The notes beneath the pieces were generated by a model. That model made no database searches and was not told the origin of the DNA. It saw only the letters and a list, made by a program, of their open reading frames with translations. The translations under genes and the position numbers were made by a program. From the sequence record SRR22947725_171: 64,000 nucleotides of DNA. The stretch is one strand, 5' to 3'. Shown here in pieces: positions 1 through 64,000 of the stretch (position 1 is its first letter; each line of letters starts with the position of its first letter).

Positions 1-1195
1 ATATGTAAGAAATATTACAGATATTGACGACAAAATTATTGCGAGGGCAGCCGAAAATAATGAAGATATCTACTCACTAACAAACAGATTCATTGACGCA
101 ATGCATGAGGACGAAAAGGCGCTAGGTGTTTTGAGTCCGGACATAGAACCACGTGCTACTGAATCTATCGATAAGATGATAGAAATGATTGAATCTCTTT
201 CAAAACAGGGATTAGCTTATCAAGGTAAAAATGGTGACGTATTTTATTCGGTCAGAAAATTTAAGGATTATGGCAAGCTCTCTGGTAAAAATTTAGATGA
301 TCTTGTAGCGGGTGCAAGGGTAGGCGTTGAGAGTAATAAAGATGACCCACTTGACTTTGTTCTCTGGAAAAAAGCAAAGTCTGATGAGCCCAGTTGGCCT
401 TCACCTTGGGGAGATGGAAGACCTGGGTGGCATATTGAATGCTCTGCGATGTCTAATCACTTTATTTCAAACCATTTTGATATTCATGGCGGTGGAATGG
501 ACTTAACCTTCCCTCATCATGAAAATGAAATCGCTCAATCTGAGGGCTCAAATAACTGTAAATTTGTTAACACCTGGATGCACGTTGGATTTGTCAATAT
601 TGACGACGAAAAGATGAGCAAATCTCTAAATAATTTTTTTACTATTCGTGATGTTTTAGAAAAGTATGATGGTGAAACGCTCCGGTATTTTCTTATAAGT
701 AGTCATTATCGCTCGCCTTTAAATTTTAGTGACACCAATATTGAAAGCGCCAAGTCTGGACTAAAAAGACTATACAACGCTACAAAAGGTCTATCTACAA
801 CTGCAGATGACATTGGCCCTGAAGCAGATTATGAAGCACGCTTCAACGCTGCACTAAATGATGATTTCAATACCCCTATTGCACTGAGTATACTTTTCGA
901 AATTGCAAAACAAATCAATATTGAGAAAGCCATAAACCATGAAAAAGCATATGGTTTAGCCAAACAACTAATTAAGCTTGGTAACTCTCTAGGTATTCTT
1001 GAATACAATGCTGAAGATTACTTAAAACAGGGCTCTGAATTATCAGAAGATGAAATTTCAAACAAAATTTTACAAAGAGAATCCGCAAGAACATCAAAAG
1101 ACTTTGCATTGTCAGATCAAATTCGTGATGAGCTTTTGGAGCTTGGTATCATTCTTGAGGATAGTGTAAATGGAACAACATGGCGCAGAAAGTAA
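1..1195 (+). CDS. cysS: Cysteine--tRNA ligase, 5' end outside window
   Basis: Frame is open from position 2 (YVRNITDIDDKII...), so the Met at 101 is internal. Motifs GRPGWHIECSAM, DIHGGGMDLTFPHHENE and KMSKS. Confidence 0.97.
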   Translation, partial: YVRNITDIDDKIIARAAENNEDIYSLTNRFIDAMHEDEKALGVLSPDIEPRATESIDKMIEMIESLSKQGLAYQGKNGDVFYSVRKFKDYGKLSGKNLDDLVAGARVGVESNKDDPLDFVLWKKAKSDEPSWPSPWGDGRPGWHIECSAMSNHFISNHFDIHGGGMDLTFPHHENEIAQSEGSNNCKFVNTWMHVGFVNIDDEKMSKSLNNFFTIRDVLEKYDGETLRYFLISSHYRSPLNFSDTNIESAKSGLKRLYNATKGLSTTADDIGPEADYEARFNAALNDDFNTPIALSILFEIAKQINIEKAINHEKAYGLAKQLIKLGNSLGILEYNAEDYLKQGSELSEDEISNKILQRESARTSKDFALSDQIRDELLELGIILEDSVNGTTWRRK

Positions 1196-1853
1196 TCTAA
1201 ACATAGACTGGAATCTGATTGATACTGTCTTGCTTGATCTTGATGGAACGCTTTTAGACTTAAATTTTGATCTTGAATTTTGGCTTGAATATATTCCAGA
1301 AATTTACTCAAAAAAACATAACATCAAAATAGATGAAGCTAAAGAAGTAATCATATCTATGATTAATTCACAAGAAGGAAAGCTGACTTGGTATTGTCTC
1401 GATTACTGGGAAGAGACACTTAACTTAGATATTATGAAACTAAAGGGTGATATTTCTCATTTAATTCAAGTTCATGATCACGCTTTGAATTTCCTTCAAA
1501 CTGTAAAAAAGCATAATAAGCGCATATACCTTGTTACCAATGCTCATAGAAAAGGAATAAAGCTTAAGATGCAAAAATCTGGACTTCATGATTATTTTGA
1601 TGAAATCATCTCTTCGCATGACTATGGAGTTCCAAAACAAGAGCAAAAATTTTGGGAAGAATTAAGTAATCAAATTAACTTCAACAAAGAGAGGTCAGTA
1701 TTTTTTGACGACTCTTTAGATGTCCTTGAATCTGCTTCAACATTTAACATAAAAAATGTAATTGCAATCAGCAGGCCTAGCACTAAAATTCCAAAAAAGC
1801 ATGTTCCTGGATTTATCAATATAGTAAATTTCATGGAGGTCACTCCAAAATAA
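1170..1853 (+). CDS. yrfG: HAD-superfamily hydrolase, YrfG-like GMP/IMP nucleotidase
   Basis: DTVLLDLDGTLLDL motif I, WYCLDYW, LVTNAH, PKQEQKFW, FFDDS. Confidence 0.8.
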   Translation: MEQHGAESNLNIDWNLIDTVLLDLDGTLLDLNFDLEFWLEYIPEIYSKKHNIKIDEAKEVIISMINSQEGKLTWYCLDYWEETLNLDIMKLKGDISHLIQVHDHALNFLQTVKKHNKRIYLVTNAHRKGIKLKMQKSGLHDYFDEIISSHDYGVPKQEQKFWEELSNQINFNKERSVFFDDSLDVLESASTFNIKNVIAISRPSTKIPKKHVPGFINIVNFMEVTPK

Positions 1854-2016
1854 GACCTTATACATACTCTTAAGCATTGAGAGGCAGCCTAACTCAATAG
1901 CATAAATATTTATATACCCCTCACATACCAAATAAAATTTGAACTTCTATTTGAACTGTAGTTTTAGTAATTAAAATATAGCTCTTAACTTAAGTACTTC
2001 ATTAAATAGGTAATCT

Positions 2017-2901
2017 ATGATCAAAAAAAACAATCGAGTTGCATTAGTTGGTATAGGCGCTATGGGAACTGCATTAGCTCAAACCCTTCTTGAAAATGAA
2101 ATAGAGATTCATGTTTGGAATAGAACCCCAGAAAAGATTGAAACATTAGCTCAAAAAGGAGCTATAACTTATACTCAACCGCACAAGGCAATTGAATCAT
2201 GCGATATAGTCATTGTGTGCTTGTCAGATTATGACGCATGGAAAGAGATTATTGACTATGAAAATGTACGCTCCAGCTTAAAAAGCTCCATTCTAATCCA
2301 ATTGTCAACTGGCAGTATGGCTGAAGTTGAAGCAAACTCTTTAATTATGAAAGATCTTGATGTGGAGCTAATAGAGGGTTCTATTTTATGTTTTCCAGAA
2401 CAAATTGGCACAGAGCTTGCGTCAATTATTCTTGCTGGCAAATCAGATGTGATTGATTCATGTGACTCAATTTTAAGACTAATGTCTCCAAAGATTAGTT
2501 ACCTTGGTGAGAGTCTTTCCGCTCCTGTAGTCTTAGGTAATGCAATTATGTCTAGTGTATTGGGTTTTTCAGCTGGCCTAATAAATGGTGCTGCCTTATG
2601 TTTAAAGGGCGATGTCCCTTTAAAATCGTATAGAGAACAAACTGTTCATAATTTTGCACGCATGCAAACAGAGCCGCTGCGTATTTTGGATGCTATAGCC
2701 AACCAGGATACTGAAAATACACAGGCATCCGTTTCAACTTGGTATGACGCACATTTAAAATTATTGAAAATCTCAGATAAACTTGGGGTGGATACAAGAT
2801 TCCATCAAGGATTAAGTTTGATGTTTAAAGAGACAATTGATCAAAACATAGGAGGGCATGATTTATCTGCTATGGTCAAGGTGTTTTCAAACAAGAATTG
2901 A
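2017..2901 (+). CDS. NAD(P)-dependent oxidoreductase, beta-hydroxyacid dehydrogenase/imine reductase-like
   Basis: GIGAMG Rossmann motif, VWNRT, IQLSTG, EGSILCFPEQIG. Confidence 0.75.
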   Translation: MIKKNNRVALVGIGAMGTALAQTLLENEIEIHVWNRTPEKIETLAQKGAITYTQPHKAIESCDIVIVCLSDYDAWKEIIDYENVRSSLKSSILIQLSTGSMAEVEANSLIMKDLDVELIEGSILCFPEQIGTELASIILAGKSDVIDSCDSILRLMSPKISYLGESLSAPVVLGNAIMSSVLGFSAGLINGAALCLKGDVPLKSYREQTVHNFARMQTEPLRILDAIANQDTENTQASVSTWYDAHLKLLKISDKLGVDTRFHQGLSLMFKETIDQNIGGHDLSAMVKVFSNKN

Positions 2902-3214
2902 AGTACTCCAAGAAATATAACTGATAAAGAGCTTCAGAAGTTTGGGCTTTTAAAATGAAAGACCTTTGACACAAGACTCTTTAATATATTTACCTACTAC
3001 TGGTGGTGAAACAAATTGACACATTCATATTGTTTATGAACTTTAAAATCTCTAATTAAAAGAATTAAACCCTAGTTTAGAATTTTTCAGAACCACATTT
3101 ATATCAAATGATATACTCACATGGATAAGATAAAAATCTATTCCTAATGAATAAGACTTCTATACTAAATCCAATTCTAAATCTTTTTTTAACTATTAAC
3201 AATATTAGAATATT

Positions 3215-4459
3215 ATGAAAAATGCCTTTTATGCACAATCTGGCGGAGTAACAGCCGTAATTAATGCTTCGGCAAGTGGTGTAATTGAAACAGCCCGAAA
3301 ACACTCAGATAAAATTGGTACTGTCTATGCCGGAGAGAATGGCATCATAGGGGCACTAACAGAAAATCTCATTGATACATCTGCTGAATCAGATGCAGAT
3401 ATCGCTGCTCTAAATCATACGCCCTCAGGTGGCTTTGGGTCTTGTCGCTACAAGATGAAATCACTGGAAGCAAATAGGGCTGAATACGAGCGTTTAATTG
3501 AAGTTTTTAAGGCACACAATATTGGTTATTTTTTCTATAACGGTGGTGGTGATTCAGCTGATACCTGCCTGAAAGTCTCTCAACTATCTGAAAGTATGGG
3601 CTTTCCAATCCAAGCAATTCACATTCCCAAAACTGTAGATAATGACCTGCCAGTGACTGACAATTGTCCCGGTTTTGGGTCGGTCGCGAAGTATATTGCG
3701 GTCTCTACTATGGAGGCAAGCTTTGACGTTGCATCAATGGCTGCCACTTCTACTAAAATCTTTGTCCTTGAAGTGATGGGTCGCCATGCCGGATGGATAG
3801 CAGCAGCGGGAGGACTTGTTGACTCTTCGATACCTGTGGTTATTCTGTTCCCTGAAGTTGACTTCAATGAAGAAAAGTTTCTGGCTAAAGTTGATCAAAA
3901 TGTTAAAGAGTATGGGTATTGCACCATTGTTGTTTCAGAGGGAACTAAGTGGCCTGATGGAACATTTCTTGCTGAACAGGGTACTAGAGATGATTTTGGT
4001 CATGCGCAGCTGGGTGGTGCGGCTCCAGTTGTTGCTAACATAATCAAAAAAGCTTTAGGCTATAAATTTCATTGGGCTGTAGCAGATTACCTTCAGCGTG
4101 CAGCTAGGCATCTAGCTTCAAACTCTGATGTTGAGCAAGCGTATGCTCTTGGAAAGGCGGCAGTTGAAATGGCTCTCGATGGCAAAAATTCAATCATGCC
4201 CTCAATAGTTAGAAAATCAAACAACCCTTATCAGTGGGAAATTGGATATGGAGAATTAAAAGATATTGCAAATGTAGAGAAAATGATGCCAGAAAGTTAT
4301 ATCTCCGAAGATGGATTTTCTATAACAAATGCATGTCGTGAATATTTACTTCCGCTTATTGAAGGTGAGAATTATCCACCGTATAATAACGGATTGCCAG
4401 ACTACGTTGTAATGAAAAAAATTAAAGTTGGGAAAAAGTTACCACCCTTTGAAGTTTAA
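3215..4459 (+). CDS. pfp: 6-phosphofructokinase, probably PPi-dependent
   Basis: AQSGG, YNGGGDS, PKTVDND and EVMGRHAGW. The Asp in GGGD and the Lys in PKT are PPi-type signatures. Confidence 0.85.
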   Translation: MKNAFYAQSGGVTAVINASASGVIETARKHSDKIGTVYAGENGIIGALTENLIDTSAESDADIAALNHTPSGGFGSCRYKMKSLEANRAEYERLIEVFKAHNIGYFFYNGGGDSADTCLKVSQLSESMGFPIQAIHIPKTVDNDLPVTDNCPGFGSVAKYIAVSTMEASFDVASMAATSTKIFVLEVMGRHAGWIAAAGGLVDSSIPVVILFPEVDFNEEKFLAKVDQNVKEYGYCTIVVSEGTKWPDGTFLAEQGTRDDFGHAQLGGAAPVVANIIKKALGYKFHWAVADYLQRAARHLASNSDVEQAYALGKAAVEMALDGKNSIMPSIVRKSNNPYQWEIGYGELKDIANVEKMMPESYISEDGFSITNACREYLLPLIEGENYPPYNNGLPDYVVMKKIKVGKKLPPFEV

Positions 4460-4474
4460 ATAAAAGGCGCTCAA

Positions 4475-5128
4475 ATGAATGTTATTTTATTAGGCCCGCC
4501 AGGTGCAGGAAAAGGCACTCAAGCGGCACATATTTGTGAAAAATTTAATATTCCTCAGATTTCAACTGGGGATATGCTACGCGCTGCTGTTAATTCTGGA
4601 TCACCTGTTGGGGTAGAGGCTAAAAAAACTATAGACGCAGGAAATCTTGTTCCTGATGATCTAATCATAGCACTTGTTAAAGACAGAATACAGTTGCCTG
4701 ATTGTCATAATGGTTATTTATTAGATGGGTTTCCTAGAACTATAAATCAGGCAAATGCACTCAAATTGGAAGGAATCAGGATTGATTACTGTGTTGAGGT
4801 CAAGGTCCCAGATGATGATATTGTTGTCAGAATGTCGGGACGTCGTGTTCACCTTTCCTCTGGCAGAACATACCATGTTAAATTTAATCCCCCTCAAGAG
4901 TCTGGTAAAGATGATATTACTGGAGGAGAACTCATTCAAAGGGTCGATGATAAAGAAGATATTGTAAGAGGCCGGCTAAAGATTTACCATAAGCAAACTG
5001 AGCCCTTAGTTAAATATTATCAAAATGATTCAGAAAAACCTGAAACAGGCACAAAGTTCATAGCAATAAATGGCGTTGGCACACTTGAAGAAGTAAAAGA
5101 AAGAATTTCAACTGCATTGGTCAGCTAA
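4475..5128 (+). CDS. adk: Adenylate kinase
   Basis: [30 protein letters not shown] region. Confidence 0.97.
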
Positions 5129-5131
5129 TTC

Positions 5132-5617
5132 TTAAAGGTCAATTTTAAACTTTACTCTTTTGGTTCCATTTTCTGAACCCTTTACAAGGACCTTGTCGTT
5201 GTTAATATCGTATGTGAGAGAGTCTCCACTAAATGAATCAAAGCCCTGAACTAAATAGGCATCACCAACTAAAAAAATCATCCCTTCATTCACGTCATAA
5301 GTTATCAGAGTCGCAGTTGCCTCGATAAAGCGCGCCTGATTTTCTTGACTTTGAATATACTTAGCAGGCTGTTCCAGCGTTCCTTTTGCCTTCATTGTTT
5401 CAACCCCATCAGCATTAGTTTGGACCTGAATGATTTCAGCAGTCATCACTAGAGAGCCTTGCTTGACTTCTGCATTGCCAATAAACTCGTTGAACCCAGA
5501 AGTTTCATCGACCATTACTGAATCAGCTTCAATCTCTATCGGCTGCTGTGCATCTTCAGTCAAAGCGAATGAAGAGGTTGATAAAAATAAAGCAATCATT
5601 AGAGCCAATTTATTCAT
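5132..5617 (-). CDS. lptA: LPS transport periplasmic protein LptA
   Basis: Signal peptide followed by ALTEDAQQPIEIEADS, GNAEVKQG and a C-terminal RV motif. ATG at 5617 overlaps the lptC stop (ORF track start 5635). Confidence 0.88.
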   Translation of the reverse strand: MNKLALMIALFLSTSSFALTEDAQQPIEIEADSVMVDETSGFNEFIGNAEVKQGSLVMTAEIIQVQTNADGVETMKAKGTLEQPAKYIQSQENQARFIEATATLITYDVNEGMIFLVGDAYLVQGFDSFSGDSLTYDINNDKVLVKGSENGTKRVKFKIDL

Positions 5618-6560
5618 AAGTCGCTTTAACCTCATCCGTTAATTTAAGTTTTTTTGCAATAGCATCATAATGCATTTTTTTTGCCTTTATGTCAACCGTA
5701 TTTGATTGAAAACGTGTAGGCGAATTGGACTTAAAAATCTCACCATCGTTTGATTGATCAATGATGAGATCATAACTAGTAAGTGAGCTCCCAAAACCAT
5801 TAACAACTGTTACATCCCCAAGCAGTTTAGTTTGCTCTGTTTTCATATTAATATCAACACCCTTATCTGCATTCACAATATTTTCATTCGATTTATAAAT
5901 AGTCTTTTCATTACTTTCATATCTTTTTTCACCTGAGCCATGACTAATTAATAAGTTTTTTGTAGTTAAGGTTGCACCACTATCTTGAAGGATCTCAACA
6001 TCTCCATTTAAATTCACTAAGTCACTTTTAGTATTCATATCCAGTCCTTGTGCTTTGATTTTTGCATTCTCTCCTAGATAAAAAACGTCTCTATTACTTT
6101 TAATTTGATCTCCTTTAACAACTAAGAGTTCAGTATCAATTTCATGAGAAATACCGCTGAGCGTTTTTATTTCTACCTCTCCAATAAAATGGATCGATCC
6201 TGACTTAAATATGACTGCTCGATTGGAGGTTAGAGTTAAGGATTCATTTTGCTTCTCATCAAAAGTTGTCACTGTTACAATTTCTAATTGAACTGGGGAG
6301 TCTTTAAAGCTTTTGTATACATCAGCCTCAATAGTATGCAACAGAACTTGATCACTAGAATATTCCTTGATAATAAAGTTGTCAATTTTTTCAAGGTAAG
6401 GAGTATCTTTAATCTGCCCTTCACTCAACTCAGATACTTCAGTGGTTTTTTTAAATACAGAAATACTTAATATATTATCTTGAAATATCCAAAGAATAGC
6501 TGCCAAGACTATAATGAAAACAATAAATGATTGAATTTTCTTAGTTTGAAATATTGCCAT
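5610..6560 (-). CDS. lptC: LPS export periplasmic protein LptC, elongated (316 aa)
   Basis: Single N-terminal TM helix, beta-strand-rich body, ends ...EVKATYE, lies directly upstream of lptA. Confidence 0.75.
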   Translation of the reverse strand: MAIFQTKKIQSFIVFIIVLAAILWIFQDNILSISVFKKTTEVSELSEGQIKDTPYLEKIDNFIIKEYSSDQVLLHTIEADVYKSFKDSPVQLEIVTVTTFDEKQNESLTLTSNRAVIFKSGSIHFIGEVEIKTLSGISHEIDTELLVVKGDQIKSNRDVFYLGENAKIKAQGLDMNTKSDLVNLNGDVEILQDSGATLTTKNLLISHGSGEKRYESNEKTIYKSNENIVNADKGVDINMKTEQTKLLGDVTVVNGFGSSLTSYDLIIDQSNDGEIFKSNSPTRFQSNTVDIKAKKMHYDAIAKKLKLTDEVKATYE

Positions 6561-6563
6561 AAT

Positions 6564-7136
6564 ATGCTAAATCAAAGAATACAAGGATTGTACGCAATTA
6601 CTCCAGATAAAGGTTTTGATATCACCCTTATTGAGAATGCAATTAAAAAACATAAAGTTAATATTCTCCAATACCGCCGCAAGAATCTGAACATAAAAAA
6701 TAAGCTAGATGAAGCCAATAAATTGCTTGAGTTATGTAAACAATATAATACTTTATTTATTATCAACGATGATATTAACCTTTGCCAGAAAGTAGGTGCA
6801 GATGGCATTCATATTGGTCAGAGTGATATTAATGCTAGATTAGCGAGAGAGATTCTAGGCATGAAGTATATCATTGGGGTAACCTGTCATGATAGTAATG
6901 AGCTTGCGATCGATGCTGAAAATAATAGTGCTGACTATGTCGCTCTAGGAGCAATATTTAAATCAACCAATAAGCCAAATGCGATTCATTGTCCCCTTTC
7001 TAAAATCACAAATATAAAAAAAGATATCAGTATCCCTATTGTTGGTATTGGTGGTATTAACTTTGAAAATCAAGGTTTGGCTTATGATGCTGGTTGTAAT
7101 GCAGTGGCTATGATTGATGGTCTTTTTGGCCATTAA
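6564..7136 (+). CDS. thiE: Thiamine phosphate synthase
   Basis: GLYAITP, LQYRRK, IINDD, ADGIHIGQSD, GVTCH, VGIGGI. ATG at 6564 preferred over TTG at 6531. Confidence 0.92.
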   Translation: MLNQRIQGLYAITPDKGFDITLIENAIKKHKVNILQYRRKNLNIKNKLDEANKLLELCKQYNTLFIINDDINLCQKVGADGIHIGQSDINARLAREILGMKYIIGVTCHDSNELAIDAENNSADYVALGAIFKSTNKPNAIHCPLSKITNIKKDISIPIVGIGGINFENQGLAYDAGCNAVAMIDGLFGH

Positions 7137-8262
7137 ATCTGGCATGATTCTTGTAATCGTAGCCACCTTTTATGCCGTTTTTAGACATCACTAGTTGCCA
7201 TAATTGATTTCTCCTAGAGCGAAAGGTGCCAGCACACATTAACAGGTAATACTCCCACATTCGCTTAAATCTATCGTCATATTTTTCTTTTAAATGGCCA
7301 TAGTTAACTTGAAAATTTTCATTCCATGCCGTTAAGGTTTTATCATAATCCTGCCCAAAGTTATGCCAGTCCTCAATAACAAAAATGCCCTGCGCAGCCC
7401 CACTAATCTGAGCAGGAGAGGGAACCATTCCATTAGGGAAAATATATTTATTTGTCCAAGGATCAGTAGATCGTGATGGTGTATTACGTCCAATCGTATG
7501 TAGCAAAAATAACCCTTTGTCACCGAGACATCTATGAGCAACTTCCATATAATCTCGATAATTTTTATACCCCACATGCTCAAACATTCCTATTGAAACG
7601 ATTGCATCATATTTTGTATTTAACGCCCTATAATCTTTTAATTCAAAGGTTGCATCTAACCCTTCACAAGATTTTTTAGCATAATTCATTTGCTCTTTCG
7701 ATACAGTGATTCCATGCACACTAACGCCATAATTTTCTGTCGCATATTTTGCAAAAGCGCCCCAACCACAACCAATTTCAAGCACACGCATACCAGACTT
7801 CAGATGAAGTTTTCTGCAAGCTAAATCTAATTTATTGACTTGAGACTGTTCTAAGTTAGCGGCATTTCTCCAATAGCCACATGAATAATTCATTCTTTGA
7901 TCCAGCATCAATTTAAATAAATCATTTCCAGTGTCATAGTGTTCCTCACCAACAATATAGGCGCGATTTATGTTTTGAGTATTAAATAGATAGGCTTTTA
8001 AAACATGCATTAGGAAAGAAGGATTTGTGACCTTGACTTGTTTATCAATTCTGCCGCGAAGTAATCGACAACTAAACTCATCTAATGCTTCACAATCCCA
8101 CCATCCATCCATGTAGCTTTCACCAAGCGCAAGCGAACCGCCACTTAAAACGCGTGAATAGAAAAGTTCATTATGAATTTGAGGATCACACAGACGAGAA
8201 CCATTGACTTGAATATCAACTGATTCAAATAGACTAGTTACTGTTTCTTTAAAATCAGCCAA
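7108..8262 (-). CDS. cfa: Cyclopropane fatty acyl phospholipid synthase
   Basis: LGESYMDGWW, HYDTGNDLF, YSCGYW, LEIGCGWG, SIGMFEHVG, KYIFP. Confidence 0.93.
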   Translation of the reverse strand: MADFKETVTSLFESVDIQVNGSRLCDPQIHNELFYSRVLSGGSLALGESYMDGWWDCEALDEFSCRLLRGRIDKQVKVTNPSFLMHVLKAYLFNTQNINRAYIVGEEHYDTGNDLFKLMLDQRMNYSCGYWRNAANLEQSQVNKLDLACRKLHLKSGMRVLEIGCGWGAFAKYATENYGVSVHGITVSKEQMNYAKKSCEGLDATFELKDYRALNTKYDAIVSIGMFEHVGYKNYRDYMEVAHRCLGDKGLFLLHTIGRNTPSRSTDPWTNKYIFPNGMVPSPAQISGAAQGIFVIEDWHNFGQDYDKTLTAWNENFQVNYGHLKEKYDDRFKRMWEYYLLMCAGTFRSRRNQLWQLVMSKNGIKGGYDYKNHARFNGQKDHQS

Positions 8263-8338
8263 ATCTTAAAAATAAGTTACCCCGTTGCCTTTAAATCTTA
8301 CCATATTATGATTTAATATGGAAATTTGCAGATTTTTA

Positions 8339-8851
8339 CTATGAGGCAGGCTTAGATTTGAATATTGCAGTTAAACTTAAAATCAAAATGACAAGGAACC
8401 AAACAAAAGACCAACCAGCCATGCTCAAACCCAAGAATTGCCAAGGTATCTCAGCGCAATTACCGTCTCCCATAAATAGTGCGTTAATTACATCAGCAAA
8501 AGGGAACACGTCAATAATATATTCGAGTGGTGGGCCGCATAAAGGAACCTCATCTTCAGGAAGACCTTGAAGCCATATCTGGCGACCAGAAATCCACATC
8601 CCAGCTAAAGCAAAAAGTGATAAAAAGATTGAATATAATTTACTAAAGTTAATTTTTGGGTTATGAAGGAAGGCTACGAATGAGCTAATGCCAATTAAGC
8701 AATAAAAGAACTGCTGAGTAAGACATAGTGTGCAAGGCTCCAGCCCTAGAATTTTCATACTATAAGCAGCATAACCAAGCAGTGAGCCAACAATCAAAAA
8801 AATGATTAAGTGAATCTGACGTGGAGAAAAATTATTGAAAAAATAACTCAT
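8339..8851 (-). CDS. dsbB: Disulfide bond formation protein B
   Basis: Four TM segments, LEPCTLC, second Cys pair (PLCGP...GNCAE), WQFLGLSMAGW. Confidence 0.9.
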   Translation of the reverse strand: MSYFFNNFSPRQIHLIIFLIVGSLLGYAAYSMKILGLEPCTLCLTQQFFYCLIGISSFVAFLHNPKINFSKLYSIFLSLFALAGMWISGRQIWLQGLPEDEVPLCGPPLEYIIDVFPFADVINALFMGDGNCAEIPWQFLGLSMAGWSFVWFLVILILSLTAIFKSKPAS

Positions 8852-8866
8852 TACAGTTTCCTTATA

Positions 8867-9451
8867 TTATCTATTTCCATGTCTTGCAAGTTGCTCAGAG
8901 TCATCTAATCTTGGACTAGAAAAAAACTCATTGATCATAGGTATAAAAAATTCTAACGGCTTTGATTTATAGTCAGGATCAAAACAGTTTTGGTCATAAT
9001 GATGACAAAATCTTACGGTATCGTCATACCAAGTACTATCAATAAAAGCTTCTCTAGCATTTCTATCGCCGCCAGAGTGGTGCGCATAATAATACATTTG
9101 AAAAACACCATGATGCTTAACAATCCAATAGATTTTCTCTGAGACAAATGGTCGAAGAATCGCAGCAGCCATTTCAGAGTGAGAGTGGGGTGCAAGAGAG
9201 TCACCAATATCATGAAACAAAACAGCCATAACCATTTCTAAATCTTCCTCAGCTAAAAAAGCACGTGTTGCTCCTTGCAAAGAGTGTTCGAGACGACTAA
9301 CTTGATAACCTGATAGACTAGAATCTAATGCTTTTAAAGCCTCAATGAGTCGAGAGGGGAGATCATCTAAATATTGATTTTCGAGCTTATCTAGAAAGGC
9401 ATACTCTTCAGCAGTGCCATTTTCCATGCTTATAAAATCAACCTTATTCAT
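8867..9451 (-). CDS. HD-domain metalloprotein, PhnZ/MIOX-like diiron type
   Basis: SRLEHSLQ, LFHDIG, PHSH, VKHHG, YDQNCFD. Confidence 0.7.
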   Translation of the reverse strand: MNKVDFISMENGTAEEYAFLDKLENQYLDDLPSRLIEALKALDSSLSGYQVSRLEHSLQGATRAFLAEEDLEMVMAVLFHDIGDSLAPHSHSEMAAAILRPFVSEKIYWIVKHHGVFQMYYYAHHSGGDRNAREAFIDSTWYDDTVRFCHHYDQNCFDPDYKSKPLEFFIPMINEFFSSPRLDDSEQLARHGNR

Positions 9452-9479
9452 AGCTCACATCTTACAGCAATATAACTGC

Positions 9480-10064
9480 TTATAACCTTTTTGCACTATC
9501 CTTTAGTAACCCCGCTACATAATGTGAAAAGGAGTGTCTCACCATCATAAATAAACTTTTTTTATCACGATAAACAAACACAGGGGCCTGGCCAAAAGTA
9601 GTTGAAACAGCCTTTCCATCGATAAGAGAGCCTTCAATATCATAGCTCATCCATCTAGATAATAGATTGTTAGTTTGATCTCCAAGAAACTCAATTATTC
9701 CATAAGCGCCAGAATTATCACTAATTGAAATACCCTTAGGAAGTGATGATAACTTTTCTTCTATTTCTACCTTATGGTTTCGCGATAACAAAACCCAAAA
9801 TTCATCGGGGCTAACCCAAAAACATTTCGAATCATTATCGCCAGTAGTTATCTCAAGCGCTCCAGGAAGCTTAAGATTAAAGATATCTTTTGCCGCCTTA
9901 GTATTATTTTTTGAACTTGCAGATGTTCTTAGAACGAGCAAAGAGTGTCCAGTTACTTCCTGAGAAATAAGATTTTTCTGATTGATTAGAAAGCCATCAC
10001 CATCTGTAACAGGATCAAAAGTGGATCTAAATATGGGTTCAATTTGATTTTTAGAATCACTCAT
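9480..10064 (-). CDS. soxG: Sarcosine oxidase gamma subunit
   Basis: WVSPDEFW, RHSFSHY. Follows soxA with an ATGAGTGA overlap (start 10064; ORF track start 10094). Confidence 0.85.
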   Translation of the reverse strand: MSDSKNQIEPIFRSTFDPVTDGDGFLINQKNLISQEVTGHSLLVLRTSASSKNNTKAAKDIFNLKLPGALEITTGDNDSKCFWVSPDEFWVLLSRNHKVEIEEKLSSLPKGISISDNSGAYGIIEFLGDQTNNLLSRWMSYDIEGSLIDGKAVSTTFGQAPVFVYRDKKSLFMMVRHSFSHYVAGLLKDSAKRL

Positions 10065-13000
10065 TTCCATCCACCTTTTCACCTTTAGCATCATAAAAGA
10101 CGCTACTAGAAACTTCGCAAGGTATCTCTTTCAATCCTTGCTTCTCTTGAACAATTTTCACCAAAACTGTTTCCGTTATCTTAGAAAGCCCACCCTTCAG
10201 TTGAGCAAGCGCAATAGACCTTCCTAAAGCTGAACTATAATAACTTGAGGTTACATAACCGATAGAGACCCCTTTATTACTAATAATATGAGACCCTTCA
10301 GGTAACACGACCTGGGCATCCTTTGTTAATAGCCCTACTAATTGAAGCCTATCATTTGAATTCAATGCAGCAATACTAAAAGAGCGTTGACCAATATATG
10401 AAAATGACTTATCTTTTGCAAGAATCCAGCTCATATTCACATCCATAGGTGTCATTGAACCATCTGTATCTTGACCAACAATAATATAGCCTTTTTCTGC
10501 ACGAAGCACATGCATTGATTCAGTACCATAAGGCGTTATATTCCAAGGCTTCCCTGCTAGCGCAACTTGATCCCAAATGAAGCGACCATAGTTGGCTTCA
10601 ATATTGATTTCATAAGCCAGCTCCCCTGAAAAACTAATTCTCATAATTCTTGCGTTGACTCCACATACGGTTCCAGGACGCCACTGCATGAACTTAAAAC
10701 TTTCTTTATTAAAGTCAACATCTTCACACAATACTTCCATTAATTTGCGAGCATTTGGCCCTACTACTGCGACCGTTGAAAATTGATCTGTGACACTATT
10801 GAGATGAACATCCAAGTCACTCCATTCAGTTTGAAGCCACATCTCTAGAGTGGAGTAAACACTCGCTGCACCGCCTGTTGTCGTGGTCATAATAAAATGA
10901 TTATCATTAATACAAGCTGATACACCATCATCAATAATCATTCCTTTTTCATTACACATTAAGCCGTAACGACAACTTCCAGGAGCAAGCTTCATCCAGG
11001 CATTGGTATACACTCTCGATAAAAATTCTCTTGCATCTTTTCCTTGGACATCAATTTTTCCAAGCGTTGATGCGTCCATCATGCCTAGAGAGTTTCGAAC
11101 AGATCTACACTCTCGATTGACAGCTTGATGCATATCTTCCCCTTCCATTGGATAAAACCAAGGTCGGAACCATTGACCAACTAATTCAAACTCAGCGCCA
11201 CTCTCCAAGTGGGAGTTGTGAATAGTTGTATATCTTTGTGGGTCAAAAAAATCACCTACTTCTCGGCCTGCCATCGCACCAAAATCAACTCCAGTGTATG
11301 CTGGTCTAAATGTCGTAGTTCCAACATCTGACATTGGAACATCTAAGAATTCAGCTGCTACAGCGATTCCATTAATATTTCCAGTTTTACCTTGGTCAGT
11401 ACCAAAACCCATTGCTGTATAACGCTTGATATGCTCGATAGACTGATAACCCTCTCTAATTGCAAGCGCAACATCCAAAGTAGTGACGTCATTTTGCATA
11501 TCAATAAACACTTTCGGCTTATTAAGGATTTCACTTGGAGTAAAGAATCGATCAACCTTGTAATAGTTTGAACACTCCTTAGTAAGTGGTTGAATACTGG
11601 CCTTTTTAACTTCACCCATAGACTCCAGGGACTGTTGCGCTTTATTTTTAGCATCCAAAATGGCATCCTTCCAAAACCCAACAGAATTTACAGCGCCGCA
11701 AACTCTTCTACTTTTTCTCTCTTTTTGAGGCAAGAATGACTGAGAATACTCATCAAAATAAGTCTTACCACCACAATGACAGTCCAAGTGCACAACAGGA
11801 TTAAACCCGCCTGATGTAGCTAATAAGTCACATTCTAGTGTTTGTGTATCTTTGGTAAGCCTCCATTGGGATTGCCAATGAGGCGGCTTAGATTGTAATT
11901 CAACTTTTGAAATTTCAACACCTTTAATGCTGCTTGCTCCATTCGCCTTTCTAATTGCATAGCCTTGAAGAATGTCGATACCTGAATTCTTAGCCTTGAG
12001 AACAATTTCACTTTCACCACCAGGAGCTCTTACATCAATCACTTTACAATCAATATTGTTATTATTTAGACTGATTGCAGTGCTATAAATACTGTCATTG
12101 TTTCCATACAAAATAACCTCTCTACCTGAGACCACACCAAACTCTTCAATGTATCGTCTGACAGACTGACTTAGCATAATATTGGCCAAGTCATTGGTTT
12201 CAAAAAGCATTGGTCGCTCATGGGCTCCGGTAGCTAAAATAACCTCTTTTGCTCTAATCTTATGTAGCACTTTTCTTGCTGATCGAACACCATCTCTTAG
12301 AGTAGATTGGCCCGTAGCATTGGTTTGTAAAACTTCAATATAGTTATGATCATACCAAGCATAAGCAGTCGCTGATGTGAGGATTTTAAGACGACTATTA
12401 TCTTCATTCTTAAACTTCAATAGACTATTAATGCTTTCTTCATGCCAGTCGTATGATGATTCATCAGTTGAAAACTCACTCAGCAATTCTCCGCCCAAAC
12501 ACTCTCTTTCGTCAACCAAAATCACCCTAGCATTTTTTGAGTGGTTTAGGATCTCTAATGCTGCCGTTATGCCAGATACTCCGCCGCCAACGATAAGAAC
12601 CTCAGTATGCTGAAATACATGATCGTACACATCCTCATCTACTTCAGTAGGAGCTTTAGAAAACCCAGATAAGGATCTCAAGCTATCTTCTACCAAAGAC
12701 CAAACTCTTTGTTTAATAAATGTCTTGTAGTAAAAGCCCGCTGGCATAAAACGATGCAGCGGCTTAATCATAGCGCGAAAATCAAATGAATTTGGATTGC
12801 TGGAACTAACAGCACTCAAACCATTATAAAGCATCACCTCAGTAGCCTTCATATTGGGAGTATATCTTCCCCCTATCTCGAGAGAAACTAAGGCATTTGG
12901 CTCTTCAACTCCTGCCCCCATCAATCCACGTTTTCGGCCATACTTAAAGCTTCTTGCATAGAAGAGGACGTTGTTTGCAATAAGCGCTGAAGCTAGCGTA

Positions 13001-13095
13001 TCCCCATGAAAACCCTTGTAGGATTTATTATTAAATATAAAACTCAGTGGCTTTGAATAATCTATGAGACTGCTTTTGTGATTATCTAGTCTCAT
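10057..13095 (-). CDS. soxA: Sarcosine oxidase alpha subunit
   Basis: GDTLASAL, RSFKY, AGFYYKTF, EHIKRYT.MGFGTDQGKT, GcvT-like C-terminal domain. Confidence 0.95.
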   Translation of the reverse strand: MRLDNHKSSLIDYSKPLSFIFNNKSYKGFHGDTLASALIANNVLFYARSFKYGRKRGLMGAGVEEPNALVSLEIGGRYTPNMKATEVMLYNGLSAVSSSNPNSFDFRAMIKPLHRFMPAGFYYKTFIKQRVWSLVEDSLRSLSGFSKAPTEVDEDVYDHVFQHTEVLIVGGGVSGITAALEILNHSKNARVILVDERECLGGELLSEFSTDESSYDWHEESINSLLKFKNEDNSRLKILTSATAYAWYDHNYIEVLQTNATGQSTLRDGVRSARKVLHKIRAKEVILATGAHERPMLFETNDLANIMLSQSVRRYIEEFGVVSGREVILYGNNDSIYSTAISLNNNNIDCKVIDVRAPGGESEIVLKAKNSGIDILQGYAIRKANGASSIKGVEISKVELQSKPPHWQSQWRLTKDTQTLECDLLATSGGFNPVVHLDCHCGGKTYFDEYSQSFLPQKERKSRRVCGAVNSVGFWKDAILDAKNKAQQSLESMGEVKKASIQPLTKECSNYYKVDRFFTPSEILNKPKVFIDMQNDVTTLDVALAIREGYQSIEHIKRYTAMGFGTDQGKTGNINGIAVAAEFLDVPMSDVGTTTFRPAYTGVDFGAMAGREVGDFFDPQRYTTIHNSHLESGAEFELVGQWFRPWFYPMEGEDMHQAVNRECRSVRNSLGMMDASTLGKIDVQGKDAREFLSRVYTNAWMKLAPGSCRYGLMCNEKGMIIDDGVSACINDNHFIMTTTTGGAASVYSTLEMWLQTEWSDLDVHLNSVTDQFSTVAVVGPNARKLMEVLCEDVDFNKESFKFMQWRPGTVCGVNARIMRISFSGELAYEINIEANYGRFIWDQVALAGKPWNITPYGTESMHVLRAEKGYIIVGQDTDGSMTPMDVNMSWILAKDKSFSYIGQRSFSIAALNSNDRLQLVGLLTKDAQVVLPEGSHIISNKGVSIGYVTSSYYSSALGRSIALAQLKGGLSKITETVLVKIVQEKQGLKEIPCEVSSSVFYDAKGEKVDGNE

Positions 13096-13376
13096 GATAT
13101 GTTCTCACTGTTAATCTCTCCAAAAGTCGACACCTGGATGACTTCATGACTAATGGTTGATCTTTTGACTAATAAGTATTTTCGACAACCAGCCGTATGA
13201 ACCCATTGCTCCCAGTGGTCACCCTTATGATTTGTTCGATAAAATACATAATCAGCCCACTGTTCATCAGTCAATGCCTCAGGGTTTTGAGGTCTTGCAA
13301 TGAAAGCTTCCCCTGCAGGCGCAAATTCATTCTGATCTCTTGATTCTTTACAGTATGGACAATCTATCAAAAACAT
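13092..13376 (-). CDS. soxD: Sarcosine oxidase delta subunit
   Basis: IDCPYC, W.DYVFYR.N.KG, EQWVHTAGC (Zn ligands). Confidence 0.95.
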   Translation of the reverse strand: MFLIDCPYCKESRDQNEFAPAGEAFIARPQNPEALTDEQWADYVFYRTNHKGDHWEQWVHTAGCRKYLLVKRSTISHEVIQVSTFGEINSENIS

Positions 13377-13395
13377 AATATTACCTTTTACTAAA

Positions 13396-14646
13396 CTAGT
13401 GGGCTACGCCTGCGGCGCCATGCTCATCTATAAGAGCGCCAGTTGTGAAGCGATCAATGTGAAATGGAACTGCCAATTCATGTTGCTTGTCTTGTGCAAT
13501 AGTATGCGCAAAAACATTACCTGAACCAGGTGTCGCCTTAAAGCCGCCCGTTCCCCAGCCGCAATTAAAGTAGAGACCTTCAACTTTAGTTGGGCTAATC
13601 ACTGGACAGGCATCAGGACAGACATCAACTATACCGCCCCATTGTCGATTCATGCGAACGCGAGAAAAAATTGGAAACAACTCCAGTATTGCCGCTGCAC
13701 AGTGCTCTACTATTTTGGCGCTACCTCTTTGAGCATAAGAGTTATAGCCATCTATTCCAGCACCAATAACTAAATCTCCCTTATCACTCTGACTGACATA
13801 TCCATGAACAGCGTTGGACATTACAACCGTATGGAGAATAGGCTTCATTGCCTCAGATACAAACGCTTGCAAGGGATGACTCTCAACTGGCAGTCTTAAT
13901 CCGGCCATTTTTGCTATCACTGAGGAGTGTCCTGCGCTGACGCATCCAATTTGATCTGCAAGAATATCTCCTTGCGTAGTTTTTACACCTTTCACTCTAC
14001 CCTCTTCAACTTCAATATCAATGACTTCACAATTTTGAATAATATCGACACCTAAGTTTGATGCTGCTCGAGCAAAACCCCATGCTACGCCATCATGTCG
14101 AGCCACACCAGCACGCGCCTGGAATGAAGCACCCATAATTGGATACCTGACATTTTTGGAGGTATTGATAATCGGAATTTGGTCTTTAATCTCTTTATGG
14201 TCAACAACGACAGCATCAACTCCATTAAGTACATTGGCATTTACTCTTCGTTCAATATCCCTCATGTCCTGAAGGGTGTGTCCAAGATTGTAGACGCCTC
14301 TCTGACTGAACATGACATTGAAATTTAAATCTTCACTTAGCCCTTCCCATAGCCTCATTGAGTGCTCATACAGACTAGACGCTTCATCTCTGAGATAGTT
14401 TGACCTGATAATTGTAGTGTTTCTACCGGTATTTCCTCCGCCAATATATCCCTTTTCAACAACTGCAACATTATTAATCCCGCATTCCTTCGCTAAATAG
14501 TAAGCTGTAGCAAGACCATGACCTCCTCCACCAATAATAATGACGTCATACTTCGACTTTGGCTTACATAGTGGAATTGCTTTATCCCACTCTTGATTGG
14601 ACAAGCCTGCTTTCAACAAGGAATACCACGAATATTTTTTTTGCAT
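13396..14646 (-). CDS. soxB: Sarcosine oxidase beta subunit
   Basis: [58 protein letters not shown]. Confidence 0.97.
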
Positions 14647-14668
14647 AACTTTAACTCAACTAATAAAT

Positions 14669-15775
14669 CTAAAAATCCAGAACAATATCACTGGTTGGGT
14701 AAGAGCAACAAGTCAGTATGTATCCTTCTTTTTCATGTGACTTTAAGAGCCCACCTTGAGCATCCATCTCAACTGTCCCATCAAGCATTTTAGTTCTGCA
14801 TGTTCCGCACAAACCCTGAGAGCATGCAAATGGGACTGTAATACCCTGTTTTTGGATTGAAACCAAAATACTTGTATTACTTCCACATTGCAAAACTTCA
14901 CCACTCTTTGACAGGGTGACATTATATTCATTTATTTCACTTTCTGAAACTTTATGCTCGGGCAAATCTGCATCAATAGCCATGTTATTTTGAGCAGTTG
15001 AACTCTCAATATCAAAACTTTCTTGATGGTATAGACTCATATCATAATCACAAGAGTTAAGAATTTTCTTAACGTTTTGCATATAAGGTTCTGGTCCACA
15101 ACAATAGATTTCTCGTTCTGTGAAATCAGGCACCAGATCAACCATCATCTTTTCACTAAGATAGCCACTCGCACCATCCCAAGTTTCACTGGCGACATCG
15201 CATACATAATGCCTCTTAAAATTATCCTGAGTTGACTCGTAATAATCGAGCTCTGCTTTGGCAATCAAATCTTTTTCAGATTGAGCGTTATGAATAAAAA
15301 CCAAATCAAGATCCATTGAAAGGTCAAAAAAGTATCTCGACATAGAAAGCATCGGCGTAATTCCACTTCCACCTGATAAAAGTAAAATTTTTGGCTTTGG
15401 TTGATCAAGGGCTACACTAAATGACCCGCCAATATCAAGTGCTTCAACGCAATCACCTACTTTAAGGCTGTCATGCATCCAGTTTGTCACCACACCATCT
15501 TGCATTCTTTTATTGGTGATAGTAATTGTATTTGGCCTTGTAGGGCTTGATGCAATCGTATAAGTGCGCATGACATCGTTACCATCAATATTCAAAAAAA
15601 GAGTTGTATGTTGTCCAGGAAAAAACTGAAACCAAGCGTCTTTCTTTGATTTGAAAGTAAAGCTTTTTACATTATGAGTCTCATCTTTAATAAGAATACA
15701 CTCGAGTGGTGAAACGTCGCCAGTCCAACGCTCAAGGTTTTCAAAATTAATATCAGGAAATACTAGCTCTTTCAT
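14669..15775 (-). CDS. FAD/NAD-binding ferredoxin reductase with C-terminal 2Fe-2S (GbcB/Hcr-like oxygenase reductase)
   Basis: RTYTIASSP, GGSGITPMLSM, YCCGP, FACSQGLCGTC...TCC. Confidence 0.88.
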   Translation of the reverse strand: MKELVFPDINFENLERWTGDVSPLECILIKDETHNVKSFTFKSKKDAWFQFFPGQHTTLFLNIDGNDVMRTYTIASSPTRPNTITITNKRMQDGVVTNWMHDSLKVGDCVEALDIGGSFSVALDQPKPKILLLSGGSGITPMLSMSRYFFDLSMDLDLVFIHNAQSEKDLIAKAELDYYESTQDNFKRHYVCDVASETWDGASGYLSEKMMVDLVPDFTEREIYCCGPEPYMQNVKKILNSCDYDMSLYHQESFDIESSTAQNNMAIDADLPEHKVSESEINEYNVTLSKSGEVLQCGSNTSILVSIQKQGITVPFACSQGLCGTCRTKMLDGTVEMDAQGGLLKSHEKEGYILTCCSYPTSDIVLDF

Positions 15776-15908
15776 TTAATTTAATTTAATTGTAAGAAAT
15801 CAATTGTAGCATTAGAGTTGATAAATAAATAAATTAACAAAGATAATGATAGGTAATTATTTATTACAAAAAATGAAACTATATCTAATCTAACGAGTCA
15901 GTGCTGAT

Positions 15909-15958
15909 TTGCTAAAAAGGAGGAATTTTAGCAATAAAGATTGGCTAAAGCAATCTTT
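15909..15958. terminator. Two adjacent hairpins downstream of the DMT gene, possible terminator
   Basis: TTGCTAAAA-N8-TTTTAGCAA (15909-15934) and AAAGATTG-N7-CAATCTTT (15936-15958). Confidence 0.4.
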
Positions 15959-15993
15959 CAAATAAAACAAAAAAATAAATATATTACAAGAGC

Positions 15994-16890
15994 TTATGGC
16001 ATTGGAATAACGTGCTTTTTTCTGGCATAAATCCCTTGAAGAATAATGGCTAAGATAATTGCCATTCCCCCTATTAAGGTATTTCTAGTTGGAACTTCAT
16101 TGATGCCTATAACTGGAAGCCAAGCCCAAAAAATACCCAGCACCACCTCAAGGAGTGAAAGCATTACTAATTCACCACTAGGTAGGTATTTTGCACCAAG
16201 TCCATAGAGTATTAATCCACAGCCGACTACTAATCCATGGGACATACTGATTCCAATATTGATAGTTGGCATCTCAAAACCGCCACCATTAATGAGAATT
16301 AGGATAGTTGCCCATAGCATGCACCAAAAGCCAGCAAGAGCGGGTGTCAATAACTTTGGTACTTCGGGATTTTTTCTTAGTGTTATTGTGTATATAGCAA
16401 AACCTAAAGCTACAAAGAATCCATAAATAGCTCCAATGATAGTAGTTGATTTATCAGAATCCCAAACCATAATTGTGATTCCAGCAGCCACTATTAACAT
16501 ATTTAAAAAGGTGATACGACTTAGTCTCTCTCCTAGAATAACAAACCCCAAAAATGCTGACAAAACTGGTGACAATGCAAGCATTAATAAAGTGATTGCA
16601 ACTGTAGTAGTAGTTAATGCATAAATCCAACCAAAGAAAGTGACCGACATGACGAGACTACCCACTAAGCTCCATGAATCAATCCGTTTAAATGTTTGAA
16701 AAAAGTGTCGACCCTCTCTGAGCAAAACGAATATGAGTATGACTGAGGTAATGGCCAGACCCCTGTAAAGCAAATACTGAAGCCTAAAGCTCTCAGCATC
16801 TTCAAGTAATCTTACTAGTGGTGCTCCAAAGCTCCAAATTATGCCGCTAATAACGACCAAGCTAAAGCCAAGTAAATAATTGTTGTTCAT
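15994..16890 (-). CDS. DMT/EamA family transporter
   Basis: About 10 hydrophobic segments, LGERL and LLEVVLG EamA-type motifs. Confidence 0.88.
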   Translation of the reverse strand: MNNNYLLGFSLVVISGIIWSFGAPLVRLLEDAESFRLQYLLYRGLAITSVILIFVLLREGRHFFQTFKRIDSWSLVGSLVMSVTFFGWIYALTTTTVAITLLMLALSPVLSAFLGFVILGERLSRITFLNMLIVAAGITIMVWDSDKSTTIIGAIYGFFVALGFAIYTITLRKNPEVPKLLTPALAGFWCMLWATILILINGGGFEMPTINIGISMSHGLVVGCGLILYGLGAKYLPSGELVMLSLLEVVLGIFWAWLPVIGINEVPTRNTLIGGMAIILAIILQGIYARKKHVIPMP

Positions 16891-17056
16891 CCTATTGCCC
16901 CCTTGAAATATTGAAATATCTGGATAGAACTTTTTTGCATTTTGTTCCTAAAACTACCTCGTGTCAATCATTTTTTTAAGCGCTCTAGTCATGCTAACTT
17001 ATATGTATTTATTTGCATATATAATTTAGTTCAGACTTATAAGTAAATAAATTTTG

Positions 17057-20000
17057 ATGATAACTAATGGAAGACCTAAATGGCAGTTCTGGATTGATAG
17101 AGGGGGAACCTTTACAGACATTATTGGTAGAAGTCCAGAGGGTCAAATTTCAACGCGCAAACTACTTTCTGAAAATTCAGCTCAATACAAGGATGCAGCG
17201 ATACAAGGCATCAGAAACCTATTAAACCTAAAAGATGCAGATAGCGTTCCAATTGATCAGATTGACTCAATAAAAATGGGGACAACAGTTGCAACTAATG
17301 CTCTGTTAGAGAGAGAAGGTGAGAAAACTCTATTAGCGATCACTTCAGGCTTTTCAGATATCTTAAGGATTGGTTATCAACAAAGGCCCCAATTATTTTC
17401 ACTAGATATCCAGCTTCCTGACATGCTCTATTCGGAGATTGTTGAGATTGAAGAAAGAGTCGATATCAACGGAAAAATAATTAAAAAACTTGATCTAATT
17501 AATACAAAAAAATTACTAAAAATTGCCTTTGATCAAGGATTTAATTCGATAGCAATTGTTTTGATGCATGGTTATAGACACCAAGGCCATGAACAACAAG
17601 TTGCTGAAATTGCTAAAAAAATTGGGTTTGTGCAGATCTCAGTTAGCCACAAAGTCAGCCCACTCATGAAAATGATTCCAAGAGGAGACACGACAGTCGT
17701 TGATGCATACTTATCGCCAATTTTGCGTCGCTACGTCAATCAGGTCAAAGATGCACTTGGCCCAACTCAAAGCGACTATGGAAAATTAATGTTTATGCAG
17801 TCCAATGGAGGTTTGACGGATGCAAACTATTTTCAAGGCAAGGATGCCATACTCTCAGGACCAGCTGGTGGAGTCGTTGGCATGGTTAAAACTGGTGAGA
17901 AGATTGGTCTCAATAAGCTCATCGGTTTTGATATGGGTGGAACATCCACAGATGTTTGTCACTTTAATGGTGAATATGAAAGAACTCTTGAGACTGAAGT
18001 AGCAGGCGTAAGGCTTCGCTCACCAATGATGTTAATAAATACAGTAGCTGCAGGTGGAGGATCAATTCTTCATTTTGATGGCTCAAGATATCGAGTAGGA
18101 CCTGATTCTGCAGGAGCATTTCCCGGCCCAGCTTGTTATCGCAATGGAGGTCCTCTTACCGTTACAGATTGCAATGTGATGCTAGGAAAATTAAATCCAG
18201 AATTTTTTCCTAAAGTCTTTGGACCCAAAGCCAATCAAAAACTTGACTTCAGTATTGTTGATAAAAAATTTACAGAACTTGCTAAAGAAATCTCCTTAAA
18301 AACTAAAAAAACAGTCCATCCATCTTCTGTTGCAGAAGGATTTTTATCAATCGCTGTTGAGAGCATGTCCAACGCTATAAAAAAAATATCAGTACAACGA
18401 GGGTATGATGTCAGCGACTATGCCTTATCTTGTTTTGGTGGTGCTGGTGGACAACACGCATGCTTAGTTGCAGATAGATTAGGTATAAAACAAATCCATC
18501 TTCATCCTTATGCAGGCGTTTTGTCTGCTTACGGTATTGGACTTGCCGATAGTCGAACTATCTATGATCTAACTGTTGAATTGCCTCTTGGAAATAGTGA
18601 AATTGATGACCTTTCAAAGATTTTCAAAAGGCTTCATGTTAAGGGTAAGAAAGATTTAATCTCACAAAACCTCAATAAAAACTTATTTCAGTATACTGAT
18701 CGAGTCTATCTCCGCTATAAGGATTCTGACACGTCATTAGCTGTTCCATTTGAAGATGTTGAGGGAATGAAACTTTGTTTCGAGAGAACACATAGTGCAA
18801 GGTTTGGCTTTATTTCACCCGAAAAGATTGTCATCATTGAATCAATCCAGTCAGAAATTTCGTGTCAAAGTGAGCAATTTGAGTCAACTAAAATTATCTC
18901 TGATAAGCTAAAAACTAAACCTCTTAAAACCCAAGATGTATTTATCAATGGAAAACTTGAAAAGACTATTTTTTATCATCGGGACAACATTAAACCCAAT
19001 GAAAAACTTTCTGGTCCAGCCATAATCATTGAACCAACATCAACTATCGTAGTTGAGCCAGGATGGGATGCAACTCTTAAAGATAGCAATGATTTACTTT
19101 TAACTCGAACTCAAAAAATCATAAGGTCAAGTGCGATTGGAACAAGTGTAGACCCCATCATGTTGGAAATATTTAACAATTTATTTATGAGTGTTGCAGA
19201 ACAAATGGGTATGGTTCTTGAGAATACAGCCTCTTCTGTTAATATTAAGGAGCGTCTAGATTTCTCATGTGCATTATTCTCCCCCACCGGAGATCTTGTA
19301 GCAAATGCACCCCATGTTCCAGTTCATTTAGGCTCAATGAGTGAATCCATTAAGACGATCATTAGAGAAAATTCTGCCACGATGAATCCCGGTGATGCCT
19401 TTCTTATTAACGCCCCATATAATGGTGGCACACATTTGCCAGATATTACACTTATAAAGCCAGTATTTGATGACAATAATGAGAACGTAATTTTCTATGT
19501 TGCTACCAGAGGTCACCATGCAGATATTGGTGGAACAGTTCCTGGCTCTGCTCCAGCAAACTCGACCCATATTAAAGAGGAGGGGGTACTAATTGATAAC
19601 TTCACCATAGTCGCTAAGGGTGTATTTCTTGAAAAGGAAATATTCAAATTATTAAGCTCAGGTGAACACCCTGCTAGAAATATTAAACAAAATATTGCTG
19701 ATTTAAAAGCTCAAGTTGCAGCTGCAGAAAAAGGGTCTCAAGAACTAATGAAAATAATCAAGCACTATGGCCTGGAAGTTGTTCACGCATACATGAGCCA
19801 TGTTCAAGATAACGCTGAGGAATCTGTTCGAAGAGTTTTAGATGTATTAAGTGATTCAAGCTTTACATATAAGATGGATGATGGTCATCAAGTCACAGTC
19901 TCAATAAGCGTCAACAAAGTAAATCGTACTGCAACCATTGACTTCACTGGCACAAGTGGTCAACACCCAGGAAATTATAACGCCCCAAGTTCAATTTGTT

Positions 20001-20680
20001 ACGCTGCAGTCTTATATGTTTTCCGTTGCCTAGTTGATGACGATATCCCTCTTAATGCTGGATGCCTAAAACCTTTAAATTTAATCATACCCAAACATTC
20101 AATGATCAACCCCCAATACCCAGCAGCTGTATTTTCTGGGAATGTTGAGACTTCGCAATACATTGTTGATGCTTTGCTCGGAGCTCTAGGAGAATTTGCA
20201 GCATCACAAGGGACGATGAATAATTATATTTGGGGTAACAATAAAGTCCAAAACTATGAAACCATTTGTGGTGGTTCTGGAGCCAGTTCAAATCAACCTG
20301 GTTGCAGTGCGGTTCATACCCACATGACAAATTCAAGGCTAACTGATCCAGAGGTTTTAGAGTGGCGCTTCCCAGTCAAACTTGAGTCATTTAGCATCAG
20401 AAAAAATTCTGGTGGAAAAGGTCTTAATAGAGGGGGAGATGGAGTGGATAGAAGGATGCGGTTCCTGGAGCCAATGACAGTGAATATTATTGCGGGCCAT
20501 AGGAAAATTCCGCCCTACGGAGTGTCTGGAGGTGAGTCAGGTGCCGTTGGAGAAAATTACGTTATTCACTCAGATGAAAGTATCACAAAATTGGGCACTA
20601 AAGGTCAGATAGAGGTTGAGAAAAATGATCTTTTTGTTCTAAAAACACCAGGTGGTGGTGGATTTGGAAAAGCACTCTAA
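17057..20680 (+). CDS. Fused hydantoinase A/B / 5-oxoprolinase (ATP-hydrolysing)
   Basis: [82 protein letters not shown]. Confidence 0.92.
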
Positions 20681-20721
20681 AATCAACATAATGGTTATGG
20701 TTTTATCAATAGGAGACAACT

Positions 20722-21585
20722 ATGAAAATAATTAATCAAAGTCCAGAGCCAGATGATGCAAAAAGTCGTCGTGGCATTAAACCAGTCATATCTTATCCCA
20801 TTGACAATCTCCCAGCTTATAACGCAAATATTTATCAATCAGCCAGAGAAAATATGCATCTAATAGAGTCAATTATAATTCCTCCAAGAGATGCTAAAAC
20901 TTTTGAAGTTCCTGCGGGTTGTTTTTTCAGAATTATCAGTGTTGAAGGGCCACAAGTAGGAGATTTAAATTTATGGAACAAACATAATATTAGTGAACGT
21001 TTTTTTAGTGGCAAAACGCGTGCACTCTATGGGACGCATGTGAGTACTGGGGATAGACTTTATTCGAATCTTCCTTTTTTAAGGCCGATGGCTACCATTA
21101 CCCATGACACTCTAGACTGGTATGGCTATGATGAGGATGGTGGAAGCGTTCATGATGTAATTGGAACAAGGTGTGACCCCTATACACACGTCGCTTTAAA
21201 TAACAAAGAGTATCACTACTGTTGTCACTCAAACCTATGCAGAGCACTCTCAAATCAGCAACAAAAGCCAATTTCTCAAATAGAGGATAACGTTCATGAC
21301 GTACTAAATGTTTTTATGTGCACCGGATTTACAAAAAATACTCACCAGTACTTCATGAAAGCAAGCCCTGTAAGGCCAGATGATTTCATAGAATTCTTTG
21401 CTGAAATTGATCTTTTGGGAGGATTGTCAGCTTGTCCTGGTGGCGATTGTAGTTCCAGCCATTCAAGCGATGAGGCGAATTGCTATCCTCTAAAGGTGGA
21501 GATTTTCAAACCATCAGCTGACTCCTTGAAACAATGGACTCCTCCCAAAATAAATAATTACTCAAGAGGGCATGGCTACAGTTAA
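20722..21585 (+). CDS. DUF1989 / urea carboxylase-associated family protein
   Basis: EGPQVGDLNLW, HDVIGTRCDPY, CCHSNL, HDVLNVFMCTG, SACPGGD. Confidence 0.8.
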   Translation: MKIINQSPEPDDAKSRRGIKPVISYPIDNLPAYNANIYQSARENMHLIESIIIPPRDAKTFEVPAGCFFRIISVEGPQVGDLNLWNKHNISERFFSGKTRALYGTHVSTGDRLYSNLPFLRPMATITHDTLDWYGYDEDGGSVHDVIGTRCDPYTHVALNNKEYHYCCHSNLCRALSNQQQKPISQIEDNVHDVLNVFMCTGFTKNTHQYFMKASPVRPDDFIEFFAEIDLLGGLSACPGGDCSSSHSSDEANCYPLKVEIFKPSADSLKQWTPPKINNYSRGHGYS

Positions 21586-21615
21586 AATTCAACTTTAATA
21601 TCTGGGTCAACAAAA

Positions 21616-22482
21616 ATGGATAACTTAAAGGGCATCCTATTTATGATTCTCGCGATGGCAGGTTTTGCATTTGAGGATCTTTTTATTAAAATGCTCTCAA
21701 CTTATTTTCCAATATCAGAAGTAATAATAATCCTTGGGTTTACTGGGACAGTTGTATTCCTAATTATTGCACTTCTGCAGCGTGCGCCAATTATTCATAA
21801 AGATCTATTAAACAAACATGTAATAATTCGAACAATTTGTGAGCTTTTAGGAGCAGTTTTTTTTGTTACAGCAATTGCTTTAACGCCTCTTTCATCTGCC
21901 ACAGCAATTCTACAAATAGCGCCATTATTAGTAACAATTGGTGCTGTAATATTTTTTAAAGAAAAAGTAGGTTGGAGACGCTGGACGGCAGTATTTATTG
22001 GCTTTATAGGTGTATTATTGATTGTCCGTCCTGGCTTTGAAGGGTTTATGCCAGCATCAATATTTGCATTACTTGGATCCGTATTTTTAGCAGCTCGTGA
22101 TCTAGCAACTCGCGCTATGCAAGTTAAACTTCCTTCGGTAACAATTGCATTGTATGCCTTCATAGCTTTTGGAATCTCAGGTATTCTAATTATTCCATTT
22201 AACTCACCAATGGTAATTCCTACATCTAATCAAATTCTATATTTTATTGGCGCATCTGCCTTTGGTGTAATTGCTTATTACTCACTTGTTATCTCTTCAA
22301 GAATTGGTGAAATGTCAGTTATATCTCCGTTTAGATATTCAAGAATAGTTTTTGCTATGTTGCTTGCAATTATCATTCTTGAGGAGAATCCAGATAGCTT
22401 AACCATAATTGGAGCTTCAATTGTAGTAGTCTCAGGACTTTATACATTCGTCCGTGAAACTGTTTTAAAAAAATCACAATAA
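21616..22482 (+). CDS. DMT/EamA family transporter
   Basis: Hydrophobic profile, EKVGWRRWTAV..GFIGVLLIVRPG, SPFRYS. Confidence 0.9.
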   Translation: MDNLKGILFMILAMAGFAFEDLFIKMLSTYFPISEVIIILGFTGTVVFLIIALLQRAPIIHKDLLNKHVIIRTICELLGAVFFVTAIALTPLSSATAILQIAPLLVTIGAVIFFKEKVGWRRWTAVFIGFIGVLLIVRPGFEGFMPASIFALLGSVFLAARDLATRAMQVKLPSVTIALYAFIAFGISGILIIPFNSPMVIPTSNQILYFIGASAFGVIAYYSLVISSRIGEMSVISPFRYSRIVFAMLLAIIILEENPDSLTIIGASIVVVSGLYTFVRETVLKKSQ

Positions 22483-22554
22483 ATTAGAATGGTTTAAAAA
22501 ATATAAGGCATATCTTCATTTTTAAAAACTTAAAATATTTTGTTTGAAAAAAGC

Positions 22555-22583
22555 TTGCTATACTTATCAAAATTGTCTAACAT
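22555..22583 (+). promoter_or_regulatory. Putative sigma70 promoter of creatinase
   Basis: TTGCTA-N17-TAACAT, 31 bp before the ATG. Confidence 0.5.
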
Positions 22584-22614
22584 CCGCTCAAATTAAATAT
22601 ATCCAGGATTTGCT

Positions 22615-23820
22615 ATGAACATGCCCAGAACGATTCTTATTCCAAATGGTGATACTATCACCCATACATTTAGTGATCAAGAATACTTAGATAGGCAAAA
22701 AAAACTAAAAGATCATATGGCTCTATGCAATATTGATACTATTATTTTTACCTCTATCCATGGCATTAATTACTATAGTGATTTTCTTTACTGTTCATTT
22801 GGAAGGCCTTATGCACTTGTAGTAACGCAAGACAAAGTAACATCTGTTACTGCCAATATTGATGGCGGTCAACCTTTTAGACGTACCTTTGGTGAAAATC
22901 TGGTCTACACCGATTGGCAAAAAGACAGCTTCTTTCATGCCCTACAGAAGCTTGTCAAAAATACTGGAAAAATTGGTATTGAATATGACCACATAACCAA
23001 AAAACGTTTAGATAAACTTGGCGCAGCATTCGACCAAGCAGACTTTGTTGATATTTCCGTTGACTGTATGAAGATGCGTTCAATTAAATCAGATGAGGAA
23101 ATCGCACACATCATCCAGGGAGCAAATGTTTGTGATATTGGTGGTGCTGCATTAGTTGAAGCAATTAAAGAAGGAGCTCCTGAGCATGAAGTTGCACTTC
23201 ACTCCACACAAGCCATGGTTAGAGAAATTGCAAAGCGCTATCCGCATTCAGAGCTAATGGATACTTGGACGTGGTTTCAATCTGGAATCAATACTGATGG
23301 TGCACATAATCCAGTCACCACAAGACAAGTTCAGAAAGGAGATATCTTAAGTCTTAACTGTTTTTCAATGATTGCTGGCTATTATGTTGCGCTAGAAAGA
23401 ACCTTGTTTTATGATCATATTGATGATGCATCTTTAAAGCTATGGGAAATAAATGTCAAAGTTCATGAAGAAGGCATGAAACTAATTAAGCCTGGAGTAG
23501 CATGCAAGGATATTGCGCTTGAACTGAATAAAATTTTTGAGGAATACGGTTTACTCGAAAGTAGGACTTTTGGCTATGGGCACTCGTTCGGAGTTCTGTC
23601 TCATTACTATGGCCGTGAGGCTGGCGTTGAATTAAGAGAGGACATTGATACCGTTTTACAAAAAAATATGGTAGTTTCTATGGAGCCAATGATTATGATT
23701 CCAGAGGGTAAGCCAGGAGCAGGAGGTTATAGGGAGCATGACGTAATGGTTCTTACTGAAGATAGTGCTTATGACATTACAAAATTCCCATTTGGCCCAG
23801 AGCACAACATTATCACTTAA
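22615..23820 (+). CDS. Creatinase (creatine amidinohydrolase, M24 fold)
   Basis: FLYCSFGRPY, ELMDTWTWFQSGINTDGAHNPVT, ALERT, FGYGHSFGVLSHYYGREAG, SMEPM, GGYREHD. Confidence 0.92.
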   Translation: MNMPRTILIPNGDTITHTFSDQEYLDRQKKLKDHMALCNIDTIIFTSIHGINYYSDFLYCSFGRPYALVVTQDKVTSVTANIDGGQPFRRTFGENLVYTDWQKDSFFHALQKLVKNTGKIGIEYDHITKKRLDKLGAAFDQADFVDISVDCMKMRSIKSDEEIAHIIQGANVCDIGGAALVEAIKEGAPEHEVALHSTQAMVREIAKRYPHSELMDTWTWFQSGINTDGAHNPVTTRQVQKGDILSLNCFSMIAGYYVALERTLFYDHIDDASLKLWEINVKVHEEGMKLIKPGVACKDIALELNKIFEEYGLLESRTFGYGHSFGVLSHYYGREAGVELREDIDTVLQKNMVVSMEPMIMIPEGKPGAGGYREHDVMVLTEDSAYDITKFPFGPEHNIIT

Positions 23821-23825
23821 GCTAA

Positions 23826-24608
23826 GTGCCTAATCAAATGATGCAGATAGATTATTCGCAATTACTAGAAGAGTTGCGAGAAGTTGCTCGAGACGCTGGT
23901 CGTGAGATCATGAGAATCTATAAAAGCTCAATCGAGGTCAACTTCAAAGATGATGGATCTCCAGTTACTCTTGCTGATGAGGCTGCAGAGAATGTCATTC
24001 TAGGGAAGTTGAAAGAAATTATTCCTGATATCCCAATCATTTCAGAGGAAAACTCAAGTAGCCATCAAGCAGAGGTTACAGAACAATTTTTCCTAATTGA
24101 CCCACTGGATGGAACCAAAGAATTCCTTAAAAAGGATGGGCTTGGATCATTTACAGTCAACATTGGTCTAATAGAAAATAGAATTCCTACTTTAGGAGTT
24201 GTCTATGCACCAGCTCTGGATCGGATGTTTTTTGCTTCAAGCGCTACAGGAGCTTTTGAAGAATCAAAAAAAGGTATTCAGAAAATTACAATAAGACCTG
24301 TCCCAAATTCTGGCCCTATAGCTGTTGCAAGTGTCTCTCATCGAGATGAATCGACGAATAATTGGCTTAATAGCAATCATATTAAAGATACAATTTCTAT
24401 TGGATCTTCATTAAAATTTTGTTTAGTTGCCTGCGGTGAGGCTGATGTTTATCCTCGATTTGGACCAACTATGGAGTGGGATACAGCTGCTGGAGATGCA
24501 GTATTAAGGTCAGCAGGTGGGAAAGTCTTACTACCAAGTGGAGAGTTCTTTAGCTACGGAAAGTCAAACTACAGAAACAGCGCTTTCATTGCCCATGGTA
24601 GTTTCTGA
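23826..24608 (+). CDS. cysQ: 3'(2'),5'-bisphosphate nucleotidase
   Basis: KDDGSPVT.AD, ISEE, IDPLDGTKEF, GSSLKFC, YPRFGPTMEWDTAAG. Confidence 0.93.
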   Translation: MPNQMMQIDYSQLLEELREVARDAGREIMRIYKSSIEVNFKDDGSPVTLADEAAENVILGKLKEIIPDIPIISEENSSSHQAEVTEQFFLIDPLDGTKEFLKKDGLGSFTVNIGLIENRIPTLGVVYAPALDRMFFASSATGAFEESKKGIQKITIRPVPNSGPIAVASVSHRDESTNNWLNSNHIKDTISIGSSLKFCLVACGEADVYPRFGPTMEWDTAAGDAVLRSAGGKVLLPSGEFFSYGKSNYRNSAFIAHGSF

Positions 24609-24614
24609 TTAATT

Positions 24615-25133
24615 CTAACTTTCATAAGAGTATATTTCGACCATCATCTCATCAGCAATTTGCTCTAGCTTATCTCTGATTAGATTTTCATCAAGCGAGT
24701 TGGGCAGGTGAAGATTAATTTGGGCTTTAAAGAGCTGCTCTCCAGACATTGAAGCATCAATTATCTCAGTCTTTAGCTCTTCAACGTTAGCTTCCAACTC
24801 ATCAGCTAAAACATGAGAAAGCTTATTTATAATTCCTACATGGTTTTGGCCAATCAGTTCAATGTTATAACTCATAACGTTGTTAAGTTCATCAACTGGT
24901 TTAGTTTCCTCACATGCAATTTGAAGACCTAAAGTGGAAGAGGTCAGTTCTTTTTTTAGTTTTACAGCATTACTTGAAGGCACATTAACTTTAAGAATGC
25001 CTGCAAACTTTCCTTCAAAACTCGACATATTACTTTCAATCCAATCACCATTATTTGCAACAATGATTTTGGAAAGGCCGTCAACAAGCCCAGACTTATC
25101 GTCTCCTAAAACACTAATCAAAAATGATTTCAT
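24615..25133 (-). CDS. gcvR: Glycine cleavage system regulatory protein (tandem ACT domains)
   Basis: Two ACT repeats (LGDDKSGLV; IGQNHVGII), directly after gcvP. Confidence 0.8.
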   Translation of the reverse strand: MKSFLISVLGDDKSGLVDGLSKIIVANNGDWIESNMSSFEGKFAGILKVNVPSSNAVKLKKELTSSTLGLQIACEETKPVDELNNVMSYNIELIGQNHVGIINKLSHVLADELEANVEELKTEIIDASMSGEQLFKAQINLHLPNSLDENLIRDKLEQIADEMMVEIYSYES

Positions 25134-25139
25134 ATAAAT

Positions 25140-27992
25140 CTACTTATAATCTTCTACACTAGGACAAGAACAAACCAAATTCTTATCTCCATAGACATTA
25201 TCCACTCTCGAAACTGGCGGCCAATACTTAACTCGCCTCAGACTTTCGACGGGATAAGCCGCCTCTTCTCTGGAATATGAAAAATCCCATTGAGACGATG
25301 TTACCATTTCTAAAGTGTGGGGCGAATTAATTAACGGATTATCTTCAGTAGAATATTCACCTGACTCAACCTTTTTAATCTCTTTTCTGATTTGAATCAT
25401 TGCATCACAGAATCGATCAAGCTCATCTAATGATTCTGACTCAGTTGGCTCAATCATTAACGTTCCAGCAACTGGGAAAGACATTGTTGGAGCATGAAAT
25501 CCAAAATCAATAAGGCGCTTAGCAACATCATCAACACTAATACCTACTGAATCTTTAATAGGTCTTATATCAATAATACACTCATGAGCGATTCTTCCAT
25601 TTTCATCACTGTAAAGTATTGGATAGTGCTCCTCAAGCTTTTTAGCTATGTAGTTTGCATTGAGTATGGCATTACATGTTGCCTCATAGAGTCCATCTTT
25701 TCCAAGCATTGCAATATACATCCAACTAATTGGCAAAATACTGCCAGATCCCCATGGAGCACCAGAAATACTTCCAACATCGGTATTATTTAAAGGTGTT
25801 CTTGGCAAAAAGTCGATGAGGTGTTCTTTTACACCTATGGGACCAACACCTGGACCGCCTCCACCATGGGGTATCGCAAATGTCTTGTGAAGGTTCAGAT
25901 GTGATACATCACCTCCAAACTCTCCTGGAGCAGAAACTCCAACCATCGCATTCATATTTGCACCATCAATATAGACCTGACCACCTGCGTTATGAACAAT
26001 GTCACATACTTCTCTAACATCTTTTTCAAAAACACCATGCGTCGAAGGGTATGTAATCATTATTGCTGCTAAATTTTCTTCGTGCTCTTTAGTTTTTGCT
26101 CTTAAATCCTCAAGATCTATATTGCCATCAGAGGCACTTTCAATCACGATAACCTTCATTCCCGCCATTTGGGCAGAAGCAGGGTTAGTTCCATGAGCCG
26201 ATGATGGTATGAGACATATATTTCGATTTTCATCGCCTCTACTTCGGTGATATCCCCTTATGGCAATTAAACCAGCATACTCGCCCTGAGCTCCAGAATT
26301 AGGTTGCAGTGAAATGGCTGAGTAACCTGTGGCTTCACAAAGCATTTCCTCAAGCTCACTTATCATTTGCTGATAGCCAATTACCTGGTTCATTGGAACT
26401 GCTGGATGAATTTGTGAAAATTCTGGCCAACTCACTGGTATCAACTCAGCTGCAGCGTTAAGTTTCATAGTGCATGACCCTAAGGGAATCATTGAACGAT
26501 CTAGAGCAATATCTTTATCCCCTAAATAACGGATATATCTCATCATATTTGTTTCAGAACGATAAGTATTAAAGACTTTATGCGTTAGAAATTTAGAATT
26601 TCTTTGTAAGCTCTTTTGAATTTTTGATTTATTTTTTTCAAACAACGACTGTGCACTAAGATCTGACTCAGTATTGAAGATCCTCCATAAATACTCAATA
26701 TCTTCGGGTGTGCTAAGTTCATCAAAAGATACTGAAACAAGTGTTTTACTAAACACATTAACGTTGTATCCATTTTTTTCAGCTTGCATAACAATAGCAT
26801 CTGAGTTTTTAACCTCAATCGTTAACGTATCAAAATATGAATCATTAAGTACTTTAAATCCCATTTGCTTCATGCCATCTGCAAAGACACTGGCATATTG
26901 AAAAATACGACCAGCAATGTTTTTTAAACCCTCTGGACCATGATATACCGCATACATGCTGGCCATGATTGCCAAGAGAGCCTGTGCAGTACAAATGTTA
27001 CTAGTTGCTTTCTCACGGCGAATATGTTGCTCTCGAGTCTGGAGTGCTAAACGATATGCTAGCCTTCCCTTTGTATCAACAGATGCACCAATAATTCGCC
27101 CTGGCATTGATCGTTTGTACTTATCACTAATTGACATGTAAGCAGCATGAGGACCGCCATATCCTATTGGAACACCAAATCTTTGGGTATTTCCTACTAC
27201 TATATCTGCTCCCATTTCACCAGGTGGTTTTAAGAGCGTCAAAGCTAGTAGATCGGCACTAACACTAACAAGTGCTTTCTTTTCGTGAATAGATTCGATT
27301 AATTTTGAATAGTCGCTAAAAGCACCATAAGTATTTGGATACTGCAGAAGAACACCAAAACAATCGAGGTCTTTTAAGTCAATCAGAGGATCACCAACAA
27401 CAACCTCAATATTTAGAGGCTCAGCTCTAGTTTTAATAACTTCAAGATTTTGAGCATAACAATCATTTGCCACAAAAAAAGTATTACTCTTTGATTTACT
27501 AACGCGATGACACAGAGTCATGGCTTCTGCACACGCAGTTGCCTCATCAAGCATCGATGCATTCGCTAAATCCATACCTGTCAAATCTGAGACCATGGTC
27601 TGAAAATTCATCAAAGCCTCTAGTCGGCCTTGGGATATCTCGGGTTGATAAGGAGTATAAGCTGTGTACCATGCTGGGTTTTCCTCGACATTTCTCTGAA
27701 TAACTGGAGGCGTGATGGAATTATAGTAGCCTTGGCCAATGAAAGATTTGTAACGAATATTCATCCTTGCAAGATTTCTTAGCTGTTTAAGTGCTGCAAG
27801 TTCTGACATACCATCTGCAATATTCATCGGTTCTTTTCGACGAATAACATCTGGAACTATTTCATCAATTAATTTATCAAGGTTATCAAAACCAAGATAG
27901 TTAAGCATTTGATTCTTTTGTTCGCTTGAAGAGCCAATATGTCTATTGGTAAAAGCGTCATTATTCAATAAATCTTCAATCTTATTTGCCAT
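25140..27992 (-). CDS. gcvP: Glycine dehydrogenase (decarboxylating), P protein
   Basis: [51 protein letters not shown]. Confidence 0.98.
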
Positions 27993-28006
27993 TAAAGTCT
28001 CTCTTG

Positions 28007-28378
28007 TTATTCCTCAATAAAGGTGTTGTATGCGTCCTCATCCATAAGGTCATTTAACTCTTCAGGATTTGATAGTTTCACCTTGATGAACCAACCCTCA
28101 CCCATCGAGTCCTCAGTGACAATCTCTGGCTCATCTTCTAGTCGAGAGTTTACCTCTATAATTGAACCTGAGACTGGCGCAACTAGGTCAGAAGCAGCTT
28201 TGACAGACTCTATAACTGAAATGTTTTCGCCACGAGAACACTCATCACCAACCTCTGGCAACTCAACATAAACTAAATCACCAAGCTGCTCCTGGGCAAA
28301 ATCAGTTATCCCAATAACCACTAAATCATCTTCCTTCTCATCAACCCACTCATGATCTTCAGAATACTTAATACTCAT
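28007..28378 (-). CDS. gcvH: Glycine cleavage system H protein
   Basis: [26 protein letters not shown] lipoyl Lys. Confidence 0.97.
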
Positions 28379-28397
28379 TTCTTCTCCTTATTAATTT

Positions 28398-29522
28398 TCA
28401 ACCTCTGTAATAATTGTGTTTAACAAACGGCAGATTGACAACCTCAACTGCTATTCTTTTTCCCCTTACCAGTGCAAAAAGTTTTGACTGGTTCATAGTA
28501 TATTTTATTTTTAATCTCGCAATCGCTATCGGTTTATTCAAAGTTGGGCCAAAACCTCCACTAGTCACCTCACCAACCTGAACTCCATCTTCATTTTCAA
28601 TCAGAGCACCATCTCTCACAGGCATTTTGCCCTCAGGAAGTATTCCAACAATCCTTGCTTTAGGGCCGTCACTTAGGTGGCTTAAAACTATATTGTCCCC
28701 CAAATAGCCGCCCTCACGCTGGCCTCCTGTCCTTCTGACTTTAGAGAGTGCCCAATTTAAAGATGACTCAACCGGACTATGGTTATCATCAAGCTCATGT
28801 CCATAGAGCGATAAGCCAGCCTCTAATCGAAGTGAGTCTCTTGCACCTAAACCTACCCACTCAACCTCATCACTAGAAAGAAGAAGAGCAGCAAATTTTT
28901 CAGCATCACTTGATGGCATTGATATTTCAAAACCATCCTCGCCAGTGTATCCAGAACGAGTCACAAAGCAATCAATATCTTTTATTGTTAAATGCTTAGC
29001 AGTCATAAAGGTCATGTCAGTGACAGAGGGAGCAATTTCTCCCAACACTTCTACAGCCTTGGGCCCCTGTAATGCCAACAAAGCTAAATTTTGACATAGT
29101 TCAACTTTACAACTAAGGCCTATTGACTGGTTTAAATGCTCCAAATCTGAATCTTTACAAGCTGCATTCACTACTAGAAACAAACAATTATCGCCAAGAT
29201 TGGTAACCATTAAATCGTCTGATACGCCGCCATTGCTATTTGTAAAAAGGGCATAGCGCGACTTCATTAAGGGTAAATCTACAATATCTACAGGTACCAA
29301 AGACTCAAGAGCACACATTGCTTTTGCACCTGTTATTTTAATTTGGCCCATATGTGAAACATCAAATAGTCCTGCCTTTTCTCGAGTTTGTGTGTGTTCT
29401 TTTTTGATGCCAAGAGGGTAACTAACTGGCATTTCATATCCAGCAAATGGAACCATTTTTGCACCTGCATTAATATGCATTTGATGCAAAGGGGTAGTTC
29501 TAATTTCGCTTCCTGCAGACAT
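28398..29522 (-). CDS. gcvT: Glycine cleavage system aminomethyltransferase T
   Basis: MVPFAGYEMP, FDVSHMGQ, RSGYTGEDGFEI, GLGARDSLRLEAG. Confidence 0.97.
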   Translation of the reverse strand: MSAGSEIRTTPLHQMHINAGAKMVPFAGYEMPVSYPLGIKKEHTQTREKAGLFDVSHMGQIKITGAKAMCALESLVPVDIVDLPLMKSRYALFTNSNGGVSDDLMVTNLGDNCLFLVVNAACKDSDLEHLNQSIGLSCKVELCQNLALLALQGPKAVEVLGEIAPSVTDMTFMTAKHLTIKDIDCFVTRSGYTGEDGFEISMPSSDAEKFAALLLSSDEVEWVGLGARDSLRLEAGLSLYGHELDDNHSPVESSLNWALSKVRRTGGQREGGYLGDNIVLSHLSDGPKARIVGILPEGKMPVRDGALIENEDGVQVGEVTSGGFGPTLNKPIAIARLKIKYTMNQSKLFALVRGKRIAVEVVNLPFVKHNYYRG

Positions 29523-29684
29523 TATATTTTGTCCAAAAAAAGGTTATTATATAAGATTAGTCTTTTTAGTTGAATTCAATTGGTCATGAATTCACATAAA
29601 TAACACTCGTCCATCACTTGGTGCATGATTTCTATTGATTTCTAAACAATTCTTTATATCTCGATTATGAAAAATAAAAATTAA

Positions 29685-30623
29685 TTAATACCCACTATCA
29701 AGGCTATATATGGGATATGGAGCTTCACCATTTTGAATTAGATGGATATTTTCTGCAATAGTTTTAGCTGCTGAGCGAGGATTGCTTTGACCCGCAATGT
29801 GAGGGGTTACATAAACTGAAGGGTGCATCCAAAGTGAATTATTTTCTGGAAGAGGCTCCTGTGCAAAAACATCTAAAGCTGCTGCTTTAATATGGCCACT
29901 ATCCAGAAAATTTATGAGATCATTCTCATTAATTATGCCGCCTCTACCAATATTTATAATAAAGGTACCCTGAGGCATAAAAGTAAGTTCATTTTTTGTT
30001 AGTATATTTTTAGTATTGTCAGTTAGTGGTAAGACATTTATCAAGATATGAATTTGACTCAGAAAATCTTCAAGCTGTTCATGGCCACAATAATATTTTA
30101 TGCTCCCAAGTGACTCCTTAGGACGAGCACCCCAACCAATAACTTTAAAATCTAAGTTAACAAGTGAATCACCAATAGCCTTCCCAATGTTTCCTAACCC
30201 CATGATTCCAATTGTACGATCTTCAGATTGAATTGAGCTTTGCTGAATCCATTCGCTGCTTTGTTGCTGAATTCTATAGAGGTACTGATCACTATGAAAA
30301 TGTAATACCCAGTGCAGCGAGTGAAGGATCATTTCATGCGTTAACTTTTTATCAACTAAACGGACTATGGGGAGACCTAAAGGCAAATCAGGATCGCTAA
30401 TCACGTGGTCTACTCCAGCACCTAAAGATAGAATTGCTTTTAAATTTGGATATTTTTTAAGAATACCCCTAGGATGCTTCCAGACTACTGCATACTCTAC
30501 ATCATTAACATCTCCCTCATCAGGGTATACGTTAATATCCATCTCTGGAATCGCCTCTTCAAGGCCACTACGCCAAACCTCCATGTCCTCCCAGAAATCA
30601 GTAGAAGCTAATAATATTGACAT
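29685..30623 (-). CDS. ghrA: Glyoxylate/hydroxypyruvate reductase A (D-2-hydroxyacid dehydrogenase)
   Basis: SLGAGVDH, GIMGLGNIG, INIGRG, LDVF..EPLP, TPHIA. Confidence 0.85.
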   Translation of the reverse strand: MSILLASTDFWEDMEVWRSGLEEAIPEMDINVYPDEGDVNDVEYAVVWKHPRGILKKYPNLKAILSLGAGVDHVISDPDLPLGLPIVRLVDKKLTHEMILHSLHWVLHFHSDQYLYRIQQQSSEWIQQSSIQSEDRTIGIMGLGNIGKAIGDSLVNLDFKVIGWGARPKESLGSIKYYCGHEQLEDFLSQIHILINVLPLTDNTKNILTKNELTFMPQGTFIINIGRGGIINENDLINFLDSGHIKAAALDVFAQEPLPENNSLWMHPSVYVTPHIAGQSNPRSAAKTIAENIHLIQNGEAPYPIYSLDSGY

Positions 30624-30669
30624 TGTTATAAATGAAAATTTGTTATAAAGATGAAGTAAATTTTGGTCA

Positions 30670-31680
30670 TTATATCTTTGAGTGTGCGCTTAAATAATCT
30701 AAAATTTGATTCACAAGATCATCTATCTTTGCATCACTGTTCTGAAGGACAATTTCTGACATCTCAGGCTCCTCATAATCAGAGTCAATTCCGGTGAAGT
30801 TTTTTAATTTTCCAGACCTTGCTTTCTTATAAAGCCCTTTAGAGTCCCTGGCTTCACAAACCTCAATAGGGGTATCTATATAAACCTCAATGAACTCTCC
30901 ATCATTAAATAAATTCCGAGCCATTAAACGTTCAGCTCGGAAAGGGGAGATAAAAGAAACTATGGTAATCAATCCTGAAGAAACCATAAGCTTTGAAACC
31001 TCAGCAATTCTCCTTATATTTTCAACCCTGTCTTGATCTGTAAATCCTAAATCTCTATTAAGCCCATGACGAACATTGTCACCATCAAGCAGCATAGTAT
31101 GCTTTCCAAGCTCATATAGTTTTTTCTCAAGATCATCGGCTATGGTTGATTTTCCAGAACCGGAAAGCCCAGTAAACCAAAGCACACATGGCTTTTGTTT
31201 TTTATTAATGGAGCGAACTTCTTGGTTAATATTTGTTTCATGCCAGCTAATATTTTGAGCACGCCTGAGTGCAAAATCAATTAAACCGATCCCAACTATA
31301 GAATTATTTAATGAATCAAAAATTTCAAAAGAGCCTTTTATTTGACTTTCACTGTAGGCATCAAAAGATACTTTCTGACCTAAGGACAATTTACAGTAAC
31401 CATACTCATTTTGAAAGAGCTTTTTGGCTGCAAGTTGACTATGTGTCTTAGCATCGATTTTGAAGCTAAGGTCAGTTACCTGAACAGTTGTGCTTTGAGT
31501 ATCAAGAAGAATACTGTAAGTTCGCTCTGGGATTAATGGATCGACATCAAGCCATAAAATATAAGCAGCTAGTTGATCTGATACTTTTGGTATATCTTCA
31601 GTCTTACTGGGGCTCTCATGACCGTCATGAACCTTTTCAAGGAGTTCGTAGAGTCGATCAAAGTGCACGTTCTTTGGCAT
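30670..31680 (-). CDS. cysC: Adenylyl-sulfate kinase with an N-terminal remnant of CysN domain III
   Basis: WFTGLSGSGKST, LDGDNVRHGL, ENIRR, SFISPF, RD.KGLY, NFTGIDS.YE.P. The N-terminal ~135 aa resemble CysN/NodQ domain III and the DFALRRA.N linker. Confidence 0.88.
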   Translation of the reverse strand: MPKNVHFDRLYELLEKVHDGHESPSKTEDIPKVSDQLAAYILWLDVDPLIPERTYSILLDTQSTTVQVTDLSFKIDAKTHSQLAAKKLFQNEYGYCKLSLGQKVSFDAYSESQIKGSFEIFDSLNNSIVGIGLIDFALRRAQNISWHETNINQEVRSINKKQKPCVLWFTGLSGSGKSTIADDLEKKLYELGKHTMLLDGDNVRHGLNRDLGFTDQDRVENIRRIAEVSKLMVSSGLITIVSFISPFRAERLMARNLFNDGEFIEVYIDTPIEVCEARDSKGLYKKARSGKLKNFTGIDSDYEEPEMSEIVLQNSDAKIDDLVNQILDYLSAHSKI

Positions 31681-31816
31681 AGCTTATTTGTGAATAAAAT
31701 TATGGATTGGTAGGGATATTATAATTAATTAGTCAATTCAACTTTTAGTGAATTTTTTAATAGCTAGAATTACTTTCATAATGTAGAATGTCAGTTTTAT
31801 AATCTTCAAAATTACC

Positions 31817-33196
31817 ATGTTTATCAGTGTTTTAGACTTATTTAAAGTTGGTATTGGGCCGTCCAGTTCTCATACGATGGGACCTATGGTTGCGGCTAGC
31901 GCTTTTCTGCAAGATATACGTCATTATATTGATTCAAATTCAGATACAAAAAACTATCATGTCAGGTGCACTTTAAAAGACTCCCTGGCCTACACTGGAG
32001 TTGGTCATGCCACGGATAAAGCTGTAACTTTAGGTCTTCATGGGTATTTACCTAACACAATAATTAATGAAAATATGGATGAGGTTCATGATAGAACCTG
32101 GAACTCAAAAACTATCAATATAAGTGATGATATTTCAGCATCTTTCTTTTCGGAAGAAGATATTATTTTCGATACTCGAAACTCGCTCAAACAGCATCCA
32201 AATGGTCTTGTTTTTGAACTATTAGATGACTCTGGTGGATTATTATTATCTAGCACCTTCTTTTCGATTGGTGGTGGCTTTATATCTACCTTAGCAGAAA
32301 TCGATAGCGTTGAGGCCCCAATAGCTGCTGAACCAAGTTCAGCCTACCCATATCCATTTGATAACTCAGACCAAATGCTGGACATGTCAAAGAAGAATAA
32401 AAAGACGATCTGGGAGATGAAGCTAGCAAACGAATTAGAAAATCTTCCTGAGGAAATACTCAATTTAGAGCTAGACAAAATTTGGAATGCAATGAAAACT
32501 TGTGTTGAAAAAGGCCTATCTACTGAAGGTATTTTACCAGGTGGCTTGAACACTAAAAGACGAGCAAAACAATTGAACGAAAGTCTCGAAAATGATAAGG
32601 AAAATGCAGGCTCTAGTGATTGGCTATGCGCATACGCTATGGCTGTTAATGAAGAAAATGCTGCTGGACATATGGTCGTTACGGCGCCTACCAATGGTGC
32701 AGCAGGTGTTGTGCCAGCAACACTCTACTACTACTATAAACATAAGGATGCTTCACAAGAACAAATTCGACAATTTCTTTTGTCAGCTGCTGCAATTGGT
32801 GGCTTAATTAAACATAACAGCTCAATCTCTGGAGCGGAAGTTGGATGTCAAGGAGAGGTTGGTTCTGCATCGTCAATGGCAGCTGCAGGGCTTTGTGCAG
32901 CAAGGGGTGGAACAAGTGAACAAATCGAAAATGCAGCAGAGATGGCTCTTGAGCATCACATTGGAATGACTTGTGACCCGGTTAAAGGCCTAGTTCAAGT
33001 TCCATGTATTGAGAGAAACGGCTTCGGAGCCGTTAAAGCATATACTGCAAGTTCACTCTCACTTAGAGAGAGTGGAGAACACTTAATATCTCTAGATCAA
33101 TGCATTGCCGCTATGAAGAGAACTGGACTCGATATGTCGACTAAGTATAAAGAGACCTCACTTGGTGGCTTAGCGGTCAGTTTTATTGAGTGCTAA
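31817..33196 (+). CDS. sdaA: L-serine ammonia-lyase, Fe-S dependent
   Basis: FKVGIGPSSSHTMGPM, AVNEENAAG, SISGAEVGCQGEVG, MTCDP, VQVPCIERN, YKETS.GGLA. Confidence 0.96.
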   Translation: MFISVLDLFKVGIGPSSSHTMGPMVAASAFLQDIRHYIDSNSDTKNYHVRCTLKDSLAYTGVGHATDKAVTLGLHGYLPNTIINENMDEVHDRTWNSKTINISDDISASFFSEEDIIFDTRNSLKQHPNGLVFELLDDSGGLLLSSTFFSIGGGFISTLAEIDSVEAPIAAEPSSAYPYPFDNSDQMLDMSKKNKKTIWEMKLANELENLPEEILNLELDKIWNAMKTCVEKGLSTEGILPGGLNTKRRAKQLNESLENDKENAGSSDWLCAYAMAVNEENAAGHMVVTAPTNGAAGVVPATLYYYYKHKDASQEQIRQFLLSAAAIGGLIKHNSSISGAEVGCQGEVGSASSMAAAGLCAARGGTSEQIENAAEMALEHHIGMTCDPVKGLVQVPCIERNGFGAVKAYTASSLSLRESGEHLISLDQCIAAMKRTGLDMSTKYKETSLGGLAVSFIEC

Positions 33197-33197
33197 A

Positions 33198-33932
33198 TTA
33201 ATCTGTATCTACTAAACCAGCACCCGCACCTGAAGCTCTCGATTCTGCGCTAGATTTCACTAAGCAACGAGAGAAATATTCATAGATTTCAGGCCACTTA
33301 TCACCCACATTAACACCATTATTAAGAGTTTTCAGCCTTTCTTCAGCAATATTAAGTGTCTTTAGTTTGCCATTACTTATTGAAGTTTTATTATTAACAT
33401 CAAAAGCCGAAATGTGAATATCAGCAGAGTTGCTAAGCTCAATGGGAGCCTCTGATGAGCTAATAATTTCCCACTCAATATCATCTTTTAGATTAACCTC
33501 ATAATGATTATTGCTTTTGTCTGTCCATGACACTTGAATGCCAGTGCATTGGTTTGCACCAAGGGCAGAAACAACCAGTAATGGGGAGTCTACATTAGTT
33601 AATTTTAAGTCTCCATCAAGGCCATTAAACTCGAGCCAATCTACGCAGCTTACTGAAGCCTCAATTGCTGACAAAACTTTGTCTTCAGGGCAAAAAAGGT
33701 GGCTTCCATCACCGGTCTTTTCGAACTGAATAGAGAGGCTACTGGTTTGGCTATCTAAATTATCGAGAGCAAGAAGGCTGCACTCTGAGGGATCAAAACC
33801 ATTTTGTGCAATCCAGATATTGCTTCTGGCAAAGTCTTCTGAAACTCCGATGGATGCATTAACACCAAACCCAGCACGAGTAAAATAAAAAAGAACTTCG
33901 TTTAGGGAAATCGTTAAACCGTTTTTCGACAT
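33198..33932 (-). CDS. Hypothetical protein, DUF3726-like
   Basis: Likely start MSKNGLTISLNEV at 33932 (ORF track start 34055 overlaps the upstream gene). SLNEV...RAGFG N-terminus and SRASGAGAG..DTD C-terminus. Confidence 0.6.
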   Translation of the reverse strand: MSKNGLTISLNEVLFYFTRAGFGVNASIGVSEDFARSNIWIAQNGFDPSECSLLALDNLDSQTSSLSIQFEKTGDGSHLFCPEDKVLSAIEASVSCVDWLEFNGLDGDLKLTNVDSPLLVVSALGANQCTGIQVSWTDKSNNHYEVNLKDDIEWEIISSSEAPIELSNSADIHISAFDVNNKTSISNGKLKTLNIAEERLKTLNNGVNVGDKWPEIYEYFSRCLVKSSAESRASGAGAGLVDTD

Positions 33933-35656
33933 GTGCAATTTATACACGGATAAGACTGTGGTTTTCCAGCTATAGGAAATGACCAACAATCGTGGTTTGG
34001 CTTCGACAACTGGTCGGGCATTGGTGCTCCTTGATACATTGAAATTCGAGTCCATAAATCTGACTTTGGATCAAACTTTGACGCTCCAAAGAATGCTAAT
34101 TTGAATCGTAATAAATCGAGAGGCCTCATAGATTCACTTAGTAAATTATCTTGAACTTCTGAGTAAGGCCTTTCAAAAGTATTTTGAACCCTTCGAATAA
34201 TATGCCTAAACTGAGGGTGCATCATTGCGAATTCTCCAATAGACATATCATCATCAATGCCTTGCAATACCTCATTCAAATCATGAACATCGCGCCCAAT
34301 GGCTAGTGGCATTTCTTGATCAACCCCATCATCGACTCCTTTAGAACCGAATCTGGGCTCTAATTTATCTTCAGAATAGTACCAAAAATGGTGTTGGGAC
34401 TCTTCTAATGAGAAGTCAATAGTTGTCGCCCAATTATATGCATCAGCAACAACTTGTTTCAATTGAGATAAAGTCATATCAGCCTGAAATTTAGGAATCA
34501 CAGTTGAAGACATTGTATCTGCAAGGTCATCAACAAGTGTGCCATGTGGCTCAATTATTAAGGAGACAATCATTTCTTGGCATTCCAAAGAAAAGTTATC
34601 CTCAACATACTGATAGATTCCATTCCATGGATATGGTCTATATATATTTGATTCTTTTTCACACCACATTCTCAGAGCTTGAATTTCATCTGTTAAACGA
34701 GAAATTCTTGCAGACTGAACTTCATCTGCAACATTCCATTCATCGACATGCTGGCTAACCTGAAGAAGTGACTTTAAGAAAACCTCAAGAGTTCCAACAA
34801 TTGGAGTTTCAATAGACCTGACTCTTGCCAATGCTGTTTCTTTTGCGACAACCCAGTTATGGATTAATGCTGGGTGCTTAAGTAAAAATGGAGCCATACC
34901 CAAACCCGTTGCATTTCCAACTCCAATGAATTGACGAGTAGTCTGATCAAATTTAACAGCTTTTTTTCCACCTTTTTCTTTTGCAAGCTCTTCAACTGAG
35001 TCAATCGTAAACCAACGTATTAAGTAAACAGTGAGTAACTCTATTTGAAATGGTGCTTTGCATTCTTCTCGATCAGCAATTTTAGCTCTATCTGCACACC
35101 CAAACTTACCGCTTCCATAAACTGCTGAAGTTCTCATTAAATAACCTACAGAAGTTAATAAATCTAGATCTGGTTGTTGACCTTTTGATAATGAATCAAC
35201 AGCATTTTTAAATACTCTTAAGCTTTTATTGGCCCTTGCCAAAGCAAGTTCGCTTGGTCTGTAACGACCGCCTTCTTGCTTAGGTGTATTTTGTGCCAAA
35301 TAATCTATATCCTCTTGTGTTGGCACACCATCAAAAAGGTTAAAGGTTGCATCCCAAACTTCTGCGATAACTCTATCCGTTCTCATGTCAGCTGGTATTT
35401 CTTGTGTAAAACCAACCAATGAGTAGGTTCTATTTGGAGTAGTAACCGAATAAACGCTTAAGCCATATCCATCCTTATCAACTTCACGGCGCGTTCTCTC
35501 AAATTTCCAATTCTCCCGTGACATTCGCCTAATCAAAGTTCGCATAAAGCTCAACCGGGTAGGAAAAGATGAGCCCATTCTATCGAGACGCATAACCGTT
35601 TCAGGTGATCTCATAAAATCAGATTCATTCTCTATTAATACAGTTTCGCTAGACAT
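33914..35656 (-). CDS. Conserved-looking hypothetical protein (580 aa), function unknown
   Basis: Long ORF inside an operon with normal composition and enzyme-like motifs (RTDRVIAEVWD, GYLMRTSAVYGSGKFG, GVGNATGLGMAPF). No family recognised. Confidence 0.8.
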   Translation of the reverse strand: MSSETVLIENESDFMRSPETVMRLDRMGSSFPTRLSFMRTLIRRMSRENWKFERTRREVDKDGYGLSVYSVTTPNRTYSLVGFTQEIPADMRTDRVIAEVWDATFNLFDGVPTQEDIDYLAQNTPKQEGGRYRPSELALARANKSLRVFKNAVDSLSKGQQPDLDLLTSVGYLMRTSAVYGSGKFGCADRAKIADREECKAPFQIELLTVYLIRWFTIDSVEELAKEKGGKKAVKFDQTTRQFIGVGNATGLGMAPFLLKHPALIHNWVVAKETALARVRSIETPIVGTLEVFLKSLLQVSQHVDEWNVADEVQSARISRLTDEIQALRMWCEKESNIYRPYPWNGIYQYVEDNFSLECQEMIVSLIIEPHGTLVDDLADTMSSTVIPKFQADMTLSQLKQVVADAYNWATTIDFSLEESQHHFWYYSEDKLEPRFGSKGVDDGVDQEMPLAIGRDVHDLNEVLQGIDDDMSIGEFAMMHPQFRHIIRRVQNTFERPYSEVQDNLLSESMRPLDLLRFKLAFFGASKFDPKSDLWTRISMYQGAPMPDQLSKPNHDCWSFPIAGKPQSYPCINCTCRKTV

Positions 35657-35664
35657 AATAAATA

Positions 35665-36651
35665 TTATAAAGATTCAAAAGATGCGTCGAAAAAATTTAA
35701 CCAGTTTTTACCCATGACCAATTCAACGTCATTTTCAGAAAAACCTATGGACTTTAAACCATTTGAAATGTTAACAAAATCACGATTATCTCGAAACCAC
35801 TCGGGCTGATCTGGAAATCCTGCAAAACTGGCCGAACCTTCACCGAAGTCACGATCATTAGTCCATGTGCCATTTCGCATCCACTCTACAACGCTATCAG
35901 GTTGATTTTGACATAGGTCAGTTCCAATACCGATATTACTCATCCCCATAATTTCTGCAGTATCGGCAATCATATTACAAAAACTTTCTAATGTGCAGTC
36001 TGAACCATCCTTAAGGTGGTGTGGGTAGACAGAAAAACCAAGCATACTATTACTTTCTCCAAGCGCCTTTAGAACTTCGTTTGACTTATTTCTCAGCGCA
36101 GGATGCCAGAACGTTGGATTTGCATGCGTGATTGCAATAGGACGCTCTGATATTTCTATAGCTTCTAGGGTAGACCTCTCTGAGGAGTGACTCATATCGA
36201 CCACTAGTCCAACCCTATTCATTTCTTTAATAACCTGTTTACCCATTCTCGTAATTCCTGGGTCATTTTCTTCATAACAGCCAGTTCCTAAAAGACTTTG
36301 ATTGTTATAGGTTAACTGCATAAACCTCGCACCTAGTTGATGACATACTTCAACGAGGCCAATATTATCTTCGATAGGGGAGCAGTTTTGATAGCCAAAA
36401 AAGATTGCTGTTCTTCCTTCTTTTTGAGCCTTTCTGACATCAGCTGCAGTTCGGCCAAGAAAAATTAAATTTGAGTAGTCCTCAAAACGACGGTTCCAGT
36501 CAATAACATTTTGGACCATCTCCTGAAAGTCTTCGTGATAACAAATTGTAACGTGAACAGCACTCAGACCGCCTTGGTTAATTTGCTTAAATATCTCCTC
36601 ACTCCAATTATTGTATTGAAGTGCATCAATAAATAGTGAAGGGTGCGCCAT
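35665..36651 (-). CDS. Membrane dipeptidase (M19)-family amidohydrolase
   Basis: MQLTYNNQS, EMNRVGLVVDMSH, ITHAN, RNKS, GIGTD. Confidence 0.85.
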   Translation of the reverse strand: MAHPSLFIDALQYNNWSEEIFKQINQGGLSAVHVTICYHEDFQEMVQNVIDWNRRFEDYSNLIFLGRTAADVRKAQKEGRTAIFFGYQNCSPIEDNIGLVEVCHQLGARFMQLTYNNQSLLGTGCYEENDPGITRMGKQVIKEMNRVGLVVDMSHSSERSTLEAIEISERPIAITHANPTFWHPALRNKSNEVLKALGESNSMLGFSVYPHHLKDGSDCTLESFCNMIADTAEIMGMSNIGIGTDLCQNQPDSVVEWMRNGTWTNDRDFGEGSASFAGFPDQPEWFRDNRDFVNISNGLKSIGFSENDVELVMGKNWLNFFDASFESL

Positions 36652-38099
36652 TATGGATTTCCGCTAGAAATATAAGAAGTCTTAACTTGAGTATAAAGCT
36701 CTTTAGCATAAGTTCCTTGCTCTCTAGGACCAAAGCTTGAATTTTTTCTACCTCCAAATGGGACATGATAGTCCGTACCTGCTGTCGGTAAGTTCACCAT
36801 AACGCAGCCACTTTCTGCATTCCTTCTAAAGTGACTTGCTCTTGAGAGAGACCGAGTAATAATTCCTGAAACAAGTCCAAATTCTGTGTCATTTGCAACC
36901 GATAATGCCTCTTCATAATCTGCAACTTTGATAACACAAGCCATAGGTGCAAAAAGCTCCTCACGATTAACTCTCATAGAGTTGTTTCCCCCGATTAATA
37001 ATGCTGGTTGCATATAAAAACCAGGATTATCAAACTCAAGCTTGTCACCTCCGCAGACCACTTCACAGCCTTCTTCTTTTGCTAAAGCCATATATTTGAG
37101 GTTGGAATCAAGTTGCTGTTGACTTGCGGCTGGACCAATTTGAGTGCCTTCTTGAAGCGCGTCACCAACCTTAAGAGCTGAAGTGGATTGGCTCATGCGT
37201 TCTACAAACTCATCATGAATGGAGGCATGAACAACTAGTCTAGAAGACGCGGTACATTTTTGACCAGTACTACCAAAAGCACCTCCAGTAGCAGCCGCAA
37301 CAGCGACATCCATATCAGCATCATCCATTACCACAAGTGGGTTTTTAGAGCCTAACTCTAACTGAAACTTTGTTAAATTTTTAGCGGCTGCGCCTGCAAT
37401 CTGACAACCCACATCATAAGATCCAGTAAAACTGATTGCATGTACTTTTGGACTTTCAGCCAACGACTGTCCAATTGATGAACCTGAGCCCATTACTAAA
37501 TTAAACAAACCCTTTGGAATATCTTGCTTAGAAATGATTTCAGTTAATGCTACTGCACTTGCTGGTGTTAAGTTCGCAGGCTTCCAAATAACAGCATTAC
37601 CAAATGCTAGTGCTGGAGCAATTTTCCAGCTCGCCGTTGCTGTTGGAAAGTTCCATGGCGAGATGATTGCGACTGTTCCCATTGGCTCTCTGCGAACATC
37701 AATTTCAATATTAGGTCTGACTGAATCCGCAGTATCACCACCCTGCCTTAGGACCTCTGCTGCATAGTAAGTAAAAAATTGACCTGCCCTATATACTTCT
37801 CCTTTGCCTTCAGCAACTGGCTTACCTTCCTCTCTGGATAGCAGCTCCCCAAGTTCAGCGCTTCGCGCCATCATCTCTTCACCAATCTTCATCAATACAG
37901 CTTGACGCTGCTCAAGGCCTGTTGCAGCCCATTGTCTTTGGGCAACCTGAGCCGAATTGAGAGCATCCTCTAATTGTGAGTTACTGGCTTGAGCAAATTC
38001 ACCAATAACATCGTTTGTATTCGATGGATTGATATTAGAAATTGAACTTGCGCCTTTTACCCAGTCGCCCGCAATGTAGTTGTTAGAAAGATTAGACAT
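36651..38099 (-). CDS. Aldehyde dehydrogenase (2-oxoglutarate semialdehyde dehydrogenase-like)
   Basis: SPWNFP, FTGS, LELGSKNP, GQKCTAS, EELFAP, YHVPFGGRK.SS. Confidence 0.88.
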   Translation of the reverse strand: MSNLSNNYIAGDWVKGASSISNINPSNTNDVIGEFAQASNSQLEDALNSAQVAQRQWAATGLEQRQAVLMKIGEEMMARSAELGELLSREEGKPVAEGKGEVYRAGQFFTYYAAEVLRQGGDTADSVRPNIEIDVRREPMGTVAIISPWNFPTATASWKIAPALAFGNAVIWKPANLTPASAVALTEIISKQDIPKGLFNLVMGSGSSIGQSLAESPKVHAISFTGSYDVGCQIAGAAAKNLTKFQLELGSKNPLVVMDDADMDVAVAAATGGAFGSTGQKCTASSRLVVHASIHDEFVERMSQSTSALKVGDALQEGTQIGPAASQQQLDSNLKYMALAKEEGCEVVCGGDKLEFDNPGFYMQPALLIGGNNSMRVNREELFAPMACVIKVADYEEALSVANDTEFGLVSGIITRSLSRASHFRRNAESGCVMVNLPTAGTDYHVPFGGRKNSSFGPREQGTYAKELYTQVKTSYISSGNP

Positions 38100-38210
38100 G
38101 ATTTTATTTGATTTTTCAAAAATTTAAATTTTACTCTTTATTATTGATTTATCAAGAATATAAGCACATATCTAAATATAGTATTTTTCAAGTTTCCATG
38201 AAAAAAAATG

Positions 38211-38239
38211 TTGCATTAAGTAATTAATTAATCTAGGAT
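38211..38239 (+). promoter_or_regulatory. Putative sigma70 promoter of the MttB-SDR operon
   Basis: TTGCAT-N17-TAGGAT, 27 bp before ATG 38267. Confidence 0.45.
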
Positions 38240-38266
38240 ACTTTCATTAAATAGAAAGAAGTTAAT

Positions 38267-39808
38267 ATGCCCAATTCTGCTGAAAGACTTGGAAGAGCGG
38301 CTCGAAGAAGTGACCGCCTAAAAGTCAAAATTGAAATGCTGCCGACTTTACGTCGAAATATCCCTCTTACAGAGCCAATGAATGAAGAGCAGATTGAGAA
38401 AATGGATGACGCTTCGCTGTCTATTCTGGAGGAAGTTGGCGTAGAATTTCATGATCCTATTGCACTAGAACACTGGAAGGAAGCTGGAGCCAGTGTAGAG
38501 GGGGAGAGGGTGCGCTTTGATAGAGGTCTAATTCGAGAACTCATCAAATCAATTCCAGAGAGCATCACAATGCATGCCCGAGATCCAGAGAAGTCACTTG
38601 AAATTGGTGGAAATAACTCTATTTTTGTTCCAATGACAGGTGCTCCGTTTCTGACTGATCTTGAAAATAAAAGGCGCATGCCTACCCTGGATGATCTTGC
38701 TAACTTTCATAAGCTCTCTCATATGCTCCCTGCCATTCATTCGAGTGCCCATCACATCGTAGAACCCATGGATCATGCAATTTCTCATAGACATTTGAGG
38801 ATAACTTATTCATCAATGAAGCACTCCGATAAGACCTTTATGGGTATGACCAGTAGTGGTAAGAATGCTGAGGATGTAATTGAGATGTGTAAGATTCTCT
38901 TTGGTGAAAAATTCATTGATACGCACCCAGTAGTCACCGGCAACATTAATGGAAACTCCCCACTAGTTTGGGATCAAACCATGCTCTCAGCTTTAAGGGT
39001 TTTTTCAGCACACAATCAACCTGTTCTCTGCTCTCCTTTCGTTCTCGGTGGCGCCAACACTCCCGCAAGTGTTGCACCAACAGTAGCTCAGGTCAATGCA
39101 GAAGCGCTATCTGCTCTCGCCTATACTCAAGTCATACGCAAAGGAGCTCCAGCAATTTATGGCCATTACTTAGCTACGGTATCAATGCAATCTGGGGCGC
39201 CTATGGCTGGAACGCCTGAAATCTCTCTCATGAATTTTATGATTGGACAAATGGCAAGACACTATAAAGTCCCTTGGAGAAGCTCTAATACGCTTGGTGG
39301 CTCAAAAGTTTTTGATGCCCAATCAGGCTATGAAAGTGCATCAACAATGATGGCTGTCCTATTATCTGGCGCAAACTATATTTGGCATTCTGCGGGATGG
39401 AATGAGGCTGGAATGCATTGCTCAATGGCAAAATTTGTGGTTGATGCTGAGCAATGCGAAATGGGCTATAGAATGGCTGAAGGAGTGAGATGGGATGATT
39501 TTGAAGAGGGGCTGGCTGCCATTAGAGATGTGGGTCCTGGTGGTCATTACCTTGGCCATCAACACACCATGGAAAATTTTCAGAGGGCCTTTTTTATGCC
39601 TAAACTATTTGATAATAATTCTGTTGAGCAATGGCAGGCTGATGGAAGTAAAGATACAATTCAAAGAGGACTTGAAGGGGCAAAAAAACTACTTGAAGAT
39701 TATCAAGAGCCTAAGCTGGATCAAGCTAAAGATGAAGAGCTCTTGGATTACATCGCTAAAAGGGAAACTACAATTCCCAAAATGGAAGCACTTAATCAGG
39801 AGCATTAA
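38267..39808 (+). CDS. Trimethylamine methyltransferase (MttB) superfamily protein, non-pyrrolysine
   Basis: ILEEVGVEF, NGNSPLVWD, SPF.LGGA.TP, SGAP..GTPE, DAQSGYE, HSAGW, VGPGGHYLG. No in-frame amber codon. Confidence 0.9.
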   Translation: MPNSAERLGRAARRSDRLKVKIEMLPTLRRNIPLTEPMNEEQIEKMDDASLSILEEVGVEFHDPIALEHWKEAGASVEGERVRFDRGLIRELIKSIPESITMHARDPEKSLEIGGNNSIFVPMTGAPFLTDLENKRRMPTLDDLANFHKLSHMLPAIHSSAHHIVEPMDHAISHRHLRITYSSMKHSDKTFMGMTSSGKNAEDVIEMCKILFGEKFIDTHPVVTGNINGNSPLVWDQTMLSALRVFSAHNQPVLCSPFVLGGANTPASVAPTVAQVNAEALSALAYTQVIRKGAPAIYGHYLATVSMQSGAPMAGTPEISLMNFMIGQMARHYKVPWRSSNTLGGSKVFDAQSGYESASTMMAVLLSGANYIWHSAGWNEAGMHCSMAKFVVDAEQCEMGYRMAEGVRWDDFEEGLAAIRDVGPGGHYLGHQHTMENFQRAFFMPKLFDNNSVEQWQADGSKDTIQRGLEGAKKLLEDYQEPKLDQAKDEELLDYIAKRETTIPKMEALNQEH

Positions 39809-39811
39809 ACT

Positions 39812-40579
39812 ATGGTCAAAGATAAATCAAATGTTGTTCTTGTGACTGGTGCCACTGGTGGTATTGGAAAGTCCATAGTAAATAAATATTCACAGCAAGG
39901 TTTAACTCTAGCAATTGCTGATAAGGACGAAGAACAGGCTAACAAACTTGTTCATGAAATCAATCACGGCAATGGAAAGGCAATGGCATTTCCTGGAGAC
40001 CTGTTGGATCAAAATTATTGTGATAGTCTTGCAAATGAGGTTCAAAAAAAACTTGGAAGCATTGATATTCTCATCAACAATGCGGGTCTTATGCGTCGTG
40101 GTGACATCACACAGACCTCTGATGAGGATTATGATCTATCAATGAAGATAAATGTTGAAGCGCCGTTTAGACTCATTAGAGCTGCGATCCCCTTGATGGC
40201 AGAAGCTGGAGGTGGATCCATTGTCAACGTGTCATCTTGTTGGGGCATTAATCCAGGACCAAATCATCTGATCTACTGCACTACCAAGGCAGCATTAGCA
40301 GCAATGACGAAGTGCCTAGGCAGAGATCATGCTCATCAAAATATTCGAATCAATGCAGTATGTCCTAACGAAGTTAATACACCAATGCTCAGAACAGGGT
40401 TTGAAATAAGAGGTTTAAATCCAGATGATGCTATTGAAGAATTGAATCAATCGGTTCCGATAGGTCATATAGCTGAGCCAGAGGAGATTGCAAATGTGGT
40501 GTCTTTTTTAAGTTCAGATGAGGCGCGTTATATTTGTGGTTCACTAGTGGAGATTAATGGTGGAAAAGCGGTTTACTAA
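39812..40579 (+). CDS. SDR family oxidoreductase
   Basis: TGATGGIG, INNAG, YCTTK, NAVCP. Confidence 0.92.
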   Translation: MVKDKSNVVLVTGATGGIGKSIVNKYSQQGLTLAIADKDEEQANKLVHEINHGNGKAMAFPGDLLDQNYCDSLANEVQKKLGSIDILINNAGLMRRGDITQTSDEDYDLSMKINVEAPFRLIRAAIPLMAEAGGGSIVNVSSCWGINPGPNHLIYCTTKAALAAMTKCLGRDHAHQNIRINAVCPNEVNTPMLRTGFEIRGLNPDDAIEELNQSVPIGHIAEPEEIANVVSFLSSDEARYICGSLVEINGGKAVY

Positions 40580-41303
40580 TAAAATTGTTGTTGTTACTGG
40601 AGCCACTCAAGGCATTGGACTTGCTTGCGCTGAGCGTCTTCATGAAGAGGGAGCAACCATTTGCGCCATTCAAAGAGGACAATCAAAGTTATTTGACTCT
40701 TTTAAGTTTGATCTAAGTAAAGAACAAGACTGCTCTAAAAGTATTGATGTCATTGTCAAAAAGTATGGTCGCATTGACGTATTAGTTAATAATGCTGGCA
40801 TCATGAAAGAATCTTCGTTGATGGACACTTCACTTGAGGATTGGAATCAAACAATATCGGTTAATCTCACAGCCCCCTTCTTATTGAGTAAATTTGCTAT
40901 GCCTTCTTTGATTGAATCTGAAGGCTGTATTGTTAATATCGGCTCAATTGAGGGGATAGGAGCTAATCCAAATCATGCGGCATATTGTTCTAGCAAGGCT
41001 GGGCTTAATGGGCTAACGCGAGCCATCGCAGTCGATTATGGAAAGGATGGGGTAAGGTGTAATGCTGTCGCTCCAGGATGGATAGATACAGAGCTAAATG
41101 AGGACTTTATAAACTCAATGCCTGATTCAGACCATTTTAGAAAAAATATTGGTAGTATCCACCCACTTAATAGAACAGGTAAAACAGAAGAAGTTGCCTC
41201 ATTAGTTTCGTGGCTTGCATCATCAGAATCAATTTTTGTAACTGGACAGGTATATACTATTGATGGGGGAAGGATGGCAAAAATTAGCTTGCCAAACCCC
41301 TAG
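40557..41303 (+). CDS. SDR family oxidoreductase
   Basis: TGATQGIG, VNNAG, YCSSK, NAVAPGWIDT. Confidence 0.92.
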   Translation: MVEKRFTNKIVVVTGATQGIGLACAERLHEEGATICAIQRGQSKLFDSFKFDLSKEQDCSKSIDVIVKKYGRIDVLVNNAGIMKESSLMDTSLEDWNQTISVNLTAPFLLSKFAMPSLIESEGCIVNIGSIEGIGANPNHAAYCSSKAGLNGLTRAIAVDYGKDGVRCNAVAPGWIDTELNEDFINSMPDSDHFRKNIGSIHPLNRTGKTEEVASLVSWLASSESIFVTGQVYTIDGGRMAKISLPNP

Positions 41304-41311
41304 GAGAACAT

Positions 41312-42220
41312 ATGAAGTTTGAAGGAATTTATACGCCAGTACTTACACCGTATGATGACAATCATGCAATAAACTTTGACGCCATCGAGCCTATGATTGA
41401 GGATCTGATTAACAGTGGTGTTCATGGAATTGTCGTTGCCGGAACAACTGGCGAGTACTATGCTCAGGACACTAAAGAGCGCCTTCAGGTAATGAAGATA
41501 AGTAAGGATATCATTAATAATAGAGTTCCCTGTATTGTTGGTACTGGTGCCATTCGAACTGAAGAGTCAGTTTTCTTTGCAGAGGAGGCAGCCAAAATTG
41601 GAGCGGACGGAATATTAATAGCAACACCTCCCTATGCGCTCCCTACAGAGAGAGAAAATGCGCTTCATGCACTAGCAATTGACCGAGCAGCTGATCTTCC
41701 AATAATGCTCTACAACTATCCTGGAAGGATGGGCTCTATGATGGGTGAGGAATATCTTGACAGGGTGGGTAGGTCATCAAACTTTTGCGCCATCAAAGAA
41801 AGCAGTGGAGATATAAATAGACTTCACCTATTAGCAAGAGATTATTCTCATATCCAGCTTTGCTGCGGAATGGATGATCAAGCCTTAGAGTTCTTTGCTT
41901 GGGGAGCCAGTGGTTGGGTCTGTGCTGGATCTAATTTCGCTCCTGAAGCTCATGTTGCTCTATACGAGGCTTGTAGAGTTGAGGGAGACTTCGATAAAGG
42001 GAGGCGAATCATGTCAGCAATGATGCCGTTGATGAGAGTTCTTGAACAAGGTGGAAAATTTATCCAATGTATCAAGCACGGATCAATTATGAGAGGACTT
42101 CCAGTAGGGCCTCCAAGAAAACCACTTCAAAAATTGAATAAAGACGATAAGCGCCAATTAGAGCAAGTCATACGAGTCATGAATCAAACTGTCAATCAAA
42201 TCAAACAGGAGGGGAGTTAA
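41312..42220 (+). CDS. Dihydrodipicolinate synthase/N-acetylneuraminate lyase family protein
   Basis: GTTGE, LYNYP, AIKESSG (Schiff-base Lys). Confidence 0.88.
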   Translation: MKFEGIYTPVLTPYDDNHAINFDAIEPMIEDLINSGVHGIVVAGTTGEYYAQDTKERLQVMKISKDIINNRVPCIVGTGAIRTEESVFFAEEAAKIGADGILIATPPYALPTERENALHALAIDRAADLPIMLYNYPGRMGSMMGEEYLDRVGRSSNFCAIKESSGDINRLHLLARDYSHIQLCCGMDDQALEFFAWGASGWVCAGSNFAPEAHVALYEACRVEGDFDKGRRIMSAMMPLMRVLEQGGKFIQCIKHGSIMRGLPVGPPRKPLQKLNKDDKRQLEQVIRVMNQTVNQIKQEGS

Positions 42221-43723
42221 ATGTCAAATCTTCTAACCCATGAGGAATATAGTGCAATTGCAAATTCACTTAGCTTTCCAACCAATGCGTTCATTAATGG
42301 ACAATTCCAATCTTCAAAATCAGGAAAAACATTTGAAACTATAAACCCTGCAACTGGAAATGTTATTGCCATAGTTGCTGCATGTAATGCAGATGATGTA
42401 GACCATGCTGTTATAAAAGCAAGGGAGGTATTTGATCAAGGTCACTGGTCAAAACTTCATCCAAGTGAGAGAAAAAAGGTGCTCATTAAATTATCTAAAC
42501 TAATAAAAAGAAATCTTAATGAGCTGGCCGTTATGGAGAGTGTTGACTCAGGTAAACCAGTTCGTGATTGTGCAACGATTGACCTTCCAGAAACGATTGA
42601 CTGTTTGCTTTGGCATGCAGAAGCCATTGACAAGATCTATGATCAAACTGCGCCAGCAGGAGAAGATGCCTTGTCCGTTATTGTTCGTGAACCGGTTGGC
42701 GTTGTTGGCTGCGTTCTGCCATGGAACTTTCCGCTTCTCATGATGGCCTGGAAAATAGCGCCCGCACTTGCTACAGGGAACTCTGTGATTGTTAAGCCAG
42801 CAGAACAAACTAGCTTAACCGCGCTTAGACTGGCCGAATTGGCCATCGATGCAGGACTCCCAAGAGGCGTCCTCAATGTCATACCAGGGATGGGGCCAGA
42901 TGTTGGTGAGCCGATTGGCCTTCATGCTGATATCGATATGGTTTCATTTACTGGATCAACAGAGACTGGTAGACGTTTTCTGCGCTATTCAGCAGACTCA
43001 AATCTTAAAAAGATTGTGCTTGAGTGTGGCGGTAAAAATCCAGCAATTGTTTTGGATGATGCTGAAGATTTAGACCTAGTTGCAGAGCATATTGTGAACG
43101 CCTCTTTTTGGAACATGGGAGAGAACTGTTCAGCCAACTCAAGGCTCATTGTTCAAGAAAATATTAAAGAGGCTTTACTTGAAAAGATTCTTGCGCACCT
43201 CAGAGATTGGAAGACGGGTGATCCCCTTGATCCATCAAATTATCTTGGCTCTTTAGTGGATGATGAACACTTTAAAAAGGTTTGTAGCTACCTCAAGCAA
43301 GACAATATTTTAGTTGGTGGAACAACTGAAAAACCAAACTATGTTCTTCCTACTATTGTTGACCAGGTTGATCCTGACTCCAAAATAGCACAAGAGGAAA
43401 TTTTTGGTCCAATCCTCTCTGTAATTACCGTGAAGTCATTTGATGAGGCGATTGCTGTTGCAAACAACACAGAATATGGATTAGCTGCCAGCGTCTTTAC
43501 CTCAAATGGAAAGAAAGCAATCCGAGCTGCACGAGCCATTAAGGCGGGCACAGTGACTGTTAATTGTTATGGTGAAGGAGATATGAGTACGCCATTTGGT
43601 GGTTACAAGCATTCAGGTTTTGGCGGAAGGGATAACTCCATTCATGCCCATGACCAATATACAGAGCTCAAGACAATATGGATTGATCTCTCTGATCGTG
43701 CACCAGAAGAGTCGGTAGATTAG
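42221..43723 (+). CDS. Aldehyde dehydrogenase (PuuC-like)
   Basis: LPWNFP, FTGSTE.G, LECGGKNP, GENCSA, EEIFGP, PFGGYK.SG. Confidence 0.9.
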   Translation: MSNLLTHEEYSAIANSLSFPTNAFINGQFQSSKSGKTFETINPATGNVIAIVAACNADDVDHAVIKAREVFDQGHWSKLHPSERKKVLIKLSKLIKRNLNELAVMESVDSGKPVRDCATIDLPETIDCLLWHAEAIDKIYDQTAPAGEDALSVIVREPVGVVGCVLPWNFPLLMMAWKIAPALATGNSVIVKPAEQTSLTALRLAELAIDAGLPRGVLNVIPGMGPDVGEPIGLHADIDMVSFTGSTETGRRFLRYSADSNLKKIVLECGGKNPAIVLDDAEDLDLVAEHIVNASFWNMGENCSANSRLIVQENIKEALLEKILAHLRDWKTGDPLDPSNYLGSLVDDEHFKKVCSYLKQDNILVGGTTEKPNYVLPTIVDQVDPDSKIAQEEIFGPILSVITVKSFDEAIAVANNTEYGLAASVFTSNGKKAIRAARAIKAGTVTVNCYGEGDMSTPFGGYKHSGFGGRDNSIHAHDQYTELKTIWIDLSDRAPEESVD

Positions 43724-43730
43724 ATAAGAA

Positions 43731-45083
43731 ATGGGTCAGATCAAGCTACCTAAAAATCCTGGTGATACAGGCTGGAAAGAAATCCTTCCTAAAAGAAAGG
43801 TCAATCCAAAGCTTTCAGATCATATCAATGCAGACTATCTGATTATTGGAGGCGGCTTTGCTGGGTTATCTGCCGTACGGCGTTTAAATCAAATTAACAA
43901 AGAGGCAACAATTGTCTTACTTGAAGCCTGTGAAATTGGTGAAGGCCCCGCAGGAAGAAACTCAGGCTTTATGATTGATCTTCCTCACAACCTAGCTTCA
44001 GATGATTACGTAGGAAGCCTCGATAAAGATCGTGAACAAACCCTGATTAATCGCTCTGCAATTGAATTTGCCAAGAGTGCTTCAAAAGAATATGAAATGC
44101 CAGCTGAAGCGATACAACTTATTGGCAAAACGAATGCAGCAGCAACTCCAAAAGGAATGAAATTCAATACTGAATATGCAAAGCATCTAGACAAGACGAG
44201 TGAAAGCTATAAGATGCTCGATGCTAAAGAAATGAGAGATCTGACTGGAATAGATTATTACCTGAATGGTCTATGGACTCCTGGAACAGCAATGCTTCAG
44301 CCAGCACTTTACATTCAATCTTTAGCTGATGGTGTTAATCAACAAAACAACGTCACAATCTTTGAGAACTCACCAGTCATTGACCTAGAAGATGCTGGAA
44401 GGCATGATGGAGGAAAAGTTTGGAAAGCCAAAACCAGCCTTGGTTCAATATCCAGTCCAAAAGTCATCTTAGCGGTGAATGGTTTAGTGGAGCGCTTTGG
44501 TTTTTTTCAAAATAGGCTGATGACTATTTTCACCTACTCATCACTAACAAGAGAATTAACCTCAGCTGAATCTACTATTTTGGGTGGCTCTAACGAGTGG
44601 GGATTAACTTCAGCTGATGCTATGGGCTCGTCTGTGAGACGTATTTCTGGAATCGGCGGTAATAGAATCCTGGTTCGAAACAGATGGTCATATAACCCAA
44701 GCATGGAAGCCTCAGACTCATTTATGAATTCAGCCACCAATAGTCATAATGAATCATTTAAAGCCCGCTTTCCAATGCTTGATAAAGTGTCTATGCAGTA
44801 CTCTTGGGGAGGACGTCTTTGCCTGAGCCTTAACAACGTCTTTGCTCAGGGAGAAGTTGACGAAGGTATCTACTCTGCATGCTGTCAAAATGGCCTTGGA
44901 ACTGCTAAAGGAACTGCGATTGGTATCATTACGGCTGAAAAAATTACTGGAACTATCAATAGCCTTGTTCCAGACTTTGTTGACGAGGAAGTACCTAAAA
45001 AGTTGATGCCAAAACCATTCATGTGGCTTGGTGTTAATAGTTACATGCGATGGAAAGAACTGATGGCTGGTAAAGAAAAGTAA
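43731..45083 (+). CDS. FAD-dependent oxidoreductase, DAO/PuuB-like
   Basis: IIGGGFAGL, GPAGRNSGF, WGG, NGLG..KG. Confidence 0.85.
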   Translation: MGQIKLPKNPGDTGWKEILPKRKVNPKLSDHINADYLIIGGGFAGLSAVRRLNQINKEATIVLLEACEIGEGPAGRNSGFMIDLPHNLASDDYVGSLDKDREQTLINRSAIEFAKSASKEYEMPAEAIQLIGKTNAAATPKGMKFNTEYAKHLDKTSESYKMLDAKEMRDLTGIDYYLNGLWTPGTAMLQPALYIQSLADGVNQQNNVTIFENSPVIDLEDAGRHDGGKVWKAKTSLGSISSPKVILAVNGLVERFGFFQNRLMTIFTYSSLTRELTSAESTILGGSNEWGLTSADAMGSSVRRISGIGGNRILVRNRWSYNPSMEASDSFMNSATNSHNESFKARFPMLDKVSMQYSWGGRLCLSLNNVFAQGEVDEGIYSACCQNGLGTAKGTAIGIITAEKITGTINSLVPDFVDEEVPKKLMPKPFMWLGVNSYMRWKELMAGKEK

Positions 45084-45101
45084 CTATTTCATTTATCTGC
45101 A

Positions 45102-46178
45102 TTAGGGCAAAAGAACCAGCTTGCCCACATACTTTTTTGATACAAAGTCTTTCTGAGCATTAATAATATCCTTTAAAGGATAAGTTTTTGAAACTAATGG
45201 CTTTATTTCATTTCTTTCGATATACCCAATTAAATTTTCAAAAACTTTTTGATCTTGAAAAGTACACCCTATTAAAACCAAGTCTTTTAAGTACAGTGTT
45301 CTAACATCAAGTTCAACAATTGGTCCTGCGATAGCTCCAGCTGCTGCATACCTCCCACCTTTTTTTAATACATCTAGCAAGTCTCTCCAGCGCTCCCCTG
45401 CAACCAGATCAATAACCACATCAATACTCTCATTTTCTATAGAGTCTGTTAATTTATCCTCTCTATTAACGACAGTATTTGCACCAATCTCTTTAACTAA
45501 ATCTGACTTTGATTTACTTGAAACCGCAATAACACTAGCCCCCCTTCTTTTAGCCAGCTGAATAGCAGCTGATCCAACACCTCCAGAAGCTCCAGTTATA
45601 AGAACAACTTCACCCTCTTTAACACCTGAACGTTCCAGTAGATTTTCTGCTGTAGAGTATGCACAGGGAATGGATGCCAGTTCTGCGTTCGACCAATTAC
45701 TTTCAATCTTGAAACTTTCATCACTAAAAGCGACCATATACTGAGCAAAAGCACCGTCACACTCAGAGCCCATTGTCCAGCATTCATAGGGCCTGTAATC
45801 CACAGCATACTGCTGCATTGTTCTAACCAATACTCGCTCACCAATTCGACCAGCATCGACATCATCTCCAACAGCAACGATTTCTCCATAGCAGTCTGCA
45901 CCCTGAATGATTGGAAATTCTAGGGGCTCACCAGACCAGCTTCCATCATCACCTTCTCCATGAGAATTACTAGCATTGGTTTCGCCTTTGACTGACTTTG
46001 AATACCAAGCAGTTCGGGTGTTAATATCGGTATTGTTGATGCCTGCCCCTAAAACCTTAATCAAAACTTGATCTGAATTAGGGGTGGGGACTTCAATGTC
46101 ATTTCGGTACTCAAGCACCTCATAACCACCATGGCAAGTTGTCAAAACTGCGCTCATTGTTTTTGGGATTATGCTCAT
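45102..46178 (-). CDS. Medium-chain dehydrogenase/reductase (alcohol dehydrogenase family)
   Basis: GINNTDINTR, IQGAD, ITGASGGVG, GKLVL. Confidence 0.85.
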   Translation of the reverse strand: MSIIPKTMSAVLTTCHGGYEVLEYRNDIEVPTPNSDQVLIKVLGAGINNTDINTRTAWYSKSVKGETNASNSHGEGDDGSWSGEPLEFPIIQGADCYGEIVAVGDDVDAGRIGERVLVRTMQQYAVDYRPYECWTMGSECDGAFAQYMVAFSDESFKIESNWSNAELASIPCAYSTAENLLERSGVKEGEVVLITGASGGVGSAAIQLAKRRGASVIAVSSKSKSDLVKEIGANTVVNREDKLTDSIENESIDVVIDLVAGERWRDLLDVLKKGGRYAAAGAIAGPIVELDVRTLYLKDLVLIGCTFQDQKVFENLIGYIERNEIKPLVSKTYPLKDIINAQKDFVSKKYVGKLVLLP

Positions 46179-46182
46179 GCTT

Positions 46183-47232
46183 CTAATAATTATTTGAAAG
46201 TTTAATTATAGTATTTGAAGTGTAGGTTTCGCCCACTTTTAAAATTGGGCTCTCAAAATTATCCTGATTGATTGCATCAGGAAAAAATTGAGTTTCCATA
46301 CAAAGACCATAATTTTTTCCATAAGTTCTATGATTCTTCCCTTGGTACTCCGGATGCATGTTGCCACCCGTATAAAACTGAAGTCCAGGCTGGTCACTAG
46401 AGTACTGAACTCCCATCCCTGTTAGATTACTCCACACTCTTGCCACTGGCTTCATTTCTTTTTCGTTATTTACAACATAGTTAATATCAATACCGCCTTG
46501 ATCTATGAGCTCTTTCGAAATAGGGTTGCTTTCTATGAAATCATATTTGGTATTAGCAACATTTAAGAGATTGCCATTCGGTATCAAATCAGACTCTACC
46601 TCGCAAACCTGATTTCCATAAATCTGAGCACTATGATCAAGAATTTTTCCATAATAATCATTGTGACCATGAAAGTTCCAATAGTTATGATTTGTAATGT
46701 TGACAATCGTATCTCGATCTGTCGTTGCTGAATAACAAATTGAAAATTCGTTCTTGCTATTGAACTTATATTGAGTAGTACAGGATAAATTACCAGGATA
46801 TTTTTCTTCTAGATGTGAAGATAGATAGGACATTGATACGATGACTTCGTCTTTATTCTCATCAATTGAATCTATCGTCCAAAGCCTCTTATTAAAGCCA
46901 GTGCTTCCTCCATGAAGATGATTATTTCCATTGTTATTATTTAATTTATATTTTTTATTGTTAAGTGTAAATTCAGCATCCTTCATTCGATTGCAGACTC
47001 TTCCAGTAATTACGTTGAAAAAGCTTCTATCCGTTATGCAACCCAAAGGATCTTCATAGCCAAGAATTACATCCTCAGTTAATTCAGGATTATTTTCATA
47101 AGGGATTAAAACTTGATGGATATAGCCGCCGAAATTTGAAAATGTAACACTGAAATTATTATCATTTGTAATACTAACAAGATAAATATTCTGATCGTCA
47201 GCATTAGAAATTAATTCTTTAGTTATTTTCAT
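46183..47232 (-). CDS. galM: Aldose 1-epimerase (mutarotase)
   Basis: GRVCNR, HLHGG, YPGNL, NITNHNYWN, QFYTG, CMETQ.FPD. Confidence 0.9.
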   Translation of the reverse strand: MKITKELISNADDQNIYLVSITNDNNFSVTFSNFGGYIHQVLIPYENNPELTEDVILGYEDPLGCITDRSFFNVITGRVCNRMKDAEFTLNNKKYKLNNNNGNNHLHGGSTGFNKRLWTIDSIDENKDEVIVSMSYLSSHLEEKYPGNLSCTTQYKFNSKNEFSICYSATTDRDTIVNITNHNYWNFHGHNDYYGKILDHSAQIYGNQVCEVESDLIPNGNLLNVANTKYDFIESNPISKELIDQGGIDINYVVNNEKEMKPVARVWSNLTGMGVQYSSDQPGLQFYTGGNMHPEYQGKNHRTYGKNYGLCMETQFFPDAINQDNFESPILKVGETYTSNTIIKLSNNY

Positions 47233-47266
47233 AAGAACTCTATGTAGAAATTAATCTTTTTATTGT

Positions 47267-48583
47267 CTAGAATAACAAATCCGTTTCAAATGGATAGCTT
47301 GTTAACAATTCATGGCCACCTTCAGTCACTAATACTTGTTCTTCGAGTTTAACGCCAGGCCCTCCACTAAATCTACCGACATAGGTTTCTACGCACAGCA
47401 CCATCCCCGGTTGAAGAACCCCGTCAAAACTATTCTCATTTAGCTCCCAGCTAAAAGGTATAGCAGGGAACTCATCACACAAACCTACGCCGTGGAAAAG
47501 GACCGAGTAATGTCGAAACTCCTGCTTCGAGTACTCCTTCGCATTAAGTGTTAACTCTTTAAAGGTTACGCCTGGTTTTAACAACTTCATATTATTTTGA
47601 ATTTGTTCATAGCCCATGGTGTAGATTTCTTTTTGTTCAGCAGTCGGCTTCTCATCGCCGCACAACCATGTCCTAGACATATCAGTACAGTATCCATAAG
47701 AGCCAACCAGGTCCGTATCAAAACCCATTAACTCACCAGTTAGTATGGGTCGTGATGAGCACTCCTGATACCATGGATTTGCTCTGGGACCTGAGGCAAG
47801 TAGTCTCGTTTCAATCCACTCTGCTCCCCTGGAAACGGCCTCCATTTGGAAGCGACTCCAGAGCTCTTGCTCCGAGATCCCAGGCTTAAAGTGATTGCGC
47901 ATCAGCTCCATTGATTTTTCACATGAAAAGATAGATCGCCTCATCGCCTTAATCTCATTATCAGACTTAATAAGTCTCGCGAGCTCCATAACCTCTTCAC
48001 CATTAGCAAGTTCAAGTCCACGTGACTGAAGTTCATGAATTCCCTCTGGCGCACAATGATCAAGCGCTAGTTTTTTGTTTCCTTTACCGTATTCTCTAAC
48101 TATATCAACAATTTCAGACGCCCATATCTTGGCTCTCTCTTTACTCTTGTCTCCAGCCGTAAAGTATAAATAGGTGACTGCATGTCTGACTTCAGTAATT
48201 AAAGGATTGTGGTTTGATAGAAAATCATGGGCATCAAACTCAAAAATAATGACAGGGCCTTCAGTCATTACAAGCGCGTAACGAGCAGCGTTATGGGAGG
48301 TCCACAAAGACATATTTGTACTGTCTGTTGCGTAACGAATATTTAATGGATCGTAGAGAAGAATGCCAGCACAGTCAAATTCAACGAGTTTTTCTCGAAC
48401 TCTTTTGAGTCGATATTCCCTAATTTTTGTCATATCTGGGTTTGCCAAACCAGCCTCTAGCCATTCAGACTCAGCAAGCTCTCCGGGGCCCAATGCATGT
48501 TTATTTAGACTATAGATATCCTCTTCACCTTGTAGGTGAGAACCTATTTTTGCATGGTGTCTTTTAGTTGCAGTAAAACTCAT
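47267..48583 (-). CDS. dddP: DMSP lyase DddP-like M24 metalloenzyme
   Basis: DPLNIRYATDSTNM.LW, EWIETRLLASGPR.NPW.QE, FDTDL.GSYG.C.D.SRTW, HGVGLCDE, LCVE, KLEEQV. Confidence 0.8.
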   Translation of the reverse strand: MSFTATKRHHAKIGSHLQGEEDIYSLNKHALGPGELAESEWLEAGLANPDMTKIREYRLKRVREKLVEFDCAGILLYDPLNIRYATDSTNMSLWTSHNAARYALVMTEGPVIIFEFDAHDFLSNHNPLITEVRHAVTYLYFTAGDKSKERAKIWASEIVDIVREYGKGNKKLALDHCAPEGIHELQSRGLELANGEEVMELARLIKSDNEIKAMRRSIFSCEKSMELMRNHFKPGISEQELWSRFQMEAVSRGAEWIETRLLASGPRANPWYQECSSRPILTGELMGFDTDLVGSYGYCTDMSRTWLCGDEKPTAEQKEIYTMGYEQIQNNMKLLKPGVTFKELTLNAKEYSKQEFRHYSVLFHGVGLCDEFPAIPFSWELNENSFDGVLQPGMVLCVETYVGRFSGGPGVKLEEQVLVTEGGHELLTSYPFETDLLF

Positions 48584-48599
48584 ATCTTTCTTCCTTCAA

Positions 48600-51014
48600 T
48601 TAACGCATTTTTGATCCAGATGGATCATAAAGTGGCTCCATTACAATAGATGCCTTATGAAACTCACCGAGTATTTCTACTTCAAGTGTTGTTTTGGAAT
48701 CAATCAACTCTACAGGTAAGTAAGTCATCGCAAGTGACCTTTGAACAGAGTGTCCATAACCACCTGAGGTAATATAGGATACACATTCTCCGTTATGCAT
48801 CACCGCCTCGTCACCACTAACATCCGTTTCAGTTTCAATTTGAATCACTGAAAGCTTCTTGGTTGGGCCCTTCATTTTCTCAATGAGGGCTGCTTTTTTC
48901 CCGATAAAGTCTTTATCCCAGTCCACAAAAAAATCAAGACCCGATTCCATTAATGTAAAGTCTGGCCTAAAATCCATAGTCCATGCCCCCCAACTCTTCT
49001 CCAGCCTCATAGACATCAAAGCCCTGCCTCCAAACCACTTAAGACCTAAATCTTCTCCAACCTCTTCTATAGCCTCAAAGAGTTTCAGTTGATACTGAGG
49101 GGCCACATAAATCTCATAGCCAAGCTCTCCAGTAAATGAAATCCTTACGCAGAGCGCTGGCACGCCCCCAACAAATGTATCCCTGATATCTCTGAATTTA
49201 AACCCATCTGAACTGACATCTTCCCGAGTAAGCCTTGTTAATAGTTCTCGAGAGTTGGGTCCTGATATTGCAATACCATGAAAGTCATCTGTCATGTTCT
49301 GATAGACAACGTCTTGAACGCCCTCAAGATGCATCTCAAACCAGCGAAGATGCATATTTTGTGCAACACTGGAGCCAAACAAGTAATAAGTTTCATCGTC
49401 AATGCAGGCCACAGTCAGGTCTCCATTGAGCTTGCCACTCTCCAAAAGCATAGGTGTCAGATTCACTCTTCCAGGCCTTGGAATCCAGCCTGCAAGCACC
49501 TTATTTAAAAATGCTTTAGCGCCCTTGCCAGTGAACTTGTGGTTAGCAAAATTAGCGACTTCACTTGCACCAACAGACGCCCTCACAGCTTCGACCTCCT
49601 TAGCTACGTACTCATGAGATCTTGACCTGTGAAATGTTGGCTCTTCGTAAGCATCCTCAGGGGAGCTGGCAAACCAGAGTACATTTTCAAGGCCAAAAGA
49701 ATCTTGCCATACCGCACCTTTCTGGGTAAGACGGTCATAAATTGATGTTGTTTTCTGACGCCTTCCTTTAGGCAGCGTTTCGTTAGGGAAGGTCATCACA
49801 AAACGTCGTTCATAATTTTCAGATGACTTAATAACCCCCCATTCTGGCGTCGCAAAATCTCCAAAACGTGCAATATCCATCGCCCAAACATCAATCGATG
49901 GCTCTCCTTCAATCATCCATTCTGCTAGCATCTTTCCAACCCCGCCGGCCTGACAAAATCCAGCCATGACGCCAACTGCTGTCCAGTAATTCTTCATTCC
50001 AGGGACTGGACCAATCATGGGATTGCCATCTGGAGAAAAAACGAATGGTCCATTTATTGTATCCTTGATGCCAGCATTCTGAAGTGATGGGATACGCTCA
50101 AAAGCCAAAGCCAATCGATCGGCGATTCGGTCTAAATCTGGCTCCAGCAAATCATGTCCAAACGTTTGCGGAGTCCCATCTAAAGACCAGGGCGTTGACT
50201 GAGGCTCATAGGTTCCTAGTAGAAGGCCTGAGCGCTCTTGTCTGAAATAGATATTCGCTTCATAATCAATACATGCAGGCAATCTCTGCCCCTCTGGAAG
50301 TGCAGTAATCTTATCTATCTCTTCGGTAATTAAGTAATGGTGCTCCATGGGTACAACTGGTAAATGGATACCAGACATGCGTCCCAATTCTCGAGCCCAT
50401 AGCCCTCCAGCATTGACAATATGTTCAGCATGAATATTTCCTTTCTCAGTCACCACATCCCAAGAGCCATCGGGTCTTTGATTCGTTTCAATAACAGGTG
50501 TATGCGTATAAAACTCAGCTCCATGAACTCGTGCTGATTTTGCATAAGCATAGGTCACACCTGACGGATCTATATCACCATCAAGTGGGTCCCATAAGGC
50601 TGCAACATAATTTTCAGGATTAATAAGAGGATGCTTTTCAACCACCTCATCTAAAGAAACAAACTCTTGCTCAAGACCCATTGACCTTGCCTTGGATCTT
50701 TCCCTTTTAAGATAGTCATGCCAGCTCTGGTTAGAGGCCAAATAATATCCTCCAGTGCTATGCATTCCTACAGAGTGCCCTGAGGTCTCCTCAATCTCTT
50801 TATAAAGGTTAATTGTGTAATCTTGAAGTCTGGAAATATTTGGATCAGAACTAATCGTATGAATTTGTCCTGCTGCATGCCAGCTTGAACCCGAAGTTAA
50901 CTCATTTCTCTCAAGTAAGATAACATCCTTCCATCCCATCTTTGCAAGGTGAAAAAGGATTGAGCAACCAACAACGCCGCCTCCAATTACAACCACTCTT
51001 GCCTGATCTTTCAT
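48600..51014 (-). CDS. Dimethylglycine/sarcosine dehydrogenase-like GcvT-family FAD oxidoreductase
   Basis: IGGGVVG, ELTSGSSWHAAG (covalent-FAD His motif), RISFTGELGYE, RLEKS, YDP...R. Confidence 0.9.
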   Translation of the reverse strand: MKDQARVVVIGGGVVGCSILFHLAKMGWKDVILLERNELTSGSSWHAAGQIHTISSDPNISRLQDYTINLYKEIEETSGHSVGMHSTGGYYLASNQSWHDYLKRERSKARSMGLEQEFVSLDEVVEKHPLINPENYVAALWDPLDGDIDPSGVTYAYAKSARVHGAEFYTHTPVIETNQRPDGSWDVVTEKGNIHAEHIVNAGGLWARELGRMSGIHLPVVPMEHHYLITEEIDKITALPEGQRLPACIDYEANIYFRQERSGLLLGTYEPQSTPWSLDGTPQTFGHDLLEPDLDRIADRLALAFERIPSLQNAGIKDTINGPFVFSPDGNPMIGPVPGMKNYWTAVGVMAGFCQAGGVGKMLAEWMIEGEPSIDVWAMDIARFGDFATPEWGVIKSSENYERRFVMTFPNETLPKGRRQKTTSIYDRLTQKGAVWQDSFGLENVLWFASSPEDAYEEPTFHRSRSHEYVAKEVEAVRASVGASEVANFANHKFTGKGAKAFLNKVLAGWIPRPGRVNLTPMLLESGKLNGDLTVACIDDETYYLFGSSVAQNMHLRWFEMHLEGVQDVVYQNMTDDFHGIAISGPNSRELLTRLTREDVSSDGFKFRDIRDTFVGGVPALCVRISFTGELGYEIYVAPQYQLKLFEAIEEVGEDLGLKWFGGRALMSMRLEKSWGAWTMDFRPDFTLMESGLDFFVDWDKDFIGKKAALIEKMKGPTKKLSVIQIETETDVSGDEAVMHNGECVSYITSGGYGHSVQRSLAMTYLPVELIDSKTTLEVEILGEFHKASIVMEPLYDPSGSKMR

Positions 51015-51038
51015 AGTAAATCCATTAATAAACTTTAA

Positions 51039-51090
51039 ATGTTAATTCAAAAAAGAATGAAACTCAAGTTAAAAAATTTAGTCAAAAATA
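51039..51090 (-). promoter_or_regulatory. Sigma70 promoter, copy 1 of a duplicated 52-bp element
   Basis: Minus strand TTGAGT-N17-TAACAT; 45/52 identical to 52662-52713. Confidence 0.7.
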
Positions 51091-51107
51091 TTGAAAAAAT
51101 TTAGCAC

Positions 51108-52628
51108 TTACAGTGGCGCTGCCCCTCCTTCAGAAACTCTTTTTTCAACAAATCCAGAAAGCTCCTCCTCGACCTCAGGAGCAAGCTTAGGCTCTTTATA
51201 ATCTTCTAGAAGCTGCTTCCATATTTTATTAGCCCTTTGGGAAGCCGTTTTGGATCCTGCATCCCTCCATGATTCAAAGTTACGCCAGTCTGATAGCATT
51301 GGATTATAGTGCTCGGTTTCATAGCGATCTAGGGTTTGCTGGGCTGCAAAAAAATGAGAGGCAGGGCCAACTTCTGCAATAGCCTCAACGCCAAGAGTGT
51401 CGCTATTAACTGGCGATGGCATAAGAAATGCCTCCATCATTTGATTCATCTCTGCATCTAAGATGACCTTCTCATATGACGCACAGAGCCCGCCCTCTAT
51501 CCAGCCGTGCCCATGCAAAATAAAGTTCACTTGTCCAAGTAGGCATGCCCACAAAGACATCTGAGATTCATAAACGGATTGCTCATCGGGCGCATTGGAG
51601 GCGTTTGCATTTGAAGCGCGAAGAGGGATTTTATATTTTCTAGCAAGCTGACCACTTGCGATTGTCGCCTGAGTATATTCAGGTGTACCAAATGCAGGGG
51701 AACCAGACTTCATATCCACGTTTGATGTGAAGCTACCATAGATCGCTGGAGCCCCCGGATTAACGCATTGATGAAAAGCAAGGCCAGCAAGTGCCTCTGC
51801 ATTTTGCTGAACGAGTGCTCCTGCAACAGTAATTGGGGCCATAGCCCCTGCCAAAGTGAAGGGGGTATAGATAACAGGCTGATTATGTTCGGCCATTTCA
51901 ATGGCTCCCTCCAAGAGTGCCTTGTCATAAACCAATGGAGAATTCGCATTGACGACCGTCGTAATTGATGGCTCTTTTAAAAGCGTTTCTCTGTCAATAC
52001 CTCTTCCAATTCTAACAATTTCGATGGCATCTAACATTCTCTCGCTGCCGATAGCGTATCCAAATAATGGCTTTGTAGATAAACGAGCTGCTGCCGATAC
52101 TGCATGCAAATGTCGCTCACTAACATCTAAATCACAAGGTTCAACGGGGTATCCTCCTAATGCATGAACCGTATTCAATATCTCTCCGAGCTTAATTAAG
52201 TTTGAATAATCTTCAAAGTTACCTAAGATCCGGCCTCTATCCAGATCGGAGACATTGGGAGCACTCGATACTAGAGTATTGATGACTGATTGGCCACCAA
52301 CATGAACGTGTCTGCCCTTGTGTCTTCCATGAAGAGTAAATTCGCTAGGGGTTGTAGAAATTTTTTCCATCACAAAGTCAGGATCAAACCTAACCCGGCG
52401 GCCATCACTACCAATCATTGCGCCTTCTCTCTTGAGAATTTCGACAGCACGCGGTGACTGGATATCCATTCCAGTATCACACAATACCTTTAATGATGCC
52501 TGATGGATTGCCTCTATCTCATCCTCAGAAAAAATAGACATCGGCTGAAAGGGGTTCTTTTTTTGGCCATAGGGAGCCTGCTGAAAGCTAGTAACCTCTC
52601 TAACGCTTTTACTTCGACCTCTTCTCAT
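51108..52628 (-). CDS. MttB-superfamily methyltransferase, non-pyrrolysine (MtgB-like)
   Basis: EAIHQASLKVL, NANSPL, TPFTLAGAMAP, SNVDMKSGSPAFGTPE, HGHGWIEGGL. Confidence 0.92.
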   Translation of the reverse strand: MRRGRSKSVREVTSFQQAPYGQKKNPFQPMSIFSEDEIEAIHQASLKVLCDTGMDIQSPRAVEILKREGAMIGSDGRRVRFDPDFVMEKISTTPSEFTLHGRHKGRHVHVGGQSVINTLVSSAPNVSDLDRGRILGNFEDYSNLIKLGEILNTVHALGGYPVEPCDLDVSERHLHAVSAAARLSTKPLFGYAIGSERMLDAIEIVRIGRGIDRETLLKEPSITTVVNANSPLVYDKALLEGAIEMAEHNQPVIYTPFTLAGAMAPITVAGALVQQNAEALAGLAFHQCVNPGAPAIYGSFTSNVDMKSGSPAFGTPEYTQATIASGQLARKYKIPLRASNANASNAPDEQSVYESQMSLWACLLGQVNFILHGHGWIEGGLCASYEKVILDAEMNQMMEAFLMPSPVNSDTLGVEAIAEVGPASHFFAAQQTLDRYETEHYNPMLSDWRNFESWRDAGSKTASQRANKIWKQLLEDYKEPKLAPEVEEELSGFVEKRVSEGGAAPL

Positions 52629-52661
52629 ATTTTGAGATTTAAATTTACTTCAATAGAACCG

Positions 52662-52713
52662 ATGTTAATTTAAAAAAGTATCAAACTCAAGTTAAAAAAA
52701 TTAAGTAAAAATA
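52662..52713 (-). promoter_or_regulatory. Sigma70 promoter, copy 2 of a duplicated 52-bp element
   Basis: Minus strand TTGAGT-N17-TAACAT; 45/52 identical to 51039-51090. Confidence 0.7.
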
Positions 52714-52734
52714 GTGAGCTGTGTTCAGCTCACT
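52713..52734 (-). terminator. Intrinsic terminator after the SnoaL-like gene
   Basis: AGTGAGCTG-TGTT-CAGCTCACT 9-bp stem, followed on the minus strand by ATTTTT, 10 bp after the stop at 52744. Confidence 0.65.
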
Positions 52735-52743
52735 GATAAGTTT

Positions 52744-53757
52744 TTAAGTTCTTGGAGTCTTTTTGATTCGATCTAAAATATCAACACCCTGTTGATTCCA
52801 AAAATGCAAGAGATCAATAAAAATCCAATTTTCAGAGAGTTTATCTCCTTCACGACGATACATATCTATAACCCTCATATCTCCAGGTTTTTCAGAAGCA
52901 GGCATTCCCATAAAACCACCTGTAGGAGTGAGTGTGAGATTAGGCCATCCAAAAAAACCTCCAAAATGACCTTCCGCAAGTTTACAAAGATGGCCATTAG
53001 AGATACGATCCTTAAAACCAGCCCTAAATGGGCCAGAGTGCTGCTCAGCATACCTTTCAATTGTATAACTTGAGCCAATACCAGCAGGACCCCACCAAAT
53101 CATATCTTCGTTCCAGCTAGCTCTAAGTTCATCAACTAATGATATTTTTCCTGTGTGCTTCCAACCTTTAATATCTTCAATCATAAAGTTTATTGAAGCT
53201 AGTGTCTTTTCACCTTCTTCCATATTTTGCTCTTCGTGCAACAAGCCCTCATGAGTCATCGGTCCTGGCTGAACAAGATGGGCACCTGTTTGAGGTGGAA
53301 AGGGGTTTAATCCAACCTGCAGCATGACATGTGGAATATCAAAAAACATTGCAGTTTCAGTAATTTTTCCATTTTCAACTTTATTAAACTCACAGTAACG
53401 AAGGAAGGCCATTTTTCTTGAGGGCTGAATTCCAAGCCATTCATTATCAAATAGACCCATAAGATTTCCCATAGAAATTACCCAGACAGATTCAAATCCG
53501 TCAATTTGATTTTTTCCTGCAATGAAAATATCCATACGTCTTTGAATATTTTTAAATGCATGACGAAATGGCTGCCAGAAAATTTCAGAAACCTCCCTGG
53601 CATCCGAAATCTCATTAAAAGGATGGAAACCTCTCCAAATATAATCCTCACTAATATAGTTTTGTAAAACTTTTGTAATATCATTACCATTCGCAGAATC
53701 TAGTGCTTTGTAATAATCACGAATTAAGTTTTTTTCGTTTTGAAAATTTGTAGTCAT
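52744..53757 (-). CDS. SnoaL-like/ester cyclase protein (tandem NTF2-like domains)
   Basis: RRMDIFIAG, LRYCEF..VENGKI.E, MIWWGPAGIG, GWPNL, MRVIDMYRREGDKLSENW. Confidence 0.75.
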   Translation of the reverse strand: MTTNFQNEKNLIRDYYKALDSANGNDITKVLQNYISEDYIWRGFHPFNEISDAREVSEIFWQPFRHAFKNIQRRMDIFIAGKNQIDGFESVWVISMGNLMGLFDNEWLGIQPSRKMAFLRYCEFNKVENGKITETAMFFDIPHVMLQVGLNPFPPQTGAHLVQPGPMTHEGLLHEEQNMEEGEKTLASINFMIEDIKGWKHTGKISLVDELRASWNEDMIWWGPAGIGSSYTIERYAEQHSGPFRAGFKDRISNGHLCKLAEGHFGGFFGWPNLTLTPTGGFMGMPASEKPGDMRVIDMYRREGDKLSENWIFIDLLHFWNQQGVDILDRIKKTPRT

Positions 53758-53759
53758 AT

Positions 53760-55364
53760 TTATTCCTTTTCTAATATCATTCTAGCTCCTCGCTCAGCAA
53801 TCATCATCGTTGGTGCGGAAGTATTTCCACTCACGATGCTTGGCATGATTGAGGCATCTATAACCCGGAGATTACTCAACCCTTTAACCTTTAAATTATC
53901 TGGTGAAACGACTGATAGATCGTCAGTACCCATTTTGCAGGTCCCTACAGGATGATAGACGGTAACTGCAGTCTTACGAATATATGCCAATAGATCCTCA
54001 TCTGACTGGATAGATTTTCCTGGAGCCATCTCCTCTCCTCGAACTTCGTCAAACTCTTCAGATGATAAAACTTCTCTTGCTTTTTTAATTGCCTCAACAA
54101 TGGTTGCCTCATCCCTGGTATCAGATAAAAAATTGTGGTCAATCAGCGCCTTGTGTATGTCTCCATCCTTCTTAATTTTTACTGATCCTCTACTATGGGG
54201 TCTTAATAAACATGTAAAGAGTGAGTATCCATGCCCAAACTCAAACTTTCTGCCTCGATGACTCCGGTATATAGGCGTGAAGTGAAACTGAACGTCGGGA
54301 TAATCAGGTTGGCCAAGTTTTGTGTTTGCAAAACCTCCAACTTCAACATAATTACTCGTCCACCAACCCATCCTCCTCAGAAGAAAATTGAATGGAGAGG
54401 TAATGACTTTTGGCAACAGAGACCTCCAAGAAATACCAATTGACTCTGCTTTGTTTGATCGAACTGTGACCATAGTATCGAGGTGATCTTGAAGATTCTC
54501 ACCAACTCCTGGAACATTGTGTTGACATCTAATCCCTTCGGCTTCAAGCTCTTCCTTATTCCCTATCCCTGAGGATAAAAGTATCCTTGGTGACTCAATG
54601 GCACCAGCAGATAGCACAATCTCTTTATTGCAATGTAATTCTTTATCAACACCATTCACTTGAATCTTCAAACATTTAGCAGTATCACCTTCAATCTCAA
54701 TTGATTGGACTCTGGCATGAGTCATTATGGTTAGATTAGTCCTCGAAACAATAGGCTTAATAAAGGCTCTATACGAGTTCACTCGAGTGCCTTTATCCTG
54801 AGTAACCTTGTAATCACCCAGACCTAACTGAGAGACGCCATTAAAGTCTGTGTTATATGCAAGTCCTATATGATTTCCCGCACGGATAAAGCGTTGGGCC
54901 GTTTTATTGATGTCTTGTTGAATAACGACTGGCCACTCTCCATCCATCGAATGGTAAGTAGGGTCTCCGCCTGTTTGATCGTTCTCAAGTTTTTTAAAGA
55001 TTGGCAAAACATCATTATAAGACCAGCCCTTGCATCCTAGTCTTTCCCAATGATCATAATCATTCTTATTACCACGGATATAAATCATGCCATTAATGGA
55101 GCTCGATCCTCCAAGACACCTACCTCGATTGACCTTTATTAATCGGTCATTCAAATGTTTTTGGGGAGCGGTCTTATAGTTATAATCAAGTTTTTTATGG
55201 TCAATGGCCATAGAAAGACCGGCTGGGATTTTGACCCATGGACTCTTATCGCTACCACCGCCCTCAATAAGGCAAACAGTATTTTCAGGGTTTTCACTCA
55301 GACGATTGGCTAATACGCATCCAGCAGAACCTGCACCAATGATAATATAATCAAACGTGGACAA
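53760..55364 (-). CDS. GMC family oxidoreductase
   Basis: GAGSAGC, GRCLGGSSSING, GENLQDH, YHPVGTCKMG, GNTSAP. Confidence 0.92.
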   Translation of the reverse strand: MSTFDYIIIGAGSAGCVLANRLSENPENTVCLIEGGGSDKSPWVKIPAGLSMAIDHKKLDYNYKTAPQKHLNDRLIKVNRGRCLGGSSSINGMIYIRGNKNDYDHWERLGCKGWSYNDVLPIFKKLENDQTGGDPTYHSMDGEWPVVIQQDINKTAQRFIRAGNHIGLAYNTDFNGVSQLGLGDYKVTQDKGTRVNSYRAFIKPIVSRTNLTIMTHARVQSIEIEGDTAKCLKIQVNGVDKELHCNKEIVLSAGAIESPRILLSSGIGNKEELEAEGIRCQHNVPGVGENLQDHLDTMVTVRSNKAESIGISWRSLLPKVITSPFNFLLRRMGWWTSNYVEVGGFANTKLGQPDYPDVQFHFTPIYRSHRGRKFEFGHGYSLFTCLLRPHSRGSVKIKKDGDIHKALIDHNFLSDTRDEATIVEAIKKAREVLSSEEFDEVRGEEMAPGKSIQSDEDLLAYIRKTAVTVYHPVGTCKMGTDDLSVVSPDNLKVKGLSNLRVIDASIMPSIVSGNTSAPTMMIAERGARMILEKE

Positions 55365-55367
55365 TGA

Positions 55368-56249
55368 CTAGCCCTTGACTGCACCAGCTGTTAATCCACT
55401 AACAAGCTGTCTTTGGAAAAACATAACCAGAAGAAACAATGGAATTATGGAGGATACAACTGCTGCAACCGCAAACATAATATTACCTTCTGTTTGAGTA
55501 GTGCCCATAAAGCTGGCAATTTTAGGGACCATAGTTTGGTTTTCTTGAGATAGCAGTATCCCTGTAACAGCAAAATCATTATATGCCAAAAGAAATGAGA
55601 AGAGTCCAGCAGTAATAACTCCTGGCCACATCACTGGAATAATGACATGTCGAAATGCTTGAAACTGACTACAGCCATCTACCTTTGCACTCTCATCAAG
55701 CTCTTTCGGAATTGTTTGAAAAAATGAGTGCAACATCCACAATGTAAATGGCTGGTTTATAGCCACTAAAACAATAATAGTGGTCGGAAGTGTTCCCCAA
55801 ACATTCCAGTCATAGAAGGGTTGTAGATACCCTGAAACAAGAGTGATTGGGGGCAATGCACGAAAAACAAGTGCAATTATTAATAGCCAAAATGAATAAC
55901 GAAAACCAGACCTTGAAAGGGCATAGCCACCTAAAGTTGCAAGAGTTAATGATGTGAGTACCGTACAAAAACAAACTATCGCTGTATTAAGAAAAGCGCG
56001 CCAAAACTCTTCTTGGATCCAAGCCCCATCATAACCTGCGCCCGTAAAAGACTTTCCATGTACTACTTGCGTTCTTACCCCAGAAAAAACATTAGTCCAG
56101 TCTAACTTAGAGAAAAAATCCAGCTCTACTTTGAATGAGCCCCACATAGTCCACATAAATGGAAAAGCTGCCAGAATAAACCAGAACAATACAAAGCCAT
56201 ATATTAATATCTGGAGTGCTAGTGGTCTTTTTATTTGATTTGAAGTCAT
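55368..56249 (-). CDS. Carbohydrate ABC transporter permease (MalG-like)
   Basis: EAA loop IPKELDESAKVDG, ends GLTAGAVKG. Start 56249 preferred (ORF track start 56273). Confidence 0.92.
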   Translation of the reverse strand: MTSNQIKRPLALQILIYGFVLFWFILAAFPFMWTMWGSFKVELDFFSKLDWTNVFSGVRTQVVHGKSFTGAGYDGAWIQEEFWRAFLNTAIVCFCTVLTSLTLATLGGYALSRSGFRYSFWLLIIALVFRALPPITLVSGYLQPFYDWNVWGTLPTTIIVLVAINQPFTLWMLHSFFQTIPKELDESAKVDGCSQFQAFRHVIIPVMWPGVITAGLFSFLLAYNDFAVTGILLSQENQTMVPKIASFMGTTQTEGNIMFAVAAVVSSIIPLFLLVMFFQRQLVSGLTAGAVKG

Positions 56250-56250
56250 A

Positions 56251-57276
56251 TTATTTCTGAGGATTGAATTCACGCCATGTTCTAATCAAAACTGGCATTA
56301 GAAGTATGATGACACCAATTATTGTCAACACAGATGTTGTAGCAGCGGATGACATAAGCCTGATTTCTTGACCAATATCATTCCATATAATCCATGAAAG
56401 AGAGGTCGCATGTGCCGAGGCACTAAAACCAACTATTGGCTCAAATACTCGGAAATTATCCATCAGTTGAATTAAAGCAACAAAAGCTACTAATGGAGAT
56501 AAATGGGGCACAACGACATGATAAGTTTGCTGTAAACGAGAGGCTCCATCAATCATTGCTGCTTCTATAGTTTCTTGCGGAACAGTCTGGAGTCCAGCAT
56601 AAAAAACAATGAAGGCAAAGGGGGCAGAATGCCAAACACCATATACAATGAGTGTTATCCAGGTTAGACCAGTTGATGCCTTTAATGACAGATTAGGATC
56701 TGCAAATAATTCTTGGAGTCCTGAACCAATAATACCTCGTGAATCAATCATCCAAAACAGAATCAAAGAACCAACTAGAGGAGTTACAATCATTGGTAGC
56801 AATGAAAAGAAAACCATAAGCCCTTTAAGATGTCGATGCAGCGAGTTGACTGCCAGTGCAATTATCAATCCAAATAATATAACTAATGGTGTTACCACTA
56901 AGACAAAAGTTATAGTGAATCCCATTGCTCTATAGAATGGAAGATTATTAAGACCTGACACAAAATCAATTAAGTTTGTCTTATTCTCCCAAAGCTCACC
57001 GACCTCTTTAAAGGCTAGATGGTTTCTATCAGTATAGATTTGAAATCCAACCCACTTGCCTTTTGGCTGCTCTTCTTTGATTTGTTTACTCGCCTCATGA
57101 TCAATCGTTGTTTCAGATTTACAACCAAATGGATCACACGATTCAACAACAACCAGAACCGCATCATGAGGTGTATGAAGTGACTGACTTACAATCGAAG
57201 TTAAGGGCAGGGCAATGAACAAAAACATTGCTAAGGCTGTAGGTAAAAAGAACCAGAAAAAAGTCTTATGCTTCAT
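56251..57276 (-). CDS. Carbohydrate ABC transporter permease (MalF-like)
   Basis: AGLQTVP...EAAMIDGAS, TM segments. Confidence 0.9.
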   Translation of the reverse strand: MKHKTFFWFFLPTALAMFLFIALPLTSIVSQSLHTPHDAVLVVVESCDPFGCKSETTIDHEASKQIKEEQPKGKWVGFQIYTDRNHLAFKEVGELWENKTNLIDFVSGLNNLPFYRAMGFTITFVLVVTPLVILFGLIIALAVNSLHRHLKGLMVFFSLLPMIVTPLVGSLILFWMIDSRGIIGSGLQELFADPNLSLKASTGLTWITLIVYGVWHSAPFAFIVFYAGLQTVPQETIEAAMIDGASRLQQTYHVVVPHLSPLVAFVALIQLMDNFRVFEPIVGFSASAHATSLSWIIWNDIGQEIRLMSSAATTSVLTIIGVIILLMPVLIRTWREFNPQK

Positions 57277-57311
57277 ATGGAAATAATAAGATTAGATCAA
57301 CTCAATTATAC

Positions 57312-57344
57312 AAAAAAAGAAAAGGGCATGTATAACACACGCCC
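57312..57344 (-). terminator. Intrinsic terminator/attenuating hairpin between the binding protein and permease genes
   Basis: Minus strand GGGCGTGT-GTTAT-ACATGCCC followed by TTTTCTTTTTTT. Confidence 0.75.
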
Positions 57345-57375
57345 TAATCTTAGGAGATAAACAACTTATAAAAGC

Positions 57376-58611
57376 TTATAAATAACCTTTTTCTTTCGCA
57401 GCTGTTGTGTATGCTGCTTCTAAGCCAGCTAAAGCTTGCTCAGCAGTTTCTTTACCTTGCATGAAGTCTACTATTTCAACTCCTGCAGCTGAATGCATTA
57501 GACCTGCATATGGCAACATTGGATAGGGCTTAGTTCCCATTGCAGCAGCAGCAAATACGCCTGCAGCAGCTGGAGTAGGCTGATAACCATCAATTAGCCA
57601 AACAGCTTGTGGTGAAGTCGTATCGTTCAACATTTCTGGACGAATTGCATGCATCAAAGCCATAAAAGTAGCCTCTGCATCTGCATCTGAAATGTTCTTA
57701 GCTACAGTAAATCCATCCCACCATAATGTTGAAGCTGCAGTTGACCCGCCGCCAACTGTCATTGGGCCAGCAGTAGCTGTAGCAGCTACAACAGCTGCAT
57801 CAACCTCGTCACCTCTAAGGGCTCCAATACGTGATCCCCACATATTCATAAGTGCAACATTGCCAGCTTTCCATTCAGCACTCGTAGCATTTGAGTCATG
57901 CGTTAGGAAGTCAGGGTTCATATATTCAGATAATGCTTTCATCATATTAAGCGCATCAATGCCATGCTGATTGTTCACAGCAATCTCAGCTGTACCAGGC
58001 TTAAAGAACTCACCGCCATGACCAATATACATGTTGACAAATTCTTCTGCTAGGTTCCAACCGGCTGCATAAGCACCGCCAAGAGGGTACTTCATCCCTA
58101 AGTTATCAAATTTAACAATTTTTGCAGCAGCCGCTAACATTTCTTCATAAGTAGTCGGTACTGCAATTCTTAACTCTTTCAAAACATCTGATCTATACGT
58201 AAGATGTTGAGCATTCGCCATAAAGGCAATACCCATAATATTTCCATCAATTGTAACTAACTGGCTTTTCTGAAGACCTTGTCCATGTTTTTCAACGAGA
58301 TCATTCAAAGGTCTAATCACATCATTGTTCATTAGTGCAACAATAGAGGAGTTTGCAACAATCGCTGATGTAAATTCAGCTGGATTACCAGTCATACCTG
58401 GAAGATTAATTTTTTGATGATCAGCTGTTAAGTTTGTTTCAACTGTAACGCCATCACCAGCACACTCCATTGCTCCCGCTCCAATAGTTTGGATCGCTGG
58501 GAACTCATTTCCAACAATACTAACTCTTCCTTCAGAAATGCCGCAACCCGCCCAAGCACTTGAAGCTAGAGTAGTAAGAGCTACAACTGTAGCTATCTTT
58601 TTTAAAAACAT
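57376..58611 (-). CDS. ABC transporter substrate-binding protein (carbohydrate cluster)
   Basis: Signal peptide ending ASSAWA, LTYRSD.L, VPTTYEE. AGGAG RBS precedes ATG 58611. Confidence 0.88.
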   Translation of the reverse strand: MFLKKIATVVALTTLASSAWAGCGISEGRVSIVGNEFPAIQTIGAGAMECAGDGVTVETNLTADHQKINLPGMTGNPAEFTSAIVANSSIVALMNNDVIRPLNDLVEKHGQGLQKSQLVTIDGNIMGIAFMANAQHLTYRSDVLKELRIAVPTTYEEMLAAAAKIVKFDNLGMKYPLGGAYAAGWNLAEEFVNMYIGHGGEFFKPGTAEIAVNNQHGIDALNMMKALSEYMNPDFLTHDSNATSAEWKAGNVALMNMWGSRIGALRGDEVDAAVVAATATAGPMTVGGGSTAASTLWWDGFTVAKNISDADAEATFMALMHAIRPEMLNDTTSPQAVWLIDGYQPTPAAAGVFAAAAMGTKPYPMLPYAGLMHSAAGVEIVDFMQGKETAEQALAGLEAAYTTAAKEKGYL

Positions 58612-58675
58612 AATATCACTCCTTTTTTTCAATTAAATACTCATTAATAATACATCATATGAAACAGTAAAACTT

Positions 58676-58746
58676 TTTTGCATACGATTGCAAAATATTA
58701 TAACACAGTAAAATATCTTTTATCTATAATTTTGCATTCGTATTCA
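58676..58746 (-). promoter_or_regulatory. Extended -10 promoter flanked by two LacI-family-like operators
   Basis: Minus strand TGtTATAAT (-10 at 58697-58702). TGCATACGATTGCA at 58679-58692 and TGCATTCGTATTCA at 58733-58746. Confidence 0.6.
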
Positions 58747-58938
58747 GCAAATAGTATATATTAATTTTTTAAATCGTAACACAAAATAGGACAATCAATA
58801 TTCCTTCCAGAGGACCCCAGCTTGAAATGGGAATTTCTACAAAAATATTTAATAACAAAATAGGATAAATTATTTTTAATAAAAAATTAAATTTAAAGAG
58901 AATTATAATTTACCTTTTTATAAAAACCTTTTTATAGC

Positions 58939-61359
58939 ATGGATGATGGCCACGAATCAGATCTAGACCAAGCAAAAATTGATGCTCTTATATTTTTGTT
59001 TTCAAGTGGCCAAATAGAAGATGCTATTCTTAAAGCCGATGAATTAATTCAAAAATATCCCCAAGACTCAAAAATATACAATATTAAAGGTGCCTGCCTA
59101 GCAGCGGTAGGTGAATCAAAACTTGCAATCACTTCCTATAAGAAATCAATCGATATCAGCCCAGAATATGCTGAAGCTCATAACAATTTAGGTATTACGT
59201 TTCAGCATATTGAAGAATTTGATAAGGCAGTACTCTGTTTTGAAAAAGTGCTCACTTTGAGCCCAGATTCTATTGATGCGTTTAATATACTTTGCAATGC
59301 AATTAAAGAACTTAATCAACCATCAAAAGCTTTGGAGAGCTTCAAAAGAATTATTAATATAAAACCTAATCTTGCTGAGGCGCACTTCAATCTTGGAGTT
59401 GCACTTCAGGAGGCTGGTGAACTAGAAGACTCAGTCACTAGTTATGAACAAGTCATTAACCTTAATCCAAATTTTGTTGAAGCATATTACAACCTTGGAA
59501 TCATAATGCAAGAGCTGAATAGAAAGCATGAATCTTTTGGCGTCTTTGAAAAAGCACTCATGATTGATTCAGAAAATTTAAATGTTCTCAATAATCTGGG
59601 TACGCTCTACAGTGAAACTGGACAATTTGATAAAGCGATCATAAATTTTGAGAAAGTAATTAATATTGACCCAGATAATATCAGTGCGCTCAATAATCTA
59701 GGAATCACTCATGGTAAAACTGGACAATTAGATGATGCCGTCACTTATTTTGACAAGGCACTCAATATTGACCCACATGATACAAACATTCTTAATAACC
59801 TTGGTATCACATATGCTGATTTTAACCAAGAGGGTGATGCAGTTAGAAGTTATGAAAAGGCAATAAAAGTAAAGCCAGATGATGTTGAGGCTTATGTCAA
59901 TCTTGGAGAAAGTCTTGGCTTGTTAAAACAAAAAAAGAGTGCACTAAAATATTTCGAAAAAGCCTTTTCTCTTGAGCCTGAAACTGAGCTTCTCCTTGGG
60001 AAGATCTTAAACACTAAAATGGCACTTTGTAATTGGAATGAACTTACAATTAATCTTGAAATATTGGCCAATAAAATTAACAGTGATAAAAAAGTTATAA
60101 CACCTTTCTCTCTATTAGCGCTAATAGATGACCCAGTATTACAGCTAACTAATGCCAAAATCTATGCAAGAGAATTCCCTCAAGATTTAACATTACCTAA
60201 AATTAAGACCTATGAAAATCATACGAAAATTCGTATTGGTTATTTTTCAGCTGATTTTCATAATCATCCAACAATGCATTTAATTGCAGAGTTATTTGAG
60301 AAACACGATAAGAGTAAATTTGAACTGATTGCTTTTTCTTTTGGTCCAGATTCTAATGATGAATGGAGAAAAAGAGCTGTTTCGAGTTTTAATGAATTTA
60401 TTGATGTAAGATTCAAATCTGACCTAGATATTGCCCTAATGGCGAGAGAAATGGAAATTGATATTGCAGTTAACCTCGGGGGTTACACACAATCCTCAAG
60501 AACGGAAATTTTTGCAAAATTAGCTGCGCCAATTCAGGTGAGTTATCTAGGTTTTCCAGGGACAATGGCTCTAGACTACATAGATTATTTAATCGCAGAC
60601 TACACCCTAATACCTTTAAATATGCAAAAACATTACTCAGAAAAAATTGTCTACATGCCTGACAGTTATCAGGTAAATATTTCAGATAGGGATTTCTCTA
60701 ATAAGGTAATAACACGTGCACAACATGGACTACCTGAAAAAGCCTTTGTCTTTTGTTGTTTCAATAATAATCATAAAATCACACCATATACCTTTAATAG
60801 TTGGATGCGAATTCTCAAACAAGTTAAAGGGAGTGTGCTCTGGTTATTTGAAAATACTGAGGATATGGTTGAGAACATATCAATTGAAGCAGAAAAATTT
60901 GGAATAGATAGAAATCGTTTAGTTTTTGCTAAGTATATGCATGTTGAGGATCACTTAAATAGACTCAAATGTGCCGATATTTTTCTTGACACTCTGCCAT
61001 ATAATGCTCATACGACAACGAGTGATGCTCTTAGAATGAGGCTTCCTGTTTTAACCCTTATTGGTAATTCATTTGCAAGTAGAGTTGCTGCAAGCCTTTT
61101 AAATGCGGTAAATTTACCTGAGCTAATTACCACTTCTCAGGAACAGTATGAGTCCTTTGCTATTAATTTAGCTTTAAATCCTAAAAAGCTTACTGCCATT
61201 AGAGAGAAACTCGACAACAACTTAGCTTCGGCCCCGCTATTTAATTCTCTTTCATTCACACAAAACTTAGAAAAAGGATTCGAAGAGATGCTCCAGCGCT
61301 ATAAGTCGGGTCTTAAGCCAGATCACCTATACCTCAAAGAAGAGCATAGTCTTAAATAA
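58939..61359 (+). CDS. TPR-repeat protein with O-GlcNAc transferase/SPINDLY-type (GT41) catalytic domain
   Basis: About 9-10 TPRs (AEAHNNLG...), RIGYFSADFHNHP, APIQVSYLGFPGT, FCCFNNNHKI, DIFLDTLPYNAHTT.SDAL, FASRVAASLL. Confidence 0.9.
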   Translation: MDDGHESDLDQAKIDALIFLFSSGQIEDAILKADELIQKYPQDSKIYNIKGACLAAVGESKLAITSYKKSIDISPEYAEAHNNLGITFQHIEEFDKAVLCFEKVLTLSPDSIDAFNILCNAIKELNQPSKALESFKRIINIKPNLAEAHFNLGVALQEAGELEDSVTSYEQVINLNPNFVEAYYNLGIIMQELNRKHESFGVFEKALMIDSENLNVLNNLGTLYSETGQFDKAIINFEKVINIDPDNISALNNLGITHGKTGQLDDAVTYFDKALNIDPHDTNILNNLGITYADFNQEGDAVRSYEKAIKVKPDDVEAYVNLGESLGLLKQKKSALKYFEKAFSLEPETELLLGKILNTKMALCNWNELTINLEILANKINSDKKVITPFSLLALIDDPVLQLTNAKIYAREFPQDLTLPKIKTYENHTKIRIGYFSADFHNHPTMHLIAELFEKHDKSKFELIAFSFGPDSNDEWRKRAVSSFNEFIDVRFKSDLDIALMAREMEIDIAVNLGGYTQSSRTEIFAKLAAPIQVSYLGFPGTMALDYIDYLIADYTLIPLNMQKHYSEKIVYMPDSYQVNISDRDFSNKVITRAQHGLPEKAFVFCCFNNNHKITPYTFNSWMRILKQVKGSVLWLFENTEDMVENISIEAEKFGIDRNRLVFAKYMHVEDHLNRLKCADIFLDTLPYNAHTTTSDALRMRLPVLTLIGNSFASRVAASLLNAVNLPELITTSQEQYESFAINLALNPKKLTAIREKLDNNLASAPLFNSLSFTQNLEKGFEEMLQRYKSGLKPDHLYLKEEHSLK
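59587..59811 (+). repeat. 102-bp-period tandem TPR-coding DNA repeats
   Basis: CTCAATAATCT at 59587 and 59689, CTTAATAACCT at 59791. First two units share AAACTGGACAATT and AATATTGACCCA. Confidence 0.75.
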
Positions 61360-61397
61360 TTAATACTTTTAATAACAAATTAGTTTTTAAAGTCACT

Positions 61398-62378
61398 CTA
61401 CTTCTGCCAATTCGGTAGTGAGTCATATCCCAACTGCAATAAAAGATGCGGTACATCGACAAACACCCAATTTTCCACTAAAAGCTCATTTTCACGGCGC
61501 CACCAATCACAAACACGCATAAAAACTCGCTCGTTGATTGGGCCTTGTCCTAGGAAAGGTTTGATGTTAACCCCTGTCAAGGATGGCCAGCCTCCTGAAC
61601 AGGTGTAATTACCCTCGCCAAATCTTGTGAAGTGTTTTGTAAAGCCATTGTTTTTTGTTCCGCCTGACCATCCTTCAAACTGAGATTCAAACGGGACCTG
61701 AAATGAAGCGAATTCGTCAACACCAATAAAAGAGCCAAACGCACCCGGTCCATACCACATCATATTCTTATGCCAATAGGGTCGCCAAGCCTCATCCTTT
61801 GTCGCTAATTTATCAAGCATATCAGTCACAATTTGATAGCTTTGCTGGCCTTCAGCAGGATCTAAAGAACTTTTGAGAACGCCATCTTGTGATGCAGGCC
61901 CTTGAATTAGTCCAGTGTAACCTCGCGAAAGTCCTGGGCCCATATCCAAAGGCCACTGATTACAAGCAATCATCAGTTCAGGAATGTCTAGATAGATATA
62001 GCTTTCAACAGCTTGGCCTTTCTCAATACGGTGGAATTCACCATAGCGAATATAACTAAGCGTTTTCGTCGCTTTAAGGCCAATCCAATCTCTTACAAAT
62101 TGCCCCACATAATAACCTGTTGAGCTAATCCAATTTTGTCCCTCAAATTCTCCAGCCATGAAGATATCATCGCGCCGATAAAGGCCTTCAAATGAGTATT
62201 GAAGTGGCAATAAAAATTCATTAAGGTAGACATCAGCACCTTTTAACTGATTAAACGGATGGACAACATTAATGTCAGCATCCTCACTGTAAAAACTCGC
62301 AATGTTCGAAGAGAAGTCTCCCGGATGGCTCAATGCATTTGCATATGTTAAATAAAGTTTACGATTATTTATTGACAT
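61398..62378 (-). CDS. SnoaL-like/ester cyclase protein (tandem NTF2-like domains), paralog of 52744-53757
   Basis: RRDDIFMAG, IRYGEF, MMWYGPGAFG, GGWPSL, MRVCDWWRRENELLVENW. Confidence 0.75.
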   Translation of the reverse strand: MSINNRKLYLTYANALSHPGDFSSNIASFYSEDADINVVHPFNQLKGADVYLNEFLLPLQYSFEGLYRRDDIFMAGEFEGQNWISSTGYYVGQFVRDWIGLKATKTLSYIRYGEFHRIEKGQAVESYIYLDIPELMIACNQWPLDMGPGLSRGYTGLIQGPASQDGVLKSSLDPAEGQQSYQIVTDMLDKLATKDEAWRPYWHKNMMWYGPGAFGSFIGVDEFASFQVPFESQFEGWSGGTKNNGFTKHFTRFGEGNYTCSGGWPSLTGVNIKPFLGQGPINERVFMRVCDWWRRENELLVENWVFVDVPHLLLQLGYDSLPNWQK

Positions 62379-62437
62379 AATTTTTTCTTTTAAATTAGAT
62401 AATCCTTAGATCAACTTAGTGCATAAATGTTTTAAAA

Positions 62438-63142
62438 CTAGGTACGGGATTTTTCAAAATCCTCCCATGCTTTTTTAAAATCATCAAAACTAAATTCTGT
62501 TTTTTCTGCAGGATCTAATATGAGCCTCTCAGATGCAAACAACTTGTGAATTGAATCTTTCAAAATAGGTATAACTTCAGAAGGAATTACAACAGCTCCA
62601 TGACGATCAGCATGAATTAACTCGCCTGGTGCCACAGTCATACCAAAGATATTTACAGGGGTATCTATCTCACGCACATGGACAAAACCATGACTAGGAC
62701 CAACCGATCCTGCAACAACTGGAAAGGCTTCAGCAAGATCCCCTAAGTCTCTCATTACTCCATTTGTTAGAGTTCCTGATAGTCCAAACCCTTTGTGAAC
62801 TTTTGTATTAATCTCACCCCAATAAGCGCCAATACAATCAGGATAGTCAACATCCTCAATTACAGTGACCATTGGCCCATCAACCTCGGACATATATCGG
62901 TAGTAATTCATTCTGCGCTCTTTAATAATATCTTGATTTTCGGTCGGCGGATCAAGTGCAGCAATTTTTGCAGTCTTGGCAAAACCAACTATAGACCCAC
63001 CTTCAGGATCTGAGCAAATCATTGTGCCTCGTGTAAACTTTGAAAAACCCCTTTTGCCTTGAGCCACTTCGATAGCATTACAGACCGTTGGCGTATCAAC
63101 TGAGCGAAGGAGTGTGAGTAATTCTGGATCTAATTTAGCCAT
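62438..63142 (-). CDS. RraA/HMG-aldolase family protein
   Basis: DTPTVCNA, AYWGEIN, TNGVMRDL, V.PGELIHADRHGAVVIP. Confidence 0.85.
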   Translation of the reverse strand: MAKLDPELLTLLRSVDTPTVCNAIEVAQGKRGFSKFTRGTMICSDPEGGSIVGFAKTAKIAALDPPTENQDIIKERRMNYYRYMSEVDGPMVTVIEDVDYPDCIGAYWGEINTKVHKGFGLSGTLTNGVMRDLGDLAEAFPVVAGSVGPSHGFVHVREIDTPVNIFGMTVAPGELIHADRHGAVVIPSEVIPILKDSIHKLFASERLILDPAEKTEFSFDDFKKAWEDFEKSRT

Positions 63143-63819
63143 TTTTTTAATACCTCTGTTGTTTCTTTTGGTTGCTCTAATGTAGGAATATGACCAGCAT
63201 TGTTAATAATTTTTAACTCTGAATCATTGATTATACTATGCATCAACTCATGCCTTTCTACTGGACATAATATATCGTTTGAGCCACATATCACCAATAC
63301 TGGAACCGCAATTAAGCGCAATGTACTTTGTTGGTCTACTCTTGTTTTCAAGGCCTTTGATTGATTTATAAATACTTCTGGGCCCATCGATTTAGCCATC
63401 TCCATACAGGTATGGAGGATACTCTCTCGATTATCACTAGCATCTAAATAGTTAGGCTTCATCTCATCACGCATGACATCAACAAGCTTGCCTTCCTTTG
63501 CAGCCTTCATTTGAGGGTCTCTCATCGCTTTAACCTCTTCAAGCTCCGCTTTATGATTGGTATCCATAAGCACCAACTTTTCAATTCGACTGGGCTCCTG
63601 GGCGTACATCTCCATAGCGACAATACCTCCCATAGAATGACCTAAGAGATGAAACTTGGGTGGTGATTTTTTGAGTACTTCAGCTGCTAAGTCCTGAACA
63701 GTTGAATGTCCAGAAATATCTGCGACAATAATCCTTATTGAATCGCTAAGTCCTTCAATTTGTGGTGCAAAAATACGTTCATCACACATCATTCCAGGAA
63801 TCATAACAAGAGTCTTCAC
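63130..63819 (-). CDS. Alpha/beta-fold hydrolase
   Basis: GHSMGG nucleophile elbow, GSND, AGHIP; GTG start. Confidence 0.9.
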   Translation of the reverse strand: MKTLVMIPGMMCDERIFAPQIEGLSDSIRIIVADISGHSTVQDLAAEVLKKSPPKFHLLGHSMGGIVAMEMYAQEPSRIEKLVLMDTNHKAELEEVKAMRDPQMKAAKEGKLVDVMRDEMKPNYLDASDNRESILHTCMEMAKSMGPEVFINQSKALKTRVDQQSTLRLIAVPVLVICGSNDILCPVERHELMHSIINDSELKIINNAGHIPTLEQPKETTEVLKKWLN

Positions 63820-64000
63820 TATTGATTGCTCGCAATCTTAGCACCCTCGGATAGTGACTCTAGCTTAGCAAATGCAATGTCTGGATCCACTGCACCAAAA
63901 CCTGCAAAAGTACCAAAACCGCAATCTGAACCCGCAATGACTCTCTCTTTTCCGACTATATTGACAAATTTATTAATTCGTTCAGCCACCAACTCAGGAT
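63819..64000 (-). CDS. C-terminus of a cobalamin-independent methionine synthase II family (MetE-like) protein, partial, not in ORF track
   Basis: Hand translation gives PELVAERINKFVNIVGKERVIAGSDCGFGTFAGFGAVDPDIAFAKLESLSEGAKIASNQ*, with a DCGF Zn-ligand motif. Its TAG overlaps the GTG of the hydrolase. Confidence 0.85.
   Translation of the reverse strand, partial: PELVAERINKFVNIVGKERVIAGSDCGFGTFAGFGAVDPDIAFAKLESLSEGAKIASNQ

Follow-up and report, generated by a model that had tools for sequence, protein, structure and literature searches.

We analysed a 64,000-nucleotide stretch of DNA (the window) and found that the genes at its end are the distal portion of a LacI regulon of 17 genes. The regulon comprises an ABC importer, five SnoaL/NTF2 paralogs, a HisD-like dehydrogenase, an SDR, a cupin, a MetE-like protein, a hydrolase and an RraA-like protein, and its conservation extends to SUP05 and roseobacters, which have an operator in common. 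We consider it probable that this LacI-controlled two-operon system imports and degrades mycosporine-like amino acids (MAAs; shinorine, porphyra-334, mycosporine-glycine and palythine types) and their core 4-deoxygadusol. If so, common ocean bacteria would take up and break down algal UV-sunscreen molecules via conserved, repressor-controlled genes. In the published literature we found no genes for bacterial MAA breakdown, although cultures showed the process decades ago.

Table 1. Features between positions 52,712 and 64,000 of the window.
Feature	Position	Strand	Basis or remark
MetE-like protein, C-terminus	63819..64000	-	59 aa, SDCGF; taken by itself a weak NCBIfam match, E 2.7e-4
Alpha/beta hydrolase, Ser-Asp-His triad	63130..63819	-	profile matches and conserved residues
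RraA-like protein, RraA-fold class II pyruvate aldolase (HMG/CHA-aldolase-like)	62438..63142	-	PF03737, above cut-off
326-type tandem NTF2/SnoaL protein, closing operon 1	61398..62378	-	Pfam
Polymorphic insertion with TPR and glycosyltransferase-41 gene (ORF 58939-61359)	58790..61376	+	
LacI-type operator, distal copy	58733..58746		TGCAWWCGWWTGCA, 1 mismatch
Sigma70-like promoter between operators	58697..58726	-	10/12, extended -10 TG; consensus match only
LacI-type operator, proximal copy	58679..58692		perfect match
ABC solute-binding protein (SBP), SBP_bac_1 type	57376..58632	-	Atlas
Stem-loop between SBP and first permease	57323..57345	-	
ABC permease 1, carbohydrate-uptake type	56251..57276	-	profile matches
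ABC permease 2	55368..56273	-	profile matches
GMC flavoprotein oxidoreductase, accessory	53760..55364	-	profile matches, below BetA cut-off
337-type tandem NTF2/SnoaL protein, orthologous to lone Vibrio enzyme	52744..53757	-	Pfam
Hairpin terminator, closes operon 2	52712..52735	both	called on both strands

An earlier note on this sequence had described one continuous, co-oriented run of genes with tandem SnoaL genes. All minus-strand genes it named exist, as indicated by open reading frames and profile matches, and the terminator is also present; its account of continuity, orientation and SnoaL arrangement had to be revised. The genes fall into two operons, of which the second has a promoter-like site and a pair of operators to itself, and a plus-strand TPR/GT41 reading frame that had been omitted lies between the 326-type SnoaL gene and the SBP gene. 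The two SnoaL genes are 7.6 kb apart, and each encodes a two-domain tandem NTF2 protein. The MetE-like protein is 376 aa long in the nearest genome (G001) and of the single-barrel Zn methyltransferase type; its stop is overlapped by 1 nt by the hydrolase gene. Translation of the SBP likely starts at ATG 58611 after AGGAG. This protein has no Pfam or NCBIfam match, is SBP_bac_1-like according to Atlas, and has weak PDB matches to sugar SBPs.

The two operators upstream of the SBP gene lie 54 bp apart, and the same motif precedes the ATPase gene in G001 and is present in 36/43 cluster loci. It was found in only 2/15 Vibrio and 1/18 clostridial-type loci, so that a common inducer would be no more than a possibility. 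The ABC ATPase and the LacI regulator that had been predicted beyond position 64,000 are both encoded upstream in G001, and the genes are associated across loci far above chance. The view of a conserved, uncharacterised import-and-catabolism system was borne out. Components missed earlier lie beyond the window edge: three further paralogs of SnoaL type, together with the HisD-like dehydrogenase, the SDR and the cupin. Along with the insertion, an amino-acid-release signal in related cassettes had also gone unnoticed, and this signal makes an amino-acid conjugate a likelier substrate than a plain sugar.

The scheme that we propose draws on the ring structure of MAAs. The ABC system would import the zwitterion, and the NTF2/SnoaL paralogs would hydrolyse C=N/enaminone bonds, freeing Ser, Thr, Gly or amino alcohols; the paralogs would differ in the substituents that they act on, the 337 type removing the hydroxy-amino acid. 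The MetE-like protein would then move the ring O-methyl to homocysteine, yielding methionine, while hydrolase, cupin and SDR would open and oxidise the beta-diketone/reductone ring. The HisD-like enzyme would take the CH2OH beside the tertiary alcohol through a 4-electron oxidation to COOH, and 4-carboxy-4-hydroxy-2-oxoadipate or a close analogue would finally be cleaved to pyruvate and oxaloacetate by the RraA-fold aldolase. Organisms possessing only SnoaL and transporter genes may keep the amino acids for themselves and pass the chromophore out of the cell. The methoxyl group of MAAs and the hydrolysis of mycosporine-glycine to a beta-diketone and glycine are described in the available passages of PMC3083659.

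The two window SnoaL proteins are 29% identical to each other. Pfam and modelling confirmed the NTF2 cone fold (Z up to 17, rmsd 2.5 Å over 139 residues), and the AlphaFold model of the 326-type protein (pLDDT 89.8) contains two NTF2 domains with fold matches to Lsd19, MonBI-BII and PhzA/B at 8-20% identity. PhzA/B catalyses amine-ketone condensation. The fold is shared with Lsd19, which also has the tandem arrangement, with the MonBI-BII epoxide hydrolases, SnoaL-type cyclases, PhzA/B and LdpA/PcfL, but the domains are packed differently (whole-chain TM ~0.35). Further, the window paralogs are found in a catabolic context with importers, as members of a subfamily known here from sequence and model. 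We propose that the 326 type may act as a C=N hydrolase and the 337 type as a Ser/Thr-releasing imine hydrolase. The paralogs are distributed in a modular way: genes of the 337 type occur without core genes in 76/109 loci, whereas the 167 type accompanies the core in 26/29 and the 351 type in 21/25. No recurring amino-acid catabolism was seen among 115 neighbour proteins of lone 326-type genes.

As cited in the available passages of the review PMC3083659, Dunlap and Shick reported that shinorine and porphyra-334 lose their hydroxy-amino acid to hydrolysis by Vibrio harveyi, which gives mycosporine-glycine, and that bacteria turn these compounds into mycosporine-glycine as well as 4-deoxygadusol. 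A V. harveyi ortholog was expected from this phenotype before the search and was then found: a protein carrying that species name (P0129) belongs to a cluster of 215 Vibrio proteins orthologous to the 337-type window gene (~49% identity). With thousands of genes per genome, the presence of an ortholog is weak evidence when taken alone. The Vibrio cassette consists of a Ser dehydratase, a Na+ symporter, an MFS transporter, one SnoaL protein, a porin and a LacI regulator. The dehydratase looks like a dedicated mobile copy because the cassette is located in several different genomic contexts and the protein is 98-100% identical among V. alginolyticus, V. harveyi, V. aestuarianus, V. campbellii and V. 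vulnificus, compared with 81-84% for other copies on Vibrio replicons. In total, 14/181 loci contain a Ser dehydratase. They are spread over three lineages, ten being Vibrio-type, three gut clostridial-type and the last one locus L187. The gut clostridial-type enzyme has split subunits and in one locus also lies beside GcvPB; this copy could be part of a Gly/Ser operon that is resident there. Ser dehydratase was not found in four Vibrio cassettes (L097, L132, L136, L137) or in any of the 80 loci gathered with the 326-type gene. A Na+/alanine-glycine carrier is present in the Phaeobacter piscinae locus, and sarcosine oxidase adjoins the V. pelagius locus. The MAA bioconversion phenotype, for which those passages name no genes, would fit one- and two-SnoaL cassettes; cassettes in gut and soil bacteria would need a dietary or a fungal/cyanobacterial MAA source.

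The methyl-transfer and aldol-cleavage elements of the earlier interpretation held, as indicated by conserved residues and by exchanges of enzymes between loci. The Zn residues of the MetE-like protein (H243, C245, E277, C343) are kept in 25/25 sequences and in Halobellus, and its homocysteine residues (S11, E63, D197; assigned by 3rpd alignment and motif spacing) in 25/25, with residue roles taken from core methionine synthases (PMC7857596). The folate-independent synthases MesA-MesD (PMC7857596; PDB 3rpd) share the single barrel and all seven residues. In contrast to these, the MetE-like protein reaches only E 1e-5 to MesD (3rpd), is encoded in a catabolic operon with no MesX partner (DUF1852) among the cluster genes, and has a small-molecule O-methyl as its proposed donor. 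Its best score, 93 bits against a Mes/MetE family cut-off of 406, lies below all NCBIfam cut-offs. We propose that it may act as an O-demethylase passing CH3 to homocysteine. A corrinoid protein and/or a URO-D/MtaA-type methyltransferase is encoded in 8 loci, and L019, a SUP05 locus, has a pair of this kind behind the same operator motif; predicted corrinoid methyltransferases join or replace the MetE-like enzyme across loci. No MetE-like gene was found in the 17-kb Vibrio core loci L125/L126 or, in a search of the plasmid sequences, on the complete plasmids of Paracoccus alcaliphilus and Mesorhizobium bearing the rest of the core.

RraA-fold aldolases have a Gly...Arg-Asp active-site motif. 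In the RraA-like protein, G109, R131, D132 and D179 are kept in 16/16 sequences. The HMG/CHA aldolase LigK/GalC of protocatechuate 4,5-cleavage and gallate catabolism shares the fold and the conserved Arg-Asp pair, with the role of the Arg taken from PMC5065237, and CHA or an analogue is the proposed final substrate of the window enzyme too. However, the window enzyme scores 30.2 bits against the LigK/GalC equivalog cut-off of 304.5 and has no upstream aromatic pathway genes, with no ligABCIJ or gal neighbours. Among 181 loci, RraA is present in 19, HpcH/HpaI in 13 and both in none, an exclusion confounded by kinship and truncated loci and with HpcH calls in L070 and L187 that may be unrelated. 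Both families are class II pyruvate aldolases (PMC5065237), and a predicted HpaI aldolase replaces RraA in other loci.

In case of the alpha/beta hydrolase, S62 and D182 are kept in 23/23 sequences and H210 in 21/23, and we propose that it may be a ring C-C or lactone hydrolase. An acireductone-dioxygenase-like cupin would be expected to have a 3-His-1-Glu site. This site was not found in any of 29 cupin sequences, which carry H76, H78 and E82 but Arg in place of the third His (R120); PDB matches are weak (E at least 0.002), and a dioxygenase role would thus be tentative. Lactonase-family accessory genes (Amidohydro_2 in 10/80 loci, SMP-30 in L195) are as would be expected for a hydroxymethyl acid that forms a lactone.

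Among solved structures, those nearest to the HisD-like enzyme are of HpsN proteins (362 bits). It is 44% identical to the HpsN of G001, where a third HisD-family gene is 31% identical. Its catalytic Glu-His-Asp and Zn ligands are kept (Q251, H254, E319, H320, D353 and K354 in 33/33 sequences, H413 in 32/33). Histidinol dehydrogenase was rejected as an assignment, as the GSAPL motif is absent, although the broad TIGR00069 domain cut-off was passed. DHPS catabolism by HpsN, the R-DHPS 3-dehydrogenase (PDB 8v35, 8wwe; PMC11382572), has the same fold, Zn ligands and Glu-His-Asp, an adjacent SDR and regulator, and marine hosts. A sulfonate pathway akin to DHPS, sulfoquinovose or cysteinolate catabolism, to which one weak SBP match (sulfoquinovosyl-binding protein SmoF, E 7.8e-5) would also point, is nevertheless highly improbable. 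The HpsN motif GRY(A/S)H with the sulfonate-binding His126 occurs in none of the 33 sequences, which instead have a specificity motif of their own, GKFPM (31/33), GKYPL (1/33) or GKYPM (1/33). An SDR adjoins, but the cluster shows no recurrent Zn-ADH, sulfolyase or sulfite exporter, and hence no hpsO/hpsP context with suyAB, xsc or cuyA; import is by ABC rather than TRAP, and five NTF2 paralogs, MetE-like protein, cupin and aldolase are added. Moreover, G001 has a separate locus with its own HpsN (683 bits) and HpsO-, HpsP-, TRAP- and SuyB/UxaA-like genes (neighbours named by sequence inspection). DHPS catabolism was rejected for the regulon based on the missing His, the lack of a sulfolyase and this separate locus, and the sulfur-containing substrate suggested earlier is not supported. 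Catabolism of methoxylated aromatics feeding protocatechuate 4,5-cleavage end products is similarly hard to credit. It would fit the RraA/LigK-type aldolase and the action of NTF2 lyases on lignin dimers (PMC12997858), and Halobellus limi has, ~9-11 kb from five SnoaL genes and the MetE-like gene, a DesA/LigM-like demethylase along with a catechol 2,3-dioxygenase-like gene. That aromatic block, however, comes with a regulator of its own and an ABC system that is unrelated, the bacterial clusters have no recurrent aromatic ring-cleavage dioxygenase, LigI or LigJ, and the transporter is of the carbohydrate type.

The latter feature, together with LacI, an SDR nearest to KduD, a lactonase-family accessory gene and the ability of NTF2 proteins such as LdpA and PcfL to act as lyases (PMC12997858), favours the substrate class of the earlier note, here an unusual methylated sugar or cyclitol that would be oxidised by GMC, SDR and HisD-like enzymes, rearranged by SnoaL proteins working as isomerases, dehydratases or deformylases, and finally split by the aldolase. 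We regard this as quite unlikely: SnoaL-only cassettes with Ser dehydratase and MFS exporter and without sugar catabolic genes would be left unexplained, the cluster has no kinase, and the GMC oxidase is accessory, with its ortholog in just 6/80 loci and a second clade (~34% identical) in 12, which does not support it as a core step. A sugar methyl ether that lacks activation also makes a poor donor for enzymes of the MetE type. The GMC protein falls short of the choline dehydrogenase BetA cut-off (TIGR01810, 491.6 versus 732.1) and possibly oxidises amino-alcohol side chains. Somewhat less improbable, though still doubtful, is degradation of other methylated amino-acid conjugates, for example algal or animal enamines or Amadori-like compounds, by the same release-demethylation-aldol logic. 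Ser dehydratase, aldolase swap and methyltransferase swap constrain features of the substrate rather than the molecule, and carriers from gut, sediment and soil, along with Peptidase_M19 genes paired with the cluster in 5 loci, fit an amide-containing compound. The V. harveyi phenotype, as far as given in those secondary passages, instead matches the one-enzyme cassette. To our knowledge, no other abundant class of marine compounds combines Ser/Gly substituents with an activated methyl, a carbinol carbon bearing CH2OH and enough structural variety to need five paralogs.

The ~2.6 kb insertion between the two operons is unrelated to the catabolic system and not part of it. Its GC content is 0.32-0.35 compared with ~0.40 in the flanks, and its reading frame encodes 806 aa. 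It is absent from G001 and from 10/10 SUP05-type loci, where the gap is ~185-370 bp. Public runs hold both forms, the insertion-free joint of 58789 to 61377 being found in X5 and X15 and the inserted form also in X15.

ORF calling and family scans recovered every gene that the earlier note had named in this region, and a hairpin closes the run behind the SnoaL-like gene of 337 aa. The run is not co-oriented as had been claimed: an omitted plus-strand ORF with similarity to TPR proteins and glycosyltransferase 41 (GT41) lies between its two operons. Genes beyond position 64000 were taken from the nearest genome, G001 (1.7 Mb; 96% DNA identity across the region), where the ABC ATPase and LacI regulator expected there are both found. 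The G001 order is MalK-type ATPase, single-domain SnoaL (167 aa), HisD-like protein, tandem SnoaL (351), SDR, LacI, tandem SnoaL (322), bicupin, MetE-like protein (376), hydrolase, RraA, tandem SnoaL (326), SBP, two permeases, GMC and tandem SnoaL (337). The host is of the SUP05 type, as the closest named relatives are Candidatus Thioglobus records. Downstream of the run, the methylamine/osmolyte genes include an MttB-family methyltransferase, a DMG-dehydrogenase-like flavoprotein and an M24 protein that may resemble the DMSP lyase DddP.

Features in and around the distal part of the regulon
Feature	Coordinates	Strand	Basis or remark
MetE-like C-terminus, 59 aa		minus	ORF calling, family scans
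Alpha/beta hydrolase		minus	ORF calling, family scans
RraA-like protein		minus	ORF calling, family scans
SnoaL-like protein, 326 aa	61398-62378	minus	ORF calling, family scans
Insertion	58790-61376		in place of 18-19 bp
TPR and GT41 ORF, 806 aa	58939-61359	plus	within the insertion
SBP and two permeases		minus	ORF calling, family scans
GMC flavoprotein		minus	ORF calling, family scans
SnoaL-like protein, 337 aa	52744-53757	minus	ORF calling, family scans; last before hairpin
Methylamine/osmolyte genes	47267-52628		downstream
Operator-like site	46982-46995		one mismatch
Aldose 1-epimerase ORF	46183-47232		contains the operator-like site

The plus-strand gene is O-GlcNAc-transferase-like and lies on an insertion with a GC content of 0.32-0.35, on either flank of which G001 aligns to the window, with only 19 bp separating the two matches in G001. 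No mobility gene was found inside it. The insertion is absent in 10/10 SUP05-type loci; paralogs of its gene, 44-49% identical, form a tandem array in a distant island of G001 (contig C1, 1.246-1.257 Mb). Contigs of the public runs X5 and X15 carry the empty joint, and X15 also contains the filled form. The insertion is a polymorphic passenger placed exactly between two operons. RNA-library contigs covered the cluster in all three RNA runs and the insertion barely; since contig depth can neither rank genes nor prove transcription, we do not count this in support.

The 326 gene retrieved 125 genome loci, and co-occurrence was counted in the best 80 of them, using at least 40% identity as a match; these loci end at 10 kb or a contig edge, and lone 326-type genes make up about half. 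Within this set, matches were obtained for the SBP (35), permeases (35), ATPase (33), cupin, 337-type, 322-type and 167-type genes (25 each), LacI (24), HisD-like protein (24), MetE-like protein (23), SDR (19), hydrolase (18), 351-type gene (17) and RraA (15). The genes thus do co-occur in other genomes, and annotated full clusters are present in Ruegeria conchae and Octadecabacter arcticus 238. The GMC enzyme, previously counted as a pathway member, is accessory, because the window's ortholog occurs in 6 and a second clade, ca. 34% identical to it, in 12 of the same best 80 loci. The 337-type gene is present in 23 of 37 genomes of the same genus, which is of SUP05 type and abundant, and in 0 of 24 others. 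Of 401 Pseudomonadota genomes sampled, 21 have the cupin. The viral contigs searched gave no match to the cluster.

Two copies of a palindrome, TGCAWWCGWWTGCA, lie 54 bp apart and flank a promoter-like site upstream of the SBP gene, and one copy lies upstream of the G001 ATPase gene. It was found in 36/43 cluster loci versus 1/39 lone-326 loci, counts in which kin are not independent, and in 2/15 Vibrio and 1/18 clostridial-type loci. Its form and position suggest that it is a candidate LacI operator. A chance statistic for the motif in the window is circular, as the motif was derived from this very sequence; the informative test is the contrast between cluster and lone-326 loci. The operator-like site that lies within the aldose 1-epimerase ORF is shared by G001 and may be due to chance. 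We hold with high confidence that the regulon is real, conserved, uncharacterised and catabolic.

HpsN (R-DHPS 3-dehydrogenase, PDB 8v35), Mes synthases, LigK and NTF2 hydrolases each resemble single enzymes of the cluster, whereas membership in each known family compared was lost on a defining feature or cut-off. The HisD-like protein is closest to HpsN (362 bits). However, HpsN carries a G-R-Y-A/S-H motif and HisD G-S-A-P-L (PMC11382572, in excerpt), in place of which the cluster enzyme shows GKFPM in 31/33 sequences with catalytic and Zn residues intact, pointing to a putative third specificity class beside HpsN and HisD. We rejected an HpsN/DHPS identity for the cluster on account of this motif and of a DHPS-type locus elsewhere in G001 (L218:5248-13610; C1 ca. 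219-228 kb). This separate locus comprises a TRAP system, GntR, Zn-ADH, SDR, a UxaA/SuyB-like gene and an HpsN gene that scores 683 bits to 8v35 and is 44% identical to the cluster's HisD-like protein; an additional GMC gene adjoins it. The MetE-like protein scores under every NCBIfam cut-off, but the four Zn-binding and three homocysteine-binding residues, whose roles in Mes/MetE synthases are described in the available part of PMC7857596, are kept in 25/25 sequences. The RraA Arg-Asp pair is kept in 16/16 sequences, the hydrolase has a complete catalytic triad, and the cupin site is His-His-Glu with an Arg where the third His would stand. The predicted 326 structure consists of two NTF2 domains (pLDDT 89.8, 54 sequences). 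Its top fold matches, at 8-20% identity, comprise tandem epoxide hydrolases, proteins of the SnoaL type and PhzA/B; among solved structures these fold searches brought up no near relative, a result that speaks against no particular activity. Across 214 tandem homologs, fifteen residues show at least 95% conservation, among them H256, D298, N310, W311 and D315 of the second domain; H256, D298 and D315 (337 numbering) are predicted active-site residues. PDB sequence searches with the SBP, SDR, cupin and RraA returned no relative that defines a ligand, and Atlas searches gave generic names only.

Several steps appear exchangeable between loci. RraA occurs in 19 and HpcH/HpaI in 13 of 181 loci and both together in none, an exclusion inflated by truncated loci and with kin not independent. 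Corrinoid or MtaA-type genes were found in 8/181 loci, among them anaerobe-type loci lacking MetE (L152, L153, L186, L187, L188) and loci where they stand beside it (L019, L085). At L019:11200-13225, from a SUP05 single cell, a corrinoid protein and a URO-D/MtaA-type methyltransferase are inserted after the 337-type gene and sit behind the cluster's operator motif. A plasmid of the archaeon Halobellus limi (L091:11605-17998) carries five SnoaL genes in a row together with a MetE-like gene in which all seven functional residues are kept. The block upstream of these is DesA/LigM-like and catechol dioxygenase-like; its aldolase, VOC, GcvT-like and ABC genes were rejected as pathway substitutes because they seem to form an aromatic block of their own, so only the five SnoaLs and the MetE-like gene are counted. 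SnoaL distribution is modular: 76/109 loci of the 337 type, 52/80 of the 326 type and 31/57 of the 322 type lack the core, compared with 3/29 of the 167 type and 4/25 of the 351 type.

Many algae, cyanobacteria and corals produce mycosporine-like amino acids (MAAs), and reports of bacterial MAA bioconversion date from the 1990s on. According to Dunlap and Shick, as cited in an excerpt of PMC3083659, Vibrio harveyi removes the hydroxy-amino acid from shinorine and porphyra-334 by hydrolysis, and mycosporine-glycine and 4-deoxygadusol are formed by bacteria. A SnoaL homolog was therefore predicted in V. harveyi, and one was found: P0129, an ortholog of the window's 337-type gene in a 215-member Vibrio cluster. 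P0129 is encoded at 100% by loci L124 and L125, and its relatives occur in 12/401 Gammaproteobacteria. The Ser dehydratase of L125 matches a V. harveyi-named protein at 100% identity and copies assigned by name to four other Vibrio species at 98-100%; other copies on Vibrio replicons are 81-84% identical to it, so that it has the look of a mobile copy. The 337 type is present in 24 plasmid-collection records, six of them Vibrio, and in V. europaeus it stands with an MFS transporter, porin, LacI, sodium symporter and L-serine ammonia-lyase, without core genes. P0129 matched 177 metagenome loci; of the best 80, 41 contain MFS genes, 40 the sodium symporter family, 30 a second SnoaL, which is of the 322 type, and 13 Ser dehydratase.

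Taken together, these cassettes, the swaps and the modular SnoaL distribution point to a substrate that yields serine in a SnoaL-only step, bears a transferable methyl as well as a primary alcohol that can be oxidised, and is finally turned into a 4-hydroxy-2-oxo acid. From the enzyme set alone, an MAA core would pass through amino-acid removal, demethylation, CH2OH oxidation and ring opening to 4-carboxy-4-hydroxy-2-oxoadipate, abbreviated CHA, a substrate of RraA-fold aldolases according to an excerpt of PMC5065237. MAA catabolism is the best explanation for the regulon, and we find it somewhat probable. Several observations count against it. MetE-like genes are absent from two complete plasmids with the remaining core (Paracoccus alcaliphilus, Mesorhizobium) and, as far as the loci reach, from the Vibrio loci L125/L126, whose core is hydrolase, cupin, SDR, HisD-like protein and HpaI. 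Ser dehydratase, found in 14/181 loci and there in three lineages, is missing from several Vibrio cassettes and all SUP05/roseobacter loci. The neighbours of lone 326-type genes were uninformative (115/131 listed proteins scanned, most of the remainder being same-family representatives, which were scanned separately, shadow ORFs or a fragment), and gut and soil carriers would need an MAA source.

A wider reading, for and against which we consider the case evenly balanced, is that the regulon represents the missing genetic pathway of complete MAA mineralisation, with new NTF2 and MetE chemistry and stripped-down cassettes. The tandem-NTF2 family would then be imine/enaminone hydrolases, one amino substituent per paralog, the MetE-like enzyme would turn the sunscreen O-methyl into methionine without folate or B12, and the ring would enter the CHA-aldolase end point, known elsewhere from the breakdown of aromatics. 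Vibrios and gut clostridia with stripped-down cassettes would harvest amino acids while excreting mycosporine-glycine or deoxygadusol, and this would account for the interconversion of MAAs in animal guts. Phaeobacter piscinae, a SnoaL-only carrier, is predicted to accumulate the chromophore.

In a literature search that did not extend to subscription journals, none of the titles and abstract openings returned described the cluster or MAA catabolic genes. The available part of a 2026 cyclitol review (PMC12904256) contains no MAA catabolism genes; NTF2 deformylases operate in lignin pathways (PMC12997858, in excerpt). LacI, ABC system and catabolic enzymes form an already-known architecture, while the pathway fits no family compared. 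If MAA catabolism is the correct assignment, it bears on marine carbon, nitrogen and methyl cycling, provides the 337-type and cupin genes as markers of MAA turnover, adds new NTF2 and MetE chemistry and offers enzymes for tailoring natural sunscreens. Were the substrate not an MAA, the cluster would still be an abundant orphan pathway with a defined putative operator and culturable carriers.

Other SnoaL arrangements were also observed. In many roseobacters and Granulosicoccus (L021-L087) the 326-type protein stands alone, unusually conserved (76-83%) and without the operator. A clostridial-type five-gene cassette of two tandem SnoaLs, MFS, sodium symporter and LacI occurs in gut and sediment metagenomes (L143, L145, L150, L158-L160, L167-L175, L201-L204); some copies add a TPR protein (7 loci), DUF711, rhodanese and VTT genes. 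Peptidase_M19 (membrane dipeptidase family) genes, often paired, adjoin SnoaL and ABC genes in L177, L179, L182, L195 and L200 and could serve amino-acid release from a ring-opened amide. In the gammaproteobacterial versions L206, L207-L208 and L210, a sodium symporter and a protein of ca. 800 aa, which by inspection looks like a TonB-dependent receptor, replace the ABC system.
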